This document shows, one piece after another, positions 1 to 64,000 of a stretch of DNA of 64,000 nucleotides. The stretch's first letter is position 1. Each line of letters starts with the position of its first letter. The stretch is from the NCBI RefSeq assembly GCF_030684315.1, contig NC_081398.1, positions 6,614,385 through 6,678,384 on the forward strand, given 5' to 3'. The notes beneath the pieces are model-generated. The model was given only the letters and a program-made list of their open reading frames with translations. It did not search any database and was not told the origin of the DNA. Source of the DNA: Stegostoma tigrinum (lineage: Eukaryota). The position numbers and the translations under genes were made by a program.

Positions 1-880
1 GAGAACACAGGATCCCATGGAAATTATCCCTAAGAATCCCTGGAGCGAGGGATTTAATGGTTTATTGTGTCCTACAGAAACTCACCGTCCCACAGCAGAC
101 CCACATTCTCAGCAGACGTCACTGTGCAAAGCTGCTTTGAACCTCCGCCTTTTGAAGTAGATACTGCAGACTGTTTGCTTTGCTGCAAAGCCTGGGCAGT
201 TTCTGTGTTTCCCGAGTAACTAAACTCAGTTTCCAGTGCTTCCCTGATGTGAAATAGCGTCCGTCTGCTGCTAAACAGATTGCTCCCTGCTTGTCTAAAT
301 ATATCCTTTAGAATATAAGACTTGACATGGCTCTGCTGTAGAAAATCGATTTAGGCCGAAACATTGAATGTTTTCAAGAAGGCGTTCAATCCCATTCTTT
401 GGGTGGGATGGGATCATTGGATGATCAGCCACGAGCCTATTGAACAGGCTCAGGAGGCTGAATGGTCTGCTCCTGTTCCAATGTTCTATGCTCCGATGTG
501 TCCGATTTAAAACAATGTTATCAATTATACTTCTTTACTGAAATACACTCATTAATTTGGGGTTTTTTTCAAGAAACTATCACTACATACATTAAGCTTT
601 GCTTGTGCACAATTTTAAGTGAATTTTTCAACCTTAAGCTAAAAACTCTCCTGTGTTTTACAACTCTGTTTCAATCACCTGTTACACTGTTCCCTTCTGT
701 CAGTATTTCTAGCTGTTTTTGTAACAGATATCTCCGCTTTCAGGCGTTTTTTGTGTCAGCAAGTGGAGCTTTTGAAATAAAAACATTAAATGGTTCAAAA
801 ATAACGATGACCACAGTAATCGTGTGACTACTCTTCACAAGGACCTCCCAGGATGTTCTCAGAAGTCAGTGGCAGACAGC
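1..880 (+). other. Paralogous copy of the last exon/3' UTR region of gene A; probably the 3' end of another activating-type gene lying upstream of the window
   Basis: 1-60 (gagaacacaggatcccatggaaattatccctaagaatccctggagc) aligns with 14740-14800 (gagaacatgggaaccaatgggaattatccttaagaatccctggagc), which directly follows the gene A stop; colinear similarity continues to ~880 vs ~15690; AATAAA near 776. Confidence 0.65.
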
Positions 881-1499
881 CAGTCAATGCTTACAAACCC
901 TCCTGCAAAGTGTGCCCATTGTGACGGGCTTGTCAAATCCCAGAATAAAATCATAGATCCCTTGACGATGTTGGCCGCTTTCCCGAGGCAGCGGCAGGGG
1001 AAGGTGGAGTCAATGGATGGAAGGTGATATAGACTGGGCTGTGTTCACAATTCTCTGTCATTTCTTGCAATCTTGGGCACAGCAGTGACCACACAATGCT
1101 GTCATGCATCCGGCTCGGATGTTTGGTGTGCAGTGGGTCTATTAAAATTGGTAAGAAACCCTGTGGACATGCTGAATTTCCTTAGCCTCCTGAGACACTA
1201 GAGACAATGCTGTGCTTTCTTGATTGGAGCATTGAGCTAGATGCACCAGGACAGGTTGTTTACTCCTGATGCTCTCGATCACCTCCACCTCAGCACCATT
1301 GCTACAAACAGGACCGTGCTCCCAATTCTGCTCCCTGAGGTCAATGATCAGCTCCTTCATAACCCAGCTTTCTTACCTTAACAGCGCCTCGTGGCAGCTT
1401 CTGTCCTGGCTCCCATTCTGAACTTGCACTAAACGTCCTGTGTTCCACGTTGTGGCGAATGCTGGTAAGTGCAAGTAGTCCCCCTTGCACCAACCAACT

Positions 1500-2280
1500 T
1501 CTGCCATGATAGGCCCGAAACGTCAGCTTTTGTGCTCCTGAGATGCTGCTGGGCCTGCTGTGTTCATCCAGCCTCACATTTTATTATCTTGGATTCTCCA
1601 GCATCTGCAGTTCCCATTATCACTGATACAACTTCTGCCATGAGATGGATATCTGCCAGTGAAACTGTTAAATGAGTGAAATTTAAACATGTATTCCTCT
1701 GCATCGGTGAGGCCATGCGCAGTCTCAGAGACCATTTCACAGAGTAACTGCGCTCTGTGAATAACAATGACAGCATCTTCCAGTCACCCATTATCTTAAC
1801 TCCTCCCTGGGGGTCATGTCCATTCTGGGCCTCCTCCCGTGTCACAATGACGCCATCCACAAACTGGAGAAGCAGCACCTCATATTCCGCCTCAGGAGCC
1901 GACAGCCCAATGGCCTAAAGTGGTGATCACCAGTTTCAACATCTCCCCACGCCCAGCCTCATCCCACGTCCTTCTCATCTCCATCTCATTGACCCGAAAC
2001 AAACTGTCCATCTTCTCTCCCACCTATCTACCTCACCCATCCCCCTGACCAAAGCCCACCACTCTGTACCTGCAATCACCTACCACCATCCCACCTCCCT
2101 TTCCCCAGCCCAACACCCCCCCCTTCGACTTATTTCCCAGCCCCCTCCCACCTCCCGCATTTCTGAAGAAGGGTTCCGACCCAAAGCATCATCTTCCCTG
2201 CTCCTCTGATGCTGCCTGGCCTGTTGTGTTCCTCCCGCTCCACACTGTGTCATCTCTGACTCCAGCATCTGCAGTTCAGC
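1500..2280 (+). mobile_element. Degenerate Penelope-like element 3' fragment with terminal repeat/SINE-like ends
   Basis: Decayed GIY-YIG-like coding remnant (tgcatcggtgaggccatgcgcagtctcagagaccatttc) resembling 32187-32520; ends in a ctgaagaagggttccgaccc terminal motif. Confidence 0.5.
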
Positions 2281-4339
2281 TGGCTCTTTAGAATACTTAC
2301 GTTGCAATTAATTTATATATTTTTACATTTAAATTATTTTTACGTGTCTAGGAATGTGTGCAATTTCAATGTGATGCTCAATAGCAGTGGCAGCATACAA
2401 CAGGTAGGTTAAAAGATTCCCTCACCAACAGATCAGATGTAGGCTCTGTACACACACCACATGAAGTCAACAATGATGTTGGGCAATTAAATGACTAACA
2501 AGAGCTGCTGGCTCCACAAAGGTCCCCATCCTCAACAACGGAGAAAGTCAGCACATGAGTCATTGGGCTGAAGTGTAACATCTATCTTCAGACAGAACTG
2601 CTGGGCCAGCTATCTGTCTCCTTGAGTGTAAGCACCAGAAAGTCATGGAATTCAATTCACTCCAGATGACATAAAGAAACAGCTGAAAGCATTCCATACC
2701 ACAAAGGCTATGGGTCCAAACAACATGATCACAATAACACTGAAGACATGTACTCCAGAACATGCTGCCTTCTCCTGACCAAAACTGTTTCAGAGCAACC
2801 ACAACATGGCCATGTACTCTACAATGAGGAAGATTGCCCAAGTATGCCCTGTGCACAAAAAGCAGGACATATCCACCTTCCTATCCTATCATGTGGCTTT
2901 CCATCATCAGGAAATTCCTGGATGGAGTAATCAATGGCTCTATTAAGTAGAACTTACAAAGGAATAAACCTGCTCACTGATGCTCACTTTGGACTCTAAG
3001 AATGGACAGAAGAGCTGAATGCTAGAGGTGAGGTGAGAGTGACTGCTCTTGATATTAAGCATTTGATTCAAACTTTGAAGAAGTTATTTGAAGCTGAGAA
3101 AGTCTATGCTCAGTTAGATGACAGCAAAAGGACGAGACAATCAGATTCTTCGCACGAGGAACTGAAACCACAGCTAAGTCAAACTCTCTGTGTGATAGAG
3201 GACTGTGCAGTAATTGAAACAAATACTAGAAATTGCCGGAGAAACTCAGCAGGGCCTGGCAGCATCTCTGGAGGGATGTCAAGAGTTAATGTTTCAGGTC
3301 ACGTGACCCTTCCTCAGAACTGAGGCATTGACTCTGATTTCACTCCACAGAAGCTGCCAGACCTGTTCAGGTTTTCCAACAATTTCTGTTTTTACTTCAG
3401 TTCACTCATTGTTATGTTGCCTTTGAGTTCTGTGGAGAAAGACTGTAGCATTAATGGGATTGCAGTTTCATATGTGTTCCAAACTCGTTAAACTCGTGTT
3501 ACGCATAAATAGTTTGGGTTATTTTAATCTATGCTTCCTCCTTTTAACTTGTGTTTAACTGATGAAACCAAACATGCAGTGTTTTGTGGTTGCCTTTCAG
3601 TGAAAGACCATCTTATTAGGATCAAAAAAAACTATCAAGCTAGATTTTGGTTTGGGATATAACTGAGCCACTAATATCATCAACCGAAATCATTACACAG
3701 AGCTGGACTGCTTTTTAAACCATGTTAAACAGAGCATACAATAGTACAGCACGGTACAGGCCCTTCGGCCCACAGTGTTGTACCAATCATACTGTGTATT
3801 TTTGAAAGGGAAAGACACAATACATGCCTCTTGAGCAGACTATTGCGTTTTAACCCCTCAAGTCTGAGATAACTCCCAGGAGATTAGTTTGGTTTATATT
3901 GCAGGGCAAACGGAACGAGACACCGTACTCCAGAAGGGCCATACCAATGTCCTACACAAACACAACATAACGTCCCAACTCCTGTACTCAATTTTCTGAA
4001 TAATGAAGTCAACCATGCCAAACAAAACAGTGAAAAGTGCTACGAAATACAAACTTTGCTTGTTTTATCAATATGATCTCAAGCTAACAATTAATTCTAT
4101 TCAAATCTCCACATCCACCGCTTCAATGTCTCTCAGTATTCTATAAGTTTCAATCAGATCACGCTTAACCTTTCTACCAAAGTCCTCAAATGCTCCTCGT
4201 GCAATAAGTCCTCCAACCCTGGGCTCGTTTTTGACAACCTCCTCTGGAACTGTTCCCATCAGCCCTCGCTGCTTTGCAGACTTCAGTTCTCGAAGCTCGT
4301 GAGAGAAACACACTCACCATCACTCCTCAGTCAGTTCAA

Positions 4340-4497
4340 GGAGATCACTTCCTGCCTGGTGTTGGCCAGAACGCAAGCGAACAGGAAGGCGAAAAAGCAG
4401 AACTAACAGTTTGGAAAGACTGCGGGTCTCACAAAACCCCGTCATCATTCTGTTGCAATCGGTGAGAGCAGGCAGCCAGAGCGTGAGCAGGACGGCA
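4340..4497 (+). promoter_or_regulatory. Putative proximal promoter/5' UTR of gene A with ETS (PU.1-type) cores
   Basis: CACTTCCTG at 4346-4354 and ACAGGAAG at 4381-4388; block conserved at 33885-34039 (gene C) and, diverged, at 30480-30625 (gene B, minus). Confidence 0.45.
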
Positions 4498-4540
4498 ATG
4501 GACTCTGATCTCCATCTCATCCTTCTGTCTCTCTGTGTCG
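4498..4540 (+). CDS. Gene A exon 1, signal peptide MDSDLHLILLSLCV
   Basis: gcaATGG Kozak context, hydrophobic core, phase-1 donor G|GTGAGT; near-identical to 34040-34082. Confidence 0.85.
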
Positions 4541-5278
4541 GTGAGTGAGTTCAATCTTATTCCAATGTGCCACCAAATTGGCTTCTGATTCAGACTGAGT
4601 CCTTCCCTTCACCAGCCACTCCACGGCTCAAAGCTGTTGCTTACCCTGATGGTGTGGGCAAGTTGCCAGAAGCTGCTTTCAATTCAGCTCCTGGTTAAGA
4701 AATCTCAAAGATAATCAAGTTCCAAAACAATAGTTTGGACATTATCGCGTGTAACCAGAAAAATAAGGCCCCTCATGGAAGCAAGTTAACTCTTACAGTC
4801 CTGGGTTGGCAACTAATGGGGCATCTGGCCCTGATTCCAAAGAGCAGTGTCCATCCCTAGAAGTGTCCAGAGTTGGTGGACTGATTTATTGTGGTCCTAT
4901 GTCCCAAGATACAATGGAAAGTGTTGTTTTGAGTGCTGCACAGGCAGAGTGTGCCATAAAGAGTGTGTCAGGGTGGCAGAACAGAGTGCAGAATGCAGGG
5001 TTACAGATGTTGCAAATGTGTAGAGAGAGAGAAAGATCAGAATTAACGTTGAGAAGATGATTCAAAGTTTTGATAACAGCAGGGAAGAAGTTGATTTGTG
5101 CATCTGTCCAGACACGTATTCAAACTTTTATATCCTCTGCCTGATGGAAAAGAGTGGAAAACAGTATAGGAGAGCTGGGAGGGGCCTATGGCATTAAGAA
5201 TATGAGAAATATGGGTAGAAATTGGCCATCTGGCCCCATCGAGCCTACCCACCATTCAATAAGATCATGGCTGATCTT

Positions 5279-5850
5279 AGTGGGTTTTGAGAAGATTTGT
5301 AGCTCAGGTTGAGGTTCTGGATGTGAGTTTGCTCGCTGAGCTGGAAGGTTAGTTTTCAGATGTTTCATCACCATTCTAGGTAACATCATCAGTGAGCCTC
5401 CGACGAAGCGCTGGTGTTATGTCCCGCTTTCTATTTATCTGGTTAGGTTTCCTTGGGTTGGTGATGTCATTTCCTGTTCTTTTTCGCAGGGGATGGTAGA
5501 TTGGCTCCAAATCAATGTGTTTGTTAATGGAGTTCCGGTTGGAATGCCATGCTTCTAGGAATTCTCGTGCATGTCTCTGCTTGGCTTGTCCTAGGATGGG
5601 TGTGTTGTCCCAATCAAAGTGGTGTCCTTCCTTATCCGTATGTAAGGATACGAGTGATAGTGGGTCATGTCGTTTTGTGACTAGCTGATGTTCATGTATT
5701 CTGGTGGCTAGCTTTCTGCCTGTTTGTCCAATGTAGTGTTTGTCACAGTTCTTGCAAGGTATTTTGTAGATGACGTTCGTTTAGCAAAACCTAGAATGGT
5801 GACGAAACATCTGAAAACGAACCTTCCAGCTCAGCGAGCAAACTCACATC
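5279..5850 (-). mobile_element. 5'-truncated Penelope-like element with inverted terminal repeat and 13-bp target-site duplication
   Basis: Nearly identical to the GIY-YIG element at 24060-24962; catggctgatctt duplicated at 5266-5278 and 5851-5863; ~60-bp inverted repeat 5319-5380 vs 5789-5851; the homologous site in gene C (~34790) is empty. Confidence 0.85.
5356..5396 (-). ncRNA. Minimal hammerhead ribozyme-like motif in the Penelope terminal repeat
   Basis: Minus strand ctca-CTGATGA-t-gttacc-tagaat-ggtgat-GAAA-c-atc-tga: CUGANGA and GAAA cores around a helix II, loopless helix III; CpG-decayed relative to the 24094 copy. Confidence 0.5.
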
Positions 5851-6289
5851 CATGGCTGATCTTTTCATGAGCTCTGTTTCACTTCCCCGCCTGCTCACTG
5901 TAAACTGTTAATTCTGTTCCTGTTCAAAAATCTATCTATCTTTGCCTTAAAAACATTTAGTAGCGAGGTAGCGCCAACTGCTTCACTGGACAGGAAATTC
6001 CACAGATTCCTAGCCCTTTAGGAAAAGAAGTTCCTCCTCAGCTTAGTCCGAGACTGCTCCTCAGGGCAGTCTCCAGAAAAATCCTGGTGAAAGGACAGGG
6101 GTCCAAAAGGTGTTTTTGAGAGAATCAACCCAATGATCAGACACAGGGGGGGGCTTTTACAGGGGAACTTGAGGAAGGTGAGACTGTGAGAGGTGGACAG
6201 GTTTGGAGTGAGAATACTACACCTGCAGTCTGAGATTTTCCACGGGTACAGCACCCCGTCACCCCACCCACATGGAGATTGCAGAGAGT

Positions 6290-9265
6290 TATAGTGACTG
6301 GAAGGGGTGACAGTTATAGGGAAGGATTTAGAGGCTGCAGGAGGTGACAGCAATTGGGAGGGGTGTAGGGGCTGGAGGGAGTGACAGAGATAGGGAGGGG
6401 ATGTAGGGGCTGGAGGGGGTGACAGAGATAGGGAGGGGGTGTAGGATATGGAGCAGGTTACAGTGACAGGGAGGGGTGTAGGGGCTGGAGGGAGTGACAG
6501 AGATAGGGAGGGGGTGTAGGGGCTGGAGGAGGTTACAGAGATAGGGAGGGTGTAGGGGCTGGAGGGGGTTACAGAGATGGGGAGGGGGTGTAGGGTCAGG
6601 AGGAAGTTACAGAGATAGGGAGGGGGTGTAGGGGCTGGAGGAGGTGACAGAGATAGGCAGGGATGTAGAGGCTGGAGGAGGTGACAGATATAGGGAGGGG
6701 GTGTAGGGACTGGAGGGGGTTACAGATATAGGGAGGGGGTGTAGGGGCTGGAAGAGATAACAGAGATACGGAGGGGTGTAGGGGCTGGAGGAGGTTACAG
6801 AGATAGGGAGGGGTGTAAAGTCAGGAGGAGGTGACAGAGATAGGGAGGAGTGTAGGGTCAGGAGGAGGTTACAGAGATAGGCAGGGGTTGTAGAGGCTGG
6901 AGGAGGTGACAGAGATAGGGAGGGGGTGTAGGGGCTGGAGGGGGTTACAGAGATAGGGAGGGGTGTAGGGGCTGGAGGAGGTGACAGAGATAGGCAGGGA
7001 TGTAGTGGCTGGAGGAGGTGACAGAGATAGGAAGGGGTGTCAGGGCTGGAGGGGGTTACAGATATATGGAGGGGGTGTAGGGGCTGGAGGAGGTTACAGA
7101 GATAGGGAGGGGTGTAGGGGCTGGAGGGGATTACAGAGATAGGGAGGGGTGTAGGGGCTGGAGGAGGTTACAGAGATAGGGAGGGGTGTAGGGTCAGGAG
7201 GAGGTTACAGTGATAGGGAGGGGGTGTAGGGGCTGGAGGGAGGTTACAGATATAGGGAGGGGTGTAGGGGCTGGAGGAGGTTACAGAGATAGGGAGGGGT
7301 GTAAAGTCAGGAGGAGGTTACAGAGATAGGGAGGGGTTGTAGGGGCTGGAGGAGGTTACAGAGATAGGGAGGGGTGTACGGTCAGAAGGAGGTTACAGAG
7401 ATAGCGAGAGGGTGTAGGGGCTGGAGGGGGTGACAGAGAAAGGGAGGGGGTGTACGGGCTGGAGGGGGATACAGAGATAGGGAGGGGTTATAGGGGCTGG
7501 AGGGCGTTACAGAGACAGGGAGGGGGTGTAGGGGCAGGAGGAGGTTACAGAGATAGGGAGGGTGTGTAGGGGCAGGAGGAGGTTACAGAGATAGGGAGGG
7601 TGTGTAGGGGCAGAAGGAGGTTACAGAGATAGGGAGGGATGTAGAGGCTGGAGGAGGTGACAGAGATAGGGAGGGGGTGTAGGGGCTGGAGGGGGTTACA
7701 GAGATAGGGAGGGAATGTTGGGGCTGGAGCTGGTGACAGAGATAAGGAGGGGGTGTAGGGGCTGGAAGAGGTTACAGAGATAGGGAGGGGTGTAGGGGCT
7801 GGAGGGGGTTACAGAGATAGGGAGGGGTTATAGGGGCTGGAGGGGGTTACAGAGATAGGGAGGGGGTGTAGGGGCAGGCGGAGGTTACAGAGATAGGGAG
7901 GGTGTGTAGGGGCAGGAGGAGGTTACAGAGATAGGGATGGTGTGTAGGGGCAGAAGGAGGTTACAGAGATAGGGAGGGATGTAGAGGCTGGAGGAGGTGA
8001 CAGAGATAGGGAGGGGGTGTAGGGGCTGGAGGGGGTTACAGAGGTAGGGAGGGAATGTTGGGGCTGGAGCTGGTGACAGAGATAAGGAGGGGGTGTAGGG
8101 GCTGGAAGAGGTTACAGAGATAGGGAGGGGTGTAGGGGCTGGAGGGAGTTACAGAGATGGGGAGGGGGTGTAGGGTCAGGAGGAGGTTACAGAGATAGGG
8201 ATGGGGTATAGGGGCTGGAGGAGGTGACAGAGATAGGCAGGGATGTAGTGGCTGGAGGAGGTGACAGAGATAGGAAGGGGGTGTCAGGGCTGGAGGGGGT
8301 TACAGATAGAGGGACGGAGTGTAGGGGCTGGAGGGGTTTACAGAGATAGGGAGGGGCATAGGGGCTGGAGGAGGTTACAGAGATAGGGAGGGTGTGTAGG
8401 GGCAGGAGTAGGTTACAGAGATAGGGAGGGATGTAGAGGCTGGAGGAGGTGACAGAGATAGGGAGGGGGTGTAGGGGCTGGAGGGGGTTACAGAGATAGG
8501 GAGGGAGTGTTAGGGCTGAAGCTGGTGACAGAGATAAGGAGGGGGTGTAGGGGCTGGAAGAGGTTACAGAGATAGGCAGGGATGTAGTGGCTGGAGGAGG
8601 TGACAGAGATAGGAAGGGGGTGTCAGGGCTGGAGGGGGTTACAGAGATACTGAGGGGTGTAAAGTCAGGAGGAGGTTACAGAGATAGGGAGGGGTGTAGG
8701 GTCAGGAGGAGGTTACAGTGATAGGGAGGGGTTGTAGAGGCTGGAGGAGGTTACAGAGATAGGGACGGGGTGTAGGGGCTGGAGGGGGTGACAGGGATAG
8801 GGAGGGGGTATAGGGGCTGGAGGGAGTTACAGAGATAGGGAGGGAGTGTAGGGGCTGGAGGGGGTTACAGATATAGGGAGGGGGTGTAGGGGCTGGAAGA
8901 GATAACAGAGATACGGAGGGGTGTAGGGGCTGGAGGAGGTTACAGAGATAGGGAGGGGTGTAAAGTCAGGAGGAGGTGACAGAGATAGGGAGGAGTGTAG
9001 GGTCAGGAGGAGGTTACAGAGATAGGCAGGGGTTGTAGAGGCTGGAGGAGGTGACAGAGATAGGGAGGGGGTGTAGGGGCTGGAGGGGGTTACAGAGATA
9101 GGGAGGAGTGTAGGGGCTGCAGGGGGTTACAGAGATGGGGAGGGGGTGTAGGGTCAGGAGGAGGTTACAGTGATAGGGAGGGTGTGTAGGGGCTGGAGGG
9201 GGTTCCAGAGATAGGGAGAGTGTGTCGGGGCAGGAGGAGATTCCAGAGATAGGGAGGGGTGTAGG
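6290..9265 (+). repeat. G-rich ~37-38-bp minisatellite (GGAGGAGGTTACAGAGATAGGGAGGGGTGTAGGGGCT)n, ~3 kb, gene A intron 1
   Basis: Directly visible tandem array of roughly 75-80 units. Confidence 0.95.
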
Positions 9266-10134
9266 CTCTGGACGAAGTTCCGTTGGGAGCCTTGAGCTAC
9301 CACTGGGGATTGCAGACTAGGCTGAGGGTTTGATACTGAGGTGTGAGGCTGCTGCTAAACTGGGAGATGAGACAGCAGGGTGGGAATAGCTGGGAGCAAG
9401 GTCGGGAAGAGTGGAAAATGGAAGAGCATTGATGGCCCAGATCAGGTCACATGGAGCTGCGGGTTCCCAAAGTGAAAGACTGAAGCAGGGAGCGGGCCCA
9501 GGTCTCCTCGCTATTATATTGTAGCTGGTCCCGGAGATATATGAATGCAGTGGCCTGGTATGGGATCTGTGACGGCGATGTGTGAGGGGAAGGTGCGACA
9601 GTATGTTCCAAAGTGGGTGTAGTTAGGAAGCCTGAGATAATGGGAACTGCAGATGCTGGAGAATCCAAGATAACAAAGTGTGAATTTGGATGAACACAGC
9701 AGGCCAAGCAGCATCTCAGGAGCACACAAGCTGTCGTTTCGTGCCCAGACCCGGCTTCTCCCAATGTCACCTCCTCCCCTGTCAATACCCCCATCGTGAA
9801 CGGATCGATCGGAAAGCTGGCTTCCAAGGGAATGATAATGTCACAGAGAGTACCTGTCGTGAACCAGGAACAGAATCAGAGACCGTACAGCGTGGAAACA
9901 CAACCATTACCTCTGCTGCTTTCGGCTGAAAGGAACATGCCAGCAGCGATTAGACCCTGCAATCTAATTGAGGGATTCACAGTGCTTTATATACAGAATA
10001 ACAGATCACTGGGAGTGAGTTACATTAAGCTGTTTGGGAAACAGAGTCTCCCTATCCCTGGGAGCTGGTTTTTCAGCTGGGAGAGATTTATTCGGGATTC
10101 CTAAATGACTGTTTGCTGTTTTGCTCTCCCACAG

Positions 10135-10503
10135 CGATGATAAAGGGAAAGGGATTCACAGTGAACCAACCGGATCGATTGGAGGCTGTGGAAGGGGGAT
10201 CGATCGAGATCCCGTGCACATTCACTTACCCAGACAGTTACAGACCCCCACGGATCAACATCTTCTGGAGAAGGTCGGAGTATCACGGGGAATTTATCTT
10301 CAATTTGTCACGGGGATACACTCACCCTAAATACTGAGGGCGAATTGACTTCCTGGGATCACCGGACACGGAGAGGACAGGAACCATCCGGATGAAGAAG
10401 CTGGGATTGCGGGATACAAACCGTTATTTCTGTCGGGTGGCTATAACAGGAAATAAGAGTGAGGCCTGGCAAAGCATCCCAGGGACCCGCCTTACTGTCC
10501 GAG
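10135..10503 (+). CDS. Gene A exon 2, V-set Ig domain (PILR/Siglec-like) with premature TGA at 10335
   Basis: Acceptor ctctcccacAG, donor GTAAGT; AMIKGKGFTVNQPDRLEAVEGGSIEIPCTF...WRRSEYHGEF...HPKY*GRI...YFCRVAITGNKSEAWQSIPGTRLTVR; frame continues intact after the stop. Confidence 0.9.
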
Positions 10504-10624
10504 GTAAGTTCCGGCACCCTTTCCCCTGATTCCCTGCCCGTTGACCCGATGCCGGGGACAGTGATCTCAGGATCAGTCTGTCCCAGGCTCAGGAACGTGT
10601 GGGATGTTCAAGTTCAACCCAGTC

Positions 10625-13020
10625 CCTGCAGAGACATTAACACCCCCTCCCCCTCACACCCCAGGGTCAGAGACACTAAGACCCCCTCCCCCTCACTCCC
10701 CAGGGTCAGAGACACTAACCCCCCCCCCTCCGTCTCACTCCCCAGGGTCTGAGACTCCACCACCCCTCTCCACCTCACTCCCCAGGGCCAGAACCACTAA
10801 CAACCCTTTCCCCCTCACTCCCCAGGGTCAGAAACACTAACACACCCTCCCCCTCACTCCCCAGGGTGAGAGATACTAACACTGCCCAACCCCTCACTCC
10901 CCAGGGTCACATCACTAACACTCCCCTCCTCCTCACTCCCCAGGGTCAGAGACACTAACAACCCCCATCCCCTCACTCCCCAGGGTCTGAGACTCCAACA
11001 ACCCCCTCCACCTCACTCCCCAGGGTCAGATACACTAACTCCCCTCACCCCCTCACTCCCCAGGGCCAGAAACACTAACACCCCCCATTTCCTAACTCCC
11101 CAGTTTCAGAGAAACCCCCCCTCTCCCCCTCACTCCCCAGGGTGAGAGACACTAACAAGCCCTCCCTCTCACTCCCCAGGGTCAGAGACACTAAGAACCC
11201 CTCCCCCTCACTCCCCAGGGTCAGAGACACTAACTCCCCTCACCCCCTCACTCCCCAGGGCCAGAAACACTAACACCCCCCATTTCCTAACTCCCCAGTT
11301 TCAGAGAAACCCCCCCCCTCCCCCTCACTCCCCAGGGTGAGAGACACTAACAATCCCTCCCTCTCACTCCCCAGGGTCAGAGACACTAAGAATCCCTCCC
11401 CCTCACTCCCCAGGGTCAGAGACACTAACTCCCCTCACCCCCTCACTCCCCAGGGCCAGAAACACTAACACCCCCCATTTCCTAACTCCCCAGTTTCAGA
11501 GAAACCCTCCCCTCCCCCTCACTCCCCAGGGTGAGAGACACTAACAAGCCCTCCCTCTCACTCCCCAGGATCAGAGACACTAAGAACCCCTCCCCCTCAC
11601 TCCCCAGGGTCAGAGACACTAACTCCCCCCATCCCCTCACACCCCAGGGTCATGGACACTAACAGCCCCTCCCCCCGACTCCTCAGGGTCAGAGACACTA
11701 ACACACCCTCCTCCTCACTCCTGAAGGTCAGAGACACAAACACTCCCCACCCCCTCACTCCCAGGGTCAGAGACACTAACACACCCCATCCCCATCACTC
11801 CCCAGGGTCAGAGACACTAATACACCCTCCCCCTCACTCCCCAGGGTCAGAGACACTAACATCCCCTCCCCCTCACTCCCCAGGGTCAGAGACACTAACA
11901 TCACCTCCCCCTCACTCCCCAGGGTCAGAGACACTAACACACCCTCCCCCTCACTCCCCAGGGTGAAAGACACTAAGAACCCCTCCCCCTCACTCCCCAG
12001 GGTCAAAGACACTAACACCCCCTCCCCCTCACTCCCCAGGGTCAGAGACACTAACACCCCCTCCCCCTCACTCCCCAGGGTCATAGACACTAACACACCC
12101 CTCACCCTCACTCCCCAAGGTCATAGGGACTAACACCACCCACCCCCTCACTCCCCAGGGTCAGAGGCACTAACAACCCTCACCCCCTCACTCCCCAGGG
12201 TCAGAGACACTAACACCCCCTCCCCCTCACTCCCCAGGGTCAGAGACACTAACACCCCCTCCCCCTCACTCCCCAGGGTCAGAGACACTAACACACCCCA
12301 CCCCCTCACTCCCCAGTGTCAGAGACACTAACACCCCCTCCCCCTCACTCCCCAGGGTCAAAGACACTAACACACCCCTCACCCTCATTCCACAGGGTCA
12401 AAGACACTAACACCCCCTCCCCCTCACTCCCCAGGGTCATAGACACTAACACACCCCTCACCCTCATTCCACAGGGTCAAAGACACTAACACCCCCTCAC
12501 CCTCACTCCCCAGGGTCATAGAGACTAACACCCCCTCCCCCTCCCTCCCCAGGGTCAGAGACACTAACACACCCCACCCCCTCATTCACTGGGTCAGAGA
12601 CATTTAAACCCCCACCCCCTCACTCCCCAGTGTCAGAGACACCAACACCCCCCACCACCACCCCTACACACCCTAGGGTCACAAAGTGACACCCCTGAAC
12701 ACACCCCAGAGTCACAAACTGACAGCCCCCTCACTCCCCAGGGTCACAAAAAGATACCCCCATTCTACACAGGGTCAGAGACACTAACACCCCCATCCCC
12801 CCCAGGTTCAGAAACAATAGCAACCCCCACACTCCCCACACTCCCCAGGATCACAAACTGACATCCCCTCCCCTCACTCCCAGTGGTCAAACACCCTGAC
12901 ACACTCCCCACACTCCCCAGGGTCAGAGACACTAAACCCCCAACTCACTCCCTAAGGCCGTAGACACTGATACCCCTCACTCCCCAGGGCCAACGTCTCT
13001 GGCCATCCCGTCTCCCCAGG
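10625..13020 (+). repeat. C-rich ~38-39-bp minisatellite (CCCCTCACTCCCCAGGGTCAGAGACACTAACACCCCCT)n, gene A intron 2
   Basis: Visible tandem array, degenerating after ~12650. Confidence 0.95.
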
Positions 13021-13123
13021 GTCTGCTCTCTCAGTGTATTTCCTCTGGTTTCTCACCCCAGCCTCAGCTCTTTCTCCCCCTTCTGGTCCCACTTCATTGG
13101 GCTGGACTCCTGTATTTGAACAG

Positions 13124-13312
13124 CGCAGAGACCAACGACTGCGACAGCGTCGGTTCCCTCCTCAGTGAGTGCATCCTCCGAGCACAGTGCAGATGGTGAG
13201 GACCCACTGGCTCAGGGCCTCGTCCTCATCATCAGGGCGGTCATCGCTTTCACAATCCTGGCAACTCTTTGGCTGGTTGGAATTTATCTAATGAAGAGGG
13301 AGGAAGTTGCAG
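13124..13312 (+). CDS. Gene A exon 3, Ser/Thr stalk plus TM with charged Arg (AQRPTTATASVPSSVSASSEHSADGEDPLAQGLVLIIRAVIAFTILATLWLVGIYLMKREEVA)
   Basis: Acceptor tttgaacAG, donor GTAAGC, 189 nt, phase 1-1, open frame; Arg codon AGG at 13234-13236; starts AQRPTT like the gene B stalk exon. Absent from the ORF track. Confidence 0.85.
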
Positions 13313-13539
13313 GTAAGCTGTGAGCTCAGAACATGTCACTGTTTGCCCTTACATAGACAAGTGCAATGTTTTTATTAGAAACCACACTGGGTCAATCCAG
13401 TTTTCACACCAAAGTATAAGATGGTGGAGCACCAGACCTGATAATAATCTTAAGCCATGCATGGACAAAGGAGCTGCATCCCATCGAGCATTCACTCAAC
13501 CAATTGTGGCTTCAGGGAGCGCTCACAAGCTGCAATCTG

Positions 13540-14520
13540 TGTGTTTCAGGGGCAAACTGCCCACTCGTATATAGGATGGTGGTTGTCACTGTCAGAGTTC
13601 AGTCATCTCAGCTCTGTGGGGATTTCCTCAAGGTACTGTCCTCAGGCCATCAATCTTCCATTCCTTCCTCAATCCCCTTCCCTCTATCATAAGGTCAGAG
13701 GTGGGGAAGTTCGCTGATGTTTACACAATGTTCAGCACCATTTGTGACTCCTCATACACTGAAGCAGCCCATGTTCACATGCAACAAGATCCGATCAATT
13801 TCCAGACTTGGGTTGACAAGTGGCATCTAACATCATGCCACACAAATGCCAAGGAATGACCATCTCCAATAATAGACAATCCACCACTGCCCCTTAACAT
13901 TCAATGGTGTTACCATCACTGAATCCCACCAACCCCCCCACCCCCCCCCCCACCCCACTATGGTGGTTACCCTTGGTCAGAATCTCAACTGGATTCACCA
14001 CATAAGCACAGCGGCTACAAGAGCAGGCCAGAAGCTGGGAACACCGCAGTGATTAATTCACCTCTTGATTCCCCTCAAAACCTCTCTATCATCGGCAAGA
14101 AATAAGTCAGGAGTGTGATGGATTACTCCCCACTTGCCTGGATAGGTTCAGCCTGAACAACATTCAAGAGGCTCGACACCATCCATGACAAAGCAGCCCC
14201 CACATCCGCAAACATCCACTCCCTCCACCAATGAGACTCAGTCGCACTGCAGCACCTCCCAAAGGCTGCCTTGACAGCACCTTCCACGACCTCTTGAAGG
14301 CCAGGGGCAGCAGATACATGGGAACAGCGTCACCTGCAAGTGCCCTTCCGAGCCATTCCCCATCCTGACTTGGAAAAATATCGGCCGTTCCTTCGGTATT
14401 GCTGGGTCAAAGTCCTGGAACTCCCTCCACACAGGATTGTAGCAATCCTAGAAGACAGCTAATCCCAATCTTCTCAAGGTGCAAATAGGGATAGGCAATA
14501 AATGCTGGAGCAAGCCAATG
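13540..14520 (+). mobile_element. CR1/L2-clade LINE 3' fragment (decayed RT C-terminus)
   Basis: Homologous to 47400-48440 and 19420-20350. Confidence 0.75.
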
Positions 14521-14702
14521 ACACACATGTCCCAGGAGTGTAAAGAAACTTCGGGTAACAAATGCCGATTGGTCAGCTTTGGCCCCCTTCCATGCGTCAA
14601 CATTATAAGGATTGATCCATGGACAGTTGGGATGCCTGGCTGTTATCTTTTGTTCTTGCAACGTGGGATTTTCTCGGCTTTACTCTTTGTTGTCGATTTC
14701 AG

Positions 14703-14725
14703 AATCGTCTGATGGAAACATGTGA
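14703..14725 (+). CDS. Gene A probable last coding exon, short tail (E)SSDGNM*
   Basis: Long polypyrimidine tract ending gatttcAG; phase-1 reading stops at TGA 14723-14725; AATAAA near 14957, 15459 and 15586. Unspliced read-through of exon 3 would instead end GKL* at 13323; either tail is short and Tyr-free. Confidence 0.6.
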
Positions 14726-15693
14726 GGACAGACCAAGTGAGAGAACATGGGAACCAATGGGAATTATCCTTAAGAATCCCTGGAGCAAGGGATTTAATGG
14801 ATTACTGTGTCCTACATAAACTCACAGTCACACAACTGACCAATACTTTCAACAGATGTCACCAAGCAAAGCTGATTTGGAGCTTGCCCTTTCGGGAAGG
14901 CATGTTAGACTGTTTGCCTTGCTGTAATGTCTAACCAGTCTCTGTTTCCTGGGGTAATAAACACTGTTTGCAGTGCTTGCCTGACGTGAAATAGTGTCCA
15001 CTTGCTACTAAAGAGATTGCTTCCTGCTCCTATTTATAATCTCTCGAGTAGAAGACCGGGCGTGGCTCCAACTCACGGGCTGACCCTGTGCAAAGCAGCA
15101 TTTCTTCCATCAAACACATTGCGAAAAGTGAGGGCTTCCCTGTCACAGAAAATTGATGGAGGCCTAAACGTTTGCAAAAAGGAGTGAGGTCCAGTACTTG
15201 GGGCTCTCGGGGATCAAAGGCAATAGGGAAGATCGCTGAGTTGGATGATCAGCCATGATCCTATTGAACAGGCTTGAGGGGCTGAATGGCTTGCTTCTGT
15301 TGCAGTGTTCTGTGTTTCTATGTGTCCAATGTACTACAACATTGCCACAATAGACGGCTTTGTTAAAACATTCTCATTAATTTAGCTTTTCAAGAAAGCA
15401 AGACTGAATATTATGAATTATGCATGTGCACAATTTTAACCTGATTTTTGAATCTTAAATAAAAGCTCTCCTGTTTTTTATTACTCTACTTGATATACTT
15501 TTCCCATCTGTCGGCATTTGACGCTGTTTTTGCAACAGATATCTCTGATTCTGTCTCTCTTTTGAGCCATCAAGTGGGGCATTTTAATAAACTAACATAA
15601 AGTCATCCAAAAAAATCGATGGCCGCTGTAGTCATGTGACCAGACTTCTCGCTAACTTCCTAGAATGTTGTCAGAAGTCGGCACCAGATGGAT

Positions 15694-16302
15694 GTCATGG
15701 ACCAGATCAGACCCCTCAAAATATTTTAAGACGGTCCCCTAGACCCAAACTTTTTCTTATTTTAAAAGCACATGTGAACTGCTTCGTTCTAGATGCACCG
15801 TGAATGGTGAAACTTCTCGATGTTAAGCAAAACACAATTTATTTCAACATTGTCATCAAAATACAACAGAAGAAAGAAGAATTCACAATAAAATAACTCT
15901 GTTGGAAATTTTACAGAGTGCTCGATACAGTACCTATTACAAATCAACTTTTTTAATACAGTAACATCCTCTTGGCAAAAAGGAAAATTCAGACACAGAT
16001 TCTCACATTCGGTTCTCCAATCCAGGAGGAAAAAAAATCAAGAGAAAATTTAGAGACAGTAGCAGCCAGGAGGCATTCACTGAAGTTTCCAGTTCTTTAG
16101 GGGCCCAAATAGCATCCGCTGCTGCTCAGAAATCCTGATCTGTGAGAGCTGGCCGCACCCATTCAGGCTGCATTAGAACTCAAGGCCTCCCAAGTTGTTT
16201 CCTCAAGCCGTCTTAAGTAGGCAGCTTAGCACACCTGCATTGCAACCTCTCCTCTAAAGAAAACAGCATAAAGTAACTTCTTAAAGTAGCGGCATCGTCG
16301 CA
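15694..16302. repeat. AT-rich interspersed repeat, possibly a solo LTR; related copies at ~25825-26600 and ~41530-42150
   Basis: Shared start tgt(c/t)atgga..agacccctcaaaatattttaag; TG...CA-like ends; no TSD identified. Confidence 0.4.
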
Positions 16303-16719
16303 TTTCTAGGACGAGCCTTTATACCCACGCTATACCAAGGCGGTATCTGATGGCAGAATGGTAGGCTAGACTAGGTATCAATGGTCTCAAAACCCCTCTC
16401 TGAAGGGTTGGGGTATTTTTTTCATAAAAGTGACAAATCGCGGTCTCTACACTCAGGGAAGGTCTTGATGTTGACGGGTGCAGGTTGTGGTGGGATTTGA
16501 ACCGAGGTTCTGACCCTGGGGGTCTCTGGAGGGTGGGCCCAGCTTTATTTTTCCCAGGGGTGTCTTTTAGGGGAGGGGGAAATGCAAACGGGGTGCATCT
16601 GGTGGGCAGCAACAGAGAAAACCCTCCTTCAGGCTGGCAGAATCTAGGCGTCTCGCTTACCCTTAGGCATCGCCGGTCTGTGGGGCAAGGGGAAAGGGAT
16701 GGGATAGGGGGTTAAATCT

Positions 16720-16859
16720 TTTAACACTCCAGCTCACCCACACGGCTGCGTACAGGAGGTCCCCATCCCCTCTCAGGGCCTTGCCCCCCCAGTCTTCGGG
16801 ACTTCTCCTCCTCCTCCGGCCTGCAGAGAGGTGGAGGCAATTACTTCTGGGTGGGTGAG
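16720..16859 (-). pseudogene. Gene B decayed ITIM exon
   Basis: LTHPEVIASTSLQAGGGG aligns with FVHPEGIVYASLQAGRGG of gene C; an extra G in a G-run shifts LLYAAV out of frame. Confidence 0.8.
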
Positions 16860-19419
16860 CTGGCAGGGGTTGGGAGGGTAGAAAGGGGGTGGGAAGGGGT
16901 AGGTGAGTGATCCCGTTGGGAATTTCCCCCAAACAATCTCAAGAAGGGGTCCGGAGTTGGGAAGGAAGAAGGCAGGAGAGGGGGAATGTCACCGGCTCAT
17001 TTGGCCACGTTCAGCTCCTACCCTCTTCTCTCATACCTTCTCCTCCCCTGAGAAATGGTTGGGGTGCATAAGACCAGGGAGTGTGTCCCCCTCAAATCCC
17101 TCCAACACTCACCCTTACATGCTGCCCCTCAACTGGCAGTGGGGAGGGGGGGGGAGGAATCTCCCAAAGTGACCTGGGTCATCGTCATGGTGACACGTTG
17201 CAACCCAACATTGTGCGAAACAGAAGATGCAGAAAAGAGGCCATTCGGACCTCTCAAGCATGCCCTGCCATTCAGTAGGGTCATGGCTGATTGACCATCT
17301 CCATACCCTGTTCCTGCTTTACCTCCCCCCACCCCCAGGCCCCTGGATCCCTCAGACCCTACTCATGCTCCCCCAGATTCTAACAGGGGGTAAATCCTTT
17401 GGCCTCACCTCAAACAGTCAGGTTTCCAGGCCAATGCTAAAAGGAGAATGTTCCAGAGCGTTGTGGTTGAAGTTCCACATTCCCCACACACCCCCCCACC
17501 CCCCTCCCCGCTACCCCAGCCACCAAAATGAAAACCCTATAAAGCAGCAACACTGGGCTAACCAACACCTCCCGGGGGTCCTGAAGTCATGGAAGATGTG
17601 TTGCTAATGAAGGCCTCATTCGATGTTGACAACACCATTTGGACACATGCAGGGCTGGGACTTAGGAGGACGTCTAGTCAGATGGGGTAGATGAGCTTGG
17701 CCAGTCGCCGAGGGGCCACAGCCATTGCCTGATGAGAGCAGGTGAGGTTGTCACACCTCTGTGGGACCTTGCTCACTGGAAGGCCGGTGCCCTAGGAACG
17801 CGACAAGGCAAGACTCCGAAAAGAGGATGTGACAAAGAGGCATGGGAAGACTCCACTGTTCCAGCCGCTTAGCGAAAATCACAGCTGAACTTTGACCTCA
17901 GACCCATACTGATAGGGCTTGAAGGGCTGAATGGCCTACTCCCATTCCTATTTCTCCGTTACCCCATCAGATTCCCGAAGGTACTCTGAGCAAATGAATC
18001 CCCACCCACAGGTCTTGCCATTTCCCAATTCCCTATTTCTCACACTGTCCATCTCTAGGTCCTACCTCACCAGCGGGCACTGTGGAGCACCAAGATTTGA
18101 AAGATTGAAGGCAGATGGCACACTCACATCTGAAACCCTCTTGTCCTGGCTGCCTCAGCCCTGTTACAATCTGAAGGGTTCCCATTTGCCGCCTCCATCT
18201 CTTGAACCAAACAGCCAATGACAATTGGCAAATCGGCTAGATGAAGCATCACGCCTGGGACTGGGCAAAATGCAGGGGCTGGGCAGGGTCTGTGAGAGAG
18301 CTTGCTCACTCTATTGACCCCATGGCCTGTTGCCATTTGCCCTTCCTGTGCTGTGCAGGGTTAGAGAGTGTCAGACTGGGAATAGGGTAAAGGGTGACGC
18401 ATAGAATCATGTCGTACAGAACAGACCCTTCGGCCCATCGAGTCTGGGCAGCCCAAAATACAATCCGATCTGCGTGAATCCCAATTTCCCACACAAGCCT
18501 TAAATGTGATGACATTCCGTGTGCTCATCCAAGAGCTTTATAAGGGAGGCTTCCTTTCTCACCTGCCCTCCCACAGGCAGTACATTCCAGACCCCCTCAC
18601 CACCCCCGGCTATAAAATCTGTTCCTCAAATTCCCTCTGAACGTCCTCCCTTTCACTTACAAATAATAAACCCCTCATTATTGGCCCTTCGACTAAGGGC
18701 GACGGTTCCTTTCTATCTGCCTTGTCCACATCCCTCAGGGTCTCTGTCAGGTCCCCCCTCAGCATTCCCTGCTCCAAAGAAAACAATCCGAGCTTCTCCA
18801 GCTTCTCTGCATTGCCTGAACACTCTACCCCAGGGGGACATCCTGGTGAATCTCCTCTGCACCCCCTCCAGTGCAAATCACCTCCTTGCTACAGCCTGGG
18901 GTCCAGAACACTCCAGAGCCAAGATTAGGCCAGAGGGTTAATGTGTGGCATGGAATGGCTGATGCCAATGTGGTACGCGCCTCTCTAAGTTGGCACATTG
19001 AACGCAGCTCTTGAAACTATTAACCCGAGGTGTTTCCCCCCCAGTTGGCCCTTGTCCTTTGCTGGGGAGCTGTCTAGGGCTAGACCACTGCAGGGAGAGA
19101 GAGCGCACAGAAGGTGTAAGGTTACACCTGAATGCACTGCGACACAGCCATCCTGAACAGAAATAGGCCATTCAGCCCCTCAACCCTTCAATGATGTCAC
19201 AGTGGAGCCGTACCTGCCGTGACTTCCTGTTTGCACCTACTACCCAATAATATTTGTACTAATATACCATTAACACACAGTGAATTGTTATCAAGGGGGA
19301 GCAATGGAGAAGGGGAGGGAGGGACAGAGAGGGGAAGGAAAGAGCAACAGAGGGGGTGGGAGGGCCAACACTGAGGGTTTGGAGACGACAAAGAGTGGAG
19401 GGAGGGCAACTGCGAGGGG

Positions 19420-20575
19420 TTGGCGTTCCCATGTATCTGCTGCCTTTGCCCTTCTAGATGGTAGAAGTCATGGGTTTGGAAGGTGCTGCCTGAGGATATT
19501 TGGAGAATTGCTGGTGAAATGATAGTACAATCTGCTGCGACTGAGCATCGGTGGGAGAGGGAGTGGATGCTTGTGGATGTGGGGCCAATCAAGCCGGATG
19601 CTTTGTCCTGGATGGCGTCGAGCTTCTTGAGTGTTGCTGGAGCTGTCCCCATCCAGGGCAAGTGGGGAGTATTCCCTCACACTCCTGACTTGTGCCTTGT
19701 AGATGGTGGGACAAGCTTTGAGGAGTCAGGAGGTGAGTTACTTTGTGCAGGATTTCCAACCTCTGATCTGATCTTGTAGCCATTGTGTTTCAATGGCTAG
19801 TCCAGTTCAATTTCTGGTCCGTGGTAACCCTCTGGATGCCAATATTTGGGGGAATTCAGTGATGGGAATGCCAGTGAATGTCAATAGCCATTGGTTGGAC
19901 TGTCCCTTATCAGAGAACGTATTTGTGTCTGGCATTTGCGTGGCATGAATGTCACTTGCCACTTGCCAGCCCAAGCTTGGATATTGTCCAGATCTTGTTG
20001 CATGTGAACACGGACTGCTTCAGTGTCTGAGGAATCATGGATGGTGCTGAACATTGTGCAGTCATCAGTGAACATCCCCACTTCTGACCTTATGATGGAG
20101 GGAATGGCATTGATGAAGTAGCTGAAGATGGTTGGGCCTAGAACACTACCCTGAGGAACTCCAGCAGAGATATCCTGAGCTGATGATGATTGACCTCCAA
20201 CAACCACGACCATCTTCCTGTGTGTCAGGTAGGCCTCCAACCACCAGAAAGTTTGCCCCTTGATCCTCATTGATTCCAGTTTTGCAAGACCTCCTTGATG
20301 CCACACTCGCTCGAATGCAGCCTCAATATCCTGGGCTGTTACTCTCACCCCACCTCTGGAATACAGCTCTTTTGTCCATGTCAGGGGTCAGGAGCTGAGT
20401 GGCCCTGGTGGAACCCAAACTGGGCATCACTGAGCAGGTTATTTCTGAGCAGGTCCTGCTTGATAGCACTGTTACCGACACCTTCCATCGCTTTACTGAT
20501 GATCAAGAGGAGACTAATGGGAAAGTAATTGGCCGGGTTGGATTTCTCCTGGTTTTTATGCACAGGACATGGCTG
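19420..20575 (-). mobile_element. CR1/L2-clade LINE RT fragment
   Basis: ORF 19881-20348 carries GVPQGSVLGP and FTDD RT motifs; inverted counterpart of 47080-48250. Confidence 0.85.
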
Positions 20576-20869
20576 GGGAAGGGTCACTGGACTCGAAAGG
20601 TTAACTCTGCTGTTCTTCCTCTACAGAAACTGCAAGATGCTGACAACTTTTCTCAGCAAGTTCTGTCATTGCTTGAACTTTCCATATTGCTGGGCGGACG
20701 CCAATGTGACAACTACATGTCGCCATCCTTACCTTGGCCAAATTGTCCTGCCCGCCATTTTGGTTTCCCACAGAGGTGGCTAACCGTTGCGTGCCTCAGT
20801 ATGGGGGTGACGCAGCAGCATTTGAAACTTGGGCTCGTGTTGCTGACCCTCTGATGAACGAGGGTAGCG

Positions 20870-21950
20870 AAGAAGGTGTTTGGTATACTTGCCTTCATTT
20901 GTCAGTACATTGAGTATCGGGGTTGGGGCGTCATGTTGAGGCTGTCCAGCACATTGGTGAGGCCACTTTTGGAACTCTGCATTCAACTACGGTCATTGTG
21001 CCATTAGAAAGATGCATTGACACTTGAAAGGGCTTAGAAAAGATTCACAAGGATGTTGCCGGGGCTGGATGGTTTGAGCTACAGCGAGAGGCTGAATAGA
21101 CTGGGGCTATTTTCCCTGACAGGCATGGGTAGAGGGAATAGAAAAGGTCTTTTTCCTACCATAGGGGAGTCCAAAACTCAAAGGCATAGGTTTAAGGTGG
21201 GAGGGGAAAGATTTAAAAAGGACTTCAAGGGCAGCCTCTTCTCTCAGGAGGTGGTGTGTATATGGAATGAGCTGCCAGAGGAATTGGCGGAGGGTAGCAT
21301 GATTACAACTTTTGAAAGGCATCTAGATGGGTACATGAATATCAGGGTTTGGAGGGATATGGGCAAAATGCTGGAAAATGGGACAGGATTAATGTAGAAT
21401 ACCTGGTTGGCATGGACGAATTGGGCCGAAGGGTCTGTTTCCATGCTGTACAGCTCTGTCTCTGTGACTCTATGACAGTTTCTCTCTATGACTCTATGAT
21501 TCTTTGACTCAATAACTCTTTGCCCCTCTGTCTCTCGGTCTCTATGTCATAAGACCATAGGTTCACAGAATCCCAACAGATTGGAAACAGGCCATTTGGC
21601 CCAACACAGCCCCTCCGCAGAGCAGACCCATGCACTTGCCATGTCTAACCCACCTAACTTAAACATCCCTGGACACTATGGGAAATTTAGCGTGGCCAGT
21701 CTATCTAACCTGCTCGTTTTTAGACTCTCTGTCTCTATATGAGCCTATGTCTGAATACTTCGATGACCCACTGACGCATCATTAAATGACTCAATGATTT
21801 TATGACTTAATATCACTATGACTCTATGTCCCTATCACTCCTTGTATCTACGACTCTATGACTCTACAAGTCTATGCCACAATGTCTGTATGATTCATTG
21901 TCTCTATGATCTTATGACCTTCTGTCTCTATGACACTATGACCTTGACTG
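20870..21950 (+). mobile_element. CR1 LINE 3' fragment followed by an expanded degenerate (ACTCTATG)-like tail
   Basis: LSYSERLNRLGLFSL and FSQEVVCIWNELPEE, typical of CR1 ORF2 C-termini; tail repeats at 21450-21950. Confidence 0.75.
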
Positions 21951-24059
21951 AGAGGTAGAGTTGTGACAGAGAATCAAGAATAAGGAAACTAAATTCTTTT
22001 GTTCCTGTTCCCTCTCTGTGTCGCTCTCACTCCCTGCAACTTTTCTGGTTTGCATCTTCCTCCACTTTCTCCCTGTGGAAAGGGGAAGTTGCTATTCAAC
22101 TTAGGCAGGCAGCACAGGAAGGGGTATTGCCAGGGGTGGGGGCAGTGGGAGAATCAATTGTGTGCTGCTAAAGACATTTCCCTACAAAACTGCTCTTCAC
22201 TTTCTCTCTAAAATGTGATTTTCTGGCACACTCCCAACATCCAACCATTGCCCAAGAGGCCACCCAATCTATTTGAAGAGCTTCACTCAGTTTCAGACTA
22301 ACCACAGCTTCTGGCCTGTGACTGACATCTTCTCGGGTCAGGTTATCAGAACAGGAGAACGCCATTCAGCCCCACTAGAGCACACCAACTGCCCCTGCTT
22401 TCTCCACAACATAAACACATCAATCCCACCCTTAAAAACCCTGACTGACCGCGGTTTTATCTGGAGGATTTGGCAGAGTGTCGTAGGAAGCTGGTTTTCC
22501 CTTCTCAGGAAATCTTGTTCTTTGACATCTCCCTCTTGCACTGGCCTGAGTCACCTTTATCTCTTTCTGAGGAGAATTCGGGGCTTAGGAGATGCCCACG
22601 ATGTGGAGTGTGAAATCCTTGGTGACTTTCCAAAGGGAAAGGGGTAGATATTGGTGTGTGGGAGATATGATGGGGGAAAACAGGGAAGGATCAGTTGGGT
22701 AGCCTGCACTAGCATGACGGGCCCAATGGTCACCTCCCGAGCTGCGCATGAGGTGTCACTAGAATTCTAGAATTTTTACAGTCCAGAAGAGGCCCTTTGG
22801 CCCATCAATCTGCACACAAAATGGACAGGAGTCCCACTTTCGAACAATCGGCCCATCGCCTTGAATACTATGATACTTCGGTCGCACTCCTGAAGCCATT
22901 CCTGTAGAAACAGAGGGAAGAGGATCATGACTGATCATCAAAGTCAGCCCTCTGTTCCTGCTTTCTCTCTCACATACTCATCGATCCCTTTAGCACCAAG
23001 TTCAATCTCCCACACATTCTTGAAAACATACAATCCTGTTTCCACGACTGTAAAGAACTATTCTCACTGCTTCGGAAAGCCAGTCAACGTCAGCAGAGAC
23101 CCCTCCCACCCCTGTTGTAACCCCATCTGCCATCTTCGATTGGCAGAAGATACAAAAGCTTAAACACATGCACCAACAGATTTCAAGAAGGGATAGTAGG
23201 AACTGCAGATGCTGGAGAATCTGAGATAACAAGGTGTAGAGCTGGATGAACACAGCAGGCCAAGCAGCATCAGAGGAGCAGGAAGGCTGACGTTTCGGGG
23301 GAAGAAGGGTCTAGACCCATAAGGTCAGCCTTCCTGCTCCTCTGATGCTGCTTGACCTGCTGTGTTCATACAGCTCTACACCCTGTTATCTTTGAGTGTT
23401 GGAGTTCGGGTGTTGTGCTGAAGTTGTACAGGATATCGGTGAGGCATCTTCTGGAGTGCCGTGTCCAGTTGTGGTCTCCCTGTTAGAGCGTTGCTATTAT
23501 TAAGCTGGAGAGGGTTCAGAAGAGATTTACCAAGATTTTGCAGGGAATGCAAGATTTGAGCTATAAGGAGAGGCTGAATAGGCTGGGAATTTTATCACTG
23601 GAGCTTAGGAGTTTAAGTTTATAGAGTTTTATGATTTAATGAAGGCTGTAGATAATGTGATTGGGAGGTGTCTTTTCCCTAAACTGGGGTATTTCAACAC
23701 AAGGGGGCACATTTTTGAGGTGAGATTTTAAAAATACAGGAGAGGAAATCCAAAATACACAGAGAGTGGTTAGTGTCTGGAATGTGAATACTGTTACATT
23801 CTTTAAAGGGCATTTAGATAGCCACATGAATAGGAAAGGTTAGGAAGGATATGGGCCAAGAGCAGGCAGGTGGGACTAGTTTAGTTTGGGATTACGGTCA
23901 GCATGGACTGGATGGGCTGAAGGATCTGTTTCTCTGTCGGATGACTCTATGATTCCAAGCCAAATGGACTGGGACGGTCTGCGGAGACGCGAGGAAAATG
24001 CCACTTTCTCACCGGCAATCAGGACGTCATTGGTTCTCACGAAGGAAGAAGTTAGCGGA

Positions 24060-24962
24060 TGTGAGTTTGCTCGCTGAGCTGGAAGGTTCGTTTTCAGACG
24101 TTTCGTCACCATTCTAGGTAACATCATCAATGAGCCTCCGACGAAGTGCTGGTGTTATGTCCCGCTTTCTATTTATCTGGTTAGGTTTCTTTGGGTTGGT
24201 GATGTCATTTCCTGCGTTGGTGTGTCATTTCCTGTTCTTTTTCTCAGGGGATGGTAGATTGGCTCCAAATCAATGTGTTTGTTGATGGAATTCCGGTTGG
24301 AATGCCATGCATCTAGGAATTCTCGTGCGTGTCTCTGCTTGGCTTGTCCTAGGATGGATGTGTTGTCCCAATCAAAGTGGTGACCTTCCTCATCTGTGTG
24401 TAAGGATGTGAGTGATAGTGGGTCATGTCGTTTTGTGACTAGTTGATGTTCATGTATCCTGGTGGCTAGCTTTCTGCCAGTTTGTCCGATGTAGTGTTTG
24501 TCACAGTTCTTGCAAGGTGTTTTGTCGATGACGTTCATTTTATTTGTTGTCTGTATAGGGTCTTTTAAGTTCATTAGCTGCTGTTTTAGTGTGTTGGTGG
24601 GTTTGTGGGCTACCCTGATGCTAAGGGGTCCGAGTAGTCTGGCCGTCATTTCGGAAATGTCTTTGATGTAGGGGAGAGTGGTTATGGTTTCTGAGCCCGT
24701 TTTGTCTGTTTGTTTGTGTTTGTTGCTGAGGAATCGGCGGACTGTGTTCATAGGGTACCCATTCTTTTTGAATACGCTGTATAGGTGATTTTCCTCTGCT
24801 CTGTGTAGTTCCTCTGTGCTGCAGTGTGTGGTGGCTCGTTGGAATAATGTTGTAATGCAGCTTCGTTTGTGGGTGTTGGGATGGTTGCTCCTGTAGTTCA
24901 GTATTTGGTCCGTATGTGTTGTTTTCCTGTAGACGCTGGTTTGAAGCTCCCCAATCTTCTCA
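24060..24962 (-). mobile_element. Penelope-like retroelement, 5'-truncated, encoding RT thumb and GIY-YIG endonuclease
   Basis: ORF 24173-25042 contains TSVYRKTTHTDQILNYRSNHP and CKNCDKHYIGQTGRKLATRIHEH; 15-bp TSD with one mismatch at 24045-24059 and 24963-24977; site empty in gene C (~43030-43050). Confidence 0.92.
24094..24134 (-). ncRNA. Minimal hammerhead ribozyme-like motif in the Penelope terminal repeat
   Basis: Minus strand ctca-TTGATGA-t-gttacc-tagaat-ggtgac-GAAA-c-gtc-tga; one core change (C3U) from the consensus. Confidence 0.5.
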
Positions 24963-25012
24963 GAAGAAGTAAGCGGACTGTGGCGAGGGCCGGAGGGGCA
25001 AGGGTTCCTTAC

Positions 25013-25198
25013 CTCGCTGCTGATCTTTCTTCTTGCAGACATAGAGAGCCGCTGCTATTGCCACGGAAACGAGGAGCACAAACACCGTGGCAACCGCGAT
25101 CCCTAGAATCCAGGCCAACTTTCTTCGATTGGTAGTGAGTGTGGTGGTGGAAATGGTGCTGGTCTTCACCGTGGGATTGGAAGTAGTCGGTCGCTGTG
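25013..25198 (-). pseudogene. Gene B stalk/TM exon (AQRPTTSNPTVKTSTISTTTLTTNRRKLAWILGIAVATVFVLLVSVAIAAALYVCKKKDQQR), open and with intact splice sites
   Basis: Acceptor (tc)n-tgtttcAG, donor GTAAGG, 186 nt; homologous to 42813-42998. Confidence 0.85.
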
Positions 25199-27949
25199 CT
25201 GAAACAGAGAGAGAGAGAGAGACAGAGAGGGCTGCTTTATCGAAAGTAAGATCGGCGCCATACAAATGCCAGGCAATGCCCACCTCCAGCAACCAAACTA
25301 TTGCCGCCCAATGGCATTGCCATCACTGAACCCCACCCTCTGCCACCTTACCAACATCCTGGAGGGTTACCATTGACTAGAAACTGAACTGGAGGGTTGA
25401 GTCCCACCAATCCTCTTGTTACACTGTTAATGTAACTGTGTTGCTTGAATTACTCGCTCTGATGAAGAGTCATCTCGACTTGAGCTGTTAGCTCGCTCTC
25501 CCTCCATGGATACCACCTGACCCATAGTGATTTCCAGCAACTTTTTGATGACAGACTGAATTACCGAAATGACTAATTCTTTCTCTGCTGTCCACCATAA
25601 AAGTATCACACACCAGGCTTCTTTTACAAATGAATATAATCTGTTTCATTCTAAGCACAATCTGGATGATATCCTGGCTTGGGCAGATAAGTGACAAGTG
25701 AGATTCATGCCACACAAATGCCAGGCAATGACCAGCTCCAGTAGGAGACAATCTAACCACCTTCTGTTAACATTCAATGACATTACCATCACTGAACCAA
25801 CAATATCATTGACTGGAAATTTGTTATGGATCAGACCAGAGCCCCTCAAAATATTTTAAGAGGGTGGTCTAGTTCGTACATTTTTGTTATTTTAAAGGCA
25901 AATTTAAGGTGTTATATTCCAGATACATACAATGTGACTGGTCAAATTACTCCGTTAAGCAAAACACTTTATTTAAACACCATAGTTAAAATACAACAAT
26001 ATCATTGACTGGAAATTTGTTATGGATCTGACCAGAATTCCTCAAAATGTATTAAGAGAGTGGTCTAGCACCTACGTTTTTCTTATTTTAGAGGCAAATA
26101 TAAAGCACTATGTTCTAGATACAACGTGACTTGTCAAATTACTTGATGTTAAGCAAAACACAATTTATTTGAACGCCATAGTTAAAATACAACAAAATAA
26201 AAGACAATATTGGAATAACTTAACTCTATTGTAATGTTTATGACCAATAGATACAGTAACTATTACTAACTAACTGTTCCAATATGGTCATATCCCGTAA
26301 ACATACCCCTCGCGAATAAAAGGGAAAATTCAGAAATCAGACTTTCTCACATGCAACATCTGCAGTTGGAAGAGAGCCCCCAGCTTCTAGCTGTAACTGA
26401 GAGGAGGGTAAATAATGGCTTTTACTTCCTCAAGGCTCCAGCAGCTTCTGCTGAATGTAAAAGCTTTAAAAAATGAGAAATACTAGTTCTGTGAGAGGTG
26501 GTGACACCCGGCCAGGATGCTTCTATTGTTCCAACTTGAAAAACAAACTCCAAAGTCTCACAAGATGCTTATGTTACCACAGTCATCTTGACACTTCTCA
26601 TTCAAGCACACTCCAAAAAGAAACCAGACAAAATACAGCTCTTCACACTGCAAAAGTGTCACAAACTGAGATGGACTTGGTACATAATCACAGTGGCCAC
26701 AAGAGTAAGCCAGAGGCTGGGAATACTGCAGTGAGTAACTCACCTCCTGACTCCCCAAAGCCTGTCCACTATTGACAAGGCACAAGCCAGGAGGGTGATG
26801 GAATATTCCCCACTTGCCCTGGATGAGGGCAGCTCCAACAACACTCAAGAAGCTCGACACCCTCCAAGACAAAGCAGCTCCCGGTTGATAGGCACCACAT
26901 CCACAAACATTCACTCCCCCCCCCCCCCCGACCCAGTAGCAGCAATGTGTACTATCTACAAGATGCACTGAAGAAATTCACCAAAGATCCTCAGACAGCA
27001 CTGTCCAATCTCACTTCCATCAAGATGAGCAGATACGTGGGAACACCATGCCCTGTATTTTCCCCTCTGAACCACTCCCCATTCTGATATGGAAATATAT
27101 TGGCTGTTCCTTCACTGATGCTGGGTCAGAATTCTGGGTGAATCACATGGACAAGTGGCATTGTGGGTCAACCCACAGCACCTGGAAAGTGTATCTGTTC
27201 TAACAAGAATCCAGCCATTGTCACAGACACTTTTCCCAATTACGATTCCCAGATATATTCCCAGATGAGGGTGCCATTGGCTAGGCCTACCTTTTATTAT
27301 CCTTTCCCTAATTGCCCACTGGGCAGTTAAGAGTCAACCATGCTGCTGTCGAGTCACATATAGGCCAGACCAGGGAAGGATGGCAGTTTACTTCCCTAAA
27401 GGACATTAATGAAACAGATAGGTTTCTCCGACAACCAACAATGATCCATGTTCATCATAAGACCCTTAATTTCAGTCTGTTTCTCATTGAAATCAATTTC
27501 CACCACCTGCCATTGCAGAATCGAACGCTGGTCCCAGGAACATTACCTGGGTTTCTCAGCGATAATACCACTAGGCCACCATCCTGCCCTTAGCTCCTCA
27601 CTCCAGGAACCATTTGTGTAACTCTCTGCTTTCACAGTCATGCAGCAGCCACACTGAACATGAGACTTCCTCTGTGGTTTGGTATCATGACAGAATGAAA
27701 CCATGAAGAGTTTCTTGCTTTAACGGAGCCATTACATCGCTCCCCGTTTGCAGCCTTCTCAATGATGTGCCACCAAGGTACTGGTCAAGGGAGAGATGAT
27801 GGGGGGAACATTCACGGGCTTGTGGCCTTATTTTCTGGAATGGGTGGAGGGGTGGCACCGGCTAGTCGGGGTGTCTGACCTCTTATTCTGCCCTGACTTT
27901 GACACTTTCTGCATTCATTTAGAACTTGACAGTGTCCATTTTCTGTAAG

Positions 27950-28620
27950 GGGCTGGAGGACGTGCCAGAGTTAGGGAGGGTCATAGGGGGCTGGAGGGGG
28001 TGACAGGGATAGGGAGGGGTGTAGGGTCTGGAGAGAGTGACAGAGATAGGGAGGGGTTGTAGGGGCTGGAGGGAGTGAAAGAGATAGGGAGGGGGTATAG
28101 GGGCTAGAGGGGGTGACAGAGATAGGGAGGGGTGTAGGGGCTGTAGAAGGTGACAGAGATGGGGGGTGGGTGTAGGGGTTGGAGGGGGTAACAGGGATAG
28201 GGAGGGGGTATAGGGGCAGGAGGGGGTGACAGAAATTGGGAGTGGGTGTACGGGCTGTAGGGGGTGACAGAGATAGGGAGGGGGTGTAGGGGCTGGAGGG
28301 GATGACAGAGATAGGGAGGGGTATGGGGGCTGGAGGGGGTGGCAGAGATAGGGAGGGGTGTAGGGGCTGGAGGAGGTGACAGGTATAGGTAGGGGGTGTA
28401 GGGACTGGAGGAGGTGACAGTATAGGGAGGGGTGTAGGGGCTGGAGGGGGTGGCAGAGATAGGGAGGGGTATAGGGGCTGGAGGGGGTGGCAGCGATAGA
28501 GAGGGGTATAGGGGCTGGAGGGGGTGGCAGAGATAGGGAGGGGTGTAGGGGCTGGCGGAGTTTATAAAGAAAGAAAGGGCCCTAAAGCCGGAGTGTGTTA
28601 CAAAGATAGGGAGGGCCGAG
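27950..28620 (+). repeat. 37-38-bp minisatellite (same family as 6290-9265), G-rich on +
   Basis: Visible tandem array downstream of the gene B V exon. Confidence 0.9.
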
Positions 28621-28715
28621 GGAGTGGGCAGTCATCAGGAGCTGAATATTAACCCCAAGACAATGCACGGGGCATCATGCAGAAAGTAATACGGAGGCCC
28701 TAAATGGGATTTTTC

Positions 28716-29058
28716 CTTGGAGAGTGAGCAGCATCCCTGTTTCCTGTTGTAGCCACCCGACAGAAATAACGGTTTGTATCCCGCAATCCCAGCTGCTTTA
28801 TCCGGACGGTTCCTGTCCCTTCCGTGTCCGGCGATCCCAGGAATTCAATTCGTTCTTGGTATTTAGGGTGAGTGTATCCCCGTGACAAATTGAAGATAAA
28901 TTCCCCGTGATACTCCCATCTTCTCCAGAAGATGCTGATCCGTGCGGTTCTGTAACTGTCTGGGTAAGTGACTGTACACGGGATCTCGATCGATCCCCCT
29001 TCCACAGCCTCCACTCGATCCAGTTGGTTCACTGTGAAATCCTCTCCCTTTATCATCG
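28716..29058 (-). pseudogene. Gene B V-set exon with 26-bp frameshifting deletion and destroyed splice donor
   Basis: 343 nt vs 369 nt; taagagtgaggcctggcaaagcatcc is missing; ccaag|GAaaaa vs ccgag|GTaaaa in C; reading runs to a stop at 28700-28702. Confidence 0.9.
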
Positions 29059-29199
29059 CTGTGGGAGAGCAAAACAGCAAACAGTCATTTAGGAATCCCG
29101 AATAAATCTCTCCCAGCTGAAAAACCAGCTCCCAGGGATAGGGAGACTCTGTTTCCAAAAGAACAAAATGTAACTCACTCCCTGTTTTCTGTTATTCTC

Positions 29200-29710
29200 C
29201 ATGTCTCTGTAACCTCTACCATCCCCTGCATTCCTCCCTATTTCTGTAATCTCCGCCAGCCCCTGCAACCCATTCCTATCTCTGTAACCTTCACCAGCCC
29301 CTACATTCCTCCTACCTCTGTTACCTCCACCGGCTCCTGCCCCCCATCCCTGTCTCAATAATATCCTCCATCCCCTACATTCCTCCCTATCTCTGTCACC
29401 CCTTCCAGCCCCTGACCCCCATCCCTATTTTATAACCTCCTCCATTCCCTACCTTCTTCCCTATCTCTGTCACCTCCACCAGCCCCTGCACCCCATCCTT
29501 ATCCCTATAATATCCTCCATCCCCTACATTCCTCCCTATCTCGATCACCCCTTCCAACCTTTGTGCCCCCCATCCCTATCTCTATAACCTCCTCCATCCC
29601 CTACATTCCTCCCTATTTCTGTCACCTCCACCAGCCCCTGCCCCCATCCCTATCTCTGTAACCTCCTCCATCCCCCACATTCCTCTATTTCTGTCACCCC
29701 TCCAGCCACT
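29200..29710 (-). repeat. 37-38-bp minisatellite, degenerate, C-rich on +
   Basis: Visible array upstream of the gene B V exon. Confidence 0.85.
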
Positions 29711-31829
29711 ATCGCCCTCTGAAGTTTCCATGGGGAGGGGGTGGCTGGTGGCGGGGCTGAAACTTTGGAAAATCTTTGTCTGCAGTTATGGGATTCCCCT
29801 TCCAAACCTGTCCTTCTCTCATAATCTCTCTTTCCTCATGTTCCCCCCTAAAACCCCTCCCTGTGTATCCTCAGTGCGTTAATTCTCTCAAAAGCCCCTT
29901 TGGATCCCAGTCCTATCACCAGGATCTTTCAGGGGATTGCGTTGAGGAGCAGGTTTAGGACAGAGCTGAGGAGGAACGTCTTCACCCAAAGCGCTATGAA
30001 TCTGCGGAATTCCCTGCCCCATTGAAGCAGCTTACGCAATCCCTTTAAAGTTTTTAGACAAATTGTTGATCAGTAAAGGAATTAATGGTTATGGTGATCT
30101 GGTGGGTGAATGGAGCTGAGTCCATGAAAAGATCTGGCATGAGCTTATTGAATGGTGGAGCAGGCTCAGCGGGGGTAAGGGGGCACGTGTGGGTCTGCTC
30201 TGCTCCTATTTCTCAATTAACCACTCCTAGCTCTCTCATATTATCTTCCAAACTCTTTCATCGGGCAGAAGAAATGTACGTACGAACAGGTTCAGGAACA
30301 GATCCTCCTCTGTTGTTATCAGATGTTTGAATGGACCTCTGAAATGTTCATTCCCTCTCGCTGCACCTTCCCTGCATCTGTAACCCTGCACTCTGTTCTG
30401 CTACCCTGACACACTCTGTATGGTATGATCTGCCTGCGCAGCATGCAAAACAACACTTCTCACTGTTCCCATCGGTACTCCTGCTCCCCCCGACAGCAAG
30501 AGAACGTTTAACGGGGTTTTGTGAGACCCGCAGTCTTTCCAAACTGTTAGTACTGCTTTTTCGTCTTCCTGTGCGTTCTGGCCATCTCCAGGCAGCTAGC
30601 GGTTTCCTCAAACGGACTGAGGAGAGACGGTCAGTGTGTTTCTGTCACTAATTTTGAGTTCAAATCTGTTAAAGCAAACAAAATTTGCATTTCTTAGTGC
30701 TCTTCACTATTTTGTTTCGCATGCTTGCCTTCGTCACTCAGACTGTGAAGTGCAGAAGTTGGGATTTTATGTTGGGGTTGTACAGTGGGTTGGTGAGGCG
30801 TCTTCTGGAGGACTGTGCACAGTTCTGTTCACCCTGCTCATATACAGGAAGGATATTATTAAATTGGAAAGGGTTCAGATAAGGTGAATAGCAAAGGTCT
30901 TTCCCTGAGATTAGTAAGTTCAAAAGTAGGGGCCATAATATTAAGGTGAAAGCAGTAAGATTTAAAAGGGATCTGATTCGCAACTTCCTCACACAGAGAG
31001 TGGTTCATATGTGGAATAAACTTCCAGAGGAAGTGGCAGATGTAGGTACCGTTGCAACATTTAAAGGCATTTTGCAGCTACATGGATAGGAAAGGTTTAG
31101 AGAGATATGGGTCATACTCAGGCAAGTGGGACTAGTTTAGTTTGAGAAACTTAGTCAGCATGGACTGGTTGGACTGAAGGGTCTGTTTTCAAGCTGAATG
31201 ACTCGATAAATCTATGAGAAGATGTTTCCACCAGTAGGCAAGGCTAGCACCTCGAGGTCCCAGACTCAGGGTGAAGGCATGATCATTTAGAACGGAGATG
31301 AGGAGGAATTTCTTCAGCCTGAGGGTGGTGAATCTATGGAACACATTGCCACAGGGAGATGTTGAGGCAATGTCATTGAGTGTCTTCAAGACAGAGATAG
31401 ACAGGTTCTTGATTAGTAAGGTGTTCAAGGGTTACAGGGTCAAGGCAGGAGAATGGGGTTGAGAAACATATTAGCCATGATCAATGGGCTGCATGGCCTA
31501 ATTCTGCTCCTATATCTAATGGTTTCATGGACAGCCTCCTTTTTGCTGAGTTCAGACCGATTACTCTGCCAAATGTTTGTAGCGGGGTGAAGAAGATAAA
31601 GCCATTACTGTCCAACCACAACATAGAAGCACTCTCGCATTTAACCTGAAGGTAACCATGCCTCGAATGAAGGGAAATGTAGAGGAGTTGGGACTTTCGT
31701 GGTCAACTCAGCTGGTGCGGGAATCGAACCCAAGCCACTGGTGTCACTCTCTTTTGCAGGCTTGTCCCTTTAGCCAATGGAGCTGACTGACCCACAAGAG
31801 AGTGGGCAGGGTTGTTGGTAGGACCCTCT

Positions 31830-32865
31830 ATCGGGTCCGTCCCATCTCCCACACTTCTGCCCCCCCCCCCTTCTCTCCCCTCCCGCACAGCAACAGGGTC
31901 CCCTGATTCTCACCTTCCATCCCACCAGCATCCACATCCAGAAGATCGTGAGACGTCATTTCTGCCAACTCCAGCGAGATGCCACCACCAGGCACATGTT
32001 CCCCTCCCCTCCCTTGTCCGCCTCCCACAGGGACCGTTCCCTCCCAGACACTCTGGTCCATACCTCTTCCAACCCACCACCTCCCCACAGCCCTACGGCA
32101 CCTTCCCCTGTAACCAGTGAATATGTAACACCTGCCCCTTTACCTCCTCCCTCCCCAGTATCTAAGGACCCAAACATACCTACCAGATGAAGCAACACTT
32201 CACCTGCACTTCCCAGAATCTAACCTACTGCATTCGCTGCTCACAGTGTGGTCTCCTTTACATTGGGGAAATGAAGCGTAGACTTGGTGACCGCTTCGCA
32301 GAACATCTACATTCTGCTCGCAAAAAAGACCCTGAACTACCTGTTGCCTGCCACTTTAACACACCACCCTGCTCCCTGGCCAACATCTCTTGACTCTGGC
32401 TTGCTACCGTGATCCAGTGAACCCCAGCACAAGCTGGATGAACAACACCTCATTTTCCGCTTGGGGACCCTACTGCCCTCCGGACTCAATATTGAGTTCA
32501 ATAATTTTAGGGCCTAAACTCCCCCATGTCCCAGCGCCCCACCCCACACACCAGGCCTTGTTACCACAGCCTGCCATTACACAGCCCCTGTTGTTAGTCA
32601 CTAACAGTCCCCATTAGCAACTATTCGCCCTCCCAGCCTGATCGTTAGCAACTCCTTTGTCAGTCTGTCTTTCTCTCTCTTTGGGCTCCATCCTATCATT
32701 TACTCCCTATCCCACCCACCTCCCTATTTTCTACAGAAAAACTGGCATTTTCCCAGCCACCATCAGTTCTGAGAAAGTGTCACTGGACCCGAAACGTTAA
32801 CTCTGTTTTCTCCTTCACAGATGCTGCCAGACCTGCTGAGCTTTTCCAGCAACTTTGGTTTTGTT
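31830..32865 (+). mobile_element. Penelope-like element 3' fragment (GIY-YIG) in the spacer between genes B and C
   Basis: FTCTSQNLTYCIRCSQCGLLYIGEMKRRLGDRFAEH at 32187-32393; terminal motif ctgagaaagtgtcactggacccgaaacgtt near 32770. Confidence 0.85.
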
Positions 32866-33884
32866 CCCAAGAGAGTGGTATCGTCTGTGCCTCTCTCTGT
32901 CTCTCTCTCTCTCTCCGCAAGGGGCTGGTCCTGAGGTCCGAGTGCTGGAGGTCTACTGTGTGGACGGGTGTGAGGGAACACAGGCTCGAACAGCTGTGCT
33001 CGCTCGAAGACGAATGGAAATATCCTCTCGCAGAGCCATACCGTACCAAAACAGAGCCTCCGCTCCAACTAGTCCAGGTTGACCAAGTTTTCCAAACTAA
33101 ATTAATCTCACTTGCCTGTGTTTAGCCCATATCCCTCTAAACCTTTCCTATTCACGTCCCTATCTAATATCTTTTCAACGTTGCCCCTGCATCTGTCATT
33201 TTCTCTAGCGGTTCATTCCACATGCTCTGAGAAGGTTGTACCTCAAGTCTGTTTTAAATCTTCCCGTCTCAACTTAAAAGCATGTTCCCCTAGTTTTGAA
33301 CTCACCGTCCCTGGGGGAAAGAAGAAAAATACCTTTGCTCTTCACTTTATCTAGCTCTCCCACCAATGATTTTAAAATGTAAGTTATCTCCGAGCCCTCT
33401 CCACTTTAATATGTTCTTCCTTTAACAGGACTGCACACAGTCCTCTAGAAGAGGCCTCACCAGACTCAGCATTATGTCCCAACTCCTGTAATCAATGATC
33501 TGAGCAATGAAGGTAAGTGTGTCTAAGATAATAGTGAAACGTGCTGAGAAACGCAAATTCGGTTTGTTTTTTTTCAATGCGATTGAGTCACCCACCTATA
33601 TCTGTTTTAAAGGTTTAATTCGAGCTGACAATTAACTTGATTCGATTCTCCACAGGCACTCTATACAGGCCCCTCTGTATTCCGTAAATTTTAATCATAT
33701 CCCGGTGTATCCTCCATCGAGTACAGACCCAGAGGTCTCAACCACTCCTCATTCTACAACACCTTCATTCTTGGGAACCTCCTTTGGACACCTTCCCCTC
33801 AGCCCTCACTGCCTTGCAGGTCTCAATTCCTGAAATTAGTGAGAAAAGCCCTTCCCCATCATTTCTTCTCAGTAAGCCCGAAGA

Positions 33885-34039
33885 GGCCACTTCCTGCCTG
33901 GTGTTGGCCAGAACGCAAGCGAACAGGAAGGCGAAAAAGCAGAACTAACAGTTTGGCAAGGCTGTGGGTCTCACAGAATCCCGTCATCATTCTGTTGCAA
34001 TCGGTGAGAGCAGGCAGCCAGAGCGAGAGCAGGACGGCA
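33885..34039 (+). promoter_or_regulatory. Putative proximal promoter/5' UTR of gene C with ETS cores
   Basis: CACTTCCTG at 33888-33896 and ACAGGAAG at 33923-33930; near-identical to the gene A block; no obvious TATA box. Confidence 0.45.
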
Positions 34040-34082
34040 ATGGGCTCTAATCTCCATCTCATCCTTCTGTCTCTCTGTGTCG
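34040..34082 (+). CDS. PILRA: Gene C exon 1, signal peptide MGSNLHLILLSLCV
   Basis: gcaATGG; donor G|GTGAGT; phase 1. Confidence 0.88.
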
Positions 34083-37000
34083 GTGAGTGAGTTCAATCTT
34101 ATTCCAATGTGTCACCAACTTGGCTTCTGATTCAGACTGAGTCCTTCCCTTCACCAGCCACTCCACGGCTCAAAGCTGTTGCTTACCCTGATGGTGTGGG
34201 CAAGTTACCAGAAGCTGCTTTCAATTCAGCTCCTGGTTAAGAAATCTCCAAGATAATCAAGTTCCAAAACAATGGTTTGGATGTTATCGCATGTAACCAG
34301 AAAAATAAGGCGCCTCATGGAAGCAAGTTAACTCTCATAATCCTGGGTTGGCAACTAATGAGCATCTGGCCCCGATTCCAAACTGCAGCGTCCGTCCCTA
34401 AAAGTGTCCAGAGTTGGTGGACTGATTTATTGTGGTCCTATGTCCCGAGATACAGTGGAAAGTGTTGTTTTGTGTGCTATACAGGCAGATTGTGCCATAA
34501 AGAGTGTGTCAGGGTGGCAGAACAAAGTGCTACAGACACAGAGAAGGTGCAGTGAGAGAGAGAGATCAGAATTAACATTCCAGAGGAATGCTCAAGAGTC
34601 TGAGAACAGCAGGGAAGAAGCTGTTCTTGAATATGTTATATTCAAACTGTTGTACATTCTGCCCAGAAAAGGGAGGGTGGAAGAGAGTATGAGGGTTGAG
34701 AGGGGTGCTTGATTGTACGGATATTAGAAATAGGAGCGGGAGCGGATCATCTGGCCTCATTGAGCCTGCCCCACTATTCAATAAGATCATGGCTGTTCTT
34801 TTCACAGATTCAGCTCCACTAACCCACCCGCTCACCATAACCCTTAATTCTTTTACTGTTCAAAAATCTATCTATCTCTGCCTTAAAAACATTCAGCGAG
34901 GTATCGTCATCTGATTCACTGGGCAGGGAATTCCACAGATTCATAACACTTTGGGTGAAGAAGTTCCTCCTGACCTCAGTCCGAAACCTGCTCCTCAGAA
35001 CAATCTCCAGGAATATCCTGGTGAAAGGATAGGGGTCCAAAGGAGTTTTGAAAGGAATTATCCCAGTGATCAGAGGAATTTTACGGGGAATCTTGAGGAA
35101 AGAGAGATTGCGAGAGGTGGAGAGGTGTGGGGGGAGAATCTTGTAACTGCAGTCAGCAAACCCCCCCCCCCCCATGGAGATTTCAGAGGGCTGTAGTGAC
35201 TGGAAGGGGTGATAGTGATAGGGAGGGATGTAGGGGCTGCAGGCAGTTACAGAGATTAGGAAGAGTGTGGGAGCTGGAACAGCTAACAGAGATAAGGAGC
35301 AGTATGGGGGCTGGAAGAGGTTACATAGGTAGGGAGGGGTGTCGCGGCTGGAGGAGGTTACAGAGATAAGGAGAGGTGTAGGGTTTGGAGGAGGTTGCAG
35401 AGATAGAGAGGTACAGGGGTCGGAAGAGGTGACAGAGATTGGGATGGGTGTAGGTGCGGGAGGAGATTACAGTGATCGGGCGGGGTGTAGGGTCAGGAGG
35501 AGGTTCCTGTGTGAGTTTTGAGTTACCACTGAGCATTTCAGACAAGGCTGAGGGATTAAAACTGAGGTGTGAGGGTGTTGCTAAACCAGGAGATGAGGCA
35601 GCAGGGAGGGAATAGCAGGGAGCAGGGTCAGGAATGTGTTCAGATTAAGGGGCAGTGGGTCCTTTTGCAATCTATTGAGGAGTGTAGAAAATGGAAGAGC
35701 GTCGATGGCTGAGATCAGGGCATGTGGAGCTGTGGATTCCCAAAGTGAAAGACTGAAACTGAGAGCTCCTCGTTATTACCTTGTGGCTGGTCTGGGAGAT
35801 ATATAAAGGCAGCGGTCTGGTATTGGATCTCAGATGGTGATGGGTGAGGGAAAGCGGATTTCACAATGGGGGTGGAGGGCCTGGAAGACAGTTGAGGCTT
35901 GTCCCCATGTAACCCCCTCCTCCGTCAGTACTCCCATCCCAAAAATATTGATTGGAAAGTTGGGTTCCAAGGGAAAGATTGTGTCACAGAGAGTACCCGT
36001 CCTGAACCAGAGGGGAACTCATCCAGTACCTCAGGGGCTTTAGGCTCAAAGGAACATACTAGCAGCAGCTACACTCTGGAATCTAATCAAGGAGTTTTGG
36101 GTGGTTTCTCCACAGAATAACATATCCAAGAGTGAGTTACAAATGTGTTGGTTCATTCATGGGATGAAGGCATTTCTGGCCAAGCAGCATTTATTACTGA
36201 TCCCTAATTGCCCAAGAGGGCAGTTAAGAGTCAACCACATTACTGTGGGTCTGAAGTCACATGTAGGCCAGCCCAGGTAAGGATGGCAGTTTCCTTCCCT
36301 TAAAGGGCATTAGTGAATCAGAAGGGTTTTCCCCCAGACAATTGCCGATGGACTCACGGTCATCATTAGGCATTAAATTCCAGACATTTTTATTTAATTC
36401 AAATCACACCATGAGGACTCAAACCAGGGACCCCAGAACATTGACTGGGTCTCTGGGTTAGAAGTCCAGCGATAACATCACGAGGCTATTCCTCCCCCCC
36501 ACCCCCCCGGGGCCAGATGTTCTGGGGTTAGCTTATATACAGAATAACAGATCACTGGGAGTGAGTTACATTAAGCTGTTTGGGAAACAGAGTCTCCCTA
36601 TCCCTGGGAGCTGGTTTTTCAGCTGGGAGAGATTTATTCGGGATTCCTAAATGACTGTTTGCTGTTTTGCTCTCCCACAGCGATGATAAAGGGAAAGGGA
36701 TTCACAGTGAACCAACCGGATCGATTGGAGGCTGTGGAAGGGGGATCGATCGAGATCCCGTGTACATTCACTTACCCAGACAGTTACAGACCCCCACGGA
36801 TCAACATCTTCTGGAGAAGATCGGAGTTTCACGGGGAATTTATCTTCAATTTGTCACGGGGATACACTCACCCTATATACCGAGGGCGAATTGACTTCCT
36901 GGGATCACCGGACACGGGGAGGACAGGAACCATCCGGATAAAGAAGCTGGGATTGCGGGATACAAACCGTTATTTCTGTCGGGTGGCTATAACAGGAAAT

Positions 37001-40000
37001 AAGAGTGAGGCCTGGCAAAGCATCCCAGGGACCCGCCTCACTGTCCGAGGTAAAACCCTATTTAGCGTTTCAGTATAACTTTCCGTACGGTGCCCATTTC
37101 ATTGCTTCGTTTAGTATTCATCTGTCCCTACACCCTCCCTATCCCTGTCACCCCCTCCAGCCCTTACACCCCCTCCCTATCCCTGTCACCCCCTCCAGCC
37201 CCTACACCCCCTCCCTATCCCTGTCACCCCCTCCAGCCCTTATACCCTCTCCCTATCCCTGTCACCCCCTCCAGCCCCTACACCCTCACCCTATCCCTGT
37301 CACCTCCTCCTGCGCCTACACCCCGTCCCTATCCCTGTCATCCCCTCCAGCCCCTACACCCCCTCCCTATCCCTGTCAGCCCCTACACCCCCTCCCTATC
37401 CCTGTCACCCCCTCCAGCCCCTAAACCCCTCCCTATCCCTGTCACCCCCTCCAGCCCCTACACCCCCTCCCTATCTCTGTAACCCCTCTCCACCCCTACC
37501 TATCTCTGTAACCCCCTCCAGCCCCTACACCCCCTCCCTATCTCTGCCACCCCCTCCAGACCCTACACCCCCTCCCTATCCCTGTCAACCCCTCCAGCCC
37601 CTACACCCCCTCCCTATCCCTGTCACCCCCTCCCTATCCCTGTCACCCCCTCCATATCCCTGTCACCCCCTCCATATCCCTGTCAGCCCCTCCTTATCCC
37701 TGTCACCCCCTCCAGCCCCTACACCCCCTCCCTATCCCTGTCACCCCCCCTGCCCCTACAACCCCTCCCTATCTCTGTAACCCCTCTCCACCCCTACCTA
37801 TCTCTGTAACCCCCTCCAACCCCTACACCCCCTCCCTATCTCTGCCACCCCTTCCAGACCCTACACCCCCTCCCTATCCCTGTCAACCCCTCCAGCCCCT
37901 ACACCCTCCCTATCCCTGTCACTTCCTCCAGCCCCTACACCCTCCCTATCCCTGTCACCCCCTCCAGCCCCTACACCCTCCCTATCCCTGTCACCTCCTC
38001 CATCCCCTACATCCCCTACATCCCCTCCATATCCCTGTCACCCCCTCCATATCCCTGTCACCCCCTCCATATCCCTGTCACCCCCTCCCTATCCCTGTCA
38101 CCCCCTCCAGCCCCAGACCCCCTCCGTATCCCTGTCATGCCCTCCAACCCCTACACACCCTCCCTATCCCTGTCACCTCCTACACCACCTCCCAATCCCT
38201 GTCATCCCCTACACCCACTCCCTATCCCTGTCACCCCCTCCAGCCCCTACACCCCGTCTCTATCCCTGCCACCTGCTCCAGCACCTACACCCCTCCCTAT
38301 ACCTGTCACCCCCTCCAGCCCCTACACCCCCTCCCTATGCCTGTCACCCCCTCCAGCCCCTGCACCTCTCCCTAACTCTGTCATCTCCTCCAGCCCCTTA
38401 CAGAAAATGGACACTGTCAAGTTCTAAATGAATGCAGAAAGGTTCAAAGTCAGGGCAAAATATGAGGTCAGACACCCCGACCAGTCAATGCCACACCTCC
38501 TCCCGTCCAGAAATAACATTAGTCCCCAAGCCCGTGAACGTTCCCCCCCCCATCACCTCTCCCTTGACCAGTACCTTGGTGGCACATCATTGAGAAGGCT
38601 GCAACCGGGGAGCGATGTAACGGCTCCATTAAAGCAAGAAACTCTTCATGGTTTCATTCTGCCGTTTCACCAAACCACAGAGGAAGTCTCGTGTCCAATG
38701 TGGCTGCTGCATGACTGAGAAAGCAGAGAGTTACACAAATGGTTCCTGGAGTGAGGAGCTAAGGGCAGGATGGTGGCCTAGTGGTATTACCGCTTAGAAA
38801 CCCAGGTAATGTTCCTGGGACCTGGGTTCGACTTGAATTTGAATTCAAATAAGAAAAAACTGTGGAATTAAGCATCTACTGAATGCCATTGACCACTGTT
38901 AATTTGTTGGAAAAACCCATCTGGCTCACTCATGTGCTTCAGGATGTGAACTGCCATCCTTACCTGGTCTTTCATGCCTGTCCAGCCACTCTTGACTGTC
39001 CTGTGGGTAATTAGGAACGGGCAATAAATTCTGGGCCGAGTCAGAGATACCCCTCGTCCTGTGAACAATTTTGTTTTTAAAAACTCAGTGATCAGGAGAG
39101 ATCATATGATTGTCCTCTTCAGAGGGCTGAAGGCTGGGGTTAGATCTGATACAGATTTTCAAGATTGTGAGCAGGAGAAGCTGGTCCAGTCCGTAAAAGG
39201 AACAAGAACAAGAGGGCAGAGGTGTGGATTTAAAGGAGATGTGCCAACAAAGCTAGGGTGGTTCTGCAGCCTAGCTGGGGTGGCCATACCAAATTACCCA
39301 CGGTGCCCAGGGATGCGTAGAAGAGATGGGTAGGCCATGGGAAATGCAAGGTGTCAGGGATAAGGGGGTTGAGACTGGGTGGGATGCTGTTGAGGGAGTT
39401 GATGGGCCAAATGGTCTGCTTCCACACTGTAGGGATTCTATGATTGGATCCTGTGTGGGGAAAGCAACTTTGCCACCTGGCAAATGGCTAGGGCCTGGAA
39501 TGCACTGCCTAGAAAAGTATTGGGAGCAGGTTCAACTGGGCGAATCAAGAGGGGCTTTTGATGGTTATTGGGATAGACGTAAGGTGCAGGGATTTGGGGT
39601 TAAAGACAGGAGATCGGCACTGGACAACAACTAAGGCTGGCACGATGGGCTGAATGGCCTCCGTAACAATTCTGTTCCTAACTCTGTGTGTGTCTCTTGG
39701 CCTTCCCCTCCTTGTTCTGACCCAAATCTATCAAACTGAGCATTGCCATTTCCAATTAACCCTCACCAGCGACCGCACCCCGCCCCCCCCGACCTCACAC
39801 CCCCAGACCCGCTCCCTGTTGTTTTGGGGGAAATGTGATGGGGAAAGCAGTTCACTAGTCTGAAGAGGCATTTTCCTGATTTCACTGCTGAATTGCCCCA
39901 GGTGCAACTTTGAGGTCACTTGCCCCTTGTTAAGACGTGTGCCCCCTCCCAATCACTGCAAAAAGCATCTTTCACATTTCAGCCAGTCTGTCAAAATGCA

Positions 40001-42755
40001 CTATCTGATCAATGTTTTGTATTCATTTGTGGGATGTAGATACCCATCCCTAATTGCCCAGAGGATAGTTAAGAGTCAAGCACATTGCTGGAGTCACGTG
40101 GAGGCCAGACCCAGGTAAGGATGGCAGTTTCCTTCCCTAAAGGACATCAGTGAACCAGATGGGTTTTTCCTGGCAATCAACAATGCCTTATCGGATCATC
40201 ATTAGATTCGAAATTCCAGATGTTTGCCGAACTCAGATTCGTTTACTCAAAGCTAATCTGCGGTTGGAGCACGTCATAAGGAGAGAAAACAAATGCTGGC
40301 ACTTACTACTAAAGCAATAAAGGGTAAAAATAGGAAAATGTTGCAGCAACTGTCCAAGACATCAGTGGGAGAGCAGTGAGAGGGTTGAGCAGTTTTGGCC
40401 CCCTATAGTTGAGATGGGATGCAAATGTTTTGGAGGCTGTTCAGAGGAGATTAACTCGATTGATTGCAGAGATGAGGGATTTGTCTTGTGGGGAGAGATT
40501 GGCCTGTTTACTGGCTGGAGTTCAGAAGAACAACCTGGCTGTGCTCTATAAGTCGCTAAAAGGAATTGACAAAGTAAACGTGGAGAGAATGTTTCCCCGT
40601 GTGGGGCAATCTAGAATGAGGGGTCACAGCTTTAGGGTAAGGGGCAACAGATTTTAAAAAAGAGATGGGGAGGAATTACTTCTCTCAAAGGGTCACGAAT
40701 CCATGGAATTCAATCCCTCTGGGGCAGTGGACAAGTCTGAGGAGGCAATTACTAATTAGAAACACATTGAAGGGTCAAGGGGAGTGGGCAGGAAAGGGTT
40801 TGAGGCCAAGATGAGATCAGCCATGATTGTATTGAATGGCAGAACAGGCTCAAGGGACTGAATGGCTTCCTCCTGCTCTAAAATTTAATGTTCGCCCTTA
40901 ATATCTGAGGGGAAGCAATAAGCTTGGCAGATTGACATGGGATCATTTAGGAACATCTGAGAATCATGGTCAGGAAAAGCATCTGTGTAAACGTTCAGAT
41001 GTTGTTGGAACAGATACGCTGTCCTGGGAATGAACCACCATTTTCTCTTGCAAAAACAAAAGTCAGTGGGCATTGGGAATCGGAAATGAAAACAGAAAGT
41101 TGATGGAGAAGCTCAGCAGGTTCGTGAATGGGAACTTGCAGGGGCTGGTGTTCCCATGTATCTGCTGCCCTTGCTTGTGGGTTTGGAAGGTGCTGTTCAA
41201 GGGTCTTTGGTGAACTCCTGCAGCACGTATTGTAGATGGTACACACTGCTGCTACTGAGCGTCGGTGGAGGGAGTGGGATGTTCGTGGATGTGATGCCAA
41301 TCGAGCAGGGGACTGCCTTGTCCTGGATGGTGTCGAGATTCTTGAGTGTTGTCAGAGCTGCCCCCATCCAGGAAAAGTGGGGAATATTCCATCACACTCC
41401 TGCCTTGTGCCTTGTAGATGGTGCATGGGCTTTGGGGAGTCAAGAGGGTGAGTTAGTCACAGCAGGACTCCTAGCCTCTGACCTGCTCTTGCAGCCAATC
41501 TGTTTGTGTGGTGAGTACAGTTGAGCTTATCACAATACTGTGGCTTTAAAACGTGTATTTTTCCCTGGTTTCTTTTAGGAGAGTGATTGAATGAGAAGTG
41601 TTGCACAGTCTGTGGCAAAATAAACATGGGCTTAGAGAGTTTTCTTTAAAAGTTAGAACAATAGAAGCATCCTGGCTGGTTGTCACCACCTCTCACAGAA
41701 CCAGCATTTCTAATTTTTTTTAAGCTTTTACATTCAGCAGAAGCTACTGGAGCCTTGAGGAAGTAGAAACCATTATGCTCCCCCCTCTCGGTTTCAGCTA
41801 GAAGCTGGGTGCTCTCTTCCTACTGCAGGTATTGCGTGTGAGAAATTCTGATTTCTGAATTTGCCCTTTTTGCCAGAGGGTGCATTTATGGGATGCGACC
41901 ATATTGGAACAGTTAATTAGTAATGTTAGTACTTACTTACTGTGTCTCTTAGTCTTCAGCTTTCCAATAGAGTTGTTATTCTATTATCTTCTTTCATTTT
42001 GTTGTATTTTAACTATGGCGTTCGAATAAATTGCGTTTTGCTTAATACCAAGTAATTTGACCAGTCACATTGTATGTACCTGGAACAGAGTGCTTTATAT
42101 TTGCCTCTAAAATAAGAAAAACTTAGGGGCTAGACCACCCTCTTAGTATATTTTGGGGAACAAATTTCCAGTCAATGATAATGTTGATTCAGTGATAGTA
42201 ATGTCATTGAATGTTAACGGAAGGTGGTTAGATTGTCTCCTACTGGAGCTGGACATTGCCTGGCATTTGTGTGGCATGAATCTCACTTGTCACTTGTCTG
42301 CCCAAGCCGGGATATCGTCCAGATTGTGCTTAGAATGAAACAGATTATATTCATTTCTAAAAGAAGCCTGGTGTGTGATACTTTTAAGGTGGACAGCAAA
42401 GAACTAATTAGTTATTTTGGTAATTCAGTCTGTAATCAAAAAAATACCAGAGATCACTATGGGTCAGGTGGTATCCATGGAGGGAGAGCGAGCTAACAGC
42501 TCAAGTCGAGATGACTCTTCATCAGAGCGAGTAATTCAAGCAACACAGTTACATTAACAGTATAACAAGAGGATTGGTGGGACTCAACCCTCCAGTTCAG
42601 TTTCTAGTCAATGGTAACCCTCCAGGATGTTGGTAAGGTGGCAGAGGGTGAGGGTTCAGTGATGGCAATGCCATTGGGCGACAATAGTTTGGTTGCTGGA
42701 GATGGGCATTGCCTGGCATTTGTATGGCGCCGATCTTACTTTCGATAAAGCAGCC

Positions 42756-42800
<45 letters not shown>

Positions 42801-45800
42801 TCTCTGTTTCAGCACGGCAACCGACTACTTCCAATCCCACGGTGAAAACCAGCACCATTTCCACAACCACACTCACTACCAATCGAAGAAAGTTGGCCTG
42901 GATTCTAGGGATTGCGGTTGCCACGGTGATTGTGCTCCTCATTTCCGTGGCGATAGCAGTGACTTTCTATGTCCGCAAGAAGAAAGATCAGCAGCGAGGT
43001 AAGGAACCCTTGCCCCTCCGGCCCTCGCCACAGGCCACTTACTCCTTCCTTCGTGAGAGCCAATGACGTCCTGATTGCCGGTGAGGAAGTGGCATTTTCC
43101 TCGCGTCTCCGCAGTCCCTCCCAGTCCCTTTGGCTTGGAAGCATAGACTCATCCGACACAGAAACAGATCCTTCGGCCCATCCAGCCCATGCCGACCGTA
43201 ATCCCAAACTAAACTCGTCCCACCTGCCTGCTCTTGGCCCATATTCTTCCAAACCTTTCCTATTCATGTGGCTATCTAAATGTCTTTTGCACATTGTTAC
43301 TGCAATCCACCCCTTCCTCGGGAAATTCATTCTGAGTAAACTTTACTCCCTGTGTAAAGAAGTTGCCCCTCAGGTCAATTTTAAATCTTTCACCTCTCAC
43401 CTTAAAAATGTGCCCCCTAGTCTTGAAATGCCCCACTCAAGGGAAAAGACAGCTCCCATTCACCTTGTCTACATCCCTCACTATTGTATAAACCTCTATC
43501 AGGTTATCTGTCAAACTCCTAACCTCCAGTGAAAAAAATCCCAGCCTCTTCTTATAACTCAAACCCCGCATTCCCAGCAGCATTCTGGTAAATCTCTTCT
43601 GTACCCACTCCAGCTTAATTAAATCCTTCCTATAACAGGGAGACCAGAACTGGACACAATACTGCAGAAGATGCCTCACCAATGTCCTGTGCAATCTCAA
43701 AATAATGTCCCAACTGTTATACTCAAACATCTGATAAAGAAGGAAAGCATGTTGAATGCCTTCTTAATCACCCTGTCTACATGTCATGCCAACTTCAAGG
43801 AAATATTAACTTAAATCTGTCTGTTCTACAACACAACCCAACATCCTACTTTTAATTGTAAAAGTCCTGCTCTTGTTTGTGTTGCAAACATGTAATATCT
43901 CGCAGTTAATGAAATTAAATTATTTAGTTGTCAATTCGCAGCTGTACAGGATATTAGTCAAACCATACTGTGTGCAATTCTGGTCTCCTGCTGTGGGAAG
44001 GATGTTGTGAAACTTGAAAGATTTCAGAAAATATTTACCAGGATGTTGCTGGGGTTGGAGTGTTTGAGCTGCAGGGAGAGGCTGAAAATGGGCTGAGACT
44101 ATTCTCCCTGGAGCATCAGGGTCTAAGGGGGTGATCTTATAAACGGTTAATCATGGGCATGGATAGGGTATAATAGACAGGGTCTTTTCCCTGGAGTGGA
44201 GGGGTCTAAAACTAGAGGGAATAAGTTTAAGGTGAGAGGGGAAAGATCTAAAAGGAGTCTTTTCATGCAGAAGGTAATCTATGTATGGACTGAGCTGCCA
44301 GAGGAAGTGGTGGAGGCTGGTACAACTTTTAAAAGGCATCTGGATGGGGATATGAATAGGAAGGGCTTAGAGGGATATGGGCCAAATGCTGGCAAATGGG
44401 ACTAGATTAATTGAGATATCTGGTCGGCATGGACAAGTTGGACTGAAGGGCCTGTTTCTGTGCTGTACATTTCTATGACTATGACTATGACTAAATTAAA
44501 CTCATTGGTGATCCAGCCGGGTTTGGGTCCTAGAGGCTCTGGCTTTGCCGTGATTGGTCGATTGCACTGGATTCCCCCATCCCACCCCAGCCCTAGATGT
44601 TGTCAGTCATCCATTACCCCAAGCCCATGCCCGTGTAGCAATCGGAGAGCCACTCCTGGCACCAGTAATTGGAGGATCCTCTACCTCCATGAGTTAAAGG
44701 ATGTGAACTCTCACCCTCATTGCACACTCCCTACTCAATGGATGGCAGGGCACCAGGAAGCTCAGAGAAACAGAGGGATCTTGGGGAGCAGATCCCTAAG
44801 GGTGGCACGACAAGTTTGATTTGATACATCATTGTCACATGTACATGGGCGTACAAATAGGAAGGGTTTAGAAAGATACAGTCCAAATGTTGAAAATGGG
44901 ACTAGATTAATTTAGAATATCTCATTGACATGAACAGGGTGGACCGAAGGGTTTGTTTCCTTGCTGTACATTTCTATGACTCTTCCTCTGTTTGTGTCTG
45001 TGAGCCAATGTCCTATGACTTTGACTCAGGGGTGGGGCTTTAACACACTGCATCAAGAATAGGGAAGAAAAATTCTTTTGTTCCAGCTCCCTTTCTGCAT
45101 CTGTTCACTTCATCCCAGTGTGCCTGATTCTCCACTCTCTCCCTCTGGAAAGGGGACGCAGCTATTCGACTTGGGCAGCTGGCACAGAAAGGGGTATTAG
45201 GGGCCTGCGGGGAAATTGGCTGCGCACCACTAAAGATATTGCCCAACAAAACTGCTCTTCACTTTCTCTCTAAAATGTGAGCTTCTGGCACACTCCCAAC
45301 ATCCAACCATTGCCCAAGAGGTCACCCAATCTATTTGAAGAGTTTTGCTCAGTTTCAGACTAACCACAGCTTCCGGCCTATCACTGACGTCTTCTGGGGT
45401 CAGGTTATCAGAACCGGAGAAGGCCATTCAGCCCCACTAGAGCATACCAACTGCCCCTGCTTTCTCCACAACAAAAACACATCAATCCCACCCTTAAAAA
45501 CCCTGACTGACCGTGGTTTTGTCTGGAGGATTTGGCAGAGTGTCGTAGGAAGCAGGTTTTCCCTTCTCAGGAAATCTTGTTCCTTGACATCTCCCTCTTG
45601 CTCTGTCCCGAGTCACCTTTATCTCTTTCTGAGGAGAATTCGGGGCTTAGGAGATGCCCATGATGTGGAGTGTGAAATCCTTGGTGACTTTCCAAAGGGA
45701 ATGGGATAGATATTGGTGTGTGGGGGCTATGATGGGGGAAAACAGGGAAGGATCAGTAGGCCCATAGCCTTGAATGTTCTGACATTTCTGTAACACACCT

Positions 45801-48789
45801 GGAGCCCTTCTTGTAGAAACTCAGGATCGAATGGCTGATTGGCTTCCTGCTCCAGCCATTCATGGCTGATCATCTAGGTCTCTGTTCCTGCTTTCTCTCC
45901 CCCATACCCTCTGACCCCTTTTAGCCCCAATTGCTATCTCCAACACCTTCTTGAAAGCTTACAAACCTGTTCCCATGATTGTGAGGAACTACAGAGAGTT
46001 GTGAACACAGCCCAGCCCATCACACTAGCTAACCTTCCACCATTGACACCATCTACACTTCCTGTTGCCTTTGAAAGGTAGCGAACATCAAAGTACACTC
46101 CCACCTGGGTTATAATCTCTTCCAATTTCCTCCATCAGGCAGAAGATACAAAAGCTTAAACACATGTGCTAACTGGTTCAAGAACAGCTCCTCGCCCACT
46201 CTCATCTGACTTCCGAATGGACATCTCATAGTTTAAATCTAATATTGGTCTCGCTCTCTGTACGTCTCCTCTGCAGTCATAACATTGCATTCCTTGCTCT
46301 GTTCTAACACCCTGCAGTATGATCTGCCTGTATTACATGCAAAACAAAACATTTGCCTTTCAAATATTATAACTGTACCAGCTCCCACCATTTCCTCTGG
46401 CAGCTCATTCCACATACGCACCACCCTCTGTGTGAAAAGGTTGCCCCTCAGGTCCTTTTTCATTCTTTCCCTTCTCGCCTTTACTTTAGAACTTCACCTC
46501 TCATGTCTGTCATGATTTTATAATGTCTATACAGCCAGCCTCCTACCCTCCAGGGAAATTAGGCCTGGCCTATTCAGCCTCTCCCTATAACTCCAAACCG
46601 GCAACATCCTTGTAAATCTTTTCTGAGCCCTTTCAAGTTTTACATCATCCTTCCCGGGAGACCTGAATCGCATGTGTCATTCCAAAAGTGGCCTCAGCAA
46701 TGTGCTGGACAGCCTCAACATGTCATCCCAACCCCGATACTCAATGTACTGACAAATGAAGGCAAGTAGACCAAACACCTTCTTCGCTACCCTTGTTCAC
46801 CAGAGGGTCAGCAACACGAGCCCAAGTTTCAAATGCTGCTGCGTCACCCCCATACTGAGGCACGCAACGGTTAGCCACCTCTGTGGGAAACCAAAATGGC
46901 GGGCAGGACAATTTGGCCAAGGTAAGGATGGCGACATGTAGTTGTCACATTGGCGTCCGCCCAGCAATATGGAAAGTTCAAGCAATGACAGAACTTGCTG
47001 AGAAAAGTTGTCAGCATCTTGCAGTTTCTGTAGAGGAAGTACAGCAGAGTTAACCTTTCGAGTCCAGTGACCCTTCCCCAGCCATGTCCTGTGCATAAAA
47101 ACCAGGAGAAATCCAACCCGGCCAATTACTTTCCCATTAGTCTCCTCTTGATCATCAGTAAAGCGATGGAAGGTGTCGGTAACAGTGCTATCAAGCAGGA
47201 CCTGCTCAGAAATAACCTGCTCAGTGATGCCCAGTTTGGGTTCCACCAGGGCCACTCAGCTCCTGAACCCTGGTTCAAACATGGATAAAAGAGATGAATT
47301 CCAGAGGTGAGGTGAGTGACAGCCTTGATATCAAGGCTTCATTCAACCGAGTGTGGCATCAAGGAGCCCTGGCAAAACTGGGATCAATGGGTATCGCTGG
47401 CAACTCTCCATTGATTGGAGTTCTACCTGACACACAGGAAGATGGTCGTGGTTGTTGGAGGTCAATCCTCTCGGCTCCAGGACATCTCTGCAGGAGTTCC
47501 TCACGGTAATCTCCTCGGCCCAACCATCTCCAGCTGCTTCATCAATGACCTTCCCTCCACCATAAGTTCAGAATTGAGGTTGTTTGTCGATGATCGTACA
47601 ATGTTCAGCACCGTTCGCGGCTCCTCAGATACTGAGGCAGTCCGTGTCCAAATGCAACAAGACCTGGACAATATCCAGGCTTGGGTTGACAAGTGGCAAG
47701 TGACGTTCGTGCTACACAAATGCCAGGCTGTGCCCATCACCAATAAGAGACAATCTAACTACCACCTCTTTGCATTCAATGGTGTTACCATCACTGAATC
47801 CCCCACTATCAACATCCTGAGGGTTACAATTGATCAGAAACTGAACCAGATTCACCATGTAAACACAATGGCTACAAGAGCAAGTCAGAGGCTGGGAATC
47901 CTGCAGCGAGTAACTCACCTCCTGACTCCCCAAAGCCTGTCCCACCATCTACAAGGCACAAGCCAGGAGGGTGATGGAACACTCCCCACTTGCCCTGGAT
48001 GGAGGCAGCTCCGACAACACTCAAGAAGCTCGACACCATCCAGGGACAAAGCAGCCGCCTTGATTGGCACCACATCCACAAACATCCCACTCCCTCCACC
48101 ACCGACGCTCAGTCTCAGCAGCGTGTACCGTCTACAAGATGCACTGCAGAAACTCAGCAAGGGCTCCTCAGGCACCCATGACCACTTCCATCTGAGAAGG
48201 ACAAAGGCAGCAGGTACATGGGCACACGACCGCCCCCCGCCCGGCCCCGCTGCGGAAACTCCCTCCGAGCCCCTCCCCATCCTGACTTGGAAATATATCG
48301 GCCGTTCCTTCAGCGTCTCTGGGTCAGAATCCTGGAATTGCCTCGCTAACGGCGCTGCGTGGGTGTCCCTACGCCACACGGGACTGCAAGGGGTTCGAGA
48401 AGTAAACCTTCCGAAGGGGCGGTTGGGGTCGGGCAGTAAATGCAGTGGCACCTACACCCACAAAAAAATTCACACTCCGTCAAATCCTTCTTCCCAACAA
48501 TTCCAGCTATTCCGTTGTTATCATGGTCTCTGTACTTACCGCGGTGTTTATGTCCTGTTTCTGCAGGTAACTTCAGGAAAGGGAGCGTGCACAAGTAAGT
48601 GATAATTATCGAAACACTTACACATGACTGACTGTAACACGATGTTAACCTGTACCTGGTTTGTAGCATTATCCACAGAAAGTTACAGCTCACCGTGCTC
48701 CTGGGGACGCTCCAGAGCCTTTCCGAGAGTGCCCTTCCCACCCCGAAACAGAAACTTTGTAGGTTTCTGATCTGCTTCCGTGGCCAGAC

Positions 48790-48822
<33 letters not shown>

Positions 48823-51800
48823 CCCCCCCGACTCCATCCCCAACCCAGGACGAGATTGGAGGCTTGAAACCTGCTGGGCCCACAGGCCGAGTCTAAAGTT
48901 AATCCCCCACCCCTCGTGCCCGATTCCCCACATCAGTCACACTGATATACCCTACGCCTCCCACCCTGATGTGATACCCCCTTCAACACCCCATGCCCCA
49001 GCATCCAGCCTACCTTGCCCATTTACCTTCCACATGGGCCCCCTCACCCTCCTGGCACCTTAACAGTTGCCCCTTCCTCCCTCTCTTTTCGCCCCCCCCA
49101 TTCTCCTTTGCTCCTCCCTGCCCCATTGCCACCCCTCCTTACTCCTCTCTCCTTCCCTCCCACCCCACCTCTATTCCCTATACCTCCCCTGTCTGTTGCC
49201 CCTCTGCCTCCCCAGCCCCTCTTTCCCTTCCTCTGTTGCCCCCTCCTTCCCCCTCTCTGTTGCTCCTCCATCTCCCTCTGTTGCCACTCCCTCCCTCTCT
49301 CTGTTACCCTTCCCTCCCCACACCACCATTGCCCCTTTAGCTCCCCAGCTTGCCTGCCCTCCTGTCCGTCTGCCGAGCTGTTGGAGATCCTCCCACCTCT
49401 CGACTTCCGCCCCATCTCAACCACCCTAACCCCTACTCCCTCTGCCCTCTCACTTACCCACTTGACCCTCTCATACCCACTCCCTGGGGCAAGCGAGGAC
49501 CAGCTGAGGAGAGCCACTACATGCTCTGTTGTGACCAGCCGGAGAGAACGTGCACCTTGATCAACGAATGACTGGCACACCGAGTGTAGCAGGCAGTTGG
49601 CAGCCTTGTGGTATTATCGCTCCTTTATTAATTCAGAGCAAACGTTCTGGGGACCTGGGTTCAAATCCCGCTCACGGCAGATGGTGGATTCGGGATCCGA
49701 CAATAATCTGGACATAAGAATCGACTGATAAGCATTATTATTTGTCAACAGCGGGGGAAATAATGTGAAGGAAATCTGGTCTGGTCTACATGTGACTCCA
49801 TACCCACAGTGATGTGCTTGGCTCTTGTCTGCCCCCATGGGCAATTAGGGATGGGCAACATGCCCCTGAAAGAATACTTTTAAAAAAACCCTACCGGCAG
49901 TGAATGGGCGACAATGTTTAGTGTGTCTTGGTGAACACAAGTTCAAAAAAATGCCTTTTTTCCCCTCGATAATGATGCTCTGTATGTTAATGGGTGCCTC
50001 GATCCGACGTATATCAGCAAAAATATGGTCAGGCAGTGGGTGCAGACAGGAAGATACAACATGTGACATCATTGAAGGGTTGAGGGGCTGAATGGCCTAC
50101 TTCTGTTCAGGATGGCTGTGTCGCAGTGCATTCAGATGTAACCTCACAGCTTCTCTGCTCTCTCTCTCTCTCCCTGCAGTGGTCTAGCCCTGGACAGCTC
50201 CCCAGCGAAGGACGAGGGTCTATCCCAGGAAGGTATGGGCCAAGTGGGCTTTGGGAATGGAAGGGGGCAGCAGGTGCTAAACACCTCGGGTTAATAGTTT
50301 CAAGAGCTGTGTTCGATGTGCCAACTTGGAGAGGTGCCACACATTAACCCCTCTGGCCTAATCTTGGCTCTGGAGTGTTCTGGACCCCAGGCTGTAGCAA
50401 GGAGGCGATTTGCACTGGAGGGGGTGCACAGGAGACTCACCAGGATGTCCCCCTGGGGTAGAGTGTTCAGGCAATGCAGAGAGGCTGGAGAAGCTCGGAT
50501 TGTTTTCTTTGGAGCAGGGAACGCTGAGGGGGGACCTAACAGAGATCCTGAGCGATGTGGACAAGGCAGATAGAAAGGAACCGTCGCCCTTAGTTGAAGG
50601 GCCAATAACGAGGGGTTTATTCTTTGTAAGTGAAAGGGAGGAGGTTCAGAGGGAATTTGAGGAACAGATTTATTAGCCGGGGGGTGGTGAGGGGGTCTGG
50701 AATGTACTGCCTGTGGGAGGGCAGGTGAGAAAGGAAGCCTCCCTTATAAAGCTCTTGGATGAGCACATGGAGTGTCATCACATTTAAGGCAATTGGGAAA
50801 TGGGGATTCGCGCAGGTCGGAGTGTATTTTGGGCTGTCCAGACTCGATGGGCCGAAGGGTCTGTTCTGTACGACATGATTCTATGCGTCACCCTTTACCC
50901 TATTCCCAGTCTGACTGTCTCTAACCCTGCACAGCACAGGAAGGGCAAATGGCAACAGGCCATGGGGTCAATAGAGTGAGCAAGCTCTCTCACTGACCCT
51001 GCCCAGCCCCTGCATTTTGCCCAGTCCCAGGCGTGATGCTTCATCTAGTTGACTTGCCATTTGGCCCTGGCCGTTTTTGTTTATGAAGGGGTTCAAGGGT
51101 TGTTGGCAGCAAATGGGAACCGTTCAGACTGTGATGGGACTAGACAGACAGGAAGGGTTTTCCCCATTTGGAGAGGGTAAGGGGATGTTCAAAGGCTACC
51201 AGACACGGGATAGAACTGAGATGAGAAGGAATTTCATACAATTCCTACATTGTGGAGACAGGACATAAGGCCCATAGAGTCTACACTGACCCTCCGAACA
51301 GCATCCGACTGAAACCCACCACCCCGACCCTACTCCTGTAATTCTGCACATCCCTGGGCACTACGGGACAATTTAGCACGGCCAACCCACCCTAACCCAC
51401 ACATCCCTGGGCACTACGGGCAATTTAGCACGGCCAATCCACCCTAACCCGCACATCCCTGGGCACTACGGGACAATTTAGCACGGCCAACCCACCCTAA
51501 CCCGCACATCCCTGGGCACTACGGGACAATTTAGCACGGCCAATCCACCCTAACCCGCACATCCCTGGGCACTACGGGCAATTTAGCACGGCCAATCCAC
51601 CCTAACCCGCACATCCCTGGGCACTACGGGACAATCTAGCACGGCCAATCCACCCTAACCCGCACATCCCTGGGCACTACGGGACAATTTAGCACGGCCA
51701 ACCCACCCTAACCCGCACATCCCTGGGCACTACGGGACAATTTAGCACTGCCAACCCACCCTAACCCGCACATCCCTGGGCACTACGGGACAATTTAGCA

Positions 51801-53830
51801 CAGCCAACCCACCCTAACCCGCACATCCCAGGGCACTATGTGACAATTTAGCACGCCAACCCACCCTAACCCGCACATCCCTGGGCACTATGGGACAATT
51901 TAGCACGGCCAATCCACCCTAACCCGCACATCCCTGGGCACTACGGGACAATTTAGCACGGCCAACCCACCCTAACCTGCACATCCCTGGGCACTACGGG
52001 ACAATTTAGCACGGCCAATCCACCCTAACCTGCACATCCCTGGGCACTATGGGACAATTTAGCACGGCCAATCCACCCTAACCCGCACATCCCTGGGCAC
52101 TATGGGACAATTTAGCACGGCCAATCCACCCTAACCCGCACATCCCTGGGCACTATGGGACAATTTAGCACGGCCAATCCACCCTAACCCGCACATCCCT
52201 GGGCACAATGGACAATTTAGCACCCTAACCCATGCAGACACGGAGAGAACATGCAGACTCCACACAGACAGCCCAAAGGTGGTATCGAACCTGAGCCCCT
52301 GGCACCATGAGGCAGCAGTGCCAATGACTGAGCCACCCTGCTGCCCCCATCCCACTGGCTGCACCAATACCTCCCACGCGGGCGAATGTTTCTTGGTGCG
52401 GCAACCAAGAAATGGCTGGAGATCTCAAGCAGCAACAAGGAGTTGCATTGATGTAGCCCCTTGGGGAAACCCAAGGAAATGTCACAGGCTGCTTCACCAC
52501 AGTGTTGTGGAGCAGAGCAGAGTCGCTGAGCACCCGGGAGGGGAGTCCAGGCCACCAAGGGGTGCAATGCTTAGAATTGGACAGTGGAGTGCTCAAGAAG
52601 AGGGTTGGGGTTGGTACTTGGTCGTGAAGGTTGGGATGGAGATTGGGGGGAGTGGGCCAATACCAGGGTGTGAGTGACAAGCATTGCCTGAGCATGCCAC
52701 CTGCTTTCTATCTTCCAGGCCCTGGCACCCAGTACCGAGCTGACACGGAGTCCACTGGTGAGGTAAGGCCTAGAGGCGGATGTTCCGAGAAATGGGGAAT
52801 TAGGAAATGCCAACTGAATTAGGGCCCTCGGGAATCTGATGGGATAATGCCGGAATTAGGAGCAGGAGTGGGCCATTCGGCCCCTCGAGCCTGCTGTGCG
52901 GTCAATACAAGAATGAGGTGAAAGGTCAGATGCGATTTCCGCGAATTGGCGGGAATGGTGGAGTCTTCCCATGCCCCTATCTAACATGTTCCCTTTTCAG
53001 AGTAATTTTTTTTATGCTTAGCCTCACCAAGCTCCGAAGACAACCCACACCCCACCAACCCCCTCACATTGGCCTTCCAATGAGCAGCAGGAGATTGATA
53101 ATTGATCTCCTGGGTGGAGCTGCACACAGCAAGATCCCACGGAAATGTGGAACCCCCCCACCGGCTCTGACCAGGAGAGGGCCCCTCGGCGACCAGCCTA
53201 GCTCACGTCCCAACCCCTCCCACCCCAGGCGAGATCTCCGTCTGACTCCCACCCCCGCACGTCTCCGAATGGTGTTGCCAACATGGAATGAGGCCTACAT
53301 TTTCGTAGCGCCTTCCGCAACTCCAGGACAACTCAGTCAGGCACGGTCCGCCCATTGTCGCCGCTTTAAGTGTTATTTTGTTCAGTGCCTGAGGGTAGAG
53401 GAGAGTGTGGAGGACACCCTCCCTGGTCTCCTTCAGAGCACCAGGATTGTCCACACCCCTCTCCATCCTCCCCAGCCCTCCATTTTCAAGGGGAGGGGAG
53501 GTGAATGGGGAGAAAAGGATGGGGGCACAGAGTTGGCCAACGTGAACCGATGACTTGCCCCGCCCTGCCACCATTGCCCCCCTCCCCTCTGCAGACCGCT
53601 ACCAGGGTTAGCTCAGTGGAAACTCCCAACAGGATCACTCCCTCCTTTCTAACCTGCCGCCCTCCCACCTCTTTGCTTCTCCCTGCCAGTTCGTCCACCC
53701 AGAAGGGATTGTCTACGCTTCTCTACAGGCCGGAAGAGGAGGACAAGGCCCGACGACCAGGAGCAAGGCCCCACGAGGGGAGGGGGACATTCTGTACGCG
53801 GCCGTACGGTTTCAATCGCAGTCTTCATAG
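34040..53830 (+). CDS. PILRA: Gene C: intact inhibitory PILR-alpha-like receptor, 7 exons, 287 aa
   Basis: join(34040-34082,36681-37049,42813-42998,48567-48594,50180-50232,52719-52762,53690-53830) = 864 nt, all GT-AG, no internal stop. V-domain motifs GGSIEIP, WRRSEFHG, YFCRV, WQSIPGTRL and tail GIVYASL match recalled human PILRA (GGSVEIP, WRRGHFH, YFCRV, WQSIEGTKL, GIVYASL). The symbol denotes similarity; orthology is not established. Confidence 0.85.
35190..35505 (+). repeat. Short degenerate G-rich 37-38-bp minisatellite, gene C intron 1
   Basis: Same position and unit as the 3-kb array in gene A but only ~8 units. Confidence 0.8.
36145..36500. mobile_element. SINE-like interspersed repeat
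   Basis: ccctaattgccc...gggcagttaagagtcaaccac...ggatggcagtttccttccctaaaggacattagtgaa recurs at ~27300 and ~40050. Confidence 0.6.
36681..37049 (+). CDS. PILRA: Gene C exon 2, intact V-set Ig domain
   Basis: Cys at 36761 and 36977 (72 codons apart), Trp in IFWRR, DTNRYFC; Arg codon at 36980; N-glycan sequons NLS and NKS; donor GTAAAA. Confidence 0.95.
37125..38400 (-). repeat. 37-38-bp minisatellite, C-rich on +, gene C intron 2
   Basis: (CCCTACACCCCCTCCCTATCCCTGTCACCCCCTCCAGC)n, the reverse complement of the intron 1 unit. Confidence 0.95.
42813..42998 (+). CDS. PILRA: Gene C exon 3, Thr-rich stalk plus uncharged TM (ARQPTTSNPTVKTSTISTTTLTTNRRKLAWILGIAVATVIVLLISVAIAVTFYVRKKKDQQR)
   Basis: (CT)n tract then tttcAG; donor GTAAGG; 186 nt, phase 1-1; basic stop-transfer RKKK. 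Confidence 0.92.
43130..44490. mobile_element. Two CR1 LINE 3' fragments in opposite orientation (minus ~43130-43900, plus ~43940-44490)
   Basis: LVRHLLQYCVQFWSP and VWTELPEEVVEAGT CR1 ORF2 motifs. Confidence 0.75.
47080..48440 (+). mobile_element. CR1/L2-clade LINE RT fragment
   Basis: GVPHGNLLGPTISSCFINDLP, LFVDD and WVDKWQVTF in ORF 47415-48602; frameshifted downstream. Confidence 0.9.
48567..48594 (+). CDS. PILRA: Gene C exon 4, 28-nt cytoplasmic mini-exon GNFRKGSVH(N)
   Basis: tgtcctgtttctgcAG ... GTAAGT; supplies exactly the phase 1-to-2 shift needed between exons 3 and 5. Confidence 0.7.
50180..50232 (+). CDS. PILRA: Gene C exon 5, 53 nt, GLALDSSPAKDEGLSQE
   Basis: (ct)n-ccctgcAG acceptor, AG|GTATGG donor; 3 of 4 differences from the gene B copy are synonymous in this frame. 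Confidence 0.8.
51345..52340 (-). repeat. ~53-bp tandem array (~16 units) amplified from the interior of a tRNA-derived SINE
   Basis: (CACATCCCTGGGCACTACGGGACAATTTAGCACGGCCAATCCACCCTAACCCG)n runs into a SINE head at 52230-52340; single-unit relatives at ~21660 and ~58390. Confidence 0.9.
52719..52762 (+). CDS. PILRA: Gene C exon 6, 44 nt, GPGTQYRADTESTGE
   Basis: ctttctatcttccAG acceptor; GAG|GTAAGG donor (alternative donor after 52757); open in phase 1. Confidence 0.8.
53690..53830 (+). CDS. PILRA: Gene C exon 7 with two ITIMs: FVHPEGIVYASLQAGRGGQGPTTRSKAPRGEGDILYAAVRFQSQSS*
   Basis: CTAAC branch point ~53649, pyrimidine tract, ccAG; IVYASL at 53708-53725, ILYAAV at 53789-53806, TAG at 53828-53830. 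Confidence 0.9.
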   Translation, partial: FVHPEGIVYASLQAGRGGQGPTTRSKAPRGEGDILYAAVRFQSQSS

Positions 53831-54029
53831 TTTTAGCCCCCTCCCCCTTTCCCCCCACCTCTTTTCTCCTTGCCCCACAAGAGCACCGAGGCCCACAGGT
53901 CAGAGAAAGGCCTGGATCCTGCCAGCCTGAAGTAGGCCTCTCTCCGTCACTGCGGACCAGGTCCATTCGACCTCCGTTGGGTGCTCCCCATTTGCACCCC
54001 CCACCCACACCTTGGATGCCTTTATACAA

Positions 54030-54608
54030 AATAAAGCAGTAAACACGACCGGGCCTCATCCTCCAGCGACCACACCCACCGCAACCCCCTTCCCACCACC
54101 CCCGCCATCTCCGGGGGGGGGGGGTCAGAAACCCAGTTCAAATCACTCCATTGCTTCTAGAACAAAGAACAAACGAGAAGTGCAGCTCAAGGAGAGGCCC
54201 TTCGGCCCTCCAAACCATTCCTGGCCCTCATGCCCTAACTGAAACCTTCTGCCCTTATTTGGTGCCCTATCCCTCTATTCCCTTCTCATCCACGGAACCA
54301 TCCACATGCCTCTAATTTCAGAGTTTACAAACTACCCCTTGATGATTGACAAAATGGTGACCAGGGATGGCGGGGGGAGGCTTGTCACTTTTTTTTGTTC
54401 AATAAAAATACCCTCAGCCCTTTAGAGGGGCAACGCAATTTCAAAGCCTGACACCACCCTACCCCCTCTCCCCGCCACCCCCTCCACCCCGGCCAAAGTG
54501 ACTCCAACCCCTCATCCTGACACTCTCTGTCTTTCCTTCACCGACATTCAGGGTGCCACCCCGCACCACCCCCACCCCCACCCCCCCAACCTCGAGTTCG
54601 TCAATAAA
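54030..54608 (+). terminator. Candidate polyadenylation signals of gene C
   Basis: AATAAA at 54030-54035, 54401-54406 and 54603-54608. Confidence 0.5.
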
Positions 54609-54879
54609 CGGCAAAGTGCCAACGTCGCGTTTTCATTTGTGTAGCCCCCGTTTTTCTTGCAAATCGCTCTCCCAAGGGACTTGGGAGTGAAGTGTTTGTT
54701 GCGAAGGGTGGTCGCTTCTCCCTGTGGGGAGTGTGGGAACTGGGCCCCATCTGTTGGCAATTCCCACGAGCAGGAAATTTATAAATAAGCAGGTAATTTA
54801 GTGACTGGGCTACAAGTATTGTCACGTGACTTTGCCCTGCCTAAAAATATTTGCTGTAATCTCATTTACAAAGACATTT

Positions 54880-56700
54880 ATGGAGTCACGCAGTATGGAA
54901 ACAAACTCTTTAGCCCAACCCGTCCATTTTTCCTAAAATAAACCATGTTTCCATCTGCCAGTGCTTGACCCCAACATCCTTCCTATAACCGGAATTGAAG
55001 GCAGCATTCCAAAAGTACTCTAAACCCTTCCTATCCATGTACCCATCCAGATGCCTTTCAAATGTTGTAACTGTACCAGCCTCCACCACTTCCTCTGGCA
55101 GCTCATTCCACACACGCACCACCCTCTGTGTGAAAAAGTTACCCCTTGGGTCCCTGTTGAATCTTTCCCCTCTCACCTTAAACCTGTGCCCCTCTAGTTT
55201 TGCACTCCCCCACCCTGGGGGAGAAAGACTTTGGCCATTCACCCTATCCATGCCCCTCATGGTTTCATAAACTTCTATAAGGTCACCCCTCAGCCCCCGA
55301 AGCTCCAGGGAAAGGACATTGTGAAACTTGAAAGGGCACAGAAAAGGTTTACAAGGCCATTAGGGGGTTGGAGGGTTTGAGCTCCAGGGAGGGGCTGAAT
55401 GGGCTGGGGCTATTTTCCCTGGAATGTCGCAGGCTGAAGGGTGACCTTATAGAGGTTTATAAAATCAGGAGGGGCATGGATAGGGTGATTAGCCGAGGTC
55501 TTTTCCTCAAGGTAGGGGAGCCCTAAGCTAGAGGGGCGTAGGTTTAAGGTGAGAGGGGGCAAGATTTAAAAGAGGCCTAAGGGGCAACTTTTTTGCACAG
55601 AGGGTGGTGCGTGTATGGAATGAGCTGCAGGGGAAATGGTGGAGGCTGGTACAGTTACAGCACTTAAGAGGCATCTGGGTGGGGATATGAGGAGGAAGGG
55701 TGAGGCTGTAGACGGGCTCTCCGAGCCACTGTATCTCTTTGCAAATGTTCCATCGCCCTGCTAGATCTGTTCTGTCCCACTTGTTATTTATCGGCCTCAG
55801 TTTGCTGGGGTGGTTGGTATTATTTTGTTTCTCAGTGGTTTGCACACAGGGTCTGATTCAATGTGTTTGTTGATGGGGTTCCGGTTGGAATACCAGGCCT
55901 CCAGGAATTCCCTGGCATGTCTCTGTTTGGCTTGTGCAATTATCTATGTGTTGTCCCAGTCGAATTCATGTTCCCCTTGGTCCACGTGTAGCGAGACAAT
56001 TGAGAATTGGACGTGTCTCTTGGTGAGCTGTTGGTGTTCATGTATCTGTATAGTCAATTTTCTTCCGTTTGGCCTATGTCTTGTTTCTCACAGGCTTTGT
56101 ATGGTATTTTGTATATAAGCCCAGCTTGGCTGGTATTGGGCATGGGATCCTTCACACTCATCAGTAGCTGTCGTAGGGTGGTTGTCAGTTTGTGGGCTAC
56201 TCTGATACCTCGGGGTCTGAGTAGTCTTGTGGTCATCTCTGAAAGGTCCTCAACGTACAGTAGGGTTCTGGTCATGTTGCCTTGCTGTTGTGGTCTGTCT
56301 CGGCGTTAACAGTGGATTGTGATTTTATGGGTATCCATTTCTTTTGAAGACTTCAAAGGCACACCACAACTGGACGACACAGACACTATCAGAACCGCCA
56401 ACCATGCCAGCAAATCGAGATGTACGTGTCACAAGCGGGACAGAACACTGACACTTCACCGTAGGCGCACCGACGATGTTACCCAGCAGGGTGACAAAAC
56501 TTTTGCAACCGAACCCACCAGCGAGCATGTCTACACCCTCCTCCGCAACCCAAGCTACACATCTCTTCAAAAACGTTAAATTACAAGGATTCAGAGGGAT
56601 ATGAGACAAATGCTGGCAAATGGGACATGATTCATTTGTTTATATCTGGTCGGATGGACATGTTGGAGTGAAGGGCCCGCTTCTGTGCTGCGCATCTGTT
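54880..56700. mobile_element. Nested CR1 fragments and a rearranged Penelope-like fragment
   Basis: CR1 motif FFTQRVVRVWNELPEEVVEAG (54910-55260); Penelope-like RVAHKLTTTLRQLL...IYKIP (56054-56275, minus). Confidence 0.75.
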
Positions 56701-57329
56701 AAAAAAATCAAAGTTAGATCAGAGATAACAAGGTGTGGAGCTGGATGAACACAGCAGGCCAAACAGCACCAGAGGAGCAGGAAGGCTGATGTTTCGGGCC
56801 AAGGCCCTTCTTCAGAAAATTATTATCGCTCCTATCTCTGAAACAATTTTAAGCCCACTGCGAAGCCTCTTCTAATGACTTCAGATTCTCCAGCATCTGC
56901 AGTTCCTACTATCTCTGAAATTTAGATTAGCCTTCTTTTCTCAGAAAATTCAATTTGAGTTCCACCTGGGTGGGATTTGAACCCAAATCACAAAAAACCA
57001 CCAATACCCAGACTGGCAAGGTTACAGTTGTGCTAACATGTGCCCACTGGCTACTGCTGTGGTATGGAGGCTAGCCCTAGATACCAACAGATAGTGGTGG
57101 CAGGATAATGCCCTGTTACTAACCCAACACGGGTTAATATTTTAAGGACATAAGTTCAAATCCCAGCACAAGGGTCCCGTCCAAGGTAGAAGTGAAGTTG
57201 GATTCCTGAGACACAGCTTGTCCCCTCCATCCATTACGTTTCTTTTACTCCGCTCTCTTCACATCTTTTTTCTTTCTTTATCTTTTTATCTCCTGTCTTT
57301 GAGTGGCATTGGTGAAGTCCAGGGTGAAA

Positions 57330-57750
57330 GCAAGCCTGGACTCCTGGTCTCGGACACGGATTCTCGGCCTCGGCGCGGACCCGGGCTCCCAGCTCGGCAT
57401 GGGCTCGGATTCCCGGACCTGGACTCCTGGTCTCAGCAGGGCCCGGACTCCCGGACACGGACTCTTGGCCTCGGCGCGGACCCGGACTCCCAGCTCGGCG
57501 CAGGCTCGAATTCCCGGACCTGGACTCCCGGTCTCGGCACGGACCCAGACTCCCAGCCTCGGCGCGGGCTCGGATTCCTGGACCCGGACTCCCGGACCTG
57601 GACTCCCAGCCTCGGCGCGGGCTTGGATTCCTGGACCCAGACTCTTGGACTTGGCACGGGCTCAGGCTCACGGACCTGGGCTCCCAGCCTCGGCACGGGC
57701 TCGGGCTCCCGGACCTGGGCTCCCAGCCTCGGCACGGACCAGGACTCCAA
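57330..57750. repeat. GC/CpG-rich degenerate tandem repeat (CGGACCTGGACTCCCAGCCTCGGCG-like)
   Basis: Visible imperfect array, open in several frames. Confidence 0.8.
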
Positions 57751-59264
57751 GCGAGAGCGAAAGTGGGCTGTTGTGGTGCTGTGGTAGCGTCCCTTCCTCC
57801 AGAGCAGGAGGCCTACGTTCCAGCCTAGAGGGAGCGTCTCTAACAAGCTGAGGAAAATACGTCAGGAGGAGAAAATTGTGGCGTTTCGGGTTGTGCCCAC
57901 TGCCTCTGGGACAGGAGGGCTCGAGTTCAAGACCCACCCGTCTCCAGGGACACGAGTATCTGACGGTGCAGTCAAGTAAAAATGACAGACAACACTCCAG
58001 GCGAGATTTTCAACTCACTTTGGGCTTGGTGATCCTGAGATTTGAGTTGGCGCAGTCTTCATCCGCAATGCGCTGCCGTGCCAGCAGGTGGTGGTGTTGG
58101 TCTTCCCGAAGGTAACAGCAGCTAAAATCAGGGCTGGGCACGCAGGCGAAGCGGATAATTAAGAAATCTCAGAGAATGCAAACGCTGGAAGCCAGATGCT
58201 GTAGGTGTGAGGCTGGAAACGTACAGCAGGGTCAGGCAGCACCAGAGAGGAGGAAGGCGAAACCAGGAACAAAAACTGGACAAGCTCAGCAGATCTGGTA
58301 GCACCTACAGAGATTTCCTACAGTGTCCTTCAGCCCACATCAACCCCTGGGGCATAACCCCACCAACCCATCATGCCCTTATGAGCCACACATCACTGAA
58401 CACTACAGTCAATTTAGCATTGCCAACCCACCCGTAGCCTGCAGGCGGAAACCCACACAGACATAGGGAGACTCCACACAGACAGTCACCCGAGGCTGGA
58501 ATCAAACCCAGGCCCCTCGCGCTGTGAGGTAGCAGTGCTAACCGCTGAGCCACCGTGCCATCTAATCTAGTCCTATTTACCTGTGTTAGCCCCATTTCCC
58601 TCTAAACATGCTCCTGAGATGCTGCTTGGCCTGCAGTGTTCATCCAGCTCCACACTTTGTTATCTCCTATTCATCTCAAATGCTTTTTCAATGCTGTAAC
58701 TGTACCAGCCCCCACCACTTCCTCTGGCAGCTCACTCGACACACGCACCACCCTCTGTGTGAAACAGTTGCTGATCAGAGCCCTTTTAAATGTTTCCCCT
58801 CCCACCTCAGGCTAAGTCCTCGGGTTTAGGACTCCCCTCCCCTGGGGATAAAGACCTTGACCATTCACCCTATCCATGCCCCACGTGATTTTATAAACCT
58901 CTCTAAGGTCAGCCCGCAGCCTCTGACATTCCAGGGGAAAAAGTCCCAGATTTTCCTTACAGCTCAAACCCTCCAGTCCCAGTAACATCCTGGTAAATCT
59001 TTACTGCACCCTCCCTGTGTTAATAATACCCTTCCCCATTCTATGATTTCTATTTACCGTGAACTGGGATACAGGAATAATTCTAACATAATGACTCTAG
59101 CACTGTGGAACTGCCTCTCCAATTAGGCTATACTCTGTTAATTCCTTCTCACTTCTCATTGTCAATGGCCCCATCTTAGTAGTGATTGCTCAGAGGGTGG
59201 GGATTGGGGAAATCCTACAAGGTGGGGTTAATTCCATCTGAGAATCTAGTGAGAGGATCACTCG

Positions 59265-60135
59265 GTAACCCCGTGCTGTCCCTGTCCTAGGAGTGTTTGA
59301 TAGGGAGTGTGTAGAGAGAGATTTACTCTGTATCTAACCCCGTGCTGTCCCTACCCTGGGAGTGTTTGATGGGGGACAGTATACAGGGAGATTTATTCTA
59401 TATATAACCCCGCGCTGTCCCTGTCCTGGGAGTGTTCGACGGAGACAGTGTAGAGGAAGATTTACTGCATATCTAACCCGGTGCTGTCCCAGTCCTGGGG
59501 AGTGTTTGACGGGGGGACATGTAGACAGAGCTTTACTCTGTATCTAACCCTGTGCTGCCCCTGTGCTGGGGAGTGTTTGATGGGGGACAGTGTAGAATGA
59601 GCTTTACTCCATATCTAACCCCGTGCTGCCCCTGTCCTGGGAGTGGTGATGGGGGACAGTGTAGAGGGAGCTTTACTCTGTATCTAACCCCGTGCTGTCC
59701 CTGTGCTGGGGAGTGTTCGATGGGGGACAGTGTATAGAGAGCTTTCCTCTGTATCTAACCCCATGCTGTCCCTGTCTTGGGGAGTGTTTGATTGGGGGAC
59801 AGTGTAAAGGGAGCTTTACTCTGTATCTAACCCCGTGCTGTCCCTGTCCTGGGGAGTGTTTGATGGGGGACAGTGTAGAGAGAGCTTTATTCTGTATCTA
59901 ACCCTGTGCTGTCCCTGTCCTGAGGAGTGTTTGATGGGGGGACAGTGTAGAGGGAGCTTTCCTTTGTATCTAACCCCGTGCTGCCCCTGTCCTGGGAGTG
60001 TTTGATGGGGGACAGTGTAGAGGGAGATTTATTCTATGTATAACCCCGTGCTGTCCCTGTCCTGGGAGGGTTCAATGGAGACAGTGTAGAGGGAGCTTTA
60101 CTCTGTATCTAACCCTGTGCTGCCCCCGTCCTGGG
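59265..60135 (+). repeat. ~70-bp tandem repeat, ~12 units
   Basis: (CCCCGTGCTGTCCCTGTCCTGGGAGTGTTTGATGGGGGACAGTGTAGAGGGAGCTTTACTCTGTATCTAA)n. Confidence 0.95.
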
Positions 60136-60799
60136 AATATTTAATAGATCGAGAATGAAACAAAACAGAAACATCAGTACCCACATCATTTGTTCTTCAG
60201 TCCCATCTGGGTCACCTGTTCCTTTCTGGAATGAAATCTGCATCCATTCGGGGCTCCACGTGACTCCAGACCCCGAGCCAATGGGGCTAACCCTTGATTG
60301 CCCTTCTGGGTAACAAATATCAACCAAAGAAATACGAAGGTGGGCTACTTTGGGGGCCAGATGTGTCAATGAGGGGATGCAGAACGGCAGTGTTTTTGAC
60401 AACGCAATCTCGCCATCAGTGGTCCGAAGGCAAGCAGCGGGTGTGTGGCAATCAGGAGCAGAAACCTCTGACCCTGAAGGGCCATTGTCTTGAATCGAAG
60501 TGTAAACTCTCCGGTTTTCTGTATCGCTAGATCGGTTCCATTTAAAGACCACGCTTACATCTTTGAACTCCCAAGAATCCAATTCTAGTTTGGCATCTGA
60601 GAATCTCAGCTGAAGAGCAAGAGGAAATAGGTATTTTTGTTTCTTCTGTCTGCTGGCAATTCAGGCCAGCATTTATTACCCAAGCCTCATTGCCCAGGGG
60701 GCAGTTAACTGTCAATCGCATATTGCTGTGGTTCTGAACAGCACAGACAAGGTACGAATGATAGATTTTCTCCCCGCCAAATGAGTTACCTTCTCATAC

Positions 60800-63270
60800 T
60801 GCATGGAAGCAGGCCCCTTCAGCTTAACCTATCCGTGGTAACTCAAACTGAAATAATCCCATTTGCCAGCATTTGTCCGATCAAAGCCTTTCCAATCCAA
60901 CTATCTGTCCAAATGTCTTTGAAATGTTGCAATCTACCACTTTGTCTGGCAACCCATTCCACACACGCACTACCCTCTGCGTGAAAAATTTACACCTCGG
61001 GTCCCTTTTAAGCCTTTCTCCGCTCACCTTAAACCTGTGCATCTTAGCTTTGAACTCTCCTGCCCTCTTGGCTATTCACCCTACCCATGTCCCTGATGAT
61101 TTTATAAACCTCTATAAGGTCCCGCTCAGCCTACTGCGCTCCCAGGGTATAAAAAAAATGTCCCAGCCTCTCCTCAGAACTCAAACCCTCCATCCCCCAC
61201 GACATCCTCGATGTCGAACCTGCTCGCATTTCCAGGAACATCCTAGACCTCAACTATCCTTTTCCGATTCCATTCATCCATCTCTGTCTCAATCCTCCCC
61301 CACCAGCCACCAATATAAACCCCATGGAGCTCCTCCATCTCTTTACCATAGACTCGTACAGCGCAGGCGAGAGGCTTCTGCCCATCAGGTCTGTACTAAC
61401 AAATAGAACCCATCACCTATTTGTACTAGCCCCACTTTCCCACACTAGGCCCATAGCCTTGAATGTTAAGACCCTTCATAGCGCTCATCCAAGTACGTTT
61501 TAAAGGCCATGAAGTTTCCCATCTCAACTACCCTCTCAGGCAATGCACTCCAGACTCCCACCAGCCTCTGGGTGAGGAAATCTCTCCTCAAGCCCTCCTT
61601 CTGCCTTTCACTTTGGCATTTTGCCCCCTTATTATTGAGCCTTCAACTAAGGAGAACAGTTCCTTCCTATCCACGCCCCTCAGGATCTTATACGTCTCTG
61701 TCAGGTCCCCTCCTCTGCTCCAAAGAAAACAACCCGAGCCTATATTAGCCTCTCTCCATCGCTGAAATGCTCCATCCCAGGGGCACATCCTGGTGAAGTC
61801 TCCTCTGCACACCCTCACGTACAGTCACATCCTTTCTATAGTGTGGGGACCAGAACTGCACACTGTGCTCCAGCTGGGACCTCACCAGTGTCTTATACAG
61901 CTCCAACATGACCTCCCCTCTCTTACAGTCTGTGCCAGGACTGATAAATGTAATTGTCCCGTATTCCTTCTTCACCACCCTGCCACCTTCCGAGATCCAT
62001 GGACCAGTTCCCTCTGATCATAGAAGCCCAACAGTGTGGTAGCAGGCCGTTCAGCCCATCAAGTTTGCAGTCGACCCTCTGGAGAGGGTCTCACTGTGAT
62101 CCAGCCCCCTACCCATCCTTGCATTTCCCACTGCAAATCCACCCTAACCTGAACATCCTTGGACTGTGGGAGGAACCTGGAGGAAACCCACGCAGACGTT
62201 GGTTGGGGGGGAGGCTGGGGGGAAGGTCCACACACACATACAGTCGCCCAAGGCTGGGATCGAACCTGGCGCTGTGAGGCAGCAGTGCTAACCTCTGAGC
62301 CGCCATTCCTCTGAGGGTTCCTATTATTTGTGCAGCCCCTTGCCTTGTTCCCTCTTCCAAAGTGCATCATCTCACGTTTGCCAGGGTTAAATTCTATCTG
62401 CCATTGATCTGTCCATCTGACCAACCCCCGGGTTGGATCCTCCTGTAACCTAACGCTTTCCTCCTCACCTGGACAATCTCTGCGTCATCCCCAAAATTAC
62501 GTATCATCCCCTCCAAAATTCTCACCCGCGTGGTTTATATCTAGATTGTCGCTCATATCTTTGACGGAATCAGGAACAAAGACAGAAGTTGCTGGAAGAT
62601 CTCAGCAGGTCTGGCAGCATCTGTGAAGACTAAAGCAGAGTTAAGCTTTCAGGTCCGATGGCCCTTTCTCCCAATAGGATCTGAGGAAGGGACGCCAGCC
62701 CTGAAACATTAACTCGGATTTTCTCTTCACAGATGCTGCCAGACCTGCTGAGATCTTCCAGCAACTTCTGTCTTTGTTCCTGATTTACAACATCCACAGT
62801 TCTCCCGGCATTAACCAAGTCTGAATCGCCTGCCTTTGGTACTTCCCTCCCACCCCTTAATCCAACATACCCTAGAATGTTCTCCAGTATTGTCCCATTC
62901 ACCTCTCTGATGGTCATTGCCTGATCTAATCCCACAAAACTGTTACCCCTCAATTTCCCATCCCAGCCTCGGTCTCGTCAAATATTGTACCTATCCACTT
63001 CAAGCCTTCCTACAGCACCCATCTCAAAAAACATCTCCCATCTTTCCTCAGCAAATGACTCCCCAGAGTCTGTCCACTATCGACAAGTCACAAGTCAGGA
63101 GGGTAATGGAATGCTCCTCACTTCACCCTGGATAGGGGCAGCTCCAACAGCACTCAAGAAGCTCGACACCCTCCAGGACAAAGCAGCCCACGCTCGGTTC
63201 GCACCACATCTACAAACATCCCACTCCCTTCCCCCACTGACGCTCAGTAACAGTGAACGCACAGCAGCTA
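60800..63270. mobile_element. Mosaic of CR1/L2 LINE and SINE fragments
   Basis: LELYKTLVRSQLEHSVQFWSPHYRKD (61745-61978, minus); SINE head at 62250-62305; LINE fragment at 63050-63250. Confidence 0.7.
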
Positions 63271-63569
63271 TGCTAAATTAAATAAGACAAGTTACTGACA
63301 TGTAACACCTTTATTTGGTTGATTCGTTACCAGATAGGCCGAGTAAATCTGATTATTAAATCACTGCTCTACAGAAGCTTAAGAAAGCACAGTTTAACTT
63401 CTCCCTGGTCTCGTTTCACCAGGCGTATTTTCAGTCGTTCATCATGTTAAAAGATGTACAAAAGATACAACTCTGAGGCCGAGCCATTCAATAGGTGGAT
63501 CAGACATTCAATAAATTCAATAAAGTCCTAACAGATGCAAATCTTCCTGAGAGAGAAAGAGAGAGAGAG

Positions 63570-64000
63570 AGAGGACTGAGAGGCACCAGTCAGTGTACAG
63601 GTATCTCCCTGAGAGAGGGGACTGAGAGACACCAGTCAGTGTACAGATATCTCCCTGAGAGAGGGGACTGAGAGACACCAGTCAGTGTACAGGTATCTCC
63701 CTGAGAGAGGGGACTGAGAGACACCAGTCAGTGTACAGATATCTCCCTGAGAGAGGGGACTGAGAGACACCAGTCAGTGTACAGGTATCTCCCTGAGAGA
63801 GGGGACTGAGAGACACCAGTCAGTGTACAGGTATCTCCCTGAGAGAGGGGACTGAGAGACACCAGTCAGTGTACAGGTGTCTCCCTGAGAGAGGGGACTG
63901 AGAGACACCAGTCAGTGTACAGGTATCTCCCTGAGACAGAGGGAGCGGGTACTGAGAGACACCAGTCAGTGTACAGATATCTCCCTGAGACAGAGGGAAC
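63570..64000 (+). repeat. ~46-bp tandem repeat running off the window end
   Basis: (GAGAGGGGACTGAGAGACACCAGTCAGTGTACAGRTATCTCCCTGA)n. Confidence 0.95.

What the first reader, a model, noticed from the sequence alone, without database searches (positions are those of the whole stretch)
9986..10503. Sharply bounded gene-conversion-like tract homogenises the ligand-binding exon of genes A and C
Seen: the V exons differ at 8 of 369 nt (3 synonymous; Y/F, K/I, E/G, M/I; */R) and the ~148 bp upstream are identical (9987-10134 vs 36533-36680). Further upstream the intron is visibly much more diverged, and homology stops at the donor, where intron 2 is unrelated. A second high-identity patch covers promoter and leader (4345-4990 vs 33885-34530). 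Established: conversion limited to ligand-binding exons occurs in SIGLEC5/14 and SIGLEC11/16. Inference: the same concerted evolution keeps both receptors matched to one ligand.
Basis: partly seen in the sequence, partly recalled or inferred. Interest (0 to 1): 0.7.

Follow-up and report, generated by a model that had tools for sequence, protein, structure and literature searches.

The report
Gene-converted shark PILR pair, activator broken
In the zebra shark, two neighbouring immune-receptor genes, a predicted 'off' switch and a predicted 'on' switch that now carries a stop codon, share a 98%-identical outer exon while their membrane anchors differ completely; six other shark species show the same split, most likely from repeated gene conversion, as already described for the mammalian PILR receptors.

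Summary
Confirmed and real. Window 9987-10507 matches 36533-37053 at 513 of 521 nt, against 80% in flanking intron 1. A second patch (4346-4990) is 94.7%. The genes are shark PILR-like receptors. C is intact, with two ITIM-type motifs. A has a transmembrane Arg and a short tail, but a TGA stop at V-exon residue 67. B is a broken inverted copy of C. Contigs from two samples carry the stop and both of A's tract edges, which argues against an assembly collapse. In 7 of 7 shark species with both receptor types, the V domain groups by species. The stalk/TM exon groups by receptor type (100/98 support). AU tests reject the alternatives. This is recurrent gene conversion of a known kind (mammalian PILRA/B, SIGLEC11/16); my searches found no report of it in sharks. 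Two corrections. The sharp edges are where homology ends, not drops to background. And conversion cannot currently be keeping two working receptors matched, because A is null in this assembly. Selection for ligand matching is inferred only.

The parts
9987..10507 (+). Conversion tract, gene A copy: 148 nt of intron 1, V exon 10135-10503, 4 nt of intron 2
   Evidence: 513 of 521 identical to 36533-37053
36533..37053 (+). Conversion tract, gene C copy (V exon 36681-37049, intact)
   Evidence: 100% to named records P0002/P0003
10335..10337 (+). Premature TGA in gene A's V exon (CGA in C; B also has C at this base)
   Evidence: present in contigs of runs X1 and X3
4346..4990 (+). Second, less identical conversion patch in A: ~150 nt upstream, leader exon 4498-4540, start of intron 1
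   Evidence: 609 of 643 (94.7%) vs 33888-34530
33888..34530 (+). Second patch, gene C copy (leader exon 34040-34082)
13124..13312 (+). Gene A stalk/TM exon with an Arg near the outer end of the helix (activating type)
   Evidence: 55 of 59 aa identical to the whale shark activating-type protein; one match in the genome
13062..13123 (+). Upstream alternative acceptor region used by an A-type spliced contig; 62 nt shifts the frame and ends before the TM
   Evidence: run X8 contig; translation
14703..14725 (+). Gene A last coding exon (short tail, no tyrosine motif)
   Evidence: matches the end of P0027
42813..42998 (+). Gene C stalk/TM exon, uncharged helix
48567..53830 (+). Gene C cytoplasmic exons (48567-48594, 50180-50232, 52719-52762, 53690-53830); the last holds two ITIM-type motifs at 53708 and 53789
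   Evidence: record P0003
16599..31189 (-). Gene B: inverted, head-to-head broken copy of C. The leader-exon region does not align; the V exon (~29058-28715) has a 26-nt deletion and has lost its donor GT; the last exon is frame-shifted
36072..36532 (+). In C: an older diverged copy of the tract's first ~48 nt (to 36149), then a ~385-nt multi-copy repeat insertion that abuts the tract's 5' edge

Best explanation
Genes A and C are a shark PILR-like pair whose V exons are 98% identical while their anchors and tails are unrelated, most likely because non-allelic gene conversion has repeatedly copied the V exon between them. Shown: the identity pattern, gene structures, the stop in A, and V trees by species against TM trees by receptor type. 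Inferred mechanism: during recombinational repair, one gene 26.5 kb away serves as template. Copying is possible only where homology exists (upstream region, leader, intron 1, V exon), so it stops at the V donor. Separate events of different age left patches of 98.5% and 94.7% on an 80% background. Inferred function: C is an inhibitory receptor for sialylated O-glycans (two ITIM-type motifs; PILRA R126, R72, F76, G78 and Q140 equivalents kept). A is its activating counterpart, likely coupled through the TM Arg to an ITAM adaptor. Conversion likely lets the activating copy track a fast-evolving binding surface and act as a counter-trap for microbes that exploit the inhibitory receptor. After the last event A took a CpG-type C>T nonsense change, so in this assembly the pair is broken, paralleling SIGLEC16P and SIGLEC14-null. 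The direction of copying is not determined.
For: Tract 513/521 vs flanks 949/1182; it includes 148 intronic nt and synonymous sites. Identity is patchy, with 75-84% blocks between the two patches. V tree of 24 rows from 10 species: in 7 of 7 species with both types, an inhibitory-type V is sister to (in one catshark, unresolved within) same-species activating V domains; the label needs 8 changes vs 7.9 shuffled. Stalk/TM tree of the same rows: 1 change, 100/98 support, 0 of 500 shuffles as low. AU tests reject inhibitory V domains as one clade (p = 0.002), A with its whale shark TM-orthologue in the V tree (p = 4e-5), and A with C in the TM tree (p = 1e-45). A vs the whale shark activating gene: V 84/121, TM 55/59; A vs C: V 117/121, TM 13/54. 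A fused horn shark gene model shows the same, 120/122. Contigs of X1 and X3 (two samples, one study) cross A's 3' edge with no differences, X1 also crosses the 5' edge, and both carry the stop; C-type letters stand in X5 and X7. Precedent: PMC13358205, PMC2077338, PMC5701461, PMC6288428.
Against: A is null here, so ligand matching of two working receptors is not the current state. The pseudogene B shares in the exchange (V tract 93% to both; B-C TM region 95.4% vs 75-89% in most other blocks), which looks like a process indifferent to function. Five of the 8 A/C differences change the protein, no sign of constraint after conversion. Extra activating copies escape: 4 of 14 activating rows have lost the R126 equivalent (0 of 10 inhibitory-type), and the sevengill shark pair is only 66% identical in V. 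Cross-species data are protein models only, and three 'inhibitory' rows (P0007, P0008, P0009) were typed by TM exon because their models lack the tyrosine motifs. Conversion cannot be told from a double crossover by sequence alone.
Confidence: 0.8

Rival explanations
1. Conversion is real but is a neutral by-product of close tandem homology. It is tolerated rather than selected, and ligand matching is incidental.
For: Patches include ~450 nt of intron 1 and the pseudogene B. A is dead yet recently homogenised. PMC5701461 reports relaxed constraint on converted SIGLEC11/16 exons (passages).
Against: The most identical patch centres on the V exon here, and V domains pair by species in 7 of 7 species while diverging about 30% between zebra and whale shark. 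The activating TM exon is strongly conserved (55/59), so the activating gene was under constraint until recently.
Confidence: 0.3
2. A recent duplication or unequal crossover joined a fresh copy of one gene's 5' half to the other's 3' half (exon shuffling), with no conversion.
For: Homology ends exactly at the V donor. An orphan activating-type last exon upstream and pseudogene B show active birth and death at the locus.
Against: A single hybrid would be uniformly similar from promoter to V exon. Observed blocks run 72, 96, 97, 92, 75, 82, 84, 79, 100 and 98%. The event would have to recur in seven lineages.
Confidence: 0.07
3. Assembly collapse or chimera placed one V exon in two loci.
For: Both copies sit between long minisatellites. 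In X1 and X3 one contig is A-type at 10330/10335 and C-type at 10372/10394. One of the two samples could be the assembly's source.
Against: The copies differ at 8 sites. A-flank-to-tract contigs exist in short-read runs, with both A-type and C-type letters outside the assembly. An A-type V end is spliced to A's own downstream region in X8. Six other species show the pattern. The mosaic contig can arise from bubble removal in the contig graph.
Confidence: 0.02
4. Purifying selection kept an old V exon unchanged in both genes.
For: The core sialic-acid-binding positions are conserved across sharks.
Against: Intronic and synonymous sites are homogenised too, and orthologous V domains differ by about 30% between species while paralogues differ by 3%.
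Confidence: 0.01

Closest known systems
Mammalian PILRA/PILRB (conversion stated in PMC13358205 and PMC2077338, passages read; the primary paper, Wilson et al. 2006, PMID 16926269, was not held and not read)
   Same: Best structure-database hits (E 2e-19); single V domain, Thr/Ser-rich stalk, TM; inhibitory and activating pair; R126, R72, F76, G78 and Q140 equivalents kept; ectodomain homogenised by conversion; Bin3 (MEPCE-type), zf-CW and NYAP_N matches on the same contig.
   Different: Shark V keeps the B-strand Cys that the mammal-type hits lack. The activating anchor has an Arg near the outer end (Lys in two bamboo-shark-family species), whereas PILRB signals through DAP12 (PMC6235402; its mid-helix Lys is recalled). 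The marker genes are 2.8 Mb or more away and the immediate neighbours are B7/butyrophilin-like V exons. The activating gene is null here.
SIGLEC11/SIGLEC16 and SIGLEC5/SIGLEC14 (PMC5701461 passages and section 5; PMC6288428 passages)
   Same: Lineage-by-lineage conversion of the upstream region and V exon; V trees by species; frequent null alleles of the activating partner; a pseudogene can take part in conversion.
   Different: A different gene family (single V, no C2 domains). The primate pair arose within primates, whereas the shark pair spans several shark orders. Two separate patches here, and a third broken copy joins in.
Xenopus paired CEACAMs (PMC5112662; search listing and start of abstract only)
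   Same: Paired receptors outside mammals; the paper holds the term gene conversion 16 times.
   Different: A different family; not read further.

Membership tests
Gene conversion between paired receptors | Local identity far above flanking paralogous background, including silent and intronic sites | tested here: met
   513/521 vs 949/1182; 148 intronic nt identical
Gene conversion between paired receptors | Converted part groups by species, unconverted part by gene type | tested here: met
   7 of 7 species in the V tree; TM tree 1 change, 100/98; AU tests. Protein level only.
Gene conversion between paired receptors | Non-reciprocal transfer with a known direction | tested here: inconclusive
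   B sides with C at 4 and with A at 3 of the 7 A/C differences it covers; no direction
Gene conversion between paired receptors | Both partners are functional and bind the same ligand | tested here: not met
   A has an in-frame stop; binding not testable. Intact activating models exist in the six other species.
PILR family | Single V-set domain, mucin-like stalk, TM | tested here: met
   Pfam V-set; gene models
PILR family | V domain closest to PILRA/B, with the sialic-acid Arg (R126) and CC'-loop residues | tested here: met
   Top PDB hits PILRA/B; Arg in 20 of 24 rows, G78 in 24 of 24 (my labels for the last four positions in that call were off by one); residues named in PMC6235402
PILR family | Inhibitory member with ITIMs | tested here: met
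   Two ITIM-type motifs in C's last exon; phosphatase recruitment not tested
PILR family | Activating member coupling to DAP12 through a TM Lys | tested here: inconclusive
   A charged residue is present but is an Arg near the outer end; adaptor not tested
PILR family | Orthology to mammalian PILR by tree and synteny | tested here: inconclusive
   Shark and mammal-type V domains fall on one side of a 99/99 branch away from 4 of 5 other zebra shark V domains, with the long-branch L006 inside; synteny at contig level only
PILR family | Binding to sialylated O-glycoproteins | not testable with these tools
   Needs a binding assay
   No C2 exon in the models; Siglec-15, MAG and sialoadhesin score well below PILR

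The most novel reading that the evidence does not exclude
The shark PILR activating/inhibitory pair has been re-synchronised by V-exon conversion since before the living shark orders split, possibly continuing a pairing as old as jawed vertebrates. In zebra sharks the null activating gene still trades tracts with the working inhibitory gene, so mosaic and possibly restored activating alleles segregate today, a shark counterpart of the SIGLEC16/SIGLEC16P polymorphism.
Probability: 0.3. Interest if true: 0.62.

Novelty: new member of a known kind. Interest (0 to 1): 0.42.

Why it matters
It extends exon-limited conversion of paired immune receptors from mammals and frogs to cartilaginous fish, with a clean seven-species test. 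It shows the same sequel seen in human Siglecs: loss of the activating partner. It offers a natural comparison for whether conversion is selected or only tolerated, since zebra shark (null A), sevengill shark (pair drifted to 66%) and catshark (98%) sit at different stages. It also warns that automatic alpha/beta names for these genes do not follow their architecture. The mechanism itself is not new.

Tried and rejected
A more recent nested tract from the 230-nt identical run: not significant (p = 0.08). Reading the duplicated ~48 nt in C as proof of A-to-C direction: dropped, because that stretch belongs to a dispersed ~76-nt repeat. Clustering of within-species differences in loops I defined by hand from the PILRA alignment: significant with the sevengill pair (50 vs 42, p = 3e-6), not without it (22 vs 29, p = 0.09). 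Sequencing runs: no RNA holder listed; X5 and X6 had no contig on 12960-13610, X7 only an intronic piece, and no run covered the TM helix, which is no evidence on expression. No intact zebra shark activating protein was found, which is weak evidence. No V or TM exon was found for the orphan last exon in the 100 kb upstream. Downstream synteny could not be read past L025:6894 (N). Absolute dating was not attempted for want of a rate I could source. No fold or complex job was sent. Two papers were not held. No supplements were read; those of the mammalian PILR paper may bear on tract anatomy. The tuatara and caecilian multi-domain hits, the TM-less isoform P0002, duplicate isoforms and the V-only ray protein P0032 were left out of the, 36 trees.

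Full report
OBSERVATION. The window is G000:C58:6614385-6678384 of a 3.2-Gb genome. With tandem repeats masked, 9987-10507 matches 36533-37053 at 513 of 521 nt, and a third copy on the minus strand matches at 93%. Block identities along the 5' half of A and C run 72, 96, 97, 92, 75, 82, 84, 79, 100 and 98%. The tract differs from the four intron blocks that flank it (949 of 1182) at p = 5e-30. The second patch (609 of 643) differs from both background (p = 9e-19) and tract (p = 7e-4), so it is probably a separate, older event. A permutation of 279 three-way polymorphic sites reached the observed A=C run of 13 in 181 of 100,000 trials.

THE GENES. The exon encodes a V-set domain whose best solved relatives are PILRA/PILRB. 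C's product is 100% identical to records named PILR of Stegostoma tigrinum. The genome search found three close V copies, all in this window, among 42 candidates scored. C has leader, V, an uncharged TM exon and four tail exons ending in two ITIM-type motifs. A has leader, V with TGA at residue 67, a TM exon with an Arg near the outer end and a 7-residue last exon. B is an inverted, head-to-head copy of C with no alignable leader, a 26-nt deletion and lost donor at the V end, and a shifted last exon. The PILRA residues that PMC6235402 names for ligand binding (passages) are mostly kept: the R126 equivalent in 20 of 24 rows and G78 in 24 of 24. The A/C Y/F difference falls on the F76 equivalent. 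Bin3, zf-CW and NYAP_N matches lie on the same contig, 2.8 Mb or more away. The paper places PILRA beside ZCWPW1, PILRB and MEPCE; NYAP1 as a neighbour is recalled. Adjacent V exons are B7/butyrophilin-like. Orthology to mammalian PILR is likely but not settled.

EDGES. The 3' edge is the end of homology: A and C share no intron 2 beyond transposons, and their TM exons match at 13 of 54 residues. At the 5' edge, A's intron is collinear with C 35896-36149 at 77%. C then has a ~385-nt repeat insertion followed by the A-identical sequence, so the first ~48 nt occur twice in C. That stretch is part of a dispersed ~76-nt repeat, so it does not give the direction. The edges are sharp, but they are homology limits.

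ARTEFACT TEST. I laid 4 of 11 listed runs on 9290-10625. X1 and X3 (two samples, one study; whole-stretch cover) give contigs 10399-10625 and 10414-10625 without differences, and X1 gives 9704-10216 without differences, so A's flanks join the tract. Each has a contig 10305-10428 that differs from A only at 10372 and 10394, so it carries the stop. That mosaic may be a real allele or bubble removal in the graph. Either sample could be the assembly's source. X5 and X7 cover the V exon but not its unique intronic flanks, and X5 shows a spliced leader as a loose end, so I read them as RNA although their kind is not on record. They carry C-type letters at all seven listed sites, and X5 also has an A-type contig at 10244-10311. 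On 12960-13610 (4 runs), X8 has a 291-nt contig whose A-type V end is joined to an acceptor 62 nt upstream of the conserved one; that shifts the frame and ends before the TM.

CROSS-SPECIES TEST. Searches gave 24 rows from 10 shark species; isoforms, multi-domain tetrapod hits and a V-only ray protein were left out. Seven species have both types. In all seven, an inhibitory-type V groups with same-species activating V: identities 96, 86, 95, 87, 94, 98 and 66%; 8 label changes against 7.9 shuffled. The stalk/TM tree splits the two types with one change, 100/98 support, and 0 of 500 shuffles as low. AU tests reject the three crossed groupings (p = 0.002, 4e-5, 1e-45). Zebra A and the whale shark activating gene share 55 of 59 TM residues but 84 of 121 V residues. 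A fused horn shark model adds 120 of 122 between a V before an Arg-type anchor and a V before an inhibitory-type anchor. These species span five shark orders (taxonomy recalled). Limits: protein models only; three inhibitory rows typed by TM alone; trees used LG+G4 without the mixture model. Extra activating copies in white and basking shark have drifted, and 4 of 14 activating rows lack the key Arg.

MECHANISM. Shown: patchy homogenisation limited to the homologous 5' half, recurring in each lineage, with A now null. Inferred: non-allelic conversion between genes 26.5 kb apart (about 0.9). Inferred with less support (about 0.55): selection keeps V-exon conversions because they let the activating receptor follow a fast-changing binding surface, the counter-trap idea given for paired Siglecs in PMC6288428 (passages). 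The neutral alternative stays open, because intron and pseudogene B are converted as well and PMC5701461 found relaxed constraint. B has C at base 10335, and intact orthologues read through here, so the stop is derived in A, from CGA. It presumably postdates the last conversion over that site.

WHAT IS KNOWN. PMC13358205 (passages) lists PILRA/B with Siglec-5/14 and -11/16 as pairs under ongoing conversion, with frequent loss of the activating partner. PMC2077338 (passages) cites conversion at the PILR locus in six mammals; the primary paper was not held. PMC5701461 (passages and section 5) shows the same species-wise V clustering in primates. Searches for a shark report (listings and abstract starts only) found none, but the library lacks most subscription journals. 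Earlier notes of this scan describe similar shark and skate pairs; they are unchecked and not independent support.

VERDICT. A real, well-supported conversion tract and a new member of a known kind. The added value is the seven-species test in sharks and the confirmed null activating partner. Interest 0.42.

Noticed in passing
L019:9813-10000 and window 1-867: Orphan copy of gene A's last exon and 3' region (72-78% identical, acceptor intact), probably the remnant of a second activating-type gene; no V or TM exon found in the 100 kb upstream.
   Followed up: partly
window 6333-9265, 29204-29707, 35229-35505, 27948-28555, 37126-38398: The same 37/38-nt G-rich minisatellite lies in intron 1 of A, B and C and, inverted, in intron 2 of B and C, so the V exons of B and C are bracketed by inverted arrays. 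It could favour recombination; its genome-wide frequency was not checked.
   Followed up: no
window 42188-43048 vs 24963-25796; 50009-51160 vs 18133-19267: B and C show their own high-identity patches (95.4% around the TM exon, 93.1% around a tail exon) against 75-89% elsewhere.
   Followed up: partly
window ~10037-10148 and the matching parts of B and C: About 110 nt around the V-exon acceptor are identical in all three genes, including pseudogene B.
   Followed up: no
window 10305-10428 (runs X1, X3): A contig that is A-type at 10330/10335 and C-type at 10372/10394 in both samples: a segregating mosaic allele or a graph artefact.
   Followed up: partly
window 10281-10283: At the PILRA F76 equivalent, the activating copy has Tyr and the inhibitory copy Phe in both zebra shark and white shark (2 of 7 pairs).
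   Followed up: no
L017:5269-5607 (+) and L010:6917-7240 (-): B7/butyrophilin-like V exons upstream; the catshark model P0025 fuses the homologue of the first to a PILR-like gene, probably an annotation join.
   Followed up: partly
P0002, P0003, P0040 and other named records: Database alpha/beta names often contradict the architecture; a TM-less isoform of C is annotated (P0002); the horn shark locus is annotated as one fused 'pIgR-like' protein with repeated V-TM units.
   Followed up: partly
window 5319-5782 vs 24057-24540 and L019:8541-8844: A young multi-copy insertion (87-97% identical copies) in intron 1 of A, in B and upstream of the window.
   Followed up: no

What the first reader, a model, noticed from the sequence alone, without database searches (positions are those of the whole stretch)
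13124..13312. Activating member carries an outer-leaflet TM arginine (FcR-gamma-type) instead of the mid-membrane lysine used with DAP12
Seen: GLVLIIRAVIAFTILATLWLVGIYLMKR has a single Arg near the N-terminal end of the helix and no central Lys; the ORF track misses this exon. Established: N-proximal Arg typifies FcR-gamma/CD3-zeta-coupled receptors (Fc-alpha-RI, GPVI, LILRA, NKp46), whereas mammalian PILR-beta signals via a TM Lys and DAP12. Inference: different adaptor usage, suggesting an ancestral state or an independent origin of the activating arm.
Basis: partly seen in the sequence, partly recalled or inferred. Interest (0 to 1): 0.7.

Follow-up and report, generated by a model that had tools for sequence, protein, structure and literature searches.

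The report
Shark PILR activating arm uses arginine
This exon encodes the membrane anchor of a shark immune receptor whose arginine, shared by most sharks and a ray, likely recruits a different signalling partner than the mammalian counterpart does, although this particular gene copy carries a premature stop and is likely dead.

Summary
13124-13312 is the transmembrane exon of the short-tailed member (gene A) of a three-gene PILR-like cluster; gene C matches zebra shark records at 98-99%. The Arg (13234-13236) lies at 0.26 of the hydrophobic span, level with the Asp of this genome's FcR-gamma-like and zeta-like chains (0.27) and above the Lys of 16 tetrapod PILR-beta-type helices (0.36-0.54). 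The same column holds Arg in 13 of 15 elasmobranch rows and Lys in 2 (bamboo and epaulette sharks), so Arg is old within elasmobranchs. The helix shows no similarity to the mammalian PILR-beta helix, which resembles mammalian PILR-alpha; separate origins fit better than an ancestral state. FcR-gamma/zeta coupling is inferred, not shown (about 0.55): zebrafish Nitr9 has Arg at helix position 5 yet is reported to signal via Dap12. Gene A itself is likely null here: a TGA in the V exon, also in contigs of two samples, and the one spliced contig found uses an acceptor 62 nt upstream that puts the helix out of frame. Adaptor switches inside paired-receptor families have precedent (macaque KIR). New variant of a known kind; interest 0.45.

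The parts
4498..4540 (+). Gene A leader (signal peptide) exon, ATG to phase-1 donor
   Evidence: spliced contig ends match this exon or its near-identical gene C copy (table 7)
10135..10503 (+). Gene A V-set Ig exon, PILR-like; 8 differences in 369 nt from gene C
10335..10337 (+). Premature TGA in gene A V exon (CGA in gene C)
   Evidence: contigs of runs X1 and X2 match the window at this place (table 8)
13062..13123 (+). 62-nt 5' extension used by the one spliced contig; shifts the frame, stop at 13166-13168, helix not encoded
13124..13312 (+). Gene A stalk + transmembrane exon (the finding), in-frame acceptor
13234..13236 (+). Codon of the intramembrane Arg
14703..14725 (+). Gene A last coding exon, short tail and stop; AATAAA sites follow at about 14956, 15458, 15586, 15887
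16738..16862 (-). Gene B remnant of the ITIM exon, frame broken, first tyrosine motif lost
25010..25198 (-). Gene B TM exon, uncharged, near copy of gene C's
28727..29058 (-). Gene B V exon, 3' end truncated and splice donor lost; no leader ATG found: likely pseudogene
34040..34082 (+). Gene C leader exon
36681..37049 (+). Gene C V exon, intact
42813..42998 (+). Gene C TM exon, uncharged (inhibitory member)
53690..53830 (+). Gene C last coding exon with two ITIM-type motifs (three small tail exons lie near 48570, 50180 and 52720)

Best explanation
The exon is the transmembrane module of the activating-type member of a shark PILR-like receptor pair; its conserved outer-third Arg likely binds the Asp pair of an FcR-gamma or CD3-zeta dimer, but in this genome the gene carries a premature stop and is likely null. 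Shown: exon structure, Arg position, conservation across elasmobranchs, short tail without Tyr, an ITIM-bearing neighbour with a 98% identical V exon, and two gamma/zeta-type chains with the Asp at the same relative depth. Inferred: the V domain would bind sialylated O-glycans as mammalian PILRs do; intact orthologs would signal through the adaptor's ITAM; repeated gene conversion would keep the activating and inhibitory V domains alike within each species while the activating helix is inherited separately; this helix likely arose apart from the mammalian PILR-beta helix.
For: Best solved-structure matches of the V domain are PILR-beta and PILR-alpha (E 4.6e-19, 5.8e-19). Basic residue in one column in 15 of 15 elasmobranch rows with this helix, Arg 13, Lys 2. 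Relative depth 0.20-0.26, against 0.27 for the Asp of L013 and L012 and 0.36-0.54 for 16 tetrapod Lys helices. L013's best solved match is the FcR gamma chain (E 3e-11). Passages of PMC13107469 say that CD89 binds gamma-gamma through an Arg near the top of the helix and that DAP12 pairs with a mid-membrane Lys. Mouse PILR-beta is supported by DAP12, not by FcR-gamma or zeta (PMC2211832 passages). Activating and inhibitory V domains are sisters in 7 of 7 species; one activating clade is rejected (AU p 0.00048). TM exon 56/62 identical to whale shark, V exon 84/122. Null state: TGA at 10335, matched by contigs of X1 and X2; frameshifting splice in X5; no zebra shark protein with this exon came up (1 hit of 89 candidates, whale shark).
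Against: No binding evidence of any kind. Zebrafish Nitr9 has Arg at position 5 of its 23-residue helix (supplement of PMC2442602) and is cited as signalling via Dap12, so the position rule has an exception in fish; I could not read the primary paper. Lys in 2 of 15 rows, although PMC13107469 says Lys/Arg exchanges compromise TCR assembly; mouse LMIR8 has a TM Lys and is FcR-gamma-coupled (title and passages), so residue type alone does not predict the adaptor. One basking shark row has a second, central Arg and one bamboo shark row a central Glu. DAP12 could not be searched and DAP10 gave no match, so rival adaptors' depth was not measured. Depth values rest on a crude boundary rule. TM segments are short, so z near 0 cannot exclude a very old common origin. 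Contigs drop rare forms, so an in-frame transcript or an intact allele is not excluded.
Confidence: 0.55

Rival explanations
1. The Arg couples the receptor to DAP12 (or DAP10), as in mammals, despite its high position; the long side chain would reach down to the adaptor's Asp.
For: Nitr9 precedent in zebrafish. Lys at this column in 2 of 15 rows. The helix is long (24-27 residues in 14 of 15 rows), so its register in the membrane is uncertain. NKG2D uses Arg with DAP10 (PMC13107469 passage).
Against: Depth matches the gamma/zeta Asp and is separated from all 16 tetrapod Lys helices. Macaque activating KIR with Arg at position 4 bind FcR-gamma and not DAP12 (PMC8102735 passages). No DAP10 match in the genome search (0 of 46 candidates; not proof of absence).
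Confidence: 0.25
2. The residue is an interfacial basic residue that snorkels to lipid head groups; the protein is an adaptor-independent decoy or uses several adaptors loosely.
For: Arg/Lys interchange. The 19 residues after the Arg could span a bilayer on their own.
Against: The four residues before the Arg are hydrophobic and almost invariant (Leu 15/15, Ile 14/15 at three positions), the following residue is small in 14 of 15, and Trp at +12 is invariant: more constraint than a plain anchor needs. All best hydrophobic windows include the Arg. Inhibitory partners have no such residue.
Confidence: 0.12
3. On the state of this copy (independent of the adaptor question): gene A is a working receptor gene in at least some zebra sharks, the stop being a segregating allele and the in-frame splice a form the assembler dropped.
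For: The TM exon has no lesion and is 56/62 identical to whale shark. The gene is transcribed and spliced in X5. X1 and X2 differ from the window's gene A at 10372 and 10394, so alleles or conversion tracts vary. A review legend notes that activating partners are often lost polymorphically (PMC13358205).
Against: TGA is matched in two samples of one study; the upstream acceptor has the stronger pyrimidine tract (0.80 against 0.55) and is the only joint seen.
Confidence: 0.2

Closest known systems
Mammalian PILR-alpha / PILR-beta pair
   Same: Single V-set domain with best solved matches to PILRs; F-strand Arg and Trp-Arg-Arg motif aligned with human PILR-beta; adjacent ITIM-bearing and short-tailed genes; V domains homogenised within species.
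   Different: Arg in the outer third instead of a mid-membrane Lys; activating helix unrelated to the inhibitory helix, whereas in mammals the two are alike; Cys where human PILR-beta has Phe in the B strand.
FcR-gamma/zeta-coupled RDD receptors (CD89, NKp46, NKp30, KIR2DL4)
   Same: Arg near the top of the helix, short tail without motif (PMC13107469, PMC8102735 passages).
   Different: PILR-type V domain; no polar Gln/Asn one turn above the Arg as described for CD89 (hydrophobic here); binding untested. I did not obtain these receptors' sequences, so no homology test was made.
Macaque activating KIR3DS
   Same: Precedent for one paired-receptor family using Arg/FcR-gamma in one lineage and Lys/DAP12 in another.
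   Different: There the donor helix is known (KIR2DL4) and binding was shown; here the donor is unknown.
Zebrafish Nitr9
   Same: Fish activating Ig receptor with Arg at helix position 5.
   Different: Reported to signal via Dap12; different receptor family.

Membership tests
PILR family | Single V-set domain closest to PILRs | tested here: met
   (top three solved matches are PILR chains; pIgR follows closely at 1.9e-18 by several domains); database names of 98-99% matches
PILR family | Linked inhibitory (ITIM) and activating (basic TM, short tail) genes | tested here: met
PILR family | Siglec-type F-strand Arg | tested here: met
   present in genes A and C and in 13 of 18 rows checked; that this Arg is the sialic-acid contact is recalled, with general support in PMC13358205
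PILR family | Binding of sialylated O-glycans | not testable with these tools
   needs a binding assay
PILR family | Linkage with MEPCE, ZCWPW1, NYAP1 (human neighbourhood recalled, not from a call) | tested here: inconclusive
   Bin3, zf-CW and NYAP_N family matches lie on the same contig C58 at 9.41, 9.50 and 15.11 Mb, 2.8-8.5 Mb from the cluster; TSC22 does not; paralog identity not checked; one search found no paper with all five terms
Mammalian-type PILR-beta | Mid-membrane Lys for DAP12 | tested here: not met
Mammalian-type PILR-beta | B-strand Cys absent | tested here: not met
   Cys present in all 16 chondrichthyan rows and in a turtle, Phe in human
FcR-gamma/zeta-coupled (RDD) activating receptors | Arg in the top half of the TM helix | tested here: met
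   Lys in 2 of 15 orthologous rows
FcR-gamma/zeta-coupled (RDD) activating receptors | Adaptor with TM Asp encoded in the genome | tested here: met
FcR-gamma/zeta-coupled (RDD) activating receptors | Arg-dependent physical association and signalling | not testable with these tools
   needs co-expression
Intact protein-coding gene | Open frame from leader to tail | tested here: not met
   TGA at 10335-10337; frameshifting splice in the only spliced contig

The most novel reading that the evidence does not exclude
The activating arm of the PILR pair was built at least three times on one ligand-binding domain: an Arg helix wired to FcR-gamma/zeta in sharks and rays, a Lys helix in caecilians and turtles, and a Lys helix derived from the inhibitory gene in mammals (with a possible fourth in skates). 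Bamboo and epaulette sharks then swapped Arg for Lys at the same depth, giving a natural test of whether position or residue type selects the adaptor.
Probability: 0.35. Interest if true: 0.65.

Novelty: new variant of a known kind. Interest (0 to 1): 0.45.

Why it matters
If the coupling is as inferred, PILR is an old paired-receptor family of jawed vertebrates whose activating arm changes adaptor between lineages, and FcR-gamma/zeta signalling by myeloid/NK-type receptors was in place in cartilaginous fish; a 2014 survey reported finding no FcR-gamma chain in shark genomes (PMC4016189 passage), whereas this genome has a clear one. The Arg and Lys orthologs allow a clean test of the Arg-top/Lys-centre rule in the oldest lineage with these adaptors, where Nitr9 already suggests exceptions. 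The effect is limited: both assembly modes and lineage-specific adaptor switches are known, automatic annotation already names these genes PILR, and this copy is likely null.

Tried and rejected
Complex prediction of two FcR-gamma-like TM chains with the receptor helix: no verdict (scores 0.07 and 0.06, mark 0.34, controls not folded); not used either way. No RNA holder was listed as such among 11 runs; X5 is treated as a transcript source only because one contig skips both introns at GT..AG. X6, X7 and X8 gave no cover of the TM exon; no inference drawn. The second laying at 98% likeness showed no contig bridging the stop in X5 (7 records not shown), so the stop's presence in transcripts is undetermined. 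Solved-structure search with the TM exon: 1 chance hit, E 2.9. DAP10 family search: none. ITAM family search: 2 weak matches under the cut-off, one 15 kb from L012; no DAP12 located. A Pfam scan failed on a wrong strand and was not repeated. Earlier findings near this place: none. Paper searches: PILR+shark 17 papers, 15 listed, none on shark PILR by title or abstract start; 0 papers; 1 unrelated listing. Primary papers on Nitr9-Dap12 and on the PILR structure were not held. Rejected: assembly error as the source of the stop (matched in X1 and X2 contigs, though these are one study and one may be the assembly's source); using V-domain trees to date the activating arm (V domains group by species).

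Full report
Observation. The stretch 13124-13312 is a 189-nt exon with canonical ends and phase 1 on both sides. It encodes a Ser/Thr-rich stalk, a hydrophobic run of 26 residues and the first cytosolic residues. The only charged residue in the run is Arg (codon 13234-13236), with 6 residues before and 19 after it. It is not a chance stretch: 3 of the 4 strongly hydrophobic 25-mers in all six frames of the window are receptor TM exons, and a whale shark protein carries the same exon at 56 of 62 identities.

The locus. The genome search found three close V exons, all in this window; the other 7 of 10 matches are at 25-35% identity. The V domain's best solved matches are PILR-beta and PILR-alpha. 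Gene C (+ strand) is intact, has an uncharged helix and two ITIM-type motifs, and matches two proteins named for Stegostoma tigrinum at 98-99%. Gene B (- strand) has a truncated V exon without donor, no leader ATG found and a broken ITIM exon. Gene A has a leader exon, a V exon, the Arg exon and a last exon at 14703 that gives a 13-residue tail without Tyr. Genes A and C are 97-100% identical over about 10007-10486 and fall off sharply outside, with 8 differences in the 369-nt V exon, while their TM exons do not align.

State of gene A. One of the 8 differences is TGA for CGA at 10335. Contigs of runs X1 and X2 (two samples, one study) cover 10305-10428 with only two other letters, neither at the stop; they may be mosaics of A and C, and one sample may be the assembly's source, but the stop allele is not peculiar to the assembly. 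In run X5 one contig joins the V exon to 13062 and 13312 to 14703, both at GT..AG. The 13062 acceptor adds 62 nt, shifts the frame and stops at 13166-13168 before the helix; its pyrimidine tract is the stronger one (0.80 against 0.55). Contigs drop rare forms, so the in-frame splice is not excluded. A search with the exon found no zebra shark protein (1 hit of 89 candidates; weak evidence). I put the null state at about 0.75-0.8.

Conservation. Of the 28 proteins, 13 carry this helix; the other 15 have an inhibitory-type helix, a skate-type helix or none. Adding a stingray protein (named) and the window's exon gives 15 rows: Arg in 13 (zebra, whale, white x3, basking x3, two catsharks x3, sevengill shark, stingray) and Lys in 2 (epaulette and brownbanded bamboo shark), all in one column. 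Isoforms P0158 and P0159 were left out. Rows from one species are not independent. Since Arg occurs in a ray and in several shark orders (classification recalled), Arg is the likely ancestral elasmobranch state and Lys a change in one family. Around it, Leu at -3 and Trp at +12 are invariant and +1 is small in 14 of 15 rows.

Depth and adaptors. With one simple boundary rule the basic residue sits at 0.20-0.26 of the span in the 15 rows; the Asp of two gamma/zeta-family exons of this genome sits at 0.27; the Lys of 16 tetrapod PILR-beta-type proteins, picked by eye from the 157 proteins, sits at 0.36-0.54 (the rule misplaces the end in a few rows; 7 of the 16 were named, the rest are judged mammalian by resemblance). 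L013 is FcR-gamma-like (best solved match E 3e-11); L012 is taken as CD3-zeta by inference. DAP10 gave no match and I had no DAP12 query. The established rule, read in passages of PMC13107469 and PMC8102735, is Arg near the top for gamma/zeta and central Lys for DAP12; mouse PILR-beta is stabilised by and signals through DAP12 only (PMC2211832 passages). Against a firm call: the supplement of PMC2442602 shows zebrafish Nitr9 with Arg at position 5 of 23, and that paper and PMC3463160 cite it as signalling via Dap12 (passages; primary paper not held); mouse LMIR8 has a Lys and is FcR-gamma-coupled (PMC5974347 title and passages; the Lys position was not seen). Hence about 0.55 for the whole explanation, 0.25 for DAP12/DAP10.

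Origin. V domains cannot date the activating arm: activating and inhibitory V domains are sisters in 7 of 7 species (bootstrap 90-100, 4 pairs starred), and one activating clade is rejected (AU p 0.00048; the group was named after I had seen the tree). The TM regions tell more. Against block-preserving shuffles, shark activating helices score mean z 11.8 among themselves, about 0 against shark inhibitory, mammalian activating and turtle activating helices, and 1.0-1.4 against caecilian ones; mammalian activating against mammalian inhibitory scores 7.1; turtle against caecilian activating 2.2-2.5 (2-6 sequences a group). So mammalian PILR-beta's helix looks like a derivative of (or is converted with) PILR-alpha's, and is no descendant of the shark Arg helix as far as sequence shows. 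Separate origins are favoured, but 39-residue hydrophobic segments cannot exclude a very old link between shark and caecilian exons.

Comparison and novelty. The cluster passes the sequence tests for PILR, with chromosome-level but unproven synteny, and fails those for mammalian-type PILR-beta. It looks like an RDD-type receptor; membership needs a binding test. Searches of the held library found no paper on shark or elasmobranch PILR, but most subscription papers and bioRxiv supplements are not covered, and databases already name these proteins PILR by automatic annotation (often with alpha and beta swapped relative to the helix type). Adaptor switches within a paired family are known from macaque KIR. 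Verdict: a real, conserved feature and a new variant of a known kind, seen here in a likely dead copy; interest 0.45.

Noticed in passing
window 36681-53830 (gene C): Spliced contigs of X5 and X6 join the V exon straight to the first tail exon, skipping the TM exon, as in database isoform P0002: a soluble or cytosolic-tail-bearing form of the inhibitory receptor.
   Followed up: partly
L013 = G000:C59:9569577-9569660: Clear FcR-gamma-like TM exon in a shark, although PMC4016189 (2014) reported none in the shark data then available.
   Followed up: partly
P0028, P0171 (thorny skate): An Arg-bearing helix that resembles skate inhibitory-type helices, not the shark activating helix (z about 0): possibly a separate origin of an activating form in skates.
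   Followed up: partly
P0165, P0163, P0164, P0172: Four activating-type paralogs lack the F-strand Arg (Leu, Leu, Cys, Lys), suggesting changed ligand specificity.
   Followed up: no
P0014; P0007: A second, central Arg in one basking shark paralog and a central Glu in a bamboo shark protein.
   Followed up: no
window 16600-30700 (gene B): Inverted, decayed copy of the inhibitory gene between genes A and C; several introns share repeat blocks with gene C.
   Followed up: partly
window 6284-9279, 10629-12993, 27948-28615, 37120-38400, 51344-52232, 59266-60145, 63565-63996: Long minisatellite arrays in the introns, related arrays flanking each V exon; LINE-like reverse-transcriptase fragments at about 19880-20390 and 47400-48100 (recognised by eye).
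   Followed up: no
P0011, P0013, P0022, P0037: Multi-domain proteins built of tandem PILR-like V domains in horn shark, caecilians and stingray; may be real or fused gene models.
   Followed up: no
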